Of a stretch of DNA of 51,357 nucleotides, positions 1 through 51,357 are shown one piece after another. The DNA comes from Candidatus Binatia bacterium (GTDB lineage: Bacteria > Desulfobacterota > Binatia > HRBIN30), in assembly GCA_036382395.1 (NCBI GenBank), contig DASVHW010000155.1:1-51357 (forward strand), read 5' to 3'. Under the pieces are notes generated by a model. It searched no databases. It was not told the origin of the DNA and saw only the letters and a list, made by a program, of their open reading frames with translations. A program made the translations under genes and the position numbers. Positions within the stretch are counted from its first letter, which is position 1, and every line of letters begins with the position of its first letter.

Positions 1-461
1 TCGCACCCGAGCCGCAGCGCCTCCAGCGGGATCGAGCCGCCCCCCGCAAACGGATCCACGACCAGCGGCGGCTCTTCGCCATGCGCCGCCTTCACCAGCG
101 CCCGGCTCACCTCGAGATAGGTACATTGCGCCGCGTTATCCCAGTTCGCGAAGTCCGCGATAAACTTGAGCAGCGCCTTGCGCAGGTCCTCGTCCGTGGT
201 GCCCGGATTGCAGCCGGCCACCTGCGGCAGGAGTTCCCGCGCCTTTGCCTTGAACTCCGCCGGGCAGAGCGGATCGCACGGGTCCGGCCACAGCAGCGTG
301 AGCAGCACCGCCCGGCTCGACGCCAGCGGCCGCCGCGCCCACCACAAGTGCAGCGTGCTCGGATGCCCGTGCCGGATCGACTTCTCCCGCGCCGCGCGCC
401 GCGACACCTCGGCGATCGGGAAGTCCACCTCGGCGAGGCGCTTGCAGTCCTTGGGGATCAT
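1..461 (-). CDS. DUF1156-domain DNA methyltransferase, N-terminal ~153 codons (the rest runs off the left window edge)
   Basis: Absent from the ORF track because it is open at the window edge. Reverse-complement translation from the ATG at 461..459 gives MIPKDCKRLAEVDFPIAEVSRRAAREKSIRHGHPSTLHLWWARRPLASSRAVLL...PPLVVDPFAGGGSIPLEALRLGC. KSIRHGHPSTLHLWWARRPLA is the hallmark DUF1156 N-terminal motif. DPFAGGGS resembles SAM-binding motif I. The start overlaps the upstream stop as ATGA (458..461). Confidence 0.75.
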   Translation of the reverse strand, partial: MIPKDCKRLAEVDFPIAEVSRRAAREKSIRHGHPSTLHLWWARRPLASSRAVLLTLLWPDPCDPLCPAEFKAKARELLPQVAGCNPGTTDEDLRKALLKFIADFANWDNAAQCTYLEVSRALVKAAHGEEPPLVVDPFAGGGSIPLEALRLGC

Positions 462-805
462 TGCCGGACCTTGCCCTTCTTCTTGCGAGACGGGCCGCCA
501 TCGCGGCCGGAATCGGGCGAGAGCGGTCCGGAAACGGGCGGTCGCCCGGAGGCATGGGCGGTTGCCATCGCCAGTCCCGCCTCCGTTGTTTTGTACCTCT
601 GCATCCGGCTTCGCGGCTTTTCAGGGATGGTCCGTTCCAGAATGTCCATGGCCATCAAGGGCGCAAGATAGTTCGCCTGGAAGGTCTTCCAGTGCTTGAG
701 CCCCAGTTCGGTCATGATGGCCTTCGCCGGTTGAGGTTCGCGGCAGAACGCCGCCACTTGTGCGGTGACTTCTGCGGTCACTTGTGCGGCGACATGCGGG
801 GTCAT
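458..805 (-). CDS. Small stand-alone winged-HTH protein, paralogous to the C-terminal tail of the upstream AlbA_2 protein, with a basic C-terminal tail
   Basis: 115-aa ORF. ILERTIPEKPRSRMQRYKTTEAG aligns with LVERTIPDKPNSRLQKYRLTPAG at the C-terminus of the 802..2283 product. It has an N-terminal VAAQ/VTAE/VTAQ peptide repeat. It has ATGA overlaps at both ends (802..805 and 458..461). Confidence 0.6.
   Translation of the reverse strand: MTPHVAAQVTAEVTAQVAAFCREPQPAKAIMTELGLKHWKTFQANYLAPLMAMDILERTIPEKPRSRMQRYKTTEAGLAMATAHASGRPPVSGPLSPDSGRDGGPSRKKKGKVRQ
755..802. repeat. Imperfect 12-bp tandem repeat, 4 units, coding
   Basis: Units are cacttgtgcggt / gacttctgcggt / cacttgtgcggc / gacatgcggggt. 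On the minus strand they encode HVAAQVTAEVTAQVAA at the N-terminus of the wHTH protein. Confidence 0.6.
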
Positions 806-2283
806 TTCACGTCATCCCCGCCGCGTTCCTTCAGCGCCTTTTCCCCGGCCGGGGTCAGCCGGTACTTCTGCAATCGGCTGTTCGGCTTGTCGGGTATGGT
901 GCGTTCGACGAGGCCTTGCTCAAGGAAACGTCGGACAGACCGCTTGAACGCTCCCGTCACGGCCTTGCACCCGCACCGTCTCGCCCAATCAGAGATCGCC
1001 AGGGGGCTGTCGGCTAGATGACGCAGGAGCGACTCGGCCCCTGACTCGGCCCCTGACTCGGCCCTTGACCTTCCCGCCGCGCCGCCGGCAACCAACGGCG
1101 CCCTGAAGGTGACGACCAGGAACCCCTGCTTTTCCTCGAAGACCGGAGGCGGTGCGCCGTGCTTCTCGCACATCTCGATCACGCGGTTGGTGCCGCGACC
1201 CCAGACCTCCACCGCTCCGGTGCGATGGAACGCTTCGGCGATCGACGGGTTGGTCGGCTTCGACAGATGCGGACCGGAGAGCTGTTCCACGGTCATGCCG
1301 CCGGGGAGACGGCCATAGCTCTGGATCTCGATGCGGTCGTCGAAGATCGCGATCGCGACGTACCCGGAGTGATGGGAGTAGTCGCGGTGCATGACGGCGT
1401 TGAGGAGGATCTCTCGCAGCGCTGCGGGCGGAACCGGGAAGCGATCTTCACGGAAAACCGTTCCCTTGGGGAATCGCGCCCCCAGCGGCATGGTGCGCTC
1501 GAGGAACGCCATGCCTTCGCGCACCATGGAAAAGGCGTTCATGTGCTCCTGCCGGTTGTCCACGATCTCGCCGGTGACCGTCGTGCCGCGGAAGCGCCCC
1601 AGCTTGAGAAGGCACTGGGGATAGTCGGGCATGAATCGCGTGCCGTAGAGCACCTGGGCGGCCCGCGTGAGGACGCTCGATACCCGCAGTCCCAGCCGGT
1701 CGAGAATCTCCCCGATGTCGCGGCGGGTGTCCGGCGAGATCCGGCTTTGCTGAATGGCCAGCTCGCGCGTCCGCAGGATTTCCTTGCGATCCAGGTCCTT
1801 CAGCGCCAGTCCCTCGGCTGAAAGGTTCTCCCAGCGGCGTTTGGCATGGCCGCGCTCGACGAGCAGACGCTCGTACTTGGCCTGCGGCATCCGACGCGTC
1901 GTGCTCCCTACGCGCTCGTACGGGCGGCCTTCGTAGGTGAAGGGTCGCATGTCCACGCCACCCTCGACCGCCGCAAGGACGAGCTCGCGGCCTGCCTTGA
2001 CCTTGATGCGATGGATGGAGACGTGGGCGGGCGGCTCGAAGCGATCGGCGGCTTGAGCGATGTCGCGGAGCGTCTGGTCAGAGACGGCCTGCCCCTCGAT
2101 GGTACCTTCCGGCCGGACGCCGAAGAGCACCATGCCGCCGGAGCCGTTCAGGAAGGCGCAGAGCGTCTGCATGCCTTCCTTCAACTCTCCCGTCGAGCGC
2201 TTGAACTCCAGAGCCGGACCTTCGCTTTCTTTCACGAGGGCGGCGAGCTGTTTCGCGTTCGCGGGAATCCCCACGGTCGTCAC
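802..2283 (-). CDS. AlbA_2 (Schlafen-like divergent AAA) + HATPase_c_4 + C-terminal wHTH protein, the family often annotated as 'RecG-like putative transcriptional regulator'
   Basis: 493-aa ORF with a GTG start. N-terminus SEGPALEFKRSTGELKEGMQTLCAFLNGSGGMVLFGV is typical of AlbA_2. The central LREILLNAVMHRDYSHHSGYVAIAIFDDRIEIQSYGRLPGG is typical of HATPase_c_4. The C-terminal wHTH ends ERTIPDKPNSRLQKYRLTPAG. GTGA overlap with the helicase stop (2280..2283). Confidence 0.75.
   Translation of the reverse strand: MTTVGIPANAKQLAALVKESEGPALEFKRSTGELKEGMQTLCAFLNGSGGMVLFGVRPEGTIEGQAVSDQTLRDIAQAADRFEPPAHVSIHRIKVKAGRELVLAAVEGGVDMRPFTYEGRPYERVGSTTRRMPQAKYERLLVERGHAKRRWENLSAEGLALKDLDRKEILRTRELAIQQSRISPDTRRDIGEILDRLGLRVSSVLTRAAQVLYGTRFMPDYPQCLLKLGRFRGTTVTGEIVDNRQEHMNAFSMVREGMAFLERTMPLGARFPKGTVFREDRFPVPPAALREILLNAVMHRDYSHHSGYVAIAIFDDRIEIQSYGRLPGGMTVEQLSGPHLSKPTNPSIAEAFHRTGAVEVWGRGTNRVIEMCEKHGAPPPVFEEKQGFLVVTFRAPLVAGGAAGRSRAESGAESGAESLLRHLADSPLAISDWARRCGCKAVTGAFKRSVRRFLEQGLVERTIPDKPNSRLQKYRLTPAGEKALKERGGDDVK
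1031..1066. repeat. 12-bp tandem repeat x3 (gactcggcccct), coding
   Basis: gactcggcccct gactcggcccct gactcggccctt read directly. It encodes the (AESG)x3 linker just before the wHTH of the AlbA_2 protein. Confidence 0.9.
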
Positions 2284-5200
2284 GGACGTTCTCCTCCATA
2301 CGGCGGCGAGTCCTCACGCACCTGCATGGGCTTCGTCATCGCGTTCACGGCCAAGTAGTAGTGGGCCACCTTCGTCACCTCGTTCCAGTCGAGGCGCGCC
2401 GGGTCGCGGATCGGCTGCTGGAGTCGCGGAGCATTGTCGCAGTCGGTGACGACGTAGAGCCAGAAACAGTCGGGACGGTCTTCTGCCACGCGGCGCTCAT
2501 TGGGCGTGAGCAGGATCGTGCCGGTCGCTGCACCAAGGCCCTTCACCTCGATGAGGCGCAGCTCTCCGGAAGCAAGGTCGAGGCTCGTGACGTCGTAACC
2601 CAGGTTTTTCTCCGAGACATCGTAGACCTGCCGCCCCTGCGCCTGCTCGTGCTCCATGACCACGCGCATGGCGATGGCTTCGGTCTCGAAGTTCGGCCTG
2701 AGACGTCGCACCTCGGGCGCCTCGCGCTCCGGATGGGGCAGGACCAGCACGCTGGCGATACGTTCGACGGCTTGCAGCGTGAGCGCCCGCTGGCGCTCCA
2801 GCTCGCGCCGCCGCCGCTCGCGCCGCACCATCAATTCGGCATGTCGTGCTTCCGCTTGTGCCAACCGGCCCTCTGCACCGGTCACCTTCTGGTCGACCTC
2901 CGCCGCAGCTTTGCCGATCTCTTCGTCGACCTTCTGCAGCAGCTCCGTCAACGACAGCTTGATGTGCGCGCCGATGCGCTCGATCTCGGCCAGTCGCTCG
3001 GCGCGGACTTCTCCGATGAAGGGTGTGAGCGCGTTTGTGTTCAGCCACTCGGTTGCCTCGGGAAGCGAGATGACCGACGGCAGAGCGGCGGGCGCTGGAG
3101 TTGCGGTGAGGTTGCCGAGCATGCTGAGTTCGACCAGCTTGGCGTTGCCCTCACCCTCGCTGCGAGAATTCTCTTGAAGGAAGCCTTCGCTTGGAGACGC
3201 CGTGCCCTCACGGCGTTCAATCCCGCTGCGAGCGCGGGCTGAGGGCAGCCCGTCTCCAACTGCGGAGTGAGGAGATCCAATCTCCACAGCGAACAACCGT
3301 TCGTGAATCACTTGGCCGAGGCCGTCGACGACTCGTGCGCGGTAAAAGTCGATTCGCGCCGACGTCTCGTGGTCGAGCGAGTAGAAGCACGCGCCCTTGG
3401 CGAACACCTCCTGGGCGAGTGCGCTGGTGTGCCGGTGCAGCGCTTCGAAGTGCGGATGCCCCGGCGTGACCCACTCCAGATTGTTCTTCTCCGCCGTCTC
3501 GCGATCGGTCGACAGCCGCGGATACTTCGCGACCAGCGCTGGAAGCTTCCAGTCGGGTTCGCTCTCCTGGCGCCGCAACACCGGCGGCGTCCTGCCGGGC
3601 TCGAACGCGTGCGGCAGCGACGCAACCGGCTTCAGCTCGAACGGGACATACCCCGCCGCGTCGCGGATGAAGCGCGCGATCGTCTCGGGCACGACGCGCC
3701 GCTCCTGGGCGCGGGCGCGGCGCTCGATGAGCATGTCGAGGTTGAGCCGCTTGCTGGCCAAACCTTCGAGCGCATTCTGGCAGATGGCCCGGAACCGGCC
3801 TTCGTCGACATCGCGCAGGAGCCGATCTTCAAGGTCCGCATCGCCGAGCTTGCCGGCATAGTAGTCGCGTAGGACGCGCTCGATGTGGGCGGCAGGCAGG
3901 ATCTCACCGACGACGTTGAAGACGGCGTCGTCATCGAGGGCGTTGCGGATCTCCTGCAGCTTCTCGAGCAAGCGCTGGAGCACGCGGCCTTCGATGGTAT
4001 TCGTGGCAACGAAGTTGAAGATGAGACAGTCGAAGAGCTGGCCGTAGCGATGGATGCGGCCCATGCGCTGTTCGAGCCGATTCGGGTTCCACGGAATGTC
4101 GTAGTTGAACAAAATGTGGCAGCACTGCAGGTTGATGCCTTCACCTGCCGCTTCGGTGGCAACGAGCATCTGAATGTTACCTTCTCTGAACTGCTGCTCG
4201 ACGTACAGCCGCGTGTTCGGTTCTTCCCGCGAGCCGATCTTCATGCTGCCGTGGATGCATCCGACGCGGAAGCCCCACTCTTTGAGAAGTCCCATCAGAT
4301 AGTCCAGCGTGTCCTTAAACTCGGTGAACAGGAGCAGACGCTGCTCGGGATGGTCGAAGAATCCCTCTTGGTGCAGGAGCTCCTTGAGCCGCGACAGCTT
4401 GGCCTCGGCGCCCGAGTCCTCGACGCGCTTAGCATCTACGGCCAGCACCTTCAGCTCCGCGATCTCCTCGCGAACCTGCTCGGCACTGCCGGCAAGCGTG
4501 ATCGCTTCGAGCATCTGCTCCAGGCGCTCCCGTTCGCTCTCCTCCATCTCTTCCAGTTCTTCAGGATCGGGAAGGTCCGGTGGTGCGATTCGCGCGAGTT
4601 CCTGGGCCTGCTTCAGTGCCGCGTCGAGGCGGCGGGCGCGATTGTCGAGCGAGCACCGCATGGCGTGCGTGCTGGACGCCAGCCGGCGCTGGTACAGCGA
4701 CATGAGGAAGCCGACGGCGCGAGCGCGCGGATCGTCGCCCTGTGCGGCGGCCTTGGCGCTCTGCTGCTTCACGAAGTGGGTCACGCTCCGGTAGAGATCG
4801 AACTCGTTCCCGTCGATCTGGAAGTCGACCGTGTGCGGAATCCGCTTGGTGAAGATCTTCCGCGCCACCCACGAGCCGTCGCTCTGGCGCTCGGGGAAAT
4901 AGACCATCGCCTCCTTCGTGCGACGCAGGTAGAATGGCGCGCGGCGCTGGGTCATCGCCTGACGAATCGACTTCACGTCGGCGTAGGCGTCCTCGTCGAG
5001 CAGTTGGAGAAACAGGCTGAAGTTCGTCGGGTCACCCTTGTGCGGCGTGGCGGTGAGGAGCAGTAGGTGATCCGTGCTGTCCCGGAGCAGCTCCCCGAGC
5101 GCGTAGCGCGCGGTCTTCCGAGCTGGCGGCGTCCACGACATCCGGTGCGCCTCGTCGACGATGACCAAATCCCAGTGCACTTGTTTCAGGCCGGGAAGAA

Positions 5201-5837
5201 TGTCAGTGCGCTTGGCCAGGTCAAGCGACGTGAGGACATGACGGTGCTCCAGCCACTGGTTGACGCCGAACTGGTCGCGAATGTCGCCGCCTTTCAGGAC
5301 CAGAAATTTCTCGTCGAACTTCTCCTTCAGCTCGCGCTGCCATTGGAAGGTCAGATTGGCGGGGCAGACGATCATAATCCGATCAGCCAGCCCACGGAGC
5401 TTCAGCTCGCGGATGAGCAGTCCCGCCATGATGGTCTTGCCCGCACCGGCGTCGTCGGCGAGCAGGAAGCGTACGCGCGCGAGTTTGAGCAGGTAGTGGT
5501 AAACGGCTTCAAGCTGGTGGGGCAGGGGATCGACGCGCGACACCGAGAGGCCGAAATACGGGTCGAATTCGTATGCAATCCCCAGCGAGTAGGCCTGCAA
5601 GCCCAGCCAGAGCAGCCGGCCGTCGCCGTTGTACGTGCAGACGGATTCTTGAACAGCCAGGGCTTCGAGATCCCGGCGCGTCAGCGTTACGCTGCGGAAT
5701 CGCTCCGAGCGGATACCGACAAGCCCGACCGTCCAGGTGTCCGGCCCATTCGGCCGCACTGTCTCCACGCGCATGGGCTCGTTGAAGAGTGCACCGGAAA
5801 GAACTTGTCCGGGACTGATAGCGTGTTCTTCGTTCAT
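2280..5837 (-). CDS. SNF2-family helicase with a long coiled-coil linker and a C-terminal DUF3883 (PD-(D/E)xK-like) domain
   Basis: Helicase motifs: LLADDAGAGKT (motif I), LVIVDEAHRMS (DEAH), LLLTATPHKG, QRMGRIHRYGQ (motif VI). C-terminus: NLGYDVTSLDLASGELRLIEVKG...CFWLYVVTDC, as in DUF3883. The start is uncertain: ATG at 5837 (GGAGG lies immediately upstream) or TTG at 5861 (track start). Confidence 0.85.
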   Translation of the reverse strand: MNEEHAISPGQVLSGALFNEPMRVETVRPNGPDTWTVGLVGIRSERFRSVTLTRRDLEALAVQESVCTYNGDGRLLWLGLQAYSLGIAYEFDPYFGLSVSRVDPLPHQLEAVYHYLLKLARVRFLLADDAGAGKTIMAGLLIRELKLRGLADRIMIVCPANLTFQWQRELKEKFDEKFLVLKGGDIRDQFGVNQWLEHRHVLTSLDLAKRTDILPGLKQVHWDLVIVDEAHRMSWTPPARKTARYALGELLRDSTDHLLLLTATPHKGDPTNFSLFLQLLDEDAYADVKSIRQAMTQRRAPFYLRRTKEAMVYFPERQSDGSWVARKIFTKRIPHTVDFQIDGNEFDLYRSVTHFVKQQSAKAAAQGDDPRARAVGFLMSLYQRRLASSTHAMRCSLDNRARRLDAALKQAQELARIAPPDLPDPEELEEMEESERERLEQMLEAITLAGSAEQVREEIAELKVLAVDAKRVEDSGAEAKLSRLKELLHQEGFFDHPEQRLLLFTEFKDTLDYLMGLLKEWGFRVGCIHGSMKIGSREEPNTRLYVEQQFREGNIQMLVATEAAGEGINLQCCHILFNYDIPWNPNRLEQRMGRIHRYGQLFDCLIFNFVATNTIEGRVLQRLLEKLQEIRNALDDDAVFNVVGEILPAAHIERVLRDYYAGKLGDADLEDRLLRDVDEGRFRAICQNALEGLASKRLNLDMLIERRARAQERRVVPETIARFIRDAAGYVPFELKPVASLPHAFEPGRTPPVLRRQESEPDWKLPALVAKYPRLSTDRETAEKNNLEWVTPGHPHFEALHRHTSALAQEVFAKGACFYSLDHETSARIDFYRARVVDGLGQVIHERLFAVEIGSPHSAVGDGLPSARARSGIERREGTASPSEGFLQENSRSEGEGNAKLVELSMLGNLTATPAPAALPSVISLPEATEWLNTNALTPFIGEVRAERLAEIERIGAHIKLSLTELLQKVDEEIGKAAAEVDQKVTGAEGRLAQAEARHAELMVRRERRRRELERQRALTLQAVERIASVLVLPHPEREAPEVRRLRPNFETEAIAMRVVMEHEQAQGRQVYDVSEKNLGYDVTSLDLASGELRLIEVKGLGAATGTILLTPNERRVAEDRPDCFWLYVVTDCDNAPRLQQPIRDPARLDWNEVTKVAHYYLAVNAMTKPMQVREDSPPYGGERP

Positions 5838-5959
5838 CCTCCGCCCCGCTCGCTCCTGCAATTAGCATAGGCTCGCGGTTGGGAGATAGAACCGAGAGTG
5901 AACCGACAGAAGGGTACGGGTGGGCGCCCGCCTACGGCTGACCCCGTCTCCCTCGCAGG

Positions 5960-7135
5960 CTACGACTCAGGACCGATGGTCAGCACGAGATCATTGCGGT
6001 GGATGACCTCTTCGGTGAGCTTGTATCCGAGGACGCCTTCGATGCCGGCGGAATGGACGCCTTTGATCTTGTCCAATTCGGCGGCGCTGTAGTTCACCAG
6101 GCCGCGCGCGAATTCGCTGCCTGACAGATCGACGCAGCGAACGCACTCGCCGGGGCCGAACTTGCCGTGGACCTCCTTCAAGCCTTTGGGCAAGAGACTG
6201 CGGCCCTTGTGGGTGATTGCTTCATAGGCACCCGGGTCCACCACCAGCGTGCCCGCCGGCTTCAATGTGTAGGCGATCCAGTGCTTGCGCCGGCCCAGTC
6301 GATCGCCGCGCGGAAGAATCAGTGTGCCCACCGCTTGGCGCGCATCGAACACCGCCGGCAGCACGCCGGAATGGAGACCGTCCGCGATGATGGTGGGAAT
6401 GCCGGCGGCAGCGGCCTTCCTGGCGGCGGCAAACTTCGATGCCATTCCCCCCGTGCCGAGTGCGCCACGCCCATCCATGACGTAGGCGGACATGGCGCGG
6501 CCGGGATCCTCGACCACGTCGACCATCACGGCGTCGGAATGGGCGTGCGGGTTCTTGGTGTACAGTCCGGCGACGTCGCTGAGCAGCACGAGCAGGTCGG
6601 CTTCGACCAGGCCGGCGATCAGGGCCGACAGATTGTCATTGTCGCCGAAGTTTCTCAGCTCGTCGATGACCACGGTGTCGTTTTCGTTGGCCACGGGCAC
6701 GACGTCGGCGGCAATGAGCGTCTCGATCGTGTGCCGCGCGTTGAGATACCGGCTGCGGTCCGCCAGGTCGTCGTGGGTGAGGAGAATCTGAGCTACCTGG
6801 GTCGAGTGCGAGGCGAAGTACTCTTCGTAGAGGGCCATCAAGTTGATCTGTCCGACCGCGGCGGCCGCCTGCCGCTGTGGGACGGTTTTCGGGCGTTCCT
6901 TGAACCCAAGGCGCGCCATGCCCGCGGCAACCGCGCCCGAGCTCACCACCACCAGCTCGATGCCGCGTTTGTGCAATCCGCACAGTTCTTCCGCCAGCGA
7001 TCGGAGCCGCGGGCGATTGATGCCGTTCGGCCCCGATAAGATGCTGCTACCGATCTTGATTACCGCGCGGCGCAGGTGTTTACACAAGCGCGGCTTATGA
7101 ACGAGTTGGTCGTTTGTCGCGGCAGATCCGCCCAT
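5960..7135 (-). CDS. proB: Glutamate 5-kinase with PUA domain
   Basis: VIKIGSSILSG...ELVVVSSGAVAAGMARLG...NDTVVIDELRNFGDNDNLSAL, plus a C-terminal PUA-like region (GDRLGRRKHWIAY...VNYSAAELDKIKG). Confidence 0.9.
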   Translation of the reverse strand: MGGSAATNDQLVHKPRLCKHLRRAVIKIGSSILSGPNGINRPRLRSLAEELCGLHKRGIELVVVSSGAVAAGMARLGFKERPKTVPQRQAAAAVGQINLMALYEEYFASHSTQVAQILLTHDDLADRSRYLNARHTIETLIAADVVPVANENDTVVIDELRNFGDNDNLSALIAGLVEADLLVLLSDVAGLYTKNPHAHSDAVMVDVVEDPGRAMSAYVMDGRGALGTGGMASKFAAARKAAAAGIPTIIADGLHSGVLPAVFDARQAVGTLILPRGDRLGRRKHWIAYTLKPAGTLVVDPGAYEAITHKGRSLLPKGLKEVHGKFGPGECVRCVDLSGSEFARGLVNYSAAELDKIKGVHSAGIEGVLGYKLTEEVIHRNDLVLTIGPES

Positions 7136-7136
7136 C

Positions 7137-8210
7137 TCATTCCCTCACCCTGACCGTCTCCTGGAGCGCGAGGGGATCCTGAGGTGGCGGCTCGTCAGGC
7201 ACCGCCGCTCGTAGCGCCCGCCAACGGCGACCGACCTCACGCATGAGCACGGCGACGCCTTCGCCCGTGGCGGCAGAGATTGCCCACAGCGTGATGCCGC
7301 GTTGCGCAAAACGCGCCTGGACAGCAGGGTAGCGTTCTCGCGCTTCGCTCAAATCCATCTTATTGGCGACCACCACCTGCGGTTTTGCCGCCAGCGTGGC
7401 ATCGAAGGCTTCGAGTTCGCGATTGATCGCGTCGTAGTCGTCCACCGGATCCCGGCCGGTCAGGCCGCTGATATCGAGGAGATGAATCAGGAGACTGGTG
7501 CGCGACAGGTGGCGGAGAAAACGGTCCCCCAGTCCGCGTCCGCGGTGCGCCCCTTCGATCAGACCCGGAATGTCGGCAAGGACGAAACTTCCTTCGTCAT
7601 CGAAGCGGACGACGCCCAGGTGGGGCACGAGTGTCGTGAAAGGGTAATCCGCAATCACGGGTCGGGCGGCGGAGACGGCACTGATCACGGTTGATTTGCC
7701 GACGTTCGGATACCCGACCAACCCGACGTCGGCCAGAAGGTGGAGTTCGAGCCGCAGGCGGCGTTCCTCGCCTGGAGTTCCGGGCTGGGCGTATCGCGGC
7801 GCCTGGTTCGTGGAGCTGGCGAAATGGGCGTTGCCTTTGCCGCCGCGCCCGCCGTGCGCGACGATGTAGCGCTCGTGCGGCTGGCGGAGATCGACGATCA
7901 GCTCGCCGGTATCGGCATCGGTGACGATGGTGCCCGGGGGGACGCGGACCAGACGGCCCTCACCGTGCTTTCCGTACTGTTGCTTTCCCCTGCCATGTTC
8001 GCCCCGGCCGCCTTTGACGAGGGGCTGAAATTTGAAATCCAGCAAGGTGGTGAGGCCGGGGTCGACCACAAAGACCACATCGCCGCCGTCGCCCCCATCG
8101 CCGCCGCTCGGTCCGCCGTGGGGCCTATATTTTTCGCGCAAAAAGCTGACACAACCACGCCCACCGTCGCCGGCATGCACATGGACCTCAGCTTCGTCAA
8201 TGAATTTCAT
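7137..8210 (-). CDS. obg: GTPase Obg/CgtA
   Basis: MKFIDEAEVHVHAGDGGRGCVSFLREKYRPHGGPSGGDGGDGGDV is the Obg fold. G domain: GYPNVGKST ... DIPGLIEGAH ... NKMD. Confidence 0.95.
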   Translation of the reverse strand: MKFIDEAEVHVHAGDGGRGCVSFLREKYRPHGGPSGGDGGDGGDVVFVVDPGLTTLLDFKFQPLVKGGRGEHGRGKQQYGKHGEGRLVRVPPGTIVTDADTGELIVDLRQPHERYIVAHGGRGGKGNAHFASSTNQAPRYAQPGTPGEERRLRLELHLLADVGLVGYPNVGKSTVISAVSAARPVIADYPFTTLVPHLGVVRFDDEGSFVLADIPGLIEGAHRGRGLGDRFLRHLSRTSLLIHLLDISGLTGRDPVDDYDAINRELEAFDATLAAKPQVVVANKMDLSEARERYPAVQARFAQRGITLWAISAATGEGVAVLMREVGRRWRALRAAVPDEPPPQDPLALQETVRVRE

Positions 8211-8355
8211 CTCCGCTGCCGGCGGAGGTTAGCGGCACCACCCGAAAAAGGAAAGCGGTCTTCACCTGTCTCGCCTGCGCTCGTAGCGGCGCAGCATGCT
8301 GCGCCCCTACATAAGGGACGAAAATCGACAGACACGGAGGGTGAGGCAGAAGAGG

Positions 8356-8610
8356 TTATGCCGGGAAGATGTGGACTTGGCGGCGGTCTTTGCCGACCCG
8401 CTCGTAGCGGACGACGCCGTCGATCTTGGCAAACAGCGTAAAATCGCGACCCATCCCGACGTTCTTGCCCGGATGCACGCGCGTGCCGACCTGGCGCACC
8501 AGAATGCTGCCTGCCTTTGCCATCTCGCCCGCGAACAGCTTGACGCCACGCCGCTGTCCCTGGCTGTCGCGTCCGTTACGGGTGCTTCCTTGTCCCTTTT
8601 TATGCGCCAT
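8356..8610 (-). CDS. rpmA: 50S ribosomal protein L27
   Basis: [29 protein letters not shown]...[20 protein letters not shown]. Confidence 0.95.
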
Positions 8611-8935
8611 GGCTTCCTGCCCCTGTTTCGATGCCGGTCACACGAACCGCGGTGAACTGCTGCCGGTGGCCCTGATGACGGCGGTAGTTCTTGCGACGTT
8701 TCTTCTTGAACACCAGGATTTTCTTGGCTTTCCCGTGCTGGACGACCTTTGCGGTGACCCGGGCTCCCGCCACGAGCGGGGCTCCGACTCGGATTGCCCC
8801 CTCATCCGCCGTCATCAACACTTCCTGGAACTCGATATCCGATCCGGGCTCTCCGGTGAGCTTTTCGACTCGGATGACATCTCCGGGGGCAACGCGGTAT
8901 TGCTTCCCTCCGGTACGAATTACTGCATAGCTCAT
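8600..8935 (-). CDS. rplU: 50S ribosomal protein L21
   Basis: An internal ATG at 8935 within the 8600..9424 track ORF gives [26 protein letters not shown]... (111 aa). The upstream part of the track ORF is non-coding read-through. It overlaps the rpmA start by 11 nt. Confidence 0.9.
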
Positions 8936-9019
8936 GGCTGGTCTCCAGATAAAGAAGCTACTTGAGTAGAAGAACCCTCTAATATTGTCAACTCCGGCTG
9001 GTGACGGTATGCAACACCC

Positions 9020-9307
9020 ATGGCGGCACTTACCCTCGTTCTGTATGGCAGGCCCGAGTGTCACCTGTGCGATGAAATGAAGCAAGTGGTGTTGCCGGTC
9101 GCACGAGAACTGGGGTGCACGGTGGCGGAGATCGACATCACCGGAGATGCCGATCTCGAAGCGCAGTTCGGTACGGAGATTCCTGTGCTCTTTGTCAACG
9201 GCCGCAAGGCCTTCAAGTACCGTGTCGTCGAACACGAGCTCCGCAAGCGCCTGGTTGCAGAAGGCCGCAGAGGGATGACCTCGGCTCCGGGCGGAGCGAA
9301 AGGTTGA
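9020..9307 (+). CDS. Glutaredoxin-like (thioredoxin-fold, DUF836-type) small protein
   Basis: LTLVLYGRPECHLCDEMKQVV...EIPVLFVNGRKAFKYRV: a CxxC motif in a thioredoxin-fold context. Confidence 0.7.
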   Translation: MAALTLVLYGRPECHLCDEMKQVVLPVARELGCTVAEIDITGDADLEAQFGTEIPVLFVNGRKAFKYRVVEHELRKRLVAEGRRGMTSAPGGAKG

Positions 9308-9323
9308 GAGGCGGTTCTGACGT

Positions 9324-10337
9324 ATGCCGATCATTGCTGTAGACGCGATGGGGGGGGATTTTGCCCCCGAGGAAGTGGTGAAGGGTGTTGCAGAGGCCTC
9401 CCTGGAGACAGACATCCAGTGCACCCTGGTTGGGGACGAGGCGGAGATTCAAGCCATCCTCAACCGCGTCGCGTACAACCCGGCGCATATCGGTGTGCAC
9501 CACACGCACGAGTTTGTCTCTATGGCGGATGACCCCAAGACGAGCCTGCGCCACAAGCGCCGCGCCTCGATCCTGGTTGCGGCCCGGCTGGTTGCGGAAG
9601 GGCAGGCGGACGCGGCGGTGACGGCTGGCAACACCGGGGCCGCCGTGCTCGCCTGTGCCCAGCAGTTCAAGACCATCCGTGGCGTCCGCAAGGCGGCGCT
9701 GGCCAGCGTGTATCCGCGGCAGACCGAATACCCCGGTCAGGATCAGCTCGCGCTGCTGCTCGATGTTGGGGCCACTATCCGCTGCGATGCCACGGAACTC
9801 GTGCAGTTTGCGTTGATGGGAAGCGCTTATGCGCGGCATATTTCGAAGGTGCCGAATCCTCGTGTGGCGTTGCTCAACATGGGGGTCGAGGAAACGAAGG
9901 GCGGGGACATTCTGGCCGACGCCTATCGTCGGCTCAAGGCGGTTCCAGGCATCAACTTCGTGGGCAACATCGAAGGCAACGATCTGGCGAAGGGAAAGGC
10001 CGATGTGATTGTGTGTGAGGGGCTCCTGGGAAATGTTGTGCTAAAATTGTTGGAAGGTTTAGCCGAAGTGGTAGTGGATTTGGCCGGGACGGCCCGCCGT
10101 GAGAATTGGCGGTGGAAGTTGGGGTTTTTCATGTTGGCAAGCGGTTTCGGGCGACTACGTGACCTGACTGACTACGCCGCTTACGGCGGCGCGCCCATCC
10201 TCGGCTTTGAACACCTGATGATCAAATCGCATGGCCGTTCGAATGCGCCCGCGATCAAGAACGCAATCAAAGTTGCGGCCAAGGCCGTGCGCGATGGGGT
10301 GACGCGGGAAATCACCGCCGGGATTGAACGACTGTGA
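9324..10337 (+). CDS. plsX: Phosphate acyltransferase PlsX
   Basis: MPIIAVDAMGGDFAPEEVVKG...AAVTAGNTGA...GNIEGNDL...LGFEHLMIKSHGRSN. Confidence 0.95.
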   Translation: MPIIAVDAMGGDFAPEEVVKGVAEASLETDIQCTLVGDEAEIQAILNRVAYNPAHIGVHHTHEFVSMADDPKTSLRHKRRASILVAARLVAEGQADAAVTAGNTGAAVLACAQQFKTIRGVRKAALASVYPRQTEYPGQDQLALLLDVGATIRCDATELVQFALMGSAYARHISKVPNPRVALLNMGVEETKGGDILADAYRRLKAVPGINFVGNIEGNDLAKGKADVIVCEGLLGNVVLKLLEGLAEVVVDLAGTARRENWRWKLGFFMLASGFGRLRDLTDYAAYGGAPILGFEHLMIKSHGRSNAPAIKNAIKVAAKAVRDGVTREITAGIERL

Positions 10338-11380
10338 TGGTGCTGCGCCGTGCCAAACGCCGCATGCCTGAGGTGCTGCGGCCCATCATCTTCCGCTGGG
10401 ACCTCGACAAGACATACCTGAAAACTGAGTTCGACTCCCTGCGCGAGCTGATGCGGGTGCCGTTCGAGAAGCCGCAAGACAAAGTCGCGGTCCCCGGTGT
10501 GGCCCCGCTCATTCGTGGCCTGCGCGAGGTGGCGACCCAGGCGGGCCGGGAGGTCCGGATCTATTTCATCTCGGCGAGCCCGCCGCAAATCGCCAAGGCT
10601 ATCAAGCAGAAACTTGCCCTCGACGGCATCGAGTACGATGGCATTGTGTTCAAGAACCAGTTACAGCACCTGGTCCGCGGTCGATTCCGCAACTTGCGCG
10701 AGCAAGTCGGCTACAAGCTGACGGAGCTGCTGAAGAGCCGCGGCGCGACGTCGGCGGAATCGCACGAGGCGCTGTTTGGCGACGACTGGGAGTCAGATCC
10801 AATCATCTATTCGCTGTATGCCGATGTTCTCGCCGGTCGCATCGCTGGCGACGAACTCGGTGAAGTTCTCCTTGCCATCGGCGTTGATCCGAGCCTGATT
10901 GCCGAGGCTAAGCAACTTGCGGCTGCAGCCGAGCGCGGCGAAGTCGTGGAAAAGATATACATCAACCTCGAGCGCCGCACCCCGCCGACCAGCTTTCGCG
11001 CTTTTGGTCCTCGCCTGGTGCCCACCTTCAACTACTTCCAAACGGCCGCGTGCTTGTTCGAGGACGGCTATCTGACCTTGCCGGCGGTGGTGCAGGTTGC
11101 CGAGAGTTTGATCAACGACTCAGGCTACACGCCTGGGGCGTTGGCGAATTCCCTGGCCGACATCACGCGCCGCGGGCATCTGCAGCAAGCGAGTACGATC
11201 GCGGTGCGCGAGTACTTACGAGCCCGCGGGCTGATCCCGCGTACCGGTCGTCGCCGTGTGGGCATGGCCTTGTGGCAGCGACTGAGCCAGTGGGTCAAAG
11301 CCAAACCCGCTCCGGTGCAGCCACAGGGCGATGCCATTGATTACCACCAACTGGTTATGCAATGGCGTGCGGCGCGTTAG
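10334..11380 (+). CDS. HAD-superfamily phosphatase, App1/DUF2183-like (putative phosphatidate phosphatase)
   Basis: DxDxT motif (WDLDKTYL), ISASP, and FGDDWESDPIIYSLY, which resembles the App1-family GD..E.DP.IY motif. The start (GTG 10334 or ATG 10337) overlaps the plsX stop. Confidence 0.6.
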   Translation: MMVLRRAKRRMPEVLRPIIFRWDLDKTYLKTEFDSLRELMRVPFEKPQDKVAVPGVAPLIRGLREVATQAGREVRIYFISASPPQIAKAIKQKLALDGIEYDGIVFKNQLQHLVRGRFRNLREQVGYKLTELLKSRGATSAESHEALFGDDWESDPIIYSLYADVLAGRIAGDELGEVLLAIGVDPSLIAEAKQLAAAAERGEVVEKIYINLERRTPPTSFRAFGPRLVPTFNYFQTAACLFEDGYLTLPAVVQVAESLINDSGYTPGALANSLADITRRGHLQQASTIAVREYLRARGLIPRTGRRRVGMALWQRLSQWVKAKPAPVQPQGDAIDYHQLVMQWRAAR

Positions 11381-11391
11381 GGAGCAAGGAG

Positions 11392-11721
11392 ATGACGGAT
11401 TGCATCGCCGTGTTGGTCACCGTCGGATCGCCGGAAGAAGGGGAACGGATTGCGCGGGCGTTGGTCGAGGAGCGTGTTGCCGCCTGTGTCAATCTGGTGG
11501 GTCCGATCAAGTCCACATACCGCTGGCAAGGTAAGATCAGGCGCGACGAGGAACTGTTGCTGATCATCAAGACGCGCGCGGCGCTCTTCGCCGAGGTGGA
11601 GGCCCGGGTGAAGGCGTTGCATTCCTACGGAACGCCGGAGGTGATCGCCTTGCCGATCACGGCGGGCGCTCAAGCGTACCTCGAGTGGTTACGCGCCGAG
11701 ACGCAATTACCCGGTAAGTGA
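11392..11721 (+). CDS. cutA: Divalent-cation tolerance protein CutA
   Basis: CIAVLVTVGSPEEGERIARALVEERVAACVNLVGPIKSTYRWQGKI...EVIALPI. The ATG at 11392 is preceded by ggagcaaggag. The track ORF begins 30 nt earlier. Confidence 0.85.
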   Translation: MTDCIAVLVTVGSPEEGERIARALVEERVAACVNLVGPIKSTYRWQGKIRRDEELLLIIKTRAALFAEVEARVKALHSYGTPEVIALPITAGAQAYLEWLRAETQLPGK

Positions 11722-11725
11722 AGCT

Positions 11726-12883
11726 CTACGGCCGCCGCAAGTGTGGCGGCGTAACGCCTTCGATGCGGAAGTCGTCGCTTGCTGGCCTGCCCGGAAGGCC
11801 GTTCTTCTTCGGCTCTTGACGTGAGAGATCGAGATTCTTGATGCGAATACGCAGGTTGTTGGCGCTGTCGGCGTCGGCCAGCGCCTGCTCCTCTGAAATT
11901 CGCCCCTGAGCATAAAGGTCATAAATTGCGTGGTCGAACGTCTGGCCGCCTTCGTGGGTGCTCTGCTCTATGGCTTCCTTGAGCGTGTCGATTTCACCTT
12001 TCTTGATGAGGTCTTTGATCCAGGGTGTGTCGATGAGGACTTCGAGCGCCGCCACACGCTTCCCATCGACCCCCGGCACGAGCCGTTGGGAGATGATACC
12101 CCGCAGATTGAGGGAGAGCTGAAGATAGATCTCGGGATGCCGTGGTTGGGGGAAGAAGTTCATGACCCGTTCGATTGCCTGGTTGGCGTTGTTCGAGTGT
12201 AGCGTCGCCAGGCAGAGGTGGCCGGTTTCTGCAAACGTGATCGCCGCCTCCATCGTTTCAGCGTCGCGCACCTCGCCAATGAGAATGACATCCGGCGCCT
12301 GGCGCAGGGTATTCTTCAATGCATCATTGAACGAAAGCGTATCGAAACCCACCTCACGCTGGTTCACGATGCACTTCTTGTGGCTATGCACAAACTCGAT
12401 TGGATCCTCGACCGTCAGAATGTGTCCCGCGGTCATCTCGTTACGGTGGTCCAACATAGCGGCTTGCGTGGTGGACTTGCCCGAGCCGGTTGCGCCAGTC
12501 ACCAGCACGAGCCCGCGGCGGCTGAGCGCAAGGGTTTTCAAGATCGGTGGCAACTGCAGCTCATCAAGCGTTGGGATGCGGATCCTGATCTGGCGCACCA
12601 CCACCGCCACCGCACCCCGCTGGCGAAACACATTGATACGAAAGCGGCCCAGTCGCTCCGAAGCGATGGCCAGATTCATTTCCAGCTTCTCATCAAAGGC
12701 GGCACGCTGGCGCTCACTCATGAGCGACGTCGCGAGCGCCTCGACCTCGACCGGCGTCAGCACCTCGGTTCCGACGGGTTCGGTGAACCCCTCGATGCGA
12801 AGCATGGGAGGACTCTCGATGGTCAGATAGAGATCGGAGGCGCCGCGCGTCACCATCTCGGAGAGCAGCAGCCGGATATCCAC
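11726..12883 (-). CDS. pilU: PilU-like type IV pilus retraction ATPase (PilT family)
   Basis: MDIRLLLSEMVTRGASDLYLTIESPPMLRIEG..., Walker A GATGSGKSTT, and ILIGEVRDAETMEAAITFAETGHLCLATLHSNNA. Confidence 0.8.
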   Translation of the reverse strand: MDIRLLLSEMVTRGASDLYLTIESPPMLRIEGFTEPVGTEVLTPVEVEALATSLMSERQRAAFDEKLEMNLAIASERLGRFRINVFRQRGAVAVVVRQIRIRIPTLDELQLPPILKTLALSRRGLVLVTGATGSGKSTTQAAMLDHRNEMTAGHILTVEDPIEFVHSHKKCIVNQREVGFDTLSFNDALKNTLRQAPDVILIGEVRDAETMEAAITFAETGHLCLATLHSNNANQAIERVMNFFPQPRHPEIYLQLSLNLRGIISQRLVPGVDGKRVAALEVLIDTPWIKDLIKKGEIDTLKEAIEQSTHEGGQTFDHAIYDLYAQGRISEEQALADADSANNLRIRIKNLDLSRQEPKKNGLPGRPASDDFRIEGVTPPHLRRP

Positions 12884-12886
12884 CGG

Positions 12887-13990
12887 TTACGCTCCGCGCC
12901 CCCCGACCGGCCGCGGAAATCGCTGCGCGCCAGCCTTGGCGTCGGTCGCCATTGCCCCGAACAAGTTCGGCGTTAGGGTCCTCGACTGCGCTTCTTCCTT
13001 GGTGACCAGGCCCCTGTTCACCAGATCGATCAGGGCCATGTCCAAGGTCTGCATTCCCACGGCTTGGCCGGTCTGCATGCTTGAAGGAATCTGATGGATC
13101 TTGTTCTCGCGGATCAGGTTGCGCACGGCGGGCGTCCCAATCAGAATCTCGAGGGCTGCGATCCGTCCCCCGGCTCGTTTGCGCAACAGGGTTTGTGTGA
13201 TCACCGCTTGGATCGATTCCGCGAACATGGTGCGGATTTGCGATTGTTGGCCCGCTGGGAAGACGTCGATGATGCGATCGACCGTCTTCGGCGCACTGGA
13301 GGTGTGCACAGTTCCAAACACCAGGTGGCCGGTTTCGGCCGCAGTCAGTGCCAACGAGATCGTTTCCAAATCGCGCATTTCGCCCACCAGGATGACATCG
13401 GGATCTTCACGCAACGCGCCGCGGAGCGCTGCGTCAAACGACATGGTGTGCGGTCCAACCTCACGCTGGTTGACCAAGCATTTCTTCGAGGTGTGGACGA
13501 ACTCGATCGGGTCCTCGATGGTCAGGATGTGTCCTTCGTAGCCCTCGTTGATATAGTCGATCATTGCCGCCAGAGTGGTCGACTTTCCAGAACCGGTAGG
13601 TCCGGTGACCAAGACCAATCCTTTCTCTTTGTCGGCAATGTCCTTTATCACCTGGGGCAGCCCGAGATCATCGAAGGTCATCACCTTCGTCGGGATCGTA
13701 CGGAACACGGCGCCCTCGCCGCGACGGGTGCGAAAGGCGTTCACCCGAAACCGAGCGATGTTCCCCAACTCGAACGAAAAGTCCGCGTCGTTCGTTTCCT
13801 GAAACGTCCTGCGCACCGCATCACTCATGATGTCGAAGACCATGTGGTGCACCTCTTCGGGGCTGAGCGGCGGGTGCTCGATGCGTTTCATGTCGCCATG
13901 AATGCGGAGCATCGGCTGCTCTCCAGACGAAAGGTGAACGTCGGAGGCTCCCTCCCGGTGGGCAAAAGTCAGCAACTGTGTGATATCCAT
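12887..13990 (-). CDS. pilT: Twitching-motility ATPase PilT
   Basis: MDITQLLTFAHREGASDVHLSSGEQPMLRIHGDMKRI, GPTGSGKSTT, and ILVGEMRDLETISLALTAAETGHLVFGTVHTSSA. The ATG at 13990 is preceded by gagagggg. The track ORF extends 42 nt further 5'. Confidence 0.9.
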   Translation of the reverse strand: MDITQLLTFAHREGASDVHLSSGEQPMLRIHGDMKRIEHPPLSPEEVHHMVFDIMSDAVRRTFQETNDADFSFELGNIARFRVNAFRTRRGEGAVFRTIPTKVMTFDDLGLPQVIKDIADKEKGLVLVTGPTGSGKSTTLAAMIDYINEGYEGHILTIEDPIEFVHTSKKCLVNQREVGPHTMSFDAALRGALREDPDVILVGEMRDLETISLALTAAETGHLVFGTVHTSSAPKTVDRIIDVFPAGQQSQIRTMFAESIQAVITQTLLRKRAGGRIAALEILIGTPAVRNLIRENKIHQIPSSMQTGQAVGMQTLDMALIDLVNRGLVTKEEAQSRTLTPNLFGAMATDAKAGAQRFPRPVGGRGA

Positions 13991-14139
13991 GGATGAACCC
14001 CTCTCGTGGATAGTGGAATGAGCAAAACGCACGCCAGGTGCGGGGGCTCGACACCTCTGGTGTCATCATGCCGGGGCAGGGGTGGCATCCTCAGCTTCGG
14101 GCAACGTGAGGGCCTGGGACGTTAATTTGGTAACGCCGC

Positions 14140-14781
14140 TCAGCGCGAGAGACTGGCCAACATGATCTGCATCAGAAGATTGCTGCCGGCGTGATAGAAC
14201 GTCGGTACAAGGATGGTGTCCGTCCGGGCTCGCAGCCATCCGTAGAGGAGGCCCGGGAAGAATACGATCAGACGTGCCGGACCCCCGTACCATAGATGGC
14301 ATGCGGCGAACAGTGCGGCGGCGATCGGCAACCCGAGCCCCCATTTTGCACCGAGGAATTCAAAGGGTCTGCCGCAGGCGCGATCGAATTCGGTCTGCAG
14401 GTATCCGCGAAAAAAAAACTCCTCAGGGAGGGCGATGAGCAGAAGCTGGTCAATGGCCGAAGCGAGAAACACCGTCGGCAAACGAAAGTGAAAATCCAGC
14501 CCGGACCACCAATGCGCAAGAAGGTAATGGCCGACCATGTAGGGGACAAACACCGCCACAATGACCCCGGCGTGAAAACGGACGCTGCCTGGACGCTTCA
14601 GGGTCAGGCCATATGTGGCGTAGGGGCGCCTGGCCAAGGTGACGAGCGCAAAGGGGGTTAGAAACCACAGAGTTGGGAGATGCAATGCCACCGCAAGGGG
14701 AAGCGTGCCAACGAGAAGCGCCAACGCTTCAGCGATGGGCCGGTAGCGATGCAGGCTCACGCCGTCCCACTTCCGCGTCAC
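14140..14781 (-). CDS. CPBP-family intramembrane glutamic endopeptidase (CAAX protease-like)
   Basis: Polytopic protein with LPEEFFFRGYL, FAACHL and HAGSNL motifs. Confidence 0.8.
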   Translation of the reverse strand: MTRKWDGVSLHRYRPIAEALALLVGTLPLAVALHLPTLWFLTPFALVTLARRPYATYGLTLKRPGSVRFHAGVIVAVFVPYMVGHYLLAHWWSGLDFHFRLPTVFLASAIDQLLLIALPEEFFFRGYLQTEFDRACGRPFEFLGAKWGLGLPIAAALFAACHLWYGGPARLIVFFPGLLYGWLRARTDTILVPTFYHAGSNLLMQIMLASLSR

Positions 14782-15437
14782 GGTGAAGGCGGACTCGCAT
14801 CTTCCACAATGATGGCGGACAAACCCAGGGGTGTGACCGACCGGGCAAGGGCGACGGCATCTTCCCGACGGCCGAACCGACCCATTCGCACCCGGTAGTG
14901 CCGGCCCGCCGCTCCGTCGAGCGTGGCGAGATAAACCCCATCAAAGCGCCGCTCCAAGGTGCGCTTGAGCCGCAGGGCGTTGTCGCGGTCCGCAAAGGCG
15001 CCGACCTGTACCGCGTACGCCGCGGAAGCAAGCTGCACACCTCCCATGCCCAGCACCTCGATGCGCACGGGCACCGTGCCGGGGCCGATCATGCCGACGG
15101 TACGCGCGGCGGCGTACGAGAGGTCGATCGCACGGTCCTTCACGAACGGTCCGCGGTCGTTGATGCGTACCTCTACCTCTTTGCCGTTCTGCATGTTGGT
15201 TACGGCCACGCGGGTTCCGAGCGGCAGCGTTTGGTGAGCGGCGGTCAAATCGTACTGGTCGTAGATCTCCCCACTAGAAGTGCGATTGCCGTGGAAGCCC
15301 GGGCCGTACCACGAGGCCATGCCAGTTTGGACGGCTCCAGAACGAGCCTCGATCGGAGGGGGATGGCGGCGCGCGACCAAGCCGCATCCCGACAGCAGCA
15401 CTCCCAGCACCAACCCTCCGGCCACCCCACGCCACAT
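14778..15437 (-). CDS. rlpA: Septal-ring lytic transglycosylase RlpA (DPBB + SPOR), lipoprotein
   Basis: Lipobox LLSGC. GMASWYGPGFHGNRTSSGEIYD...RINDRGPFVKDRAIDLS. C-terminal SPOR domain YAVQVGAFADRDNALRL. Confidence 0.85.
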   Translation of the reverse strand: MWRGVAGGLVLGVLLSGCGLVARRHPPPIEARSGAVQTGMASWYGPGFHGNRTSSGEIYDQYDLTAAHQTLPLGTRVAVTNMQNGKEVEVRINDRGPFVKDRAIDLSYAAARTVGMIGPGTVPVRIEVLGMGGVQLASAAYAVQVGAFADRDNALRLKRTLERRFDGVYLATLDGAAGRHYRVRMGRFGRREDAVALARSVTPLGLSAIIVEDASPPSP

Positions 15438-15518
15438 GGCCGCGGATTATACCAGAAGAGAGCACAGAAAGCGTACTGTCCGGGATCTATCAGGGAGACG
15501 TTCTCTGTCCTGTGCTTT

Positions 15519-16880
15519 TCAATTTCCCGCCACGGTCATGCGGGCAATTTTCACGGTCGGTGCCATCACGGAGTGACGAAGATCGAGATCGTTCCCGATG
15601 GCCTCGATGCTGTCGTACATGGTCAGGAGGTTGCCGGCGATGGTTATCTCCTCCACCGGATGAGCGAATTCGCCGTTCTCGATCCACTGGCCGACAGCAC
15701 CGCGCGAGTAATCGCCGGTCACCGGGTTGACTCCGAAGCCAATCAACTCTGTGACGTACAGGCCGCGATGCACCGACCGAATGATCTCTTCTGGAGAAGC
15801 GGTTCCCGCCTGGAGGAAAAGATTCGTTGGCGCGACCCGTGGGGCGTCGCCGACCGATCGGGCCGCGTTGCCGGTGCTGCGGCTATTGAGCTTTCGCGCC
15901 GAGTACGTATCGAAGAGGTAACTGGCCAGCACGCCGTGATCCAGCACGACGGTACGCCGAGTTGCTAGCCCCTCTCCGTCGAAGGGCTTCGAGCCCAAGC
16001 CGCCCACGATCGTTCCGTCATCGATGACCGTGACCCACTCCGGAGCGATGCGCTGGCCAAGCTTATCGAGCAGGAAGGAGGTTCGCTTGTACAAGGTGTA
16101 GCCCGAGACCGCGGTCGCGAGATGATGCATCAAGCTCGATGCCGTTTCGGGATCGAAGATCACCGGCACGTCGCAGGTCTGCACGCGCCGTGCATTGAGG
16201 CGACGTACGGCGCGCGCTGCGGCCTTGCGTCCGATCGCGGCCGGGTCTTCCAGCCGCGTCAATTTTCGTTGCACGGAATACCAGTAATCACGTTGCATCG
16301 AGCCGTTGGCGGAGGCAACGGGTACAACTGAAAGCGACACGCTCGAATCGCGGTACGCGCCGACGAAGCCGAGGGTCGACGCATACACGACACGGCCAGT
16401 AGAAGAAGAGAAGCTTGCACCTTCGGAGTTTGTGATGTGGGGGTCCGTGTCCAATGCCGCCCGCTCGGCTTCCCGAGCCGCGGCAATGGCCCGTTCGGCC
16501 GTGAGCGACTCGATCTCCGGGTCATAGAGTTCCAGATCGGGAGTTCCGGCTGCCAGTTCGTGGGCCTCAGGAAGCCCGGAGAACGGATCCGGCGCGATTA
16601 CCCGCGCCAGGGCACAGGTGTCCTCCGCCAGGCGCTCCAGCGCCTGGCGCGAAAAATCCGCGCTGGAAGTGATGGCGCTGCGTTCGTTGATGAAGACCCG
16701 CAGGCCGAGATGTTTCTGGCGCGCCTGTTTCAGCGTCTCGATCTCTGCCAGGCGCACGCCGGCTTCGAGCGCGTCTCCCTCGGCCACGACGACGTCGGCG
16801 GCGCTGGCGCCGTGGCGTTTCGCCGCCGCCAGCAGTACCTCGGCGATCTCTTCCAGCGGCTGGACACTCATGGTCTCCAC
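15519..16880 (-). CDS. pmbA: Metalloprotease PmbA/TldE
   Basis: 453-aa TldD/PmbA-family protein directly downstream of tldD (…GFGVNPVTGDYSRGAVGQWIENGE…). Confidence 0.85.
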   Translation of the reverse strand: METMSVQPLEEIAEVLLAAAKRHGASAADVVVAEGDALEAGVRLAEIETLKQARQKHLGLRVFINERSAITSSADFSRQALERLAEDTCALARVIAPDPFSGLPEAHELAAGTPDLELYDPEIESLTAERAIAAAREAERAALDTDPHITNSEGASFSSSTGRVVYASTLGFVGAYRDSSVSLSVVPVASANGSMQRDYWYSVQRKLTRLEDPAAIGRKAAARAVRRLNARRVQTCDVPVIFDPETASSLMHHLATAVSGYTLYKRTSFLLDKLGQRIAPEWVTVIDDGTIVGGLGSKPFDGEGLATRRTVVLDHGVLASYLFDTYSARKLNSRSTGNAARSVGDAPRVAPTNLFLQAGTASPEEIIRSVHRGLYVTELIGFGVNPVTGDYSRGAVGQWIENGEFAHPVEEITIAGNLLTMYDSIEAIGNDLDLRHSVMAPTVKIARMTVAGN

Positions 16881-16884
16881 CTCA

Positions 16885-18339
16885 TCAGGCAGCCTGCGTG
16901 CCCCCGACGGTCAGGCCGTCAATGCGGATGGTGGGCAGGCCGACACCGACCGGAACCGATTGGCCGTCCTTGCCACAGGTGCCAATGCCCTCATCGAGCC
17001 GGAGGTCGTTGCCGACCATGCTGATGCGCTTGAGGACATCAGGCCCGTTGCCGATGAGGGTGGCACCCTTCACCGGCCGCGTGATCTTGCCGCCCTCAAT
17101 GAGGTAGGTCTCACTCGTCGAGAAGACGAACTTACCGCTGGTGATATCGACTTGGCCGCCGCCGAAGTAGGCAGCGTAGAGACCGTGATCGACGGATCGG
17201 ATGATCTCATCGGCGGTGGATTCTCCAGCCAGCATGAACGTGTTGGTCATTCGCGGCATGGGGATATGCGCGAAGCTCTCCCGCCGCCCGTTGCCGGTGA
17301 GCGGCATGCCCATCAGTCGGGCGTTGAGTCGATCTTGCAAGTAGCCGCAGAGGATGCCCTTCTCGATCAGCACGGTGCGGCTGGTCGGGGTGCCTTCGTC
17401 ATCGACGTTGAGCGAGCCGCGGCGATTGGCCAGCGTGCCGTCGTCGATCACGGTGCACAACGGCGACGCTACCGGCTTGCCGAGCAGCGCCGAAAACGCA
17501 GAGACCTTCTTGCGGTTGAAATCTCCTTCTAACCCGTGGCCGACGGCTTCGTGCAGCAGAATGCCCGGCCAACCCGGACCGAGAACCACCGTCATCGTCC
17601 CCGCGGGTGCGTCGGTTGCATGCAGGTTGCGCAGCGCCTGATCCGCTGCGGCTCGCGTCAGACGCAGGTAGCGATCTTCCTCCAGCAAGAAACCGTACTC
17701 GACGCGGCCGCCCCCGCCGGATGTGCCTTGCTGGCGGTTCCCCGCTTCTTCCGCGATGCAGGTCACGTTGAGGCGGACGAGGGGCTGCGCGTCACCCACC
17801 AGCACACCAGCGGAGCTCACGATGAGCACGAGCTTCTGCTCGACGCCAATGGTTGCCATGACGTTCTTGATGCGTGGATCGTGGCGCCGCGCGGCGACAT
17901 CGATGCGGCTGAGCAGATCCACCTTGTCCGCTAAGGGCGCTTCCAGTGGCGATCGCGCCAAGGCGTACAAGTCGTGCCCCGGCGCCGCCTCATGGACTGC
18001 CACGGCACGGTGTTCTCCGCCGCCCTCTGCGATCGCCTGCGCCGTGCGCGTCGCCAGCCGCAAGCTGTCGATGGTGACATCATCGGAGTAGGCATACCCG
18101 GTCTTGTCGCCGGCAACCACGCGCACACCCACGCCCTGCATGATGTGCTGACTGGCCGTCTTGACGATGCCTTCCTCGAGGCTGAGGCTTTGGACTCTGC
18201 GGAGCTCGAAGTACAGATCGGCGTAATCCGCGCGACGCGCGACGGCGGTGCCGACGATGTGTTCCAGCGCGGACTGGCTGAGACCGAAACGTTCGAGAAG
18301 GAATCGCTCCGGTGCGTGTGTGGGAATCGCGGCTGTCAT
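16885..18339 (-). CDS. tldD: Metalloprotease TldD
   Basis: HEAVGHGLEGDFNRK metal-binding motif. 484 aa. GGGQVDITSGKFVFSTSETYLIEGGK. Confidence 0.9.
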   Translation of the reverse strand: MTAAIPTHAPERFLLERFGLSQSALEHIVGTAVARRADYADLYFELRRVQSLSLEEGIVKTASQHIMQGVGVRVVAGDKTGYAYSDDVTIDSLRLATRTAQAIAEGGGEHRAVAVHEAAPGHDLYALARSPLEAPLADKVDLLSRIDVAARRHDPRIKNVMATIGVEQKLVLIVSSAGVLVGDAQPLVRLNVTCIAEEAGNRQQGTSGGGGRVEYGFLLEEDRYLRLTRAAADQALRNLHATDAPAGTMTVVLGPGWPGILLHEAVGHGLEGDFNRKKVSAFSALLGKPVASPLCTVIDDGTLANRRGSLNVDDEGTPTSRTVLIEKGILCGYLQDRLNARLMGMPLTGNGRRESFAHIPMPRMTNTFMLAGESTADEIIRSVDHGLYAAYFGGGQVDITSGKFVFSTSETYLIEGGKITRPVKGATLIGNGPDVLKRISMVGNDLRLDEGIGTCGKDGQSVPVGVGLPTIRIDGLTVGGTQAA

Positions 18340-18429
18340 CGTGATAGTCCTTGATTTTGAGCCTGCAACCTGCGTAGCATAGTCGCAGTCACGGGGCCAG
18401 GTTGTGCGTAGCGCAAGACGAACGGTCGC

Positions 18430-18732
18430 ATGAGTCAGTACTCCCTCGAAGCGCGCTGGTCGTGTCTGCGACGCTACGTGGGGCTACGCATCAACCTCTT
18501 TCGTGCCATGCATGACGGCCGTTTTCACCTCGCCGACGACCAAAGTGTGATCGCTACCCGCTCCGGGGATTTCGCACTGACAGCGTGCATCGCCTTCGAT
18601 CAGGTCTTCTCGTATTACTACGTGCGCGACTGCAGCTGGTATCGTAGTGATCTGTCGCGGTTGAGTGACGACGATGTGCCCGACCACATTCGCGACGATC
18701 TCCTGCGGCAGTTTCTCAGCTTGCTCGGTTGA
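18430..18732 (+). CDS. Hypothetical protein (100 aa), no family recognised
   Basis: The ORF has a non-artefactual composition (Y/F/D/S-rich, not R/A/P-rich). It lies in a locally lower-GC stretch, 6 nt upstream of the next ORF. Confidence 0.45.
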   Translation: MSQYSLEARWSCLRRYVGLRINLFRAMHDGRFHLADDQSVIATRSGDFALTACIAFDQVFSYYYVRDCSWYRSDLSRLSDDDVPDHIRDDLLRQFLSLLG

Positions 18733-18738
18733 CGCCCC

Positions 18739-19020
18739 GTGAGCGCCGCACCTGTGCTGCCGCCGGATCGCTGGCTTACCATTCTCGATCGCCTGTTCAC
18801 GGAAATGATCGAGCAACAGCACAGCAAGGTGCTGCAACTCGCACGTCGGGTTGTACCCGATGTCACACCGGAGGACTTGCGCAACCCACAGGACTTTCCG
18901 CAACTCAGCCGGGACCCGGTGTTCAACTACGAGGACGGTCTCCTCGCCGGTCTACGCAGCGCGCATATCGCGGTCCGAGCCGAGCTGCGTTGTTACGAAG
19001 ACGCCCCCGGCAACGGCTGA
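18739..19020 (+). CDS. Hypothetical protein (93 aa), no family recognised
   Basis: ORF with protein-like composition (…RWLTILDRLFTEMIEQQHSKVLQLARR…DPVFNYEDGLLAGL…), tightly coupled to 18430..18732. Confidence 0.5.
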   Translation: MSAAPVLPPDRWLTILDRLFTEMIEQQHSKVLQLARRVVPDVTPEDLRNPQDFPQLSRDPVFNYEDGLLAGLRSAHIAVRAELRCYEDAPGNG

Positions 19021-19121
19021 GAGTGCCGCACGCATCGGCCGTGGGGGTTTCGACGCGGTCGTTCGCATGCAGCCGGCGGTTACTTGCCACCCACGATCGA
19101 TGGGTGCGCGCGACGATGAGG

Positions 19122-20024
19122 TTAGGCGGTTCGCAATTGGGTGATCCGCCCCGCAAGCTCGGGAAGCACGACGGCGGACGGCGCGCGCAAGCTGATCGCG
19201 GCGAACGCGGTCAACTCGGTTTCGTGTGGGTTGATTTCAATCAACTGGCCGCCCTGCTGGCGCACGTCGATCGGGAACTGCGCTGCCGGATAGACGGTTG
19301 CGGAGGTACCGGCAACCAGCATGCAGTCGCACTTCTCGGTCTCCTCGAAGCAGCGGGCCAGCACGTCGGTCGGAATAGGCTCGCCAAAGGACACGGTATC
19401 GCTCTTGAGGATGCCATCACAACGCGGACAGTGCGGCGGCAACGCCTCCAAGCGGATCTCTTCGCGCGTAAAACGGCTGGTGCACTGGATGCAGCGTATG
19501 AGTGTGTAGTTCCCGTGGATTTCCTCGATCAGCTGGCTGCCGGCGAGCCGATGCAGGTTGTCGACATTTTGCGTGATGAGACAGCGCAGGATACCCGCTG
19601 ATTCCAGTTGGGCCAAGGCGTGGTGTCCAGAGTTCGGCTCGGCAGTGAGTAGCGTCTCCCAGAGTTCGCGCATGGGCCCGCTGGGAGAAAGTCGCTCTCG
19701 CCAGGCTTGCGCTGGATCAGCGAGGAACCGTTGGTAGCCGTTCATCGGCGGCTCCCCGTATTTCGTCCACAGGCCGCCCGGCCCGCGAAATGGCGGAATG
19801 CCGCTTTCCACCGACATCCCCGCTCCCGTGAGGGCAACGACATAGCGAGAGCGCAACACGATTTCAGCAGCGCGTTCGATGTTAGCCGGCAAACTTTCCC
19901 CAATTGCCTGAGCCACGGACAGAGTTGAGCCTTCTGATGAGGTGCAGTATAGGAGAGCGGCAAGGATTTCAATCGGCCCTGCTGCAGATGATGTGTGGGC
20001 AAGTTCTGGGGAGGTTTGGCGCAT
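19122..20024 (-). CDS. cobB: NAD-dependent protein deacylase (canonical sirtuin)
   Basis: VVALTGAGMSVESGIPPFRGPGGLW, ITQNVDNLHRLAG, catalytic EIHGN, and a Zn ribbon CIQC...CPRC. The start is uncertain: TTG/ATG at 20057/20024, or GTG at 19916. The longer options overlap the divergent gene. Confidence 0.85.
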   Translation of the reverse strand: MRQTSPELAHTSSAAGPIEILAALLYCTSSEGSTLSVAQAIGESLPANIERAAEIVLRSRYVVALTGAGMSVESGIPPFRGPGGLWTKYGEPPMNGYQRFLADPAQAWRERLSPSGPMRELWETLLTAEPNSGHHALAQLESAGILRCLITQNVDNLHRLAGSQLIEEIHGNYTLIRCIQCTSRFTREEIRLEALPPHCPRCDGILKSDTVSFGEPIPTDVLARCFEETEKCDCMLVAGTSATVYPAAQFPIDVRQQGGQLIEINPHETELTAFAAISLRAPSAVVLPELAGRITQLRTA

Positions 20025-20598
20025 GAAGCTGTCTTGGATGGGTGGAATCAGTATCATCGTAGCAACCGTGACTACAGCAGCGATCGCCGCCGGTGGGGAG
20101 CAGCCGATTAAGGACCCCGACGGAAAAATCTTGGCCGTGGTGTTGGCGTGCGACGCGTGTCAATCTGGCTCTGAGGGGACAGCGAAGGCATGTTCGACTG
20201 GGGCGGAAGAGGGCTGGCTGAACGGCAAGCCGTGCGGGAAGTGCATGCTGACGGCGAACTTGAAGGAACCTCTTGCGTACCGCTACGATCTCCATATGCA
20301 AGGAAAGCTCGTCGATGGCTCGGGCAAGCCAGTGAAAGAGCGGTTCGTCAAGATGTTTCTTCCGAACGGTTGGACGGTGCGCACCCGAACGTTCGAGGAC
20401 GGCACTTTTCACGTGATGCTCGGCGCCACCGAAGACCGCAAATCCAAAAGCCCGGTACTCACTGACTTGGGGACGCACGTCGACTCGGTGAAAGGCACAG
20501 AGTACTACGCGCTGTTCATGCTGCCCGGATCCTACAAGCCGTGCCCAGCGGGAGCGGCCAAACCTGTTGGGAAAAAGCAAAAGAGCAAGAAGCACTGA
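20023..20598 (+). CDS. Secreted Cys-rich protein with a carboxypeptidase-regulatory-like beta region and a Lys-rich tail
   Basis: An ATG at 20023 gives a signal-like N-terminus, MKLSWMGGISIIVATVTTAAIAAG. Other elements: CDACQSG...KACSTG...KPCGKCM, GKLVDGSGKPVKERFV...TFEDGTFHV, and the tail KPVGKKQKSKKH. Confidence 0.55.
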   Translation: MKLSWMGGISIIVATVTTAAIAAGGEQPIKDPDGKILAVVLACDACQSGSEGTAKACSTGAEEGWLNGKPCGKCMLTANLKEPLAYRYDLHMQGKLVDGSGKPVKERFVKMFLPNGWTVRTRTFEDGTFHVMLGATEDRKSKSPVLTDLGTHVDSVKGTEYYALFMLPGSYKPCPAGAAKPVGKKQKSKKH

Positions 20599-20705
20599 TT
20601 GGAAACGCGGGTCAGCGGCCGTTCCGCAACGGCTTGTGCGGCACCGTCCGCGCGTCGTGCCGCGTCGTGTTGCCAAGGTGAGCCGCCGCGCAGTAGACTG
20701 TCGTC

Positions 20706-23291
20706 GTGGGTTTCAGCGTGCGCCTGCCTCGCCTCAGCCTCCCGCGCTTGGCGTTGGCTCAATACTTGAAGCATGACCTGATTCGACAAACGGCTTATGT
20801 GGTCCTGGTTGTCCGCGCGGCTGAGGGCCTTGCTGCGTGGATCCTGTTCAATGAAGTGTTCCTACCGGATGAGCCGGACGCGTGGCCCATGCACTTCGTC
20901 TTCCTCGGCTATTTCATAGTCAACTCCTTATTCTGCCTGCGCTACCGGGCCGGGCGGATCACCAGTGCGGGGGTGTTGATCGACATCGCGGTCAACGTGG
21001 GTACCATGACCCTCGTGGCGGGCTGCACCGGGGGCGTCGCGAGCCCGGTTGCGCTGGTCAGTCTGTTCAAGATCGCGGGCTATGCCTTCATCTTCACGCC
21101 GCGAGCCGGGGTTGTGGCGATCGGGATGACGCTGGTGGGATTTGCCGGTCTAGGCGTGGTGGAAGATGCCGGGTGGTGGAACTTGGCTTCCGTCTCCATG
21201 TCACCGGAGACGGAACGTCGGATCGAGTCCGTCTTTCGCGTGTCCGTTCTCAGCATGATCCTGGGGGCATCCGCTTGGCTCTTCAATCAGCTTGCCGACA
21301 AGGAAGGGCAGGTCGGCGCTGAGACCCAGCGCGCGCGCGAAGCGGCGGAGCGCGAACACGCGGCGGCCAGTGTTACCGGCGCCCTTCTGGCGGTGAGCGA
21401 GGCCGTGAGCCGGCTCACCAGCCTGGATGAGATTCTCACCAAGGTCGTTGACCTAGCCCCGCGTGTGCTCGCAGTAGACTACTGCGGCATTTTTCTCTGG
21501 AGCGAGGAGACCGCCACGTACCGGAGAGCCGCCGTTTCCGGCGTCGAACCGGCGCTGGCGGGGCAGCTCACCAGCGTGAGCTTGAGTCCGGCTGACGTGC
21601 CCGATCTCGAGTGGGTGCGGCGGTTGGGCCACTGCGCCGTGATTGCACCACAAGGCATCTCCCTTCTCGGCGTGCCTGAAGCACCGACGCTGCTGGCGGC
21701 GCCGCTGCTCAGCGGTGGGCAGTTTTTCGGTGTGCTGCAGTTTGGCAGACGCGTTGGCAACGGGAACTTTACGCAGCGTGACCTCACCATCGCAGACGGC
21801 GTTGCCAGCCAGATGGCCGTTGCCTTGGAACGGGCGCGGTTGGTGGAAGAAAGCCGGCGCCTGGCGCGTGCCGTCGAGAGCACGGACGAGGCGGTGCTGA
21901 TCACCGACCCCCAGCGCCGTGTGGTGTTTGCGAACCAGGCCTTCCTCGAGATGTTCGGGTACGCGCGGGACGAGGTACTCGGACGCGACGCCGTGACATT
22001 CGGCGCCGATACGTCGGAGGAATGGCTGCGGGAAGTACGGCGCTCCGTCTTCGATAGAAAATGGCGTGGTGAAATGCTGGCCCGGCGCCGGGACGGCTCG
22101 ACGTTCCCGGTGACGCTCAACGCCAGCCTGATCCGCACGGACGACAATCGCATTCAAGGTGCCGTCGTGATCATGGACGACATCTCCGCGCAGAAGAAGA
22201 TGCAGGACCTGCTGCAGCGAGCGGATCGTTTGGCGGCGGCGGGGGAGTTGGCCGCCGGTGTAGCACATGAGGTGAACAACGCACTGGCGGGTATTCTGGG
22301 GCAGGCGGAGCTGGCGCAGCAATCAGGGGACGTTGAGGTTTTGCGTGCGGCCATGGCCCGCGTGGAAACCCAGGGGCGCCGCATCGCGGAGATCGTTCAG
22401 GGGTTGCTGGGATTTGCCCGCCCGCGGCCGCCGCAACAAGAAGGCATCGATTTGCGGGCGCTGGTGAATGACACCTTGCGACTCATGGCTCACGAACTCG
22501 GTCGCGACGGCGTCCGCAGCGAACTGCGTGTTGCCAGCGGGTTGCCGCGCGTCTTGGCCGACGCCAAGCAGATCCAGCAGGTCTTGGTCAACCTCTTCAC
22601 CAATGCGATGCAGGCGATGGAGCCGCGCGGCGGTTCCCTCCTTGTCAACATGATGTTGAATGGCGCCGCCGTGTGGACGGAGATCCAGGACCAAGGGATC
22701 GGCATCCCCCCCGAGCTGTTGCCGCGCGTCTTCGATCCGTTCTTTTCAACCAAGGAGAAGGGGACCGGGCTGGGGCTCAGTGTCAGTTATGCGATCGTCC
22801 GTGCCCACGGTGGCGACCTCACGGTACGCAGCACGGTAAACGCAGGTACGACCTTCACGCTGAAACTGCCGGCGGCGGTGGGCGCTGTCCATACCGTGTT
22901 GCTGATCGATGACGATCCCGATGTCGCCGAAACCCTCAGCGATATGTTGCGGCGCGAGGGGCTGACCGTGCGCACTGCGACCACCGGAGGTGAGGGGCTG
23001 GCGATCCTGGCGCGTGAGACGTTCGACGCCATTTTCCTGGACGTGCGTCTACCCGATATCTCTGGACAAGAGGTGTACGCCCGTTTGGCGGTGGACCGGC
23101 CCCAGCTGGCGCGGCGCGTCGTCTTCGTGACCGGGGGTTTGTGGCGCATCGGCAGCCGTGGGTTGCGCGAGACGCTCCCGGCACAGCCTACCTTGAGCAA
23201 GCCATGCACGGCGGCACAGATCCGCGAGGTGCTGCGCCTGGTATCGGGCGCGGCTGACGCCAGCGACCTCCCCAACGCCGCCGAAGGCTGA
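20706..23291 (+). CDS. Hybrid sensor histidine kinase (polytopic N-terminus, GAF, PAS, HisKA, HATPase_c, receiver)
   Basis: H-box AHEVNNALAGILGQAELA. N/G boxes NLFTNAMQAM ... GTGLGLSVS. C-terminal receiver VLLIDDDPDVAETL...FLDVRLPDISG. PAS region DEAVLITDPQRRVVFANQAFLEMFGY. Confidence 0.85.
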   Translation: MGFSVRLPRLSLPRLALAQYLKHDLIRQTAYVVLVVRAAEGLAAWILFNEVFLPDEPDAWPMHFVFLGYFIVNSLFCLRYRAGRITSAGVLIDIAVNVGTMTLVAGCTGGVASPVALVSLFKIAGYAFIFTPRAGVVAIGMTLVGFAGLGVVEDAGWWNLASVSMSPETERRIESVFRVSVLSMILGASAWLFNQLADKEGQVGAETQRAREAAEREHAAASVTGALLAVSEAVSRLTSLDEILTKVVDLAPRVLAVDYCGIFLWSEETATYRRAAVSGVEPALAGQLTSVSLSPADVPDLEWVRRLGHCAVIAPQGISLLGVPEAPTLLAAPLLSGGQFFGVLQFGRRVGNGNFTQRDLTIADGVASQMAVALERARLVEESRRLARAVESTDEAVLITDPQRRVVFANQAFLEMFGYARDEVLGRDAVTFGADTSEEWLREVRRSVFDRKWRGEMLARRRDGSTFPVTLNASLIRTDDNRIQGAVVIMDDISAQKKMQDLLQRADRLAAAGELAAGVAHEVNNALAGILGQAELAQQSGDVEVLRAAMARVETQGRRIAEIVQGLLGFARPRPPQQEGIDLRALVNDTLRLMAHELGRDGVRSELRVASGLPRVLADAKQIQQVLVNLFTNAMQAMEPRGGSLLVNMMLNGAAVWTEIQDQGIGIPPELLPRVFDPFFSTKEKGTGLGLSVSYAIVRAHGGDLTVRSTVNAGTTFTLKLPAAVGAVHTVLLIDDDPDVAETLSDMLRREGLTVRTATTGGEGLAILARETFDAIFLDVRLPDISGQEVYARLAVDRPQLARRVVFVTGGLWRIGSRGLRETLPAQPTLSKPCTAAQIREVLRLVSGAADASDLPNAAEG

Positions 23292-23411
23292 AAGGCGGCC
23301 TGGGGTATCCATGGATCCGTAGCTTACCACCCCGGTCCCGGCACGGGGCCAATCCGGATGATTTGCTGCTCCGCTATCGACATGGTAACAAACCTCCTTC
23401 GGTCGAGCACA

Positions 23412-24761
23412 ATGAGTCGTACTGTCACTATGGAGAAGATCGTGAACCTCGCCAAACGGCGCGGGTTCGCCTTTCAATCGAGCGAGATTTACGGCGGTCT
23501 GGTCAGCTGTTGGGACTACGGGCCGGTTGGAATCGAACTCAAACGTAATGTGAAAGAAGCCTGGTGGCGCGACATGGTGCTGACGCGAGCAGACATTGTC
23601 GGCATCGATTGTGCGATCTTGATGCACCCGCGGGTGTGGGAGGCCTCCGGACACGTTGCCGGCTTCACCGATCCCATGGTGGACTGCAAGAAGTGCAAAG
23701 GACGCTTCCGTGCCGATAAGTTGGCCGACGCACACTGCCTGGAGAAGCCATCCAAGCACCCCGGGGAATGTGGGGGTGAACTCACCAGCGTCCGGCAATT
23801 CAATCTCATGTTCAAGACGTTCATGGGCCCGGTTGAAGATACGGCCAGCGTGGTATTCATGCGGCCGGAGACCGCCCAGGGCATCTTCGTGAACTTCCTC
23901 AACGTGCAGAATTCCTCGCGCCTGAAAATCCCGTTCGGCATCGCGCAGATCGGCAAGTCCTTCCGCAACGAGATCACCCCCGGGAACTTCCTTTTCCGTA
24001 CGCGGGAGTTCGAACAGATGGAAATGGAGTTTTTCGTCCGGCCAGGAGAGGACGAACACTGGTTCGAGTACTGGCGGGAAGCCCGCCTGAACTGGTACCG
24101 CACCTGGGGGATTCGAGAGCACAACCTCCGCCTGCGACCGCATGAGAAGGACGAGCTTGCCCATTACGCCAAGGGGTGTGTTGATGTCGAATACCAGTTC
24201 CCGTTCGGTTGGTCCGAGCTGGAAGGCATTGCCAATCGTACCGACTTCGATCTGAAGCAGCATGCCGCCGCCAGTGGTAAGGACCTCAGCTACTTCAACG
24301 AGGAAACTCGGGAACGTTTCATTCCCTACGTGATCGAGCCGGCGGCGGGCGCTGATCGTGCCACGCTGGCGTTTCTGATCGACGCATACGACGAAGATGA
24401 GGCCGACGGTGAAGCCCGTGTGGTGCTGCGCTTTCATCCCCGGCTCGCCCCAGTGAAAGCCGCCGTCTTCCCGCTGCTGCGCAAGGGCGGACAACCGGAG
24501 AAAGCCCTTGAGGTGCGCGATCTCTTGGCGGCGCACCTCCCCGTCCAATATGATCAGGCGGGGTCGATCGGACGTCGATACCGTCGGCAGGACGAGATCG
24601 GTACGCCGTGGGGCATCACCATTGACCATCAAACGATGCAAGATCAGACTGTGACCGTACGTGACCGTGATTCCATGCAGCAAGAGCGCATTCCTGTCGA
24701 GCGCCTCGCCGATGTGCTGAAGCACCGCATTGGCCTGCCGTGGAAACCGCCGGTACAGTGA
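23412..24761 (+). CDS. glyQS: Glycine--tRNA ligase (dimeric class II type)
   Basis: [46 protein letters not shown]... The start could be ATG 23412 or ATG 23430. Confidence 0.9.
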
Positions 24762-24842
24762 GAGCGGCCGTCGCGTTTGGTACGTAGGCGGCCAGCCAGA
24801 CGGCATCAGGCGGGATCACCCCTGAAGGAAAGGTGAAAGCAG

Positions 24843-27698
24843 ATGGCTCGTAGTCGAGGGCGTAGCGTTATGAAGGGTAAAGGCAAGGCTAAAGCAGAAC
24901 CTCGCGCCTTGAAGCGGGCAAAACCACGACCGCGCCCGCAAGCGCGCCGCCGCGTCGCAGCGAAACGACTGGTCTTTGCGTTCGAGGCGGGCCGTGCCGA
25001 CGGTAATGCTGGAATGAAAGCGTTGCTCGGTGGCAAAGGCGCCAACTTGGCCGAGATGGCGGTGTTAGGGCTGCCCGTGCCCCCGGGATTCACGATCTCC
25101 ACCGAGGTGTGCACGTATTTCGATCAACACAGCCACCGCTATCCGGCGGCCTTAGAGGCGGAAGTGAAGAAGCAACTCGCTCGCATGGAGAGAGGCCTCG
25201 GGCGACAATTTGGCGATCCCAAGAATCCGTTGCTGGTCTCTGTGCGTTCGGGCGCCCGGGCGTCGATGCCAGGAATGATGGACACGATTCTCAACCTTGG
25301 CCTCAATGACGACACGGTGCAGGGGGTGATCACAGAGAGCGGGAATCCGCGATTTGCGTACGACTGCTATCGCCGCTTCGTGCAGATGTACGGGGACATC
25401 GTTCTCGGGCTGAAGCCGCAATCGAAGACCGAGATCGACCCGTTTGAGGCCATAATCGAGCAGAAGAAGCAACAACGCGGCGTCCACCTCGATACCGAGC
25501 TGTCGGCAGAGGATCTGCGTGCGCTGGTGGGAGAGTTCAAAACGGCGATCAGAGAACGGCGCGGTGTGGAGTTCCCGGAGGATCCCTACAAGCAGCTCTG
25601 GGGCGCCATCGGCGCCGTGTTTGGCTCGTGGATGAACGACCGGGCGATCGCGTATCGCAAGATGAACGACATTCCTGAGACCTGGGGGACTGCGGTGAAC
25701 GTCCAGGCAATGGTGTTCGGCAATCGCGGCAACGATTCCGGGACCGGTGTCGCCTTCACGCGAGACCCTGCGACCGGCGAGAATGTCTTCTACGGTGAGT
25801 TCTTGATGAACGCGCAGGGAGAAGACGTCGTGGCCGGCATCCGGACGCCGTTACCAATTGCCGAGCTCGAACGCGAGAACCCGGAAATCTACGGACAACT
25901 GGCGAAGATCCGTCGCACATTGGAGCGGCACTACCGTGAGATGATGGACATCGAGTTCACTATCGAGCAGGGGCGGCTCTACATGCTGCAGTGTCGGGTG
26001 GGGAAGCGGACCGGTGCGGCGGCCATTCGTATCGCCGTCGACATGGCGAAAGCGCGTTTGATCACGCCGGGCGAGGGGCTCTTACGCGTCGAACCCGACC
26101 AACTCAATCAGCTGCTCCGTCCAACCTTCGTTGGTGCCGAGAAGGAACGGGCGGTGCGTGAGCACCGGTTTCTGACACGCGGGCTCAACGCTGGGCCGGG
26201 CGCGGCCACGGGGCGCATCTCCTTCCATGCTGAAGACGCCGAAGCCGCCGCCGCCCGCGGCGAACGGGTGATCCTGGTTCGGATCGAGACATCGCCTGAG
26301 GACATCCGTGGCATGGCCGCCGCCCAGGGTATCCTCACGGCCCGCGGTGGTATGACGAGCCATGCCGCGCTCGTCGCTCGGCAAATGGGCAAGGTCTGCG
26401 TTGCCGGCTGCGACGCGCTGACGATCGACTACGAGGCCGGTCAGATGCGTGTGACGGGAACGGACGCCGTGTTGAGGGATGGAGACAGCATCTCCATCGA
26501 TGGCACCACGGGCGAGGTGTTTCTGGGGGAAATCCCCACCGAGCCCAGCGAGGTGGTGCGCGTACTCGTCGACCGTACGCTCGATCCGGCGCGTGCGCCT
26601 CTCTACCAGCTATACGAACAGCTCATGAAGTGGGCAGATCGCGAGCGGCGGCTCAAGGTGCGCGCCAACGCGGATCAAGGTGACCAATGCGCCAACGCCA
26701 TCGCGTTTGGTGCGGAGGGTGTCGGGCTGTGCCGTACCGAACACATGTTCTTCGGCGAGGACAAGATTGGACCGATGCGCGAGATGATCCTGGCCGAAAC
26801 GTCCGACGAGCGCCGCGCCGCCTTGGGCAAGTTGCTGCCATTGCAGCGGCGAGACTTCGAGGGCATCTTCCGAGTCATGGGTGGTCGCCCCGTGACGATC
26901 CGTACCATCGATCCGCCATTGCACGAATTCCTCCCACATGAGGCCGCCGGACAAGAGGTGCTGGCGCAGGAGATGGGGATTTCAGCCGAACGCATCCGTG
27001 AGCGGATTGAAGCGTTGCATGAGTTCAACCCAATGTTGGGCTTTCGCGGCTGCCGCCTGGGCATCATTTATCCCGAGATTACCGAGATGCAGGCGCGTGC
27101 GATCTTCGAAGCAGCCGCCAACATGGCGAAGTCGGGCATTACGGCGGAGCCCGAGGTGATGATCCCGCTGGTGGGACACGTGAAGGAACTGAAGCTGCAG
27201 GCCGATATCGTTCGGCGGGTTGCGGCAGAGGTCATGGCAGAGAAACGCGTCCGCCTGCAATACTCCGTCGGCACGATGATCGAAGTGCCGCGTGGCGCAC
27301 TCACTGCCGATGCCATCGCTACTGTTGCAGAGTTTTTCTCTTTTGGAACAAACGATCTCACACAGACCACGCTTGGCGTATCCCGGGACGACGCCGCCCG
27401 TTTCCTCATTCCTTATGTCCGCGACTTCGAGATCTACGCGCGGGATCCCTTCGAGTCGATCGACCAGGACGGGGTGGGCGCACTCATGCGTACTGCCGTA
27501 GAGAAGGGGCGCAAGGTGCGGCCGAAGTTGAAAATCGGGATCTGCGGCGAGCATGGCGGCGACCCGCAGTCGGTGATGTTCTGCGACCGGATTGGCCTCG
27601 ATTACGTCTCCTGCTCGCCTTTCCGGGTGCCGATCGCTCGCCTTGCGGCCGCACATGCCGCTTTGGGCGTGGGCACAGGTCCAGGGGCGACGGAGTGA
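24843..27698 (+). CDS. ppdK: Pyruvate, phosphate dikinase, with a basic N-terminal extension
   Basis: [16 protein letters not shown], phospho-His region [15 protein letters not shown], and C-terminal PEP-utilising domain [10 protein letters not shown]. No start codon exists near the canonical N-terminus. Confidence 0.95.
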
Positions 27699-27731
27699 GC
27701 GCCGCTTCTCCGTTCCGGTAAGATGGGCAGT

Positions 27732-27782
27732 CGTGGACGCACCCGGATCGTCGGCATTATCGACTATCCGGGTGCGTCCACG
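27732..27782 (+). terminator. Strong hairpin 34 nt downstream of ppdK (17-bp perfect inverted repeat), no U-tract
   Basis: cgtggacgcacccggat (27732..27748) pairs with atccgggtgcgtccacg (27766..27782). The inner pairs gtcg/cgac extend the stem, leaving a 7-nt loop. Confidence 0.5.
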
Positions 27783-27853
27783 CTGTGGGGGGTAGTGTCG
27801 AATGCCGCCCTTGGTGCCAGCTTGGAAGGCCAGGTCGCCTCAATCACGAAAAA

Positions 27854-27882
27854 TTGACAAGCAGGCACTCCCTCAGTAGCGT
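27854..27882 (+). promoter_or_regulatory. Sigma-70-like promoter candidate upstream of pilB
   Basis: TTGACA-N17-TAGCGT. An alternative extended -10 (gTGcTAAAAT) lies at ~27899..27908. Confidence 0.3.
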
Positions 27883-27924
27883 GGGTATGGGTGATACCGT
27901 GCTAAAATTCGGTTTGCAGGGCGT

Positions 27925-29619
27925 ATGATCACACGTTTGGGCGAACTGCTGGTTAAGCGCGGACTGATTACGTCGGCGCAACTCACCAAGGCCTTGGAGG
28001 AACAGGCCACCGGTACGAGCGCCTTGAGTTCCGTGTTGGTCACGGCGGGATTCATCAACGAAACCGACCTGGCCGCCTGCTTGCAGAAGGAATACCGGCT
28101 CTCGCTGGTGGATCCGTCGGCCATGAATCTGCCTGCCGAGGTGCTGCGGTTGATTCCCGCCACCTTGGTGCAGCGGCATCATCTGATTCCCATCAACTTG
28201 AGCGGCTCGTCACTTACCGTGGCGATGTCTGATCCCTCCAATCTGGTGGCGATCAATGAGGTGAAATTCCTCACCGGGTATGACGTGAAGGTGGCTGTGG
28301 CGTGCGTGTCTTCCATCAGCGCCGCCATTGAAGAGCACTACGAGGAGGGTGCGGACTACGACGACGTCCTGACGGAGATCGAGAGCGAGGACGTCGAGGT
28401 CCTCGACAAAGGTGAGGAGGTCGACCTCAAGGAACTGGAGCGCGCGACAGAAGACGCTCCGGTCGTCAGGCTGGTCAACGCCATCCTCACTGCCGCGATC
28501 AAACGGCGCGCCAGCGACATTCACCTGGAGCCGTTCGAGCGCATGTTTCGCGTGCGGCTGCGCGTCGATGGCGTGCTAGAGGAGATCATGCGGCCGCCCC
28601 TGAAGCTCAAGAACGCCATCACGTCACGAGTAAAGATCATGTCGGCACTCGATATTGCCGAACGGCGCTTGCCACAAGACGGCCGGATCAAACTGAAGTT
28701 GGACCGGAGACAAGAAATGGATTTCCGCGTCTCGGTCTTGCCGACGCTTTTCGGCGAGAAGATCGTGCTGCGATTGCTTGACAAGTCGAACCTGCAGCTC
28801 GACATGACCAAACTCGGATTCGAAGAGGGGGCGCTGAAGGACTTCAAGGATGCGATCTCCAAGCCGTACGGCATGGTGCTCGTGACCGGCCCCACGGGAA
28901 GCGGTAAGACGACGACCTTGTACTCGGCATTGTCGGAACTCAACAAGATTGGATCGAATATCTCCACCGCGGAGGATCCGGTTGAATTCAATCTCGTGGG
29001 GATCAACCAGGTACAGATCCATGAGGAAATCGGATTCAGCTTCGCCAATGCCTTGCGTGCCTTTCTGCGGCAGGATCCAGACATCATCATGGTTGGCGAG
29101 GTGCGCGACTTCGAGACCGCGGAGATCGCCATCAAGGCGGCACTCACAGGACATCTGGTGTTGAGCACCGTGCACACCAACGATGCGCCATCGACGATCA
29201 ACCGTCTTCTCAACATGGGGGTTGAGCCGTTTCTGGTGGCGTCCTCGGTCAACTTGATCCTGGCCCAACGACTGGCTCGCGTGGTTTGCAGTGGCTGCCG
29301 CGAACCGGTGGAGTTGCCCCACCAGGCATGGCTCGATATCGGTGTGGGGCGGGACGAGATCGGTTCGTTCAGCTCCTTTCATGGGGTCGGCTGCCCGCAA
29401 TGTAATGGCACCGGCTACCGCGGCCGTATCGCGTTGTATGAGGTGATGCCGATGAGCGAGGAACTCCGAGATCTGGTGCTGAACGGGGCCTCGGCGGCGG
29501 AAGTCAAGCGTTGTGCTGTGAATCTCGGCATGAAGACATTGCGGCAATCCGGCATCGGCAAGTTGAAAGAAGGGGTCACGACGGTGGGAGAGGTGGTTCG
29601 TGTGACCATGCCCGATTAG
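27925..29619 (+). CDS. pilB: Type IV pilus assembly ATPase PilB (GspE family)
   Basis: N-terminal T2SSE_N-type domain (LGELLVKRGLITSAQLTKALEEQ...). GPTGSGKTTT. Tetracysteine motif CSGC...CPQCNGTGYRGR. Confidence 0.9.
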   Translation: MITRLGELLVKRGLITSAQLTKALEEQATGTSALSSVLVTAGFINETDLAACLQKEYRLSLVDPSAMNLPAEVLRLIPATLVQRHHLIPINLSGSSLTVAMSDPSNLVAINEVKFLTGYDVKVAVACVSSISAAIEEHYEEGADYDDVLTEIESEDVEVLDKGEEVDLKELERATEDAPVVRLVNAILTAAIKRRASDIHLEPFERMFRVRLRVDGVLEEIMRPPLKLKNAITSRVKIMSALDIAERRLPQDGRIKLKLDRRQEMDFRVSVLPTLFGEKIVLRLLDKSNLQLDMTKLGFEEGALKDFKDAISKPYGMVLVTGPTGSGKTTTLYSALSELNKIGSNISTAEDPVEFNLVGINQVQIHEEIGFSFANALRAFLRQDPDIIMVGEVRDFETAEIAIKAALTGHLVLSTVHTNDAPSTINRLLNMGVEPFLVASSVNLILAQRLARVVCSGCREPVELPHQAWLDIGVGRDEIGSFSSFHGVGCPQCNGTGYRGRIALYEVMPMSEELRDLVLNGASAAEVKRCAVNLGMKTLRQSGIGKLKEGVTTVGEVVRVTMPD

Positions 29620-29630
29620 GCGGGCCTGCC

Positions 29631-30764
29631 ATGGTGGACGAGACCTTTTCCCCCGAAGGCGACCGGACCGAGGCTTCGGCTCCGGCCAGTATCCAGGGTT
29701 TCCTGGAAATGATCGTGCAAAATGGCGCGACCGATCTCCATGTTTCAAGCGGCAGTCCGCCGCTCATGCGTGTCGCGGGGAAGCTGACCCCGCTCCCATT
29801 CCCGTCGCTCACGGCCAGCGAAACGAAGAACCTTTGCTACAGCCTCCTGACGGAGAGTCAACGGCATCGCTTCGAAGAAGAAAACGAACTGGACTTTTCG
29901 TTCGGCATTCGTGGCTTGAGCCGTTTCCGAGGCAACCTCTTCGTACAAAAAGGTACAGTCGGCGGCGCGTTTCGCCTAATCCCTTACGAGGTTAGAGGGC
30001 TGGCTGAGCTAGGGCTGCCGCCGGTGGCTGGCGAGTTGACTAAACTGCCGCGCGGGTTGGTCCTGGTCACAGGCCCAACAGGGAGCGGTAAATCTACCAC
30101 GCTCGCGTCCATGATTGACAAGATCAACCGGGAGCGCCAAGAGCACATCGTTACGGTCGAGGACCCGATCGAATTTGTCCACGAGCATCGCAAGTGCCTC
30201 GTAAATCAGCGGGAAGTCTTCGCGGATACGCACGGGTTCTCCCAAGCACTTCGGCATGTGCTGCGCCAGGATCCTGATGTCGTGCTGATCGGTGAGATGC
30301 GAGATCTGGAGACCGTCGCCTCAGCGCTGACCGTTGCCGAGACGGGTCACTTGGTACTCTCCAGCTTACACACCAACTCAGCGGTACAGACGATCAACCG
30401 CATCATCGACATTTTTCCCTCCAATCAGCAGCCGCAAGTTCGCGCCCAGCTGTCCCTTGTACTCCAAGGCGTGGTCTCCCAGCAGCTGATCCCTCGGCTC
30501 GACAGTCGGGGGCGGGTTTTGGCGGTAGAGATCATGATTCCCAACCCCGCCATCCGCAATCTCATTCGGGAAGAGAAAATCCATCAGATCTATTCGCAGA
30601 TGCAGATCGGGCAGCTCAGATTCGGCATGCAGACGATGTCGCAATCACTGGTCGATCTCCACCAACGCCGGTTGATTTCGTACGAAGAGACGGTGGGGCA
30701 CGCCACAGAGCCAGACGAAGTGCGCGCGGTGCTTGGTGGGTCTCCAGGTTCTGCGCACCGCTGA
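29631..30764 (+). CDS. pilT: PilT-family retraction ATPase (second pilT paralogue)
   Basis: An ATG at 29631 gives MVDETFS...LEMIVQNGATDLHVSSGSPPLMRVAGKL, GPTGSGKSTT, and LIGEMRDLETVASALTVAETGHLVLSSLHTNSA. The track ORF start at 29511 lies inside pilB. Confidence 0.85.
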   Translation: MVDETFSPEGDRTEASAPASIQGFLEMIVQNGATDLHVSSGSPPLMRVAGKLTPLPFPSLTASETKNLCYSLLTESQRHRFEEENELDFSFGIRGLSRFRGNLFVQKGTVGGAFRLIPYEVRGLAELGLPPVAGELTKLPRGLVLVTGPTGSGKSTTLASMIDKINRERQEHIVTVEDPIEFVHEHRKCLVNQREVFADTHGFSQALRHVLRQDPDVVLIGEMRDLETVASALTVAETGHLVLSSLHTNSAVQTINRIIDIFPSNQQPQVRAQLSLVLQGVVSQQLIPRLDSRGRVLAVEIMIPNPAIRNLIREEKIHQIYSQMQIGQLRFGMQTMSQSLVDLHQRRLISYEETVGHATEPDEVRAVLGGSPGSAHR

Positions 30765-30770
30765 AGCATC

Positions 30771-30786
30771 TGGCACGTAGCGTGCT
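30771..30786 (+). promoter_or_regulatory. Sigma-54 (-24/-12) promoter-like element upstream of pilC
   Basis: TGGCACGTAGCGTGCT has GG-N10-GC spacing, compared with the consensus TGGCACG-N4-TTGCW. It lies 7 nt after the pilT2 stop and ~80 nt before the pilC ATG. Confidence 0.4.
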
Positions 30787-30865
30787 TTAAACCTTACTTC
30801 AGAAGGACGACAGTAGGCGAATGAAGGGAATTCGCCCACTGCTCCTCTCACGGCGAGGTAAAAAA

Positions 30866-32086
30866 ATGGCGGTTTTTGTATGGCAGGGCGTTTCCGCGCG
30901 AGGAGAGGTACTGAGGGGGGAGATGGAGGCCCCCACCCGTGACGCCGTATTGATCCGATTGCGCTCGCAGCGCATTCAGCCGGTTCCGGCGAAGATCAAG
31001 GAAAAGGGAAAGGGCCTCAACAAAGATATCACCATCCCTGGCTTCGGAGAATCCATCAAGGGTCGCGATATCGTGATCTTCACGCGCCAATTGGCGACGA
31101 TGATCGATGCCGGTCTGCCGATCGTTCAGTGTTTGGATGTGCTGGCCGCCCAGTCGCCGAACAAAAAACTCCGTACCCATATCCGACAGATCAAGGAAGA
31201 GGTGGAGTCAGGTTCGACCTTTACCGATGCATTGCGCAAGCATCCGAAACTATTTGATGATCTGTATGTCAACATGGTCGCCGCAGGCGAAATCGCCGGT
31301 ATTCTGGACAGCATCCTGCATCGGCTGGCGGGTTACATGGAAAAGGCCATGAAACTCAAGAGCAAGATCAAGGGGGCCATGATCTATCCGGCGACAATCG
31401 TCACTGTGGCCGTGAGTGTAACCGCGGTGCTGCTGATTTTTGTGATCCCGGTCTTTGCGGAGTTGTTCTCGAGTTTCGGCCAAGCCTTACCGGCCCCAAC
31501 GCAATTCACCATCAACTTGAGCAATTTCACCATTGCCTACTTCAAATACATCGCTGCCGTGACCATCGCGGTAGGTGTGGCCGGCCGGCAATTCTATAAA
31601 ACCGAAGGCGGACGGCTGATGTTCGATCATCTGTTTCTGCAGATGCCGGTGTTTGGTGATCTGTTCCGCAAATCGGCGGTCGCCCGCTTTACCCGGACAC
31701 TCAGCACCCTCGTGTCATCTGGTGTTCCGATTCTCGATGCGCTTGCCATAACGGCACGAACAGCCGGCAACAAGGTGGTCGAGCGTGCTGTGCTGGCGAC
31801 CCGGGTGAGTATCAGTGAAGGCCGAACGATTGCTGAGCCTCTCGCGCAGAGCAAAGTCTTTCCCCCCATGGTGTGCCAAATGATTTCGGTCGGTGAGACG
31901 ACCGGTGCGCTCGATGCCATGCTGCAGAAAATCGCCGAGTTCTACGAGGATGAGGTCGATAGCGCCGTGTCCAATCTCACGGCGTTGATGGAACCGTTGG
32001 TGATCGTGTTCTTGGGGGTGGTCATTGGAGGCTTGGTGATTTCAATGTACCTGCCGATTTTCAAACTGGGCTCCGTCATCGGCTGA
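30866..32086 (+). CDS. pilC: Type IV pilus platform protein PilC (GspF family)
   Basis: MAVFVWQGVSARGEVLRGEMEA... plus two T2SSF repeats (…FTRQLATMIDAGLPIVQCL… / …FTRTLSTLVSSGVPILDAL…). The ATG at 30866 follows gaggtaaaaaa. Confidence 0.9.
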   Translation: MAVFVWQGVSARGEVLRGEMEAPTRDAVLIRLRSQRIQPVPAKIKEKGKGLNKDITIPGFGESIKGRDIVIFTRQLATMIDAGLPIVQCLDVLAAQSPNKKLRTHIRQIKEEVESGSTFTDALRKHPKLFDDLYVNMVAAGEIAGILDSILHRLAGYMEKAMKLKSKIKGAMIYPATIVTVAVSVTAVLLIFVIPVFAELFSSFGQALPAPTQFTINLSNFTIAYFKYIAAVTIAVGVAGRQFYKTEGGRLMFDHLFLQMPVFGDLFRKSAVARFTRTLSTLVSSGVPILDALAITARTAGNKVVERAVLATRVSISEGRTIAEPLAQSKVFPPMVCQMISVGETTGALDAMLQKIAEFYEDEVDSAVSNLTALMEPLVIVFLGVVIGGLVISMYLPIFKLGSVIG

Positions 32087-32092
32087 TTCGTT

Positions 32093-34168
32093 GTGACTGG
32101 TTCAGTTCTAGACCCGGCGGAACAGCTGCGCGGCCGGCTGGAGCGGTTTCTCTTCTTCCGCGTGGTGCTGGCGTCGTTGTTTCTCGGGGCGCTGGCGCTC
32201 GCACTCCTGCTGAGCGGGGGGCAGCAGTACGCCGTTTCTATTGCCGTACTCCAACTCAGCATCGCGGCCACATATGCCCTGACCATTCTTTCTGCGGTAT
32301 TGGTCCTGCGTCTGAAGCGGCTCTTGGTGTTCGCCTATTTGCAGGTGGCGTTTGATGTGGCGTTGACCACCGGCGTCATCTTCGTGACCGGCGGTAGCGA
32401 CAGCCCGTTTGGGTTTCTGTACAGCCTCGTGGTCATCAATGCGTCGATGCTGCTGTCCACGCCGGGAGCGATTGTGGCCGCCTCAGTTTCTTCGATCGCC
32501 TACGCGGCACTTGTGCTGGCCCTGAATCTCGGCTTGATTGCTCATCCGGCGTACCCGTTTCAGCCCAGCCCGATCGACCTGCAATTCTCCGTCCGTTTCG
32601 CCATAACCAATGTCACATTTTACTTGATTGCATTCCTGGCCACGCTGCTGGTGCGCCGGCTGCACCAAACTGAAGAGCTGCTCGAAAAGGGGGAAGCGGA
32701 ACGCGATCGGCTGGCTTCTGTGCAAGAGGCGCTGGCACGCCACATCGGGAGCGCCCTGGTTACCACCGATGCGGAGGGTCGCGTCAGTTCGTTGAACTAC
32801 GTTGCTGAAGAGTTGGCTGGGGCCCGCGCGCTGGAGGTGATCGGCAAGGACATTGGGACTATCTTTACGCCTCTGCGGCAGACGGCAATCGGTCGGCTGC
32901 AATTTCTGCAGTCTTCGGGCAGCATCCAGCCGACCGAGTTTCAACACCGAACCGATACGGGCCGACAGCTGATCTTGCGCTGCTCCACGGTCGTACTGCA
33001 GGACACCTACCGCAATCCGATTGGTGCCCTCTTCATTCTGCAGGATATCACTGCGTTGCGTCAACTCGAGCAGCGCCTTCAAGCCGAAGAAGGAAACTCC
33101 GCTGTCGAGGAAGAAATCGCAATCGGGGAGGAGGCCTCGACCGATGGTCTGATCGGTACCAGTGCCGCCATCTGCCGTGTGCGCGAATTCATTGATAAAG
33201 CTGCAAGAAGCGACGCGACACTCCTGGTTACCGGTGAGAGCGGAACAGGAAAAGAACTGGTCGCGCGGGGCGTGCATGCGCGCAGCGCGCGGCGTGACCG
33301 GCCATTCGTTGCAGTCAATTGCGGTGCGATTCCGGCCAACCTCATCGAGAGCGAGCTGTTTGGCCACGTCAAGGGCGCCTTCACCGGGGCGGCAAGCGAT
33401 CGTGCCGGACTGTTCCGCATGGCAGACAGCGGGACCATTTTCCTCGATGAGATCGGGGATCTTCCCCTCCCGTTGCAGGTGAAGTTGCTGCGCGTTCTCC
33501 AGGAACGCACCTTCACGCCGGTTGGTGCCGACAATCACGTGACTGTCGATGTGCGAGTGGTCGCTGCTACGAATCGACAGTTGAGCGAAGAGGTGCAAGT
33601 CGGCCGCTTCCGTGAGGACCTATTCTATCGCTTGAATGTGTTGACCCTGGAGTTGCCACCGTTGCGCGAGCGACGCCAGGACATCCCGTCCTTGGTTCGG
33701 CGGTTCCTTCGGCAGTCTTCTGAGTTCCACGGAAGGCGCGTAGAGCGGCTCTCGGTGGCGGCTTCGCGGCGTCTGCAAGCATACGATTACCCGGGTAATA
33801 TCAGGGAACTAGAGAACATAATCGAGCATGCGGTGGCACTGTGCGACGGCGAGACGGTTCATGAGGAACATCTCCCTGGTTACATGCTGAAACCTGGCGT
33901 AAAGGGTGGGTGCGAGAGTCCATCTATTGCAATGTCTCCAGCCGTGGTGCCGCCGATTCGTGCGGCTGGAGGAATCGACAACCTGGAAGACAACCTGGCT
34001 GCCTACGAAAAAGCCATATTACTGCGCGCACTCAGCGATGCGGGCGGAGTGAAAAAGCGGGCCGCGGAGCTTCTCGGAATCAACTATCGCTCGTTTCGCC
34101 ATCGGCTACAGAAATACGGGCTCGGAGGATTAGCGGCGTCCGAGCATGCCGAGGATGTCGCAGGGTGA
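32093..34168 (+). CDS. Membrane-anchored sigma-54-dependent transcriptional activator (approx. 6 TM, PAS, AAA+ sigma-54 interaction domain, Fis-type HTH), with no receiver domain. It occupies the pilS/pilR position.
   Basis: Hydrophobic N-terminal ~190 aa. PAS region (VTTDAEGRVSSLNYVAEELAG...). GESGTGKELVARGVH, GAFTGA, and a C-terminal AAELLGINYRSFRHRLQKYGL. GTG start. Confidence 0.8.
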   Translation: MTGSVLDPAEQLRGRLERFLFFRVVLASLFLGALALALLLSGGQQYAVSIAVLQLSIAATYALTILSAVLVLRLKRLLVFAYLQVAFDVALTTGVIFVTGGSDSPFGFLYSLVVINASMLLSTPGAIVAASVSSIAYAALVLALNLGLIAHPAYPFQPSPIDLQFSVRFAITNVTFYLIAFLATLLVRRLHQTEELLEKGEAERDRLASVQEALARHIGSALVTTDAEGRVSSLNYVAEELAGARALEVIGKDIGTIFTPLRQTAIGRLQFLQSSGSIQPTEFQHRTDTGRQLILRCSTVVLQDTYRNPIGALFILQDITALRQLEQRLQAEEGNSAVEEEIAIGEEASTDGLIGTSAAICRVREFIDKAARSDATLLVTGESGTGKELVARGVHARSARRDRPFVAVNCGAIPANLIESELFGHVKGAFTGAASDRAGLFRMADSGTIFLDEIGDLPLPLQVKLLRVLQERTFTPVGADNHVTVDVRVVAATNRQLSEEVQVGRFREDLFYRLNVLTLELPPLRERRQDIPSLVRRFLRQSSEFHGRRVERLSVAASRRLQAYDYPGNIRELENIIEHAVALCDGETVHEEHLPGYMLKPGVKGGCESPSIAMSPAVVPPIRAAGGIDNLEDNLAAYEKAILLRALSDAGGVKKRAAELLGINYRSFRHRLQKYGLGGLAASEHAEDVAG

Positions 34169-34508
34169 ACTGCGAAGCGCCGGCTCAGATGATCAGGGAT
34201 CGCGTCAAGAAAATCACGGTGAACATTTCAGTAATCATCCGGCTGAGCCCCCTCAGGCTCCTGGGTTCTGATCTGGGTCATGGGCGATGTGCTCTATCAG
34301 ACTCTGTGACGCCCACAATCCTGTCGGAGTCCGATACGCGAAAGACGTGTGGCGTGACGGCAAAAGATGGCCCGCCGGCAGCGTACAAGTGGGCTGCGTC
34401 AAAAAAGTCGCGGACAAAATATGTCAACTGCGTAAAGAAAGTAGCGTTTTTGACTGTGCGATCCGAGCGAAGGCGGCATTCGGCTTCGATCGAGTTCTGA
34501 ATCAGTGG

Positions 34509-34524
34509 TGGTACGTGCCTTGCT
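34509..34524 (+). promoter_or_regulatory. Sigma-54 (-24/-12) promoter of pilA
   Basis: TGGTACGTGCCTTGCT matches TGGCACG-N4-TTGCW with exact GG-N10-GC spacing. It lies ~140 nt upstream of the pilA ATG and downstream of an AT-rich stretch, next to a sigma-54 activator gene. Confidence 0.6.
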
Positions 34525-34663
34525 TTGGTCACTGGTGTTGGAGGTTATCGACGAAGCAAGCCCACGCCCCGCTTGGATGACTTGACACTGGTGCAAATGG
34601 CAGAATTCGCCACTCAAACGGACGACAAAAAAAGAAGAGAATAGGAAAGGATAGGAGGACACA

Positions 34664-35056
34664 ATGAAGGCAATAGGGAATAAGGGTTTCACGTTGATCG
34701 AACTGCTGGTGGTAGTGGCCATCATCGGTATCTTGGCGGCCATCGCCATTCCGCAGTTTGCTGTCTACCGGCAAAAGGGGTTCGACGCCCGGGCCGAGTC
34801 TGACCTGCGCAACGCGGCCACTGCCGAAGAGGCGAACTTTGCCACGAATCAGGCCTATGTGACCTGTACGACTGCTGCGCTCTGCGGCGGAACATCGACC
34901 ACGACAGGGCTCCTGCCAGGCTACAAGCCATCGGCCGGGGTCGACCTTGCGATGGCGATCGTTGACCCCTCATCGTTCTCGGGCACTGCGACCCATACGG
35001 CCGGCACTGGCAAGATCTGGAACTACCTGAGCGCGTCTGGTGGTCTTCAACCGTAG
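34664..35056 (+). CDS. pilA: Type IVa major pilin PilA
   Basis: Short leader and class III signal MKAIGNKG|FTLIELLVVVAIIGILAAIAIPQF. RBS aggagga 6 nt upstream. Confidence 0.9.
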   Translation: MKAIGNKGFTLIELLVVVAIIGILAAIAIPQFAVYRQKGFDARAESDLRNAATAEEANFATNQAYVTCTTAALCGGTSTTTGLLPGYKPSAGVDLAMAIVDPSSFSGTATHTAGTGKIWNYLSASGGLQP

Positions 35057-35101
35057 CGCGTCTGGTGGTATTCAGTAGACGGTCGCGAAAAATGGGACCG
35101 T

Positions 35102-35134
35102 GGGGACGGGCGTTCTGCCCGTCCCCATTTTTTT
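35102..35134 (+). terminator. Rho-independent terminator after pilA
   Basis: ggggacgggc-gttct-gcccgtcccc (10-bp perfect stem) followed by aTTTTTTT. Confidence 0.8.
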
Positions 35135-35201
35135 GCTCGCCTACCGCCAGCCCAGGGAATTCCACTGCCCCAATTGCATCCGATGGCCGTGGACTAAAGC
35201 G

Positions 35202-36194
35202 ATGCATTCTTCGTCGAGTTGCGATCCTCCCCGGCATTTGTCATGGAATCAAGGCGTGGAACACAAGGCTCAAACTGCGGCGCGTCTGGCGGTGGTCTGG
35301 ATCGCGATCGGGTTACTGGCGGCGGCGGTGATGCGGGCCGACGGTGCGCTAGGCCGGCAGTTGGAGGTTAGCGCCAAGCCAAGCGAGCTGATTTACCTAC
35401 CGCCGACGCCTTTTCTGAAGGCAGTCTGCCTTGGTTACCAGCACGCCTTGGCGGATGTTCTGTGGTTCCGCACGATCAGCTATTTCGGGCGACATTATCG
35501 GGACGATCGCCTCTACCCGTGGCTTGCAGGAATGTGCAACGCCGTCACAGACCTGGATCCGGCGGCTGAGTACGTCTACCGCTTCGGTGGACTCATTTTA
35601 TTATGGGAAGCCGATTTCACCGATGCCGGCATTGCGTTGCTGGAAAAAGGGACGCAGAACATCCCGGCATCCTGGGAACTGCAGTACATGCTCGGGTTTA
35701 GCTACTACTTCTTCAAAGACGACCTGGCGGCGGCGAGCCGTACGCTGCAGGCTGCCGCCTTGTTGCCTGATGCTCCGGAATTCGTGAGCGGTTTGGCAGC
35801 GCTGACGCATGCGGCGCGTGAAGGGGCGAGCCGGGCCATAGACTTCCTCACGGAAGTGGAACGCAACAGCACCAGCGATGAAATACGCAAAGTGATTCGC
35901 CAGCGCATTCGCGAGCTCACGCTGTCTCGGGATATTGAGGCGCTACAGGCGGCGACCGAGGCTTTTGCGAAGCGGTTCTCACGCCAGCCGATGGCTCTCG
36001 AAGAGCTCGTCAGTACGGGGATGCTTGCTTCGATTCCGCCGGAGCCATTTGGGGGACGATATCTTTACGATCCACAGACGAGGCGAGTGCAGAGCAGCCT
36101 GGGTCATCAGCCGCGGCACCTGAGCAGCAGCCGAAAGCGTGAGCAGCTTCTCAAACGGCTAGGTCAGGAGAGCGATCATGGGTCTCGTCCTTGA
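35202..36194 (+). CDS. Membrane-anchored helical-repeat protein of unknown function, in the position of Myxococcus pilG
   Basis: First ATG after the pilA terminator. One TM (LAVVWIAIGLLAAAVM), then a helical-repeat-like sequence. It overlaps the ABC ATPase start by 17 nt. The functional call rests on position only. Confidence 0.55.
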   Translation: MHSSSSCDPPRHLSWNQGVEHKAQTAARLAVVWIAIGLLAAAVMRADGALGRQLEVSAKPSELIYLPPTPFLKAVCLGYQHALADVLWFRTISYFGRHYRDDRLYPWLAGMCNAVTDLDPAAEYVYRFGGLILLWEADFTDAGIALLEKGTQNIPASWELQYMLGFSYYFFKDDLAAASRTLQAAALLPDAPEFVSGLAALTHAAREGASRAIDFLTEVERNSTSDEIRKVIRQRIRELTLSRDIEALQAATEAFAKRFSRQPMALEELVSTGMLASIPPEPFGGRYLYDPQTRRVQSSLGHQPRHLSSSRKREQLLKRLGQESDHGSRP

Positions 36195-37116
36195 GCTCAT
36201 TGAGCTCACCAAGCACTTTCGAACGAACTGGATGTTCCGCACGGTCCGTGCCGTGGACCGTCTCACGCTGTCGGTAAAAGACGGCGAGGTCTTCGGGCTT
36301 ATCGGCCACAACGGATCAGGCAAGACCACTACCTTCAAATTGCTTGTGGGATTATTGCGACCGACGCATGGCGTTGTGCTTTGGGATGGTGCGCCACTCG
36401 AGTGGTGCCAACCGCGCGGCTCGATCGGGTTCGCGCCGGAACAACCATACTTCTACGATTACCTGACCGTGCGGGAGACATTGAATTTCTACGGTCAACT
36501 GTACGGTATGAAAGCGGCCCAGCGCTGGCAGCGTGTCAATGCCCTGGGGGCGGAGCTTCAGATCGCGCACAAGATGGACGCGCCGATCCGGACGCTGTCG
36601 AAGGGCACTCTGCAGCGCGTCGCGGTTGCGCAGGCCATCATGCAGCAGCCCCGGCTCGTCATCCTCGATGAGCCAATGTCGGGACTCGATCCCGCCGGGC
36701 GCAAGCACATGCGTGAGTTGATCCTGTCGCTCAAACAAAACGGGACGACGGTTCTTTTTTCTTCCCACGTGCTGAGTGATGCCGAAGCGCTTTGCGATCG
36801 CGTCGCGATTCTCGTCGAAGGACAATTGCGGGAGGTCGTCGAGCTAGGCCAGGACGCCGCCGCTCCGACATCGTATACGCTGGTGTGCGTCGAGGTGCCC
36901 AGTCAGACCCTGGCCGCGCTGGGGCGCATTGCCGTGGCGCCGCCCGCTGGCGGACCCAAGCGCTGGACCGTCAAATGCGCAGACCAGGTTGCGGTTCGTG
37001 CCGTTCTTGCAGAGTTACAGGCTGCCGGCGCATATGTGGAAGCCATTATGCCGGAACGGCCAACGCTCGAACAACGGTTTATGCACCATGTTGGAAAGGG
37101 CGCTGCTGCGGACTGA
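36178..37116 (+). CDS. ABC transporter ATP-binding protein (pilus-cluster ABC, Myxococcus PilH-like position)
   Basis: Walker A GHNGSGKTTT, signature LSKGTLQRV, Walker B LVILDEPMSGLD. Confidence 0.85.
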   Translation: MGLVLELIELTKHFRTNWMFRTVRAVDRLTLSVKDGEVFGLIGHNGSGKTTTFKLLVGLLRPTHGVVLWDGAPLEWCQPRGSIGFAPEQPYFYDYLTVRETLNFYGQLYGMKAAQRWQRVNALGAELQIAHKMDAPIRTLSKGTLQRVAVAQAIMQQPRLVILDEPMSGLDPAGRKHMRELILSLKQNGTTVLFSSHVLSDAEALCDRVAILVEGQLREVVELGQDAAAPTSYTLVCVEVPSQTLAALGRIAVAPPAGGPKRWTVKCADQVAVRAVLAELQAAGAYVEAIMPERPTLEQRFMHHVGKGAAAD

Positions 37117-37267
37117 CTTCATATATGCCTGTCTGGGTCATGGGCGCGCACTGCACCGTTACCTGCTGCCGAGTGGCAGTTCGGCGAGATCGTTTGCCCG
37201 TACCGTGCGCGCAGAAGCCCAATCTGCAGCGCCCAGGGCGCCCGTGGTTCGGGCGCGTACATGCGAG

Positions 37268-39031
37268 ATGAAATCGACGGCGACGCAGCGGACAATCTCG
37301 AAGCGTGCCCTGCTCTTGCTGGTCGTGCTTGCCATGTTTCCGTACGCCAATGCCTTGAACGCTGGCTTTACCTTCGACGACGAGGCCGACATCCAGAAAA
37401 ACCCCGCCATCACAGGTGGCCTTGACTTGGCGCGGATAGTTGCTGCTCCATTTCCTCCCGGCACGATATATCGTCCGTTCGCCGTGTTGACCTTTGCTCT
37501 CAATGAGAGGCTAGCGCCGGGGAACACCGTCGCGTACCACGGTGTGAACGTCTTGTTGCACGCGGGTGTCGCTGTTCTCGTTTTCGTTCTCGCCAGACGC
37601 CTGTTCGGTTCGGTTCGAACTGCGCAGATTGCTGCCGTGCTGTTCGCGCTCCATCCGGTCCACACGGAAGCGGTCACCAGCCTGGTTGGCAGGACGGAGC
37701 TGTTGGCGGCTCTGTTTGGCCTGGCAGCGATCCTGAGTATGGACCGAGCCGATACCGCCGCGCATTGGCCGGCGCGGGTCAGCTTGTACCTGCTTTCGCT
37801 CACAAGCTTCTCGCTCGCCTTATTCAGCAAGGAGAGCGCGCTGGTGGTCGTGCCGCTCATCCTATTGTTTCGCATCGCCCGTCGTAGGGAGCCATTGGTG
37901 ACAGGCCTTGTGACCCAGTTGGGCAGCCTCGATTGGGTTCCGTATGCGCTGTGTGCGGGTGTCTTCCTGTTCTTCCGGTACCTGGTGGTGGGGGGCCTGA
38001 TGGTGAACACCCCCACTCCACTCGACAATGCACTGGCGTTTGTTCCGTGGAGCATCCGCGTTCGTTCCGCCCTGGGTATTCTCTGGGATTACTTCGGGCT
38101 TCTGAACTTCCCCCTCGTACTGGCCGCAGATTATTCTTACGCACAGGTCCACATTATCGATACCTGGACCACCCCGAGGTTCGTGGCCGGGCTAGCGTTA
38201 GGGGTGGCTGCAGGGTGTGTGATTGTACGTGATCGCCGGCCGGCCATTACCTTCGCAGTGGCGTTTCCGTTCGTTGCGTTGTCTCTGACCTCCAACCTGT
38301 TATTTCCTGTTGGCACGATCAAGGCGGAGAGGCTCTTGTATTTCCCATCCGTAGGGTGGGCGCTTCTGGTCGCGTTCGGATTCGATCACCTGACACGCGT
38401 GCAACGGTACCGTCCGATCATCATCGGGCTCTTAGCGATCCTGGTTGGAGCTTTCGCGCTTCGCACTTGGACGCGGAATTCGGACTGGCTCGACGATGCG
38501 ACCCTCTATCGCAGCATGGTACGCAGCGCGCCGAACAGCGCCAAAGCGCACTACAATATGGGGGTCGCCTTCCAGAAAGAGGGCGCTGACGCGGCAGCCA
38601 TTGCCGAATTTCGTCGCGCGCTGGAGATCTATCCCTATGATGCCGGTGCCGGCGCACCGTTGGGGATCGGGATCTCCTACGAGAAGCAGGGGCGTATGGA
38701 TCAAGCCATTGAGTGGTACAAGAAGGCCTTGGACCTCGAGCCGGAACTCGGCGGGGCGCATACCAACCTGTGCCGTGCCCTGTTGCGCGAGAGGCGGTTT
38801 GACGAAGCGGCCACTGCGTGCCGCAGGGGTCTACGCTACTCTCCCAGCGACGCCAATCTGCTCAAGTGGCTGGGGGCAAGCCTCGTCGGCGCGGGAGAGA
38901 TGGGGAAGGGGGTCGCGGTGTGGCGCCGTTCACTCGCGCTCAACGAACAGGATGAAGAATTGCGTGACCGCCTGGCTCAGCTAGAGTCCGCCAGTGCGGG
39001 GTCAGATCAGCGCGTGGTGGCGCCGCGATGA
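37268..39031 (+). CDS. GT-C fold, TMTC/PMT-like polytopic glycosyltransferase with C-terminal TPR repeats
   Basis: FPYANALNAGFTFDDEADIQKNPAI (TMTC/DUF1736-like N-terminal loop with DD/DE). About 10 hydrophobic segments. TPR repeats (AKAHYNMGVAFQKEG..., GISYEKQGRMDQAIEWYKKALDLEP...). The start is uncertain: ATG 37268 is preferred, and ATG 37088 would overlap the ABC ATPase gene. Confidence 0.75.
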   Translation: MKSTATQRTISKRALLLLVVLAMFPYANALNAGFTFDDEADIQKNPAITGGLDLARIVAAPFPPGTIYRPFAVLTFALNERLAPGNTVAYHGVNVLLHAGVAVLVFVLARRLFGSVRTAQIAAVLFALHPVHTEAVTSLVGRTELLAALFGLAAILSMDRADTAAHWPARVSLYLLSLTSFSLALFSKESALVVVPLILLFRIARRREPLVTGLVTQLGSLDWVPYALCAGVFLFFRYLVVGGLMVNTPTPLDNALAFVPWSIRVRSALGILWDYFGLLNFPLVLAADYSYAQVHIIDTWTTPRFVAGLALGVAAGCVIVRDRRPAITFAVAFPFVALSLTSNLLFPVGTIKAERLLYFPSVGWALLVAFGFDHLTRVQRYRPIIIGLLAILVGAFALRTWTRNSDWLDDATLYRSMVRSAPNSAKAHYNMGVAFQKEGADAAAIAEFRRALEIYPYDAGAGAPLGIGISYEKQGRMDQAIEWYKKALDLEPELGGAHTNLCRALLRERRFDEAATACRRGLRYSPSDANLLKWLGASLVGAGEMGKGVAVWRRSLALNEQDEELRDRLAQLESASAGSDQRVVAPR

Positions 39032-39795
39032 TGATCCTCGCCATAGCCCTCAACACCAGTCGAGAGGCTATCCGTAACAAGGTTCTCTATTCCATCCTGC
39101 TCTTCGCCTGTTTGGTGACGGCGATTTCTGCGGCCTTCGGATCGGCGTCGATCGGCGACACCAGCAAGTTTGTCAAGGATTTCAGCCTGTTCAGCATCTC
39201 CCTTTTCGGCGTGGTGACGACCGTGGTGCTGGGTGTCACGCTGCTCCACAAAGAGCTGGTGAAGCGCACCATCTACAACATCCTATCCAAACCGGTGGCG
39301 CGTTGGCAGTTTCTTCTGGGCAAGTTCTTGGGACTATTCGTGACCCTGGCGATCATGATGCTGTTGATGACCACGGCCCTGTTGGTCCTGCTGTGGTTTC
39401 TGGAGCACCGCATCGACTGGGAGCTGTTGCCGGTGATCGGTGCGATGATGCTGGAACTCACCGTGCTGCTGGCAGTGGCCATCTTCTTCTCCTCGATGGT
39501 CGTCACTCCGACGCTGGCTGGGTTGTTCACTGTCGGGACGTTCATCGCCGGCCGCTCGTCGGCGGTGCTGGCGTACTTCTTCAACGCCGAGCAGCCGGTT
39601 GCCTTGCGATACGCCATCAAGGTGCTCTACGTTGCGCTGCCGCACCTCGACCGGTTGTACGTGGCAGACCAAGTTGTATCTGGCGTGGCCCTTCCGGCTT
39701 CCTATTACCTGTACGCTACGGTGTACGCGCTGGGGTACGTTACGCTCTTGTTGCTGCTCAGCATGGTGATCTTCCGTCGCCGAGAATTTCTGTAG
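39028..39795 (+). CDS. ABC-2 type transporter permease (Myxococcus PilI-like position)
   Basis: 255-aa protein with six hydrophobic segments. ATGA-type overlap with the upstream gene. Confidence 0.75.
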   Translation: MMILAIALNTSREAIRNKVLYSILLFACLVTAISAAFGSASIGDTSKFVKDFSLFSISLFGVVTTVVLGVTLLHKELVKRTIYNILSKPVARWQFLLGKFLGLFVTLAIMMLLMTTALLVLLWFLEHRIDWELLPVIGAMMLELTVLLAVAIFFSSMVVTPTLAGLFTVGTFIAGRSSAVLAYFFNAEQPVALRYAIKVLYVALPHLDRLYVADQVVSGVALPASYYLYATVYALGYVTLLLLLSMVIFRRREFL

Positions 39796-39833
39796 GCGCG
39801 CTCAATGATCCCACCGGTGCCATTGCGCACCAG

Positions 39834-40073
39834 ATGCTTGGCCGGGCCTACTATGGCGGTGGTGATTCGGTGAATGCTGAACGCGAGCTGGTGGTGGCGC
39901 TGCGGCTTTCGGACCATGATCCTGATACCTACTTGTATCTGGCGAAGGTGTATGCTGGCCGCGGCGCCACGGCGTTGGCGCGGACGCACCTGCGGCGCTT
40001 TCTCGAGCTGGTACCCGGCGACCCAGAAGGGTTAGAGTTGCTGACGACGATCACTAGTGGCGATGGAGCCTAA
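39834..40073 (+). CDS. Small TPR-like ORF (79 aa), possibly a gene remnant
   Basis: MLGRAYYGGGDSVNAERELVVALRLSDHDPDTYLYLAKVYAGRGATALARTHLRRFLELVPGDPEG looks like about two TPR units. This is the only part of track ORF 39303..40073 that lies outside the permease gene. Confidence 0.35.
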   Translation: MLGRAYYGGGDSVNAERELVVALRLSDHDPDTYLYLAKVYAGRGATALARTHLRRFLELVPGDPEGLELLTTITSGDGA

Positions 40074-40076
40074 CCA

Positions 40077-40844
40077 ATGCTGTATCTGATGGCCTTTGTC
40101 AGCGGGGCAATGATCGGGAGCTTCCTCAACGTGTGCATTTACCGCTTGCCGGCAGGCGAATCGATCGTGTTTCCATCCTCTCACTGCCCCGCTTGCGGCG
40201 TGCCGATTTCTTACCGCGACAACATTCCGCTGCTTGGCTATCTGCTGCTGCGCGGGCGCTGTCGCGCCTGCGGTGGCGCGATTTCCCTTCGCTATCCCCT
40301 CGTGGAGGCACTTACCGGTGTCGCCATGGTGCTGCTCCTGTATCAATTCGGTGTCTCCCCAGCGCTCGTGGTGTACGGCTTTTTCGTGGCGGCCCTGATC
40401 GTCATCAGTTTCATCGATTTGGATCATCAGATCATTCCGGACGTCATTAGCCTGCCGGGTATCGTCGTCGGCTTGGTCTGTTCGGCCCTCGGCCAAGGTC
40501 CGCCGTTTGTTGCCAGCGTGCTTGGCGCCCTGGTCGGTGGCGGCATCTTGTATGCGGTCGCCGTTGGGTACCACGCTATCACTGGGCGGGAAGGCATGGG
40601 TGGGGGCGACATCAAGTTGCTGGCGATGATCGGCGCCTTCCTTGGCTGGCGCGCCGTGCTTGTGACCCTCCTTGTTGGCTCTTTTTCTGGCGCCCTTGTC
40701 GGGGTTGCCTTGATCGCGGCCCGAGGTACCGATGCCCGCATGCCGATTCCGTTCGGCCCGTTTCTCGCCCTGGGCGCAGTCTGCGCGCTTGCCTTCGGCG
40801 AGCGATTGATCGAGTGGTACCTGCGCTTTGCGTTCGCCATGTAA
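40077..40844 (+). CDS. pilD: Prepilin peptidase / N-methyltransferase PilD (A24 family)
   Basis: GSFLNVCIYRLP...CPACG...RGRCRACG zinc motif. Catalytic-Asp contexts FIDLDHQIIPD and GGGDIKLLAMIG. Confidence 0.9.
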   Translation: MLYLMAFVSGAMIGSFLNVCIYRLPAGESIVFPSSHCPACGVPISYRDNIPLLGYLLLRGRCRACGGAISLRYPLVEALTGVAMVLLLYQFGVSPALVVYGFFVAALIVISFIDLDHQIIPDVISLPGIVVGLVCSALGQGPPFVASVLGALVGGGILYAVAVGYHAITGREGMGGGDIKLLAMIGAFLGWRAVLVTLLVGSFSGALVGVALIAARGTDARMPIPFGPFLALGAVCALAFGERLIEWYLRFAFAM

Positions 40845-40877
40845 TTATCTCCCGGTGTTGTCACGTCGCCTGCCCAC

Positions 40878-40907
40878 TTGCAACTGTACCGTCTTATGCA
40901 GTAGTAT
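40878..40907 (+). promoter_or_regulatory. Sigma-70-like promoter candidate for the minor-pilin operon
   Basis: TTGCAA-N18-TAGTAT. A 7-bp-arm palindrome gcattgc-c-gcaatgc lies at ~40935..40949. Confidence 0.35.
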
Positions 40908-40968
40908 TTGCGCCTGATAGTGTAGGTGTCCGCCGCATTGCCGCAATGCGTCGGGGGCGTGTCGTCGT

Positions 40969-41412
40969 ATGGGTAGTGGCAGGGGATTTTCTCTCTTGGA
41001 GTTGATCGTCGTTCTGTCGCTCGTGTCGATTCTGGCTGGGCTCGGCGGGCTGGCGCACCAGACGTTGCGTCCGCGGTTGAATCTCAGCATGGCCGCCCGG
41101 GAACTGATGATGGACTTGAAACTGGTGCGGATGCGTGCGGTCGCGGAGCATGTCAATTACCGCATCGTGTTCCCTGACGGGAGTGCGAGCTATCAGCCGC
41201 AGCGCAAGGTCACGGGCGGTTACAAGAATGAGGGTCGTCCCGTATCGCTTCCTCGTGGCGTCCTGATCGCTGACTGCACGGCGCGCGACGGGGCCATCAG
41301 TTTCGTGCCGCGGGGTAACGCTGGGAGTTTCGGCACCGTGACGATTCGCAACGAGACGGGCGAAGAGCGCCACGTCAGCGTCAACATTGCAGGCCAGATG
41401 CGGGCGTACTAG
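40969..41412 (+). CDS. GspH/FimT-like minor pilin
   Basis: Class III signal MGSGRG|FSLLELIVVLSLVSILAG. LSMAARELMMDLKLVRMRAV is typical of the GspH/FimT family. Confidence 0.75.
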   Translation: MGSGRGFSLLELIVVLSLVSILAGLGGLAHQTLRPRLNLSMAARELMMDLKLVRMRAVAEHVNYRIVFPDGSASYQPQRKVTGGYKNEGRPVSLPRGVLIADCTARDGAISFVPRGNAGSFGTVTIRNETGEERHVSVNIAGQMRAY

Positions 41413-41414
41413 TC

Positions 41415-41759
41415 GTGGAAGGCCCTACGGTCAAAGGGTTCACCTTGGTGGAGCTGATGGTGGCGCTTGTCCTGCTGTCTGTGGCTGCGCTCGGGCTGAC
41501 GAGCACGCTAATCAGCACGCACCGGGCGTTGAGAGTCAGCCAGAAATGGATGGAAGCGACGCAGTTGGCGATCGAGGGCATCGAACAGCTACGCGCTGGT
41601 CAGGTTCCCGCCTCGGCGCCAAGCGCGGGGGCCTTTGCTCGCTCTGCGGTCATCGTACCCTGGGACGGGCATTTCGGATTGCAGCAACTGGAGGTGACGG
41701 TGTCATGGAACGATGGCGAACAGCACAGGTTCCAGCTGGTAACATTGGCACGCCGCTGA
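41415..41759 (+). CDS. pilV: PilV-like minor pilin
   Basis: GTG start. MEGPTVKG|FTLVELMVALVLLSVAALG. Small protein (114 aa). Confidence 0.7.
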   Translation: MEGPTVKGFTLVELMVALVLLSVAALGLTSTLISTHRALRVSQKWMEATQLAIEGIEQLRAGQVPASAPSAGAFARSAVIVPWDGHFGLQQLEVTVSWNDGEQHRFQLVTLARR

Positions 41760-42361
41760 AGCCAGACCTCGGCACTCAGCGCGGCACGAGCTTGGTCGAG
41801 CTGCTCACCAGCATGGTGTGCGTCTCGCTGTTGATGGCGATGTCCTACGGTTTTGCCTGCAACGCCTTTTTGAGCGCGCGGGTACAGGAGGGGAAAAGCG
41901 ACGCTCAGGAGGTGACGCTCATGGCGATCGACCTTCTGACGCGCGAAGTGCGCATGGCCGGCTTCAGTGCCGCGGGGAAGCCTGTGATTGGTGTGCGTGT
42001 CGCTGCCGCAGAATACGTGGAAGTGGCGAGCGACTTCGACGGAGACGGCGATAGCGACGAGGCCAACGAACTGATCGCGTATAGTTATAATGACAACAAG
42101 CACCAGCTCGTCCGGGCCACCGGTGGCGCCAGTCCACAGCCGTTGGTGCCGAACGTGCCACCGGGTGGGCTCCGATTTTCGTACTTCGATGCAAGCGGAG
42201 CCGAGATTCCCGTGTCCGCCGGAACCCTGCCGCTCGAACAGCGTCGGCGTATTCGCCGCGTCGACGTTGTGTTACGCACGCAGTCGGCGGATGCCGACCC
42301 GGCCGGCGCGTTGCCGTCTATCTCCACGGTGTCGAGCAGCATTTGCCTCCGCAACCAGTAG
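41705..42361 (+). CDS. pilW: PilW-like minor pilin
   Basis: ...QRG|TSLVELLTSMVCVSLLMAMS then LLTREVRMAGF, typical of PilW. It is the C-terminal part of track ORF 41387..42361. The start is uncertain: the ATG at 41705 overlaps pilV by 55 nt. Confidence 0.6.
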   Translation: MERWRTAQVPAGNIGTPLKPDLGTQRGTSLVELLTSMVCVSLLMAMSYGFACNAFLSARVQEGKSDAQEVTLMAIDLLTREVRMAGFSAAGKPVIGVRVAAAEYVEVASDFDGDGDSDEANELIAYSYNDNKHQLVRATGGASPQPLVPNVPPGGLRFSYFDASGAEIPVSAGTLPLEQRRRIRRVDVVLRTQSADADPAGALPSISTVSSSICLRNQ

Positions 42362-42369
42362 TCAGATCG

Positions 42370-43479
42370 ATGACTCAGCGCGGCACCGCATTGGTCGTCA
42401 CTCTGAGCATTATCATGGTCCTGTTGCCTCTGGGGGCCTACCTGGTCCTGCAGTGCCGTACGGATCTGATGATTCAGCGCAATTTCCGCAACGAAGTGGA
42501 GGCGTTCTACGTCGCCGAAGCCGGACTCGATCACGCCGTTGCTGACATCCCCCCGGGGCAGTCTTTCGACGATGTTCTGGCCGGCCCTGACGGCATCGCC
42601 GGCACCGCCGATGATGGCCTTTTTCCATTCAGCGAGGGAGCGGCGGGTGAGTTCCCGTATCCGCCGTTTCACTATGAGGTGCGCGTTACCCCGACCGCAA
42701 ACAACTCGCTCTCCATTCTGAGTCATGGCACCGGGAAAGACGGCGCTACCAAAGTGGTCGGGGCATTGGTCTCGCGCTCCCCGCTCCCCTTCACTCCAGC
42801 TGCGCTATATGTCCAGAACAATATGGGACGAGTGGAACTCGGCCCTGGCACGTTCTTGTTGTCCGGGTTGGACCATCGTCTGGATGATACACCAGAGAAG
42901 CCGAGCGGAACCGCGGCGCCGGTCCCTGCTTTGGGCAGCCCAGATGGCGAGGCGGAGTCGGCGTTGCGAAACCATCTGCCCGATGAACTCGCCGGGCGCT
43001 TCCTCGGTGCCGGTGGCCCTCCGAGCATAGCCGTGACTCCGCCTTTCGATGTTGGGGCGCTGGCGTTGCGATTGGCTGACCAGCCCCAATGCGCCAGATT
43101 CGGTGCCGTCGCCTCCGGTGAGTCGCTGGAATTCGGAACGCCACGCGTACCGCAGATCTCGCTCGTAAGCGGCGACGTCGAGGTGCCCGGTCGCCTTGTT
43201 GGCAATGGCGTGCTCGTCATTCAGGGCACTTTGCACGTCGGCGGCACGTTCGACTTCACCGGAATTGTGATCGCGTTGGGGGGGCTGGTCTTTGACCCGT
43301 CAAGCAATGTCGAGATCGCTGGCGCGTTCTGGCATGGAAGGACAGAGGACGAGCGGCTGCGGCTGCTGGGGACGGGCGCGATCATGTACAGTAGCTTGGC
43401 CCTTGCCGGCGTCGACAACGCATTCCCCGGACTGCTTCCTCATGCGGCGGTCGTGACGGGTTGGGTCGAAGAGTTGTAA
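42370..43479 (+). CDS. pilX: PilX-N-domain pilus assembly protein
   Basis: MTQRGTALVVTLSIIMVLLPLGAYLVLQ...NEVEAFYVAEAGLDHA (PilX N-terminal domain pattern). Confidence 0.65.
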   Translation: MTQRGTALVVTLSIIMVLLPLGAYLVLQCRTDLMIQRNFRNEVEAFYVAEAGLDHAVADIPPGQSFDDVLAGPDGIAGTADDGLFPFSEGAAGEFPYPPFHYEVRVTPTANNSLSILSHGTGKDGATKVVGALVSRSPLPFTPAALYVQNNMGRVELGPGTFLLSGLDHRLDDTPEKPSGTAAPVPALGSPDGEAESALRNHLPDELAGRFLGAGGPPSIAVTPPFDVGALALRLADQPQCARFGAVASGESLEFGTPRVPQISLVSGDVEVPGRLVGNGVLVIQGTLHVGGTFDFTGIVIALGGLVFDPSSNVEIAGAFWHGRTEDERLRLLGTGAIMYSSLALAGVDNAFPGLLPHAAVVTGWVEEL

Positions 43480-43532
43480 ATCCTCCCGTCTTGGGAGTAA
43501 CGAGCTAGGCGTAATGCGGGGGCCGGCGGGCT

Positions 43533-43561
43533 TTGCAAGCGGCAGGGTCGGGCGATATAAG
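43533..43561 (+). promoter_or_regulatory. Sigma-70-like promoter candidate upstream of the CheY-like genes
   Basis: TTGCAA-N17-TATAAG, ~35 nt upstream of the ATG at 43597. Confidence 0.35.
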
Positions 43562-43596
43562 ATAAGAAGGCGTTTGTCCCTGCCTATGGAGAGAAA

Positions 43597-43971
43597 ATGG
43601 CAAAGAAAATTCTAGTCGTGGAAGATGACACTGACAACCGCCGCATCGTCGCTAAGGTGCTCTCCGTCGAAGGCTACCGTGTCATCGAAGCGACCGATGG
43701 AGTCGAGGCCCTCTCCCAGGCGCGGAGCGAACACCCCGATTTGATTCTCATGGACCTGGCCATGCCCAACATAGATGGATGGGAGGCGACACGACAATTG
43801 AAGGGCGATCCCCAAACGCGCAGTATCCCCGTGGTGGCGCTGACTGCGGTTGCCATGCGTGGCGATGAAGAGCAGGCCCGTGCGGCTGGCTGCGACGACT
43901 ACCTCCCAAAGCCAGCCCGGCCGGTTGCCATTCGTGCCATGGTGAAGAAATACACCGGCGGAGCGGCCTGA
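43597..43971 (+). CDS. Single-domain response regulator (CheY-like receiver)
   Basis: KILVVEDDTDNRRIV...DLILMDLAMPNIDGWE...PVVALTA...DYLPKP. Confidence 0.85.
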   Translation: MAKKILVVEDDTDNRRIVAKVLSVEGYRVIEATDGVEALSQARSEHPDLILMDLAMPNIDGWEATRQLKGDPQTRSIPVVALTAVAMRGDEEQARAAGCDDYLPKPARPVAIRAMVKKYTGGAA

Positions 43972-44010
43972 CCCAGCAGCCTCGTTAGGCTGCGGAGGCA
44001 AAAGACTCTA

Positions 44011-44394
44011 ATGAAGCACAGAATCCTGGTTGTCGACGATAACCCCGATAGCGTGACCATTATGCGCGGCATCCTTGAAGGCCGGGGGTATGAAGTGGCC
44101 TCCGCAGCGAGCGGTGCCGAAGCCCTCCAGTTTCTCGCCAAGGAAACCGTGGATATGGTCCTGCTCGACGTCATGATGCCCAAAATGAGCGGCATGGAGG
44201 TGCTGCAGCACATTAAGGACGATGCCACTACCGGCCGCTTGCCGGTGATCTTGGTGACCGCCAAGACCCAGGATGAAGATCTCCTCAGCGGCTACCAGTA
44301 CGGTGCCGATTACTACATCACGAAACCTTTCACCGCTAAGCAACTAGTCTACGGCATCGAGCTGATCCTCGGCAAAGGGGAATCGGTTGGCTGA
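44011..44394 (+). CDS. Single-domain response regulator (CheY-like receiver)
   Basis: RILVVDDNPDSVTIM...DMVLLDVMMPKMSGME...PVILVTAK...DYYITKP. Confidence 0.85.
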   Translation: MKHRILVVDDNPDSVTIMRGILEGRGYEVASAASGAEALQFLAKETVDMVLLDVMMPKMSGMEVLQHIKDDATTGRLPVILVTAKTQDEDLLSGYQYGADYYITKPFTAKQLVYGIELILGKGESVG

Positions 44395-45010
44395 ACGTGG
44401 GTGCCTGATCGCCTTCGAAGGCATCGAGGGCGCGGGCAAATCCACGCAGATCCGCCGTGTGGCGGCGGTGTTGAGCGCGCGTAGTGTCGCCGTGGTGGAA
44501 ACGCGTGAACCCGGCGGCACTGCCGTTGGTACGGAGGTGCGCCGGATCCTCATGCAGTTGTCCGAGACGCCCCCGACTCCGTTGGCCGAACTGTTGCTGT
44601 ATCTTGCCGATCGCGCCCAACACGTTGCCCAGGTCATCGCTCCTGCGATCGCCAGCGGCCAGGTGGTGCTGACGGATCGCTTCTCTGCTTCGACCATCGC
44701 CTACCAGGGATACGCGCGGCGATTGGATCTCGCGATGGTCACCCGCCTCGATGCCATCGCCCGCCAAGGTGTGGCTCCCGCCCTCACCGTGCTGCTCGAT
44801 TGCCCAGTGGAGATGGGATTGCAGCGCGCCCGCGGGGACGACCGCTTCCATCGTGAGGAGCAGGAGTTTCACGAGCGTGTTCGCGCCGGGTTCCTCTCCC
44901 TTGCCCGTGAAGACTGGGATCGCTATTGCGTCATCGATGCGACGGCTCCACCGGAGGAAATCGAGCGACAGGCCGTCGCCGCAGTGATGCAATGTCTCAA
45001 CCCCCGGTAG
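44387..45010 (+). CDS. tmk: Thymidylate kinase
   Basis: LIAFEGIEGAGKSTQ...LTDRFSASTIAYQG. TTG start overlapping the upstream receiver gene by 8 nt. Confidence 0.9.
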   Translation: MAERGCLIAFEGIEGAGKSTQIRRVAAVLSARSVAVVETREPGGTAVGTEVRRILMQLSETPPTPLAELLLYLADRAQHVAQVIAPAIASGQVVLTDRFSASTIAYQGYARRLDLAMVTRLDAIARQGVAPALTVLLDCPVEMGLQRARGDDRFHREEQEFHERVRAGFLSLAREDWDRYCVIDATAPPEEIERQAVAAVMQCLNPR

Positions 45011-45969
45011 GCTTCGCGGCCGTTCGCGGACACGAGCGTAGGCGCGAGTTCCTGCGCGCCGCCGTGGCACATGAACGCCTGCCGCACGCGCTCCTGTTCG
45101 TGGGACCAGAGGGGGTGGGGAAACGTTCCTTGGCGCTCGCCTTGATGACGTGGCTCCAATGTGAACACGGCGGCGACGATGCCTGCGGCCGCTGCGCCGC
45201 GTGCCGGCAGATGGCGGCCGGAAGCCACCTGGATTTTCAGCTGGTCACCGTGGCGCCCGGGAAGAAAGAGGTCGGTATCGATCGCATCCGTGAGGTCAAG
45301 CGCTTCATGCAGCTGCGGCCGGTTGGCGATAAAGCCAAGGTCGTCCTCATCGACGATGCCCACCTGCTGACCGTTGCGGCGCAGAACGCACTCCTGAAGG
45401 TCCTGGAAGAGCCACCCGCGCGCTCGTTTCTCGTGCTCGTATCGAACAACCCTGACGCGCTTCTGGCCACCGTCCGCTCACGCTGCCAGCGCATCCACTT
45501 TGGTCCCTTGCCCATCGATACGGTTGTGGACATCCTGACTGCGGGTTCAGATATGGACGTGGCCACGGCACGTGAACTGGCCGTGCTGGCGGAGGGCAGT
45601 CCTGGGCGTGCCCTGACCCTGAGAAAGTGCCTCGCCGGTGAGAGCCGGGAGCAATGGCGGCAGCGGCTTGCCGGCCTCGACCAGGCCCGTTATGTTCGGC
45701 TGGCGCAAACGGCAACTGAACTGAACTCGCCCGAGAGCCAGGTGGCAGCGAAACTCGAAATGCTCTTGTCCCAGCTCCGCGATGACGCGGTACGTTCTCT
45801 TCGTGCCGAGGAGACTGCACCCGACCCTTCGGCCGCAACGGCGACGAGTCTGCGGACGATTCTGCAGCGTGCGGATGCGGCGGAGGCTGCCTGGAACCTC
45901 ATCCGTCGCGGCAACCCCAACCGACAGCTTTTGCTCGAAGCGTTGCTGTTACGCCTGGCAGCTTCCTGA
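44992..45969 (+). CDS. holB: DNA polymerase III subunit delta'
   Basis: LPHALLFVGPEGVGKRSLALAL...CGRCAACRQMAAGSHLDF...VLIDDAHLLTVAAQNALLKVLEEPP. ATG at 44992 inside track ORF 44926..45969. Confidence 0.85.
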   Translation: MSQPPVGFAAVRGHERRREFLRAAVAHERLPHALLFVGPEGVGKRSLALALMTWLQCEHGGDDACGRCAACRQMAAGSHLDFQLVTVAPGKKEVGIDRIREVKRFMQLRPVGDKAKVVLIDDAHLLTVAAQNALLKVLEEPPARSFLVLVSNNPDALLATVRSRCQRIHFGPLPIDTVVDILTAGSDMDVATARELAVLAEGSPGRALTLRKCLAGESREQWRQRLAGLDQARYVRLAQTATELNSPESQVAAKLEMLLSQLRDDAVRSLRAEETAPDPSAATATSLRTILQRADAAEAAWNLIRRGNPNRQLLLEALLLRLAAS

Positions 45970-45992
45970 TGGGCTCAGCCGCAGACCGTTTG

Positions 45993-46016
45993 CGGTTCGA
46001 AGGTTCGTTCGAACCG
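45993..46016 (+). terminator. Hairpin between holB and metG (9-bp perfect stem), no U-tract
   Basis: cggttcgaa-ggttcg-ttcgaaccg. Confidence 0.35.
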
Positions 46017-46051
46017 AGGGCGCAGTAGCACACTGCGAGGAGTGACTTGCC

Positions 46052-47593
46052 GTGGATCGATTCTACGTCACCACGCCGATCTATTACATCAACGCCGAGC
46101 CGCATCTCGGTCACACGTACACCACCGTCATCGCTGACACCTTGGCGCGGTTTCATCGCGCCCGTGGGCACCGAACGTTCTTTACCACCGGGACGGATGA
46201 GCATGGCGACAAGATTGCGGCGGCGGCGACCGCGGCAGGTGAGGCGCCGCGAGCCTATGCCGATCGCCTCAGCCGGCTCTTCCGCGACACCTGGGACACG
46301 TGTGGTTTTCGGTATGATCATTTCGTCCGGACCACGGACGAGTGCCATGTGCGCACGGTGCAGGAGTTCCTGAGCCGCGTCCACGCCCAAGGCGACATCT
46401 ACTTCAGCCGCTACGGTGGGCTGTACTGCACCGGTTGCGAGCGCTTCTACACCGAAAAGGAGCTGGTCGACGGCAAGTGCCCCGATCACCTGACGCCGCC
46501 GACCTTCATCGAGGAAGAGAATTACTTCTTCCGCATGACCAAGTATCAGGCTCAGTGGATTGCGCACCTCGAAAAACACCCCGACACCATCGTTCCGGAG
46601 CACTATCGCAATGAGGTGTTGGCCATGCTGCGTAGCGGGGCCTTACCCGACCTGTGCATCTCGCGCCCGAAGCACCGGCTGCAGTGGGGTATCGAGCTGC
46701 CATTCGATCGCAACTACGTCGCCTACGTCTGGTGGGATGCGCTGATCAATTACGTCAGCGCGCTGCGGGCGCATGGAGAAGAGACCTTCGAAGCCATGTG
46801 GCCGGTGGCCCATCACGTGATGGCAAAGGACATCCTGAAACAGCACGGCATCTTTTGGCCGACTATGCTGATGGCGATGGGGTTGCCGTTGTTCAAGCGC
46901 TTGCTGGTCCACGGCTACTGGGTTCGTGGCGAGAGCAAGATGTCCAAGAGCCTGGGCAACGTCATCCGGCCGCTGGACATGAAGGCGCGCTACGGGATGG
47001 ATGCGTTGCGCTACTTCCTGTTGCGCGAGATGGCTTTTGGGCAGGACGCCGTGTTCAGCGAAGACGCCTTCATCACCCGCGTCAACGCCGATCTGGCCAA
47101 CAATCTCGGCAATCTCGTGAGCCGTACACTCTCCATGCAACAGCGCTACTTCGACGGCGTCGTCCAAGCGCAGGGGGCGCCGACAGCGGACGACGAGGCG
47201 CTGCAAGCCGTCTTCGCGGAAGCGTACAGCGAGGTGCCCCGGTTGACGGACGAACTGGCGTTTCACCATGCCCTCGAAACGCTGTGGCGCGCCCTCGATC
47301 ACGTGAACAAGTACATCGTGGTGACGGCCCCGTTCACGCTGGCCAAGGATCCGGCGCAGCGACCACGCGTTGGGGCCATTCTGCATCAGCTTCTCGAGGC
47401 GCTGCGGGCGACGGCCTTGCTGCTCATGTGGTCGTTACCTGAAACCAGCACCCGCATCTTCGAACTCCTCGGGCTGGAACCGATCGCGGCTTTGCCGCCC
47501 GATCTTTCCTGGGGCCGGAACTTTTCTCCGGCGCATCGCACCCAGCCGGCAGTCGTCCTTTTCCCGCGCATCGAAACCGGCGCGAAGCCTTGA
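46052..47593 (+). CDS. metG: Methionine--tRNA ligase (short form)
   Basis: FYVTTPIYYINAEPHLGHTYTTVIADTLARF (HIGH region) and KMSKS (ESKMSKSLGN). GTG start. Confidence 0.9.
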   Translation: MDRFYVTTPIYYINAEPHLGHTYTTVIADTLARFHRARGHRTFFTTGTDEHGDKIAAAATAAGEAPRAYADRLSRLFRDTWDTCGFRYDHFVRTTDECHVRTVQEFLSRVHAQGDIYFSRYGGLYCTGCERFYTEKELVDGKCPDHLTPPTFIEEENYFFRMTKYQAQWIAHLEKHPDTIVPEHYRNEVLAMLRSGALPDLCISRPKHRLQWGIELPFDRNYVAYVWWDALINYVSALRAHGEETFEAMWPVAHHVMAKDILKQHGIFWPTMLMAMGLPLFKRLLVHGYWVRGESKMSKSLGNVIRPLDMKARYGMDALRYFLLREMAFGQDAVFSEDAFITRVNADLANNLGNLVSRTLSMQQRYFDGVVQAQGAPTADDEALQAVFAEAYSEVPRLTDELAFHHALETLWRALDHVNKYIVVTAPFTLAKDPAQRPRVGAILHQLLEALRATALLLMWSLPETSTRIFELLGLEPIAALPPDLSWGRNFSPAHRTQPAVVLFPRIETGAKP

Positions 47594-47594
47594 A

Positions 47595-48416
47595 ATGAGT
47601 CCAGCGGCCCTGCCCGTTGCGCTCCCCGCCGGCGCGACGCTCATCGATTCACATTGCCATCTTGATGAGGAGCGCTTCGATGCCGACCGCGATGCGGCCA
47701 TGGCGCGGGCGCTGGCCGCGGGCGTCACCCGTATGGTGACCATCGGTGCCAGCGGTGGAATGCAGGCGAATCACGATGCGCTCGCCCTGGCCGCGCGGCA
47801 TACGGCCATTTTTGCGACCGTTGGCGTACATCCGCACGAAGCCCGCACGGTGTCGGCGGCGGTCCTCGACGAGATCACCCGCCTGGCCAGTGCTCCAAAA
47901 GTAGTTGCCATCGGCGAGACGGGGCTCGATTACCACTACGACAATTCGCCACGGCCCGTGCAGCGCGAGGCCTTCCGGCAGTTCATTCGGCTGGCACGAC
48001 AGTTGACGCTGCCGCTGGTGGTTCACCTGCGCGATGCCTACGAGGATGCGCTGACGATCCTGCGCCAAGAGAAGGCGGCAGATATCGGCGGCGTCATTCA
48101 TTGTTTCAGCGGCGACCGCAGCACGGCACGGAGCTTTCTGGACCTGGGATTCGATATCTCCTTCAGCGGCATCGTGACCTTCAAGAACGCCGAAGAACTC
48201 CGCGCCGTGGCCCGGATGGTGCCCGCCGATCGCTTCCTGGTCGAGACCGATGCGCCGTTCCTGGCCCCGGTGCCATACCGTGGCAAACGCAACGAGCCGG
48301 CCTACGTGATCTACGCCGCCGCGGCCATCGCCGAGATCCGCCAACAGCCACTGGAAGACATCGCCACGCTGACGCGCGCCAACACCGAGCGCTGCTTCCG
48401 CCTGCCGCAGTCCTGA
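47595..48416 (+). CDS. tatD: TatD-family metal-dependent hydrolase
   Basis: LIDSHCHLDEERF...IGETGLDYHY...VVHLRDA...VIHCFSG...LVETDAPFLAP. ATG 1 nt after the metG stop. Confidence 0.85.
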   Translation: MSPAALPVALPAGATLIDSHCHLDEERFDADRDAAMARALAAGVTRMVTIGASGGMQANHDALALAARHTAIFATVGVHPHEARTVSAAVLDEITRLASAPKVVAIGETGLDYHYDNSPRPVQREAFRQFIRLARQLTLPLVVHLRDAYEDALTILRQEKAADIGGVIHCFSGDRSTARSFLDLGFDISFSGIVTFKNAEELRAVARMVPADRFLVETDAPFLAPVPYRGKRNEPAYVIYAAAAIAEIRQQPLEDIATLTRANTERCFRLPQS

Positions 48417-48645
48417 GCGTAGTGCCGCCGTTCGCAATCGCGGCGGCGTAGCCGGCGATGGTGGCGTCCGCGAGCGCGGCGATCAGCCCGTCTGTACAGA
48501 CCTGAAGAGTTCTGTCTATAGCGCGACGATCGAATTCATATCCTACCTCGCTTTTCTCGTGCCACGGTTGGAGTATGCTGGCGGTGGTTTCCCGATGTTG
48601 ACTGCGGTGCCCCCGTGGTCGGCTTAACCAAGAAGGAGGGTACAA

Positions 48646-48921
48646 ATGGTGCAGCGTTCGATGAAGCGTGGAATACAGGTCGCCGTATTCACGGGCGTCT
48701 TTGTGGCCGGCTTTCTGTGCGGGTCGATGACCCAGCAGCGGGCCGATGCGCAGCTTGGCGAGCTGGGTAAGGAAGCCGTGAAGCAGGCGGGTGAATCCGG
48801 TGGGGCGTTGGGCTCGGTTGTCAAGTTGGGGGAGTCCATCGTCGACATGCAGCAGCACGTGGACGGACTGCAGAAGAACATCGAAGTCTTGAAGAAGGTC
48901 AAAGCGGGCCTGGGCGGCTGA
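48646..48921 (+). CDS. Small secreted/membrane-anchored protein of unknown function (91 aa)
   Basis: Strong RBS aaggaggg 5 nt upstream. Signal/TM segment [18 protein letters not shown], then a helical K/E/G-rich region. Confidence 0.5.
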
Positions 48922-49030
48922 ACGCCTCTCGGCCTGCGTCCACGGAAAATGTTGTCCGGCTGGCCGGAGGGGCACCGCGTGTGCCCATCCGGCTCAGTCG
49001 CACTTCAATGTGCGCAAGGGGGGTACGACA

Positions 49031-49468
49031 ATGCTGAAAGAGTTCAAAGAATTCGCCATGCGCGGCAACGTGCTGGACATGGCGGTGGGCATCATCATCG
49101 GCGCCGCATTCGGTAAGATCATCACCTCGTTCGTCAGCGACATCTTGATGCCTCCACTTGGACTGCTGCTTGGCAAAGTGGACTTCTCGAATCTGTTCAT
49201 CGACCTGTCCGGACAGTCGCACCCCTCTTTGCAGGCGGCCAAGGCTGCCGGCGCACCGACCCTCAACTACGGCATGTTCCTCAACACCGTGCTCGACTTT
49301 GCGATCGTCGCCTTTGCGGTGTTTATGCTGATCAGGCAGGTGAACCGTTTCCTCCCGAAGCCGGCGCCGGCTCCGGCCTCGACCCGCGAGTGCCCGCATT
49401 GCTTGTCGGCGATGCCGCTGAAGGCGACGCGCTGCGCGCACTGCACCTCCGACGTGCCCCCGGCGTGA
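49031..49468 (+). CDS. mscL: Large-conductance mechanosensitive channel MscL with a C-terminal CxxC...CxxC zinc ribbon
   Basis: [45 protein letters not shown]-terminus [23 protein letters not shown]. Confidence 0.9.
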
Positions 49469-49480
49469 GTGACCAGCATC

Positions 49481-49667
49481 ATGGGTCTGCGAATGCCCCG
49501 ACAGTGGCGGGTCGCCCTCGTGCTGGTGATCGGTGGGTGCGGCCACTGGCGCGACCGTAGGCCTGCTGCACGGTCTGTGGTCCGGCAACGAGTTAGATCC
49601 AGGGTTCGTGAACTTCGTTGAACGGCGCCTGCGCGAACGCGGATACGAGCCGATCGGCTGGCGTTGA
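49481..49667 (+). pseudogene. Possible frameshifted small single-TM protein gene
   Basis: One frame reads MGLRMPRQWRVALVLVIGG... (from ATG 49481). The +1 frame continues (G)AATGATVGLLHGLWSGNELDPGFVNFVERRLRERGYEPIGWR* (stop at 49665..49667). The span is 187 nt (3n+1). Joined, the two frames give a coherent ~62-aa TM protein. Alternatively there is a 44-aa ORF starting at GTG 49533. Confidence 0.3.
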
Positions 49668-49729
49668 ATCCGACGAGGTTCCGCCGCACGACTTGCGCAA
49701 GCTGATCCTCACTGATACTTCGCCGTCCT

Positions 49730-50575
49730 ATGCCCGGAACTATGAAACTTGGCGTGACGATGTTCGCCACCGACCAGAGCATCGGCCCGGTTGATCTGGC
49801 TCGGGCGGTCGAGACGCGCGGCTTTTACTCGCTCTACATCCCGGAGCACACGCATATTCCGACCAGCCGCCGGACACCGCCCCCGACCGGAGACAAAGAG
49901 CTGCCCGAGGAATACAAGCGCTCCTTGGATCCGTTCGTGGCTCTGGCTGCTGCCGCGGGGGTCACTTCGCGCATCAAGCTCGGCACCGGCATCTGCCTGG
50001 TGGCGCAGCGTGATCCCATCGTAACCGCCAAGGAAGTGGCGACGCTCGATCTGATTTCCAATGGCCGGTTCGTGTTCGGTATCGGGTTCGGATGGAACCA
50101 GGATGAAATGGAAAGTCACGGCGTCGACTTTCCCCGGCGGCGCGAACGGGTCCGAGAGCACGTCCTGGCGATGCAGAGACTGTGGACCAACGAGAAGGCA
50201 TCCTTTGAAGGGGAGTTCGTGCGCTTCGAGGAGAGCTGGTCGTGGCCCAAGCCGCTGCAGCAGCCCCGTCCGCCGATTCTCATTGGTGGCGCCGCCGGGC
50301 CCAAGCTATTCAAGCATATCGCCGAGTACGCCGACGGCTGGATTCCCATCGGCGGTGCCGGCGTGCGCGCAGCGCTGTCCGATTTGCAGCGGGCGATGCG
50401 TGAGGCCGGGCGCGATCCGGCTGACCTTCGGGTGGTGCCGTTCGGAACCATTCCCGATGCGGGCAAGCTGGAGTACTACCATTCACTCGGTATCACCGAG
50501 GTCGTCCTCCGCATCCCCTCGGTCCCGGCCGACACGGTACTGCGGCTGTTGGACGAATACGCCAAGCTGCTGTAG
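49730..50575 (+). CDS. Luciferase-like monooxygenase (LLM) family, F420-dependent oxidoreductase type
   Basis: MKLGVTMFATDQSIGPVDLARAVETRGFYSLYIPEHTHIP...LGTGICLVAQRDPIVTAKEVATLDLISNGRFVFGIGFGW. Confidence 0.8.
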   Translation: MPGTMKLGVTMFATDQSIGPVDLARAVETRGFYSLYIPEHTHIPTSRRTPPPTGDKELPEEYKRSLDPFVALAAAAGVTSRIKLGTGICLVAQRDPIVTAKEVATLDLISNGRFVFGIGFGWNQDEMESHGVDFPRRRERVREHVLAMQRLWTNEKASFEGEFVRFEESWSWPKPLQQPRPPILIGGAAGPKLFKHIAEYADGWIPIGGAGVRAALSDLQRAMREAGRDPADLRVVPFGTIPDAGKLEYYHSLGITEVVLRIPSVPADTVLRLLDEYAKLL

Positions 50576-50616
50576 CTGAGCATCGAAACACATCAGCGCC
50601 AGAGAGGTTGAGGCTT

Positions 50617-51357
50617 ATGGAAGTACGCGAGCGGACGATCCCGCAACTGGTACAAGGCGCCGCCGCGCGTTTTGGCGATCGCCACGCCATCGAGGACGGC
50701 GGGGTTACGCTGACCTACACTGATCTGGCGCTGGCGGGCGAGCGGGCGGCGCGCGCCTTCTGTGCCGCCCGCATCAAGCCGGGTGACCGCGTCGCGATCT
50801 GGGCCCCCAACATCTATGAGTGGATTCTCGCCGTCATTGGCCTCCAATCGGTTGGTGGTGTGCTGGTTCCCCTCAACACGCGCCTGAAGGGCGGTGAAGC
50901 CGGCTACATCCTCGCCAAGAGCGGTGCCCGCATTCTCTTCACCGTTCGCGAGTTCCTCGGCAACCGCTATGTGGAGCTGCTGCGCAGCGCGCTGGGCGGC
51001 TCCGGCGCGGGCCGGCCGATTGCGGAGCTTCCCGCTCTCGAGCGCATCGTCCTGTTGCGCGATGAACCTTCCCCTAACCCCCTCCTTGCCAAGGAGGGGG
51101 AAGGGGGAGGTCGCGGCGAGGAAGATGGTATCCCGACGTGGTCCGACTTCGTTCGGCTGGGCAGAACCGTCCCCGCCGACGAGGCGCAGCGGCGTCTGGC
51201 CGCGGTGTCGCCGGATGACCTCGCCGACATCCTGTTCACCTCGGGCACGACGGGGAAGCCGAAGGGCGTGATGACGACGCACGAACAGAACCTGCGCGCC
51301 TTCGACGCCTGGTCCGGCATCGTGGGCCTGCGTGCCGGCGACCGCTACTTGATCGTG
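50617..51357 (+). CDS. AMP-dependent synthetase/ligase (FadD-like acyl-CoA synthetase), N-terminal 247 codons, open at the right window edge
   Basis: Not in the track because it is open-ended. ATG at 50617. DRVAIWAPNIYEWILAVIGLQSVGGVLVPLNTRL and the AMP-binding motif ILFTSGTTGKPKGVMTTH. Confidence 0.85.
   Translation, partial: MEVRERTIPQLVQGAAARFGDRHAIEDGGVTLTYTDLALAGERAARAFCAARIKPGDRVAIWAPNIYEWILAVIGLQSVGGVLVPLNTRLKGGEAGYILAKSGARILFTVREFLGNRYVELLRSALGGSGAGRPIAELPALERIVLLRDEPSPNPLLAKEGEGGGRGEEDGIPTWSDFVRLGRTVPADEAQRRLAAVSPDDLADILFTSGTTGKPKGVMTTHEQNLRAFDAWSGIVGLRAGDRYLIV
51078..51100. repeat. Perfect 11-bp-arm palindrome inside the ligase CDS (REP/MITE-like insertion)
   Basis: ccccctccttg-c-caaggaggggg. 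It is translated in frame as ...PSPNPLLAKEGEGGG... Confidence 0.6.

Follow-up and report, generated by a model that had tools for sequence, protein, structure and literature searches.

A probable Hma (type-1 BR) operon with an embedded Schlafen-type module at a contig end of a Binatia genome

Four consecutive genes, here called A to D, occupy the minus strand at one end of the window, as the whole analysed stretch of 51,357 nucleotides is called here, and the question raised by this locus was whether they form a defence system of their own or a known system with additional genes lodged in it. An earlier note, made from the sequence alone, had proposed a candidate non-canonical system. The results described below indicate that the region is very probably an Hma (type-1 DUF499-centred BR) operon directed against phages, of which the contig end leaves the 5' two-thirds, with an embedded Schlafen module in its slot. 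The features are collected in Table 1.

Table 1. Features of the operon, positions in the window
Feature	Position	Strand	Size and basis
hmaA (gene A; SNF2 helicase + C-terminal NOV_C PD-(D/E)xK nuclease)	2280..5861	minus	1193 aa ORF; Pfam, PADLOC
gene B (Schlafen-type cargo)	802..2283	minus	493 aa ORF; Pfam, motif
gene C (small wHTH ORF)	458..805	minus	115 aa as longest ORF; Pfam
hmaB, 5' portion (gene D)	1..461	minus	frame open to window edge, 153 codons, no stop; Pfam, PADLOC
proB–hmaA spacer	5862..5959	minus	98 bp; 122 bp if ATG 5837 is the hmaA start
12-nt tandem repeat coding for (A-E-S-G)n, B linker, upstream edge of inserted wHTH	1031..1069	minus	repeat search, family D3
12-nt tandem repeat coding for (V-T-A-Q/E)n, N-terminus of C, downstream edge of inserted wHTH	750..797	minus	repeat search, family D1

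Core genes and operon layout

The arrangement of the four genes in one operon with 4-bp overlaps, as proposed in the earlier note, was reproduced from the ORFs and by reading the sequence directly. The A/B overlap is TCAC on the plus strand at 2280..2283, that is, GTGA on the minus strand, and ATGA overlaps of 4 bp were found at 805..802 (B/C) and 461..458 (C/hmaB). Since the public gene call for C (P0001, 107 aa) starts at GTG 781, the B/C overlap holds for the longest ORF only. The domain assignments of the note (SNF2/DUF3883, AlbA_2/HATPase_c_4/wHTH, a stand-alone wHTH and DUF1156) were likewise all recovered by Pfam profile search.

Protein A matched the profiles SNF2-rel_dom (1.7e-16), Helicase_C (9.8e-25) and NOV_C, formerly DUF3883 (3.6e-21, residues 1061–1147). 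The PADLOC model of HmaA covered residues 14–838 with E=2.6e-164 and scored higher (547 bits) than those of DrmD (389) and BrxH (366). The ATPase motifs were intact (Walker A GKT141, DEAH236), and the putative nuclease residues D1090, E1105, K1107 and E1122 were unchanged in 93/93 homologues. These four residues match those mutated in Halomonas HmaA, where changing the D/E-x-K/E set abolished defence (PMC11232893); that HmaA is a nickase that alone protects E. coli from phage T4 (PMC11232893). Protein A is HmaA, which is predicted to be the main effector of Hma / type-1 BR. No record of the exact protein was found elsewhere with either of its two alternative starts, and the nearest relatives in a genome-collection scan were at most 84% identical.

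The fourth protein, D, matched DUF1156 (Pfam, 7.9e-22), followed by the SAM-binding motif I DPFAGGGS, and the PADLOC HmaB model (8.5e-31). It was 65–91% identical to the N-termini of ~1000-aa DUF1156 proteins encoded downstream of hmaA in 61 loci. The fragment, which is the 5' end of hmaB, a DUF1156-type putative methyltransferase gene, holds the DUF1156 helical domain and motif I, while motif IV, the TRD and the C-terminal HTH triad fall past the window edge. In another Binatia locus whose HmaA is 84% identical (L001), hmaA is followed by an AAA_21 cargo, hmaB (1019 aa, DUF1156) and hmaC (1049 aa, DUF499), and DUF499 (HmaC) was also found downstream of hmaB in L085 and L087. The window apparently makes up the entire 51,357-bp contig. 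As ~85% of hmaB and any hmaC would fall past its left end, and the exact HmaA is unrecorded elsewhere, the completeness of the system is not demonstrable for this genome. No NCBIfam model attained its curated cut-off. The core is that of a named system and not a non-canonical one: Hma was defined as HmaA/HmaB/HmaC (Payne 2021, PMC8565338) and has been renamed as the type-1 DUF499-centred BREX-related (BR) system (NAR 2026, PMC12839542).

The gene identities and catalytic motifs, like the variability of the slot and the split of gene C described below, were established here, and from them and the literature the biochemical activities of the proteins are inferred. HmaB, as a DUF1156 N6-adenine methyltransferase, would mark self DNA; HmaC, a DUF499 STAND/ORC-like ATPase presumably encoded outside the visible part, would sense or scan; and HmaA, an SNF2 translocase with a C-terminal PD-(D/E)xK nickase, would restrict invading DNA. 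This R-M-like model of Hma has been only partly tested, since HmaB gave no protective-methylase behaviour against T4 (PMC11232893).

On the other side of hmaA, the genes proB (5960..7135), obg, rpmA and rplU were identified upstream on the same strand from their ORF translations, and no tRNA gene was found across the whole window; both observations agreed with the earlier note. The 98-bp gap given there was revised. Since the HmaA homologues align only from residue ~8–18, ATG 5837 is a likelier start of hmaA than TTG 5861, and the spacer to proB would then measure 122 bp. A consensus scan of the minus strand from 1 to 7300, spacer included, recognised neither a sigma-70 promoter-like site nor a terminator. 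A proB-linked integration site was also considered; a ProB/Obg homologue lay near hmaA in none of the fetched loci, and a conserved site was thus unsupported.

The hmaA–hmaB slot and its Schlafen-type cargo

When the 61 related loci with hmaB in reach were compared, hmaA abutted hmaB in only three, and the remaining 58 carried 301–7289 bp of variable cargo. Fic/DOC genes were found in nine loci and HATPase_c_4/AlbA_2 proteins in five, plus L009, L053 and L057; AAA_21, AAA_13, DUF3644, OLD-TOPRIM and GmrSD_N–AlbA_2 were further contents. Embedded genes have been reported in 62.7% (bioRxiv 10.1101/2024.01.29.577857) and in 66.5% of Hma systems, with the hmaA–hmaB junction as an insertion hotspot (PMC11232893). 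Judged by its position, gene B is one of many predicted cargoes of this documented insertion slot. The Schlafen-like ATPase, described in the earlier note as wedged in from outside the known set, occupies a hotspot on record, and the composite nature attributed to the locus proved right in the sense of a Schlafen cargo inside an Hma operon.

Protein B showed the domain order SLFN_AlbA_2 (1.1e-17, residues 21–132), HATPase_c_4, a minimal GHKL/His-kinase-like domain (1e-22, 309–393), and a Fic-like_C wHTH (5.8e-10, 450–477). Its motif E21-GPAL-E26-F-K28 (E21-x4-E26-x-K28) corresponds to the catalytic motif Ex4(E/D)xK of prokaryotic Schlafen nucleases (pSlfns; PMC13056530), and the catalytic residues were invariant in 18/18 homologues. 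Gene B encodes a pSlfn of the HisKinase–HTH class, for which RNase activity is predicted. [quoted passage not shown] Additionally, PADLOC (PADLOC-DB v2.0.0) returned three weak pAgo-associated matches for B and nothing else, the only PDB sequence match, which covered the HATPase_c_4 region, was to the uncharacterised 3lmm_A, and no Pfam Fic-domain match (HxFx(D/E)GNGRxxR) was obtained in B or C. The only record of the identical B protein is a Logan contig of 2,153 bp (L081), and homologues with 61–86% identity directly follow hmaA in L009, L053, L057, L093, L097 and L106.

The role of B is inferred from these features. It would most likely be a second-layer effector working on its own, as a backup or through abortive infection, which would cleave tRNA or other RNA once its sensor domains were triggered. 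Gene B shares a transcript with the Hma genes and is coupled to them in translation. Protection has been seen for DUF262-fusion and Ig-like-fusion pSlfn constructs only, and the paper apparently reports none for the HisKinase-fused constructs that it assayed (PMC13056530), so that the defence role of the class of B is unproven. That last result would also agree with another role, in which B uses its wHTH to control transcription of the Hma operon while AlbA_2 merely binds nucleic acid, in line with the older COG2865 annotation ('predicted transcriptional regulator with HTH and Schlafen-like domain'). The presence of a C-terminal wHTH and the names 'predicted HTH transcriptional regulator' or 'RecG' given to family members in the sources point the same way. 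Nevertheless, an invariant E-x4-E-x-K triad would be needless in a pure DNA binder, the gene lies mid-operon and not upstream, and the same slot houses other cargo of effector type, among it DUF262–AlbA_2 fusions, a class that has been validated by experiment (PMC13056530). A regulatory role of this kind was considered improbable, and B is discussed below as a predicted effector.

The extent to which B belongs to Hma was weighed with the same loci. If the four genes made up one integrated non-canonical system, with B and C as obligatory partners (for example, a nucleic-acid sensor licensing HmaA), the single strand and the tight translational coupling through 4-bp overlaps would be expected; B-like genes do begin exactly at the hmaA stop codon in several loci, and embedded nucleases of this type have been argued to be functionally integrated backup effectors (PMC12839542). 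However, a B-type gene was present in only ~8–10/80 closely related hmaA loci (70–84% identity), and in the slot survey three loci had no cargo and the remainder carried unrelated cargo in the same place. Relatives combining HATPase_c_4 with a C-type wHTH also occurred away from Hma genes, in L114 within a type I R-M operon and in L129 beside an integrase and an Mrr-helicase, contexts that point to a HisK–wHTH chassis able to work independently of Hma. With HmaA protecting E. coli against T4 by itself, and C being a split piece of B and not a fourth component (see below), an obligatory four-gene system was judged very improbable.

The slot itself carried traces of exchange. DNA homology to the window ended at the hmaA stop codon and, in most loci, resumed at the hmaB start codon, and six hmaB-5'|hmaA-3' junction scars were found across five independent loci. 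In the tentative cassette reading taken up below, each cargo would move as a unit flanked by the hmaA 3' end and the hmaB 5' start. Clean swapping of such units fits the homology breakpoints, and the scars hint that units may alternatively concatenate. These exact cargo boundaries and junction scars bear on how defence genes become embedded in other defence systems.

Gene C and the split wHTH

Protein C matched a single Pfam profile, Fic-like_C (3.2e-17, profile positions 5–64 of 64). In the alignment, L088, L096 and L102 carry its equivalent as an in-frame C-terminal extension of the pSlfn–HisK body, and its VTAQVTAEVTA segment corresponded to an internal linker of the fused homologues; in the window and in L093, an inserted wHTH and a stop codon part C from the pSlfn body. 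A longer (SGAQ)5 array was present in L093 at the site matching the (A-E-S-G)n repeat of B. On this alignment, C is the ancestral C-terminal wHTH of the pSlfn (linker, wHTH and an unconstrained basic tail), split off as its own ORF. The 'orphan' wHTH of the earlier note is therefore not an independent component, since it aligns in frame with fused proteins. A second wHTH module, bringing a stop codon with it, entered the linker between two 12-nt repeat arrays and left C as a separate ORF, and six other loci show this split as well.

Two other origins of C were examined. A Fic gene remnant was suggested by the Pfam name and by Fic/DOC being the commonest cargo in the clade; it was rejected because the C-family HMM matched pSlfn C-termini and 0/9 Fic cargo proteins of the surveyed slots, and because of the in-frame alignment. 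An hmaB-linked controller was suggested by the 4-bp wHTH/hmaB overlaps (L082–L087), and was weakened by the C-like ORFs of L093, L097 and L106, which are not followed by hmaB, and by the occurrence of a stand-alone C in 0/80 genome loci with hmaB.

Whether the split piece is maintained was approached through its divergence. The C relatives comprised more than 120 clusters of 64–136 aa. The dN/dS of the core was 0.33 across 10 distinct stand-alone copies vs 0.16 in fused copies; that of the tail was ~1.2, and whole-gene values were 0.55–1.05 vs 0.18–0.24 for the adjacent hmaB. From these ratios, the constraint on C is estimated to be relaxed but non-neutral. C could be a dead relic, a 3' end in decay that has no function of its own: the tail and whole-gene ratios and the doubled core value favour this, C-like ORFs persist in L082–L085 and L087 beside debris (chimeric ORFs joining the hmaB 5' end to the pSlfn 3' end, the pSlfn body being lost), and long chance ORFs are likely at high G+C. 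Even so, the core ratio is well under 1, the Pfam match spans the entire wHTH domain, and the ORF with its ATGA junctions at both ends has been retained even where the B proteins are down to 69% identity. The relic was accordingly kept as a serious possibility, if short of a probable one.

The opposite reading, that C has been kept as a trans-acting pSlfn subunit and that the slot is a homology-driven cassette array, is proposed as a linked pair of ideas, tentatively and as rather unlikely. A trans-acting C may gate the predicted RNase or titrate it, or share its DNA target with the new wHTH of B. The ATGA junction recurred between B-like and C-like ORFs in six more loci (L091, L093, L097, L098, L106 and L109), and if C is maintained, B–C would make up a two-gene form of pSlfn shared by at least seven loci. 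The split itself illustrates the swapping of DNA-binding modules in pSlfns via linker repeats. The split wHTH subunit and the cassette turnover mechanism are not described in the Hma/BR and pSlfn papers cited here, and the split, together with the recombination scars that hint at cargo exchange, is what is modestly new here.

Comparison with named systems

The earlier note was right to associate DUF1156 methylases with a DUF499 ATPase and a helicase in one R-M-like set, but the DUF3780-containing set taken as its reference corresponds to type-2 BR (DUF1156 + DUF499 + DUF3780 + helicase). Type-2 BR has in common with this locus the predicted DUF1156 methylase, the SNF2-family helicase and the R-M-like logic. 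Its helicase has an N-terminal HKD nuclease and its locus a stand-alone DUF3780, whereas the nuclease found here is a C-terminal PD-(D/E)xK of the NOV_C type, the type-1 hallmark. No Pfam match to HKD/PLD was obtained in any of the four proteins, HmaA residues 1–105 included, nor to DUF3780 in the four visible proteins, the region left of the contig end being unseen.

Type-3 BREX (BrxC, BrxXI methylase, BrxHII helicase) and the DrmD of DISARM are related through the SNF2 core of HmaA, which scored 1.2e-109 with BrxHI/HII and 1.5e-116 with DrmD (PADLOC), and BR systems are regarded as homologous to type-3 BREX (PMC12839542). Unlike in those systems, neither PglZ nor any further BREX gene nor DrmA/B/C was present in the window, and the methylase carries the BR-specific DUF1156 N-terminal domain. 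An assignment to DISARM or BREX type 3 was rejected on these absent partners, on the higher HmaA score and on the NCBIfam DrmD match of 336.6 bits, under its 610-bit cut-off.

The likeness to Hma / type-1 BR extends to the SNF2 helicase with C-terminal NOV_C PD-(D/E)xK and all of its catalytic residues, the 5' portion of a predicted DUF1156 methyltransferase gene downstream on the same strand, the variable genes embedded between hmaA and hmaB, and the position outside a defence island. Here, hmaB can be read for its first 153 codons only, hmaC would lie past the contig end, and the pSlfn with a split wHTH is one among many slot cargoes. As in the nested defence genes of guilt-by-embedding (Payne et al. 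2024 preprint), the cargo lies on the same strand and is bounded exactly by core genes; B is apparently not among the candidate families modelled there, given the PADLOC-DB v2.0.0 result.

The locus is thus one more example of the catalogued Hma / type-1 BR system with a catalogued Schlafen–HisKinase–HTH effector class, and a clean natural case of a HisKinase–HTH pSlfn tightly coupled to Hma, which makes it a candidate test construct for a class without a phenotype so far. Protein B resembles the HisKinase–HTH pSlfns (Nat Microbiol 2026, PMC13056530; PMC12839542) in the SLFN_AlbA_2 E-x4-E-x-K motif, the HATPase_c_4 domain and the C-terminal wHTH, and, like those of BREX/BR loci, it is embedded in an R-M-like defence operon. 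It differs from them in that a second wHTH has been inserted and the ancestral one forms a separate ORF of 107–115 aa.

The HmaA/HmaB core of the operon

The earlier note had described four consecutive minus-strand genes with 4-bp overlaps, and this was borne out by the ORF listing and by the overlap sequences: GTGA at 2283..2280 between the helicase-nuclease gene A and the Schlafen-type gene B (TCAC on the plus strand), and ATGA, read from the sequence, at 805..802 between B and the small wHTH gene C and at 461..458 between C and the methylase gene D. Every domain it had named for the four proteins was reproduced by Pfam. Since the homologues of A aligned only from residue ~8–18, ATG 5837 was a likelier start than TTG 5861. 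In the public gene call (P0001), C was 107 aa long and started at GTG 781. The window was the entire contig, and the contig break fell inside hmaB.

Features of the operon and of the cargo slots in related loci (L numbers)
Feature	Location	Strand	Description
A (hmaA)	2280..5861	minus	reading frame, 1193 aa; Pfam SNF2-rel_dom 1.7e-16, Helicase_C 9.8e-25, NOV_C 3.6e-21
B (Schlafen-type)	802..2283	minus	reading frame, 493 aa; Pfam SLFN_AlbA_2 1.1e-17, HATPase_c_4 1e-22, Fic-like_C wHTH 5.8e-10
C (small wHTH)	458..805	minus	reading frame, 115 aa; Pfam Fic-like_C only, 3.2e-17
D (hmaB, 5' part)	461 to window edge	minus	open frame, 153 codons; Pfam DUF1156 7.9e-22, then motif I DPFAGGGS
12-nt tandem-repeat array	1031..1069		(AESG)n
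12-nt tandem-repeat array	750..797		(VTAQ/E)n
hmaB-5'/hmaA-3' junction	L027:16363-16536		
hmaB-5'/hmaA-3' junction	L039:17255-17666		
hmaB-5'/hmaA-3' junction	L082:8330-8707		
hmaB-5'/hmaA-3' junctions	L086:6211-6459 and 10508-11161		
hmaB-5'/hmaA-3' junction	L099:4637-4933		

PADLOC models assigned A to HmaA (2.6e-164) and D to HmaB (8.5e-31), two components of the Hma (helicase, methylase, ATPase) system defined by Payne et al. (2021; PMC8565338), who reported 1,638 instances in 26 phyla. A retained GKT141 and DEAH236, and its nuclease residues D1090, E1105, K1107 and E1122 were invariant in 93/93 homologues. These four are the equivalents of the D/E-x-K/E residues mutated in the Halomonas HmaA, which alone protected E. 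coli against T4, whose NOV_C domain is a Mn2+-dependent nickase, and whose quadruple mutant lost defence (Liu et al., 2024; PMC11232893). No hmaC was visible in the window. In the closest relative, a Binatia MAG (L001, HmaA 84% identical), hmaA was followed by an AAA_21 cargo gene, hmaB (1019 aa) and a DUF499 hmaC (1049 aa). DUF499 was also found downstream in L085 and L087, and the HmaB of relatives measured ~1,000–1,030 aa.

Additionally, HmaA was 70–84% identical across MAGs assigned to Binatia, Nitrospirota, Acidobacteriota, Planctomycetota and Verrucomicrobiota, as well as to Bacillota, Actinomycetota, Desulfobacterota and others (L001–L080). This identity was unusually high for such a phylogenetic spread and implied that this Hma clade has been transferred horizontally often and in recent times.

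No tRNA genes were found across the whole window, and its other 45 kb was of housekeeping character (plsX, pilT/pilB-type ATPases, tldD, PPDK, a sensor kinase and a PilR-like activator). The regions 11726-14032 and 27925-34168 encoded a pair of neighbouring PilT-like T2SSE ATPases, an MshEN-bearing PilB-like ATPase and a PilR-like activator of PilS-TM/PAS/sigma-54 type, a set that indicated a type IV pilus regulon with no relation to the defence operon.

Cargo between hmaA and hmaB and its probable exchange

The hmaA–hmaB junction has been reported as an insertion hotspot, with embedded genes in 62.7% of 1,485 Hma systems (bioRxiv 10.1101/2024.01.29.577857) or in 66.5% according to Liu et al. 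(PMC11232893). This slot, 1,818 bp long in the window, was surveyed in 80 genome loci from many phyla whose HmaA was 70–84% identical to that of the window. Among the 61 loci with hmaB in reach, hmaA abutted hmaB in only three, and 301–7289 bp lay between them in the other 58. As cargo, 9 loci carried Fic/DOC proteins and 5 carried members of B's own HATPase_c_4 family, which was also present in L009, L053 and L057 with hmaB out of reach; AAA_21, AAA_13, DUF3644, OLD-TOPRIM and GmrSD_N–AlbA_2 fusions occurred as well. DNA similarity to the window stopped at the hmaA stop codon and restarted, in most loci, at the hmaB start codon. Hence, B was one of many interchangeable cargo genes and not a fixed partner of the helicase and the methylase. 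The DNA comparison indicated that exchange involves precise units of cargo that run from start to stop.

Against dozens of loci (L001–L087), the similarity boundaries fell at 461/462 and 2276-2283; the first cargo ORF usually began no more than a few bases from the hmaA stop codon, and the end of the last one frequently lay 4 bp inside hmaB. The cargo family most often found in this HmaA clade was Fic/DOC (~350 aa; 9/58 occupied slots), lying directly after hmaA in L003, L005, L010, L016, L033, L067, L072, L077 and L078; the main text of the Payne 2024 preprint makes no mention of Fic. In L009:13435-17553, hmaA was followed by two Schlafen paralogues in tandem, which shared 75% and 51% identity with B, and the 139-aa ORF between them retained 15 residues of a DUF1156 N-terminus. 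As hmaB was absent from the 10 kb downstream, the locus was taken as degraded or rearranged.

Furthermore, the cargo slots of related loci contained duplicated pieces of the hmaB 5' end, 17–68 codons long, versus 153+ codons for the piece in L086. Such a fragment was often directly followed by an hmaA 3' fragment, in six junctions (L027, L039, L082–84, L086 (two) and L099), the order being hmaB 5' fragment, 0–130 bp, hmaA 3' fragment (last 35–80 codons), more cargo and full hmaB. Chimeric ORFs in which the hmaB start was fused to the 3' end of a Schlafen nuclease gene were also present. These junctions look like what concatenated [hmaA 3' – cargo – hmaB 5'] units would leave, for example after Campbell-type integration of a circularised fragment, a process not discussed in the papers cited here. 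The variable end-points of the fragments argued against a fixed recombination site.

Origin of the small wHTH gene

Small proteins with Fic-like_C only, such as C, formed a family of >120 clusters. In many of the 80 loci obtained by a metagenome scan, the C-type wHTH was the C-terminus of a 495–550-aa HisK–wHTH protein. In L088, a 532-aa ORF shared 77% identity with B across residues 1–480 and then ran on into the C-type wHTH and a tail; a 4-bp overlap coupled it to hmaB. When B plus C was aligned with the fused proteins of L088, L096 and L102, an insertion of ~85–95 aa was apparent, and the same applied to L093. The inserted segment was a second, divergent wHTH ending in a stop codon and flanked by two 12-nt tandem-repeat arrays. 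Thus, the insertion gave B a new C-terminal wHTH and turned the ancestral one into ORF C, which is not the orphan component that the earlier note had seen in it. The identical ATGA B/C junction recurred in L091, L093, L097, L098, L106 and L109, where B was 69–86% identical. The arrays encoded 4-residue linker repeats whose copy number varied among relatives, L093 having (SGAQ)5, and these repeats may promote module swapping or slippage.

Nei–Gojobori estimates of dN/dS were 0.33 for the wHTH core in 10 stand-alone copies, 0.16 in 6 fused copies, about 1.2 for the basic tail of C and 0.18–0.24 for the adjacent hmaB N-terminus. This pattern indicated that C is under relaxed but not neutral evolution; it is somewhat more probably a working split subunit than a slowly decaying relic. 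In pairs with L086 and L087, the dS of the C core (574-757) was 0.14–0.16, and that of the adjoining hmaB N-terminus (3-461) was far higher (0.32–0.47), which pointed either to different segment histories (mosaic recombination) or to DNA-level constraint on C.

Proposed function and relation to known systems

In its domain architecture, B agreed with the HisKinase–HTH class of prokaryotic Schlafen nucleases, which represents 19.2% of 5,930 such proteins (PMC13056530). Its Ex4(E/D)xK catalytic motif (E21-x4-E26-x-K28) was invariant in 18/18 homologues. B had no meaningful match in PADLOC and none in NCBIfam, its sole PDB sequence match was the uncharacterised 3lmm_A, and an identical gene was present in run SRR10489815. 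The same HisK–wHTH chassis with another N-terminal domain occurred in DUF4062–HATPase_c_4–Fic-like_C proteins, one lying between the hsdM and hsdS genes of a type I R-M operon (L114:2714-11802), and one adjoining a tyrosine integrase and an Mrr-cat helicase (L129:3366-11255). These contexts supported B as an autonomous module lodging in various R-M-like operons, and suggest that different N-terminal effectors are swapped onto a shared sensor chassis.

Following the R-M-like model of PMC12839542, HmaB would methylate self DNA, HmaC would sense or scan, and HmaA would translocate and nick unmodified invader DNA; this model has been tested only in part, as T4 was not visibly protected by HmaB in PMC11232893. 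B may be co-expressed as a second layer, in which a trigger sensed through its GHKL-like and wHTH domains would free the Schlafen RNase to shut down translation. In the Nature Microbiology study (PMC13056530), protection was obtained only with one DUF262 fusion and one Ig-like fusion, and no phenotype is known for the HisKinase–HTH class. GmrSD_N (DUF262)–SLFN_AlbA_2 fusions, of the same architecture class as the experimentally validated EcoSlfn7, were observed in the Hma slot of L043, L045 and L076.

Hma loci were renamed "DUF499-centred BREX-related (BR) systems" in a 2026 NAR paper (PMC12839542), in which type 1 is defined as the combination of a DUF499 ATPase with a DUF1156 N6-methylase and an SNF2 helicase bearing an extra active C-terminal PD-(D/E)xK, and type 2 by the addition of DUF3780 and an N-terminal HKD nuclease. 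In its visible part, the operon matched type 1 by this definition; the DUF3780-containing set named in the earlier note corresponds to type 2. Judged by sequence, A and D are HmaA and HmaB, two members of the type 1 BR core already described in the literature, and the Schlafen–HisK–wHTH proteins, associated with BREX/BR core loci in at least 1017 taxa, are read in the same paper as backup abortive-infection effectors. Therefore, of the non-canonical composite system initially proposed, the composite nature stood, while the core system and the insertion class had both already been described.
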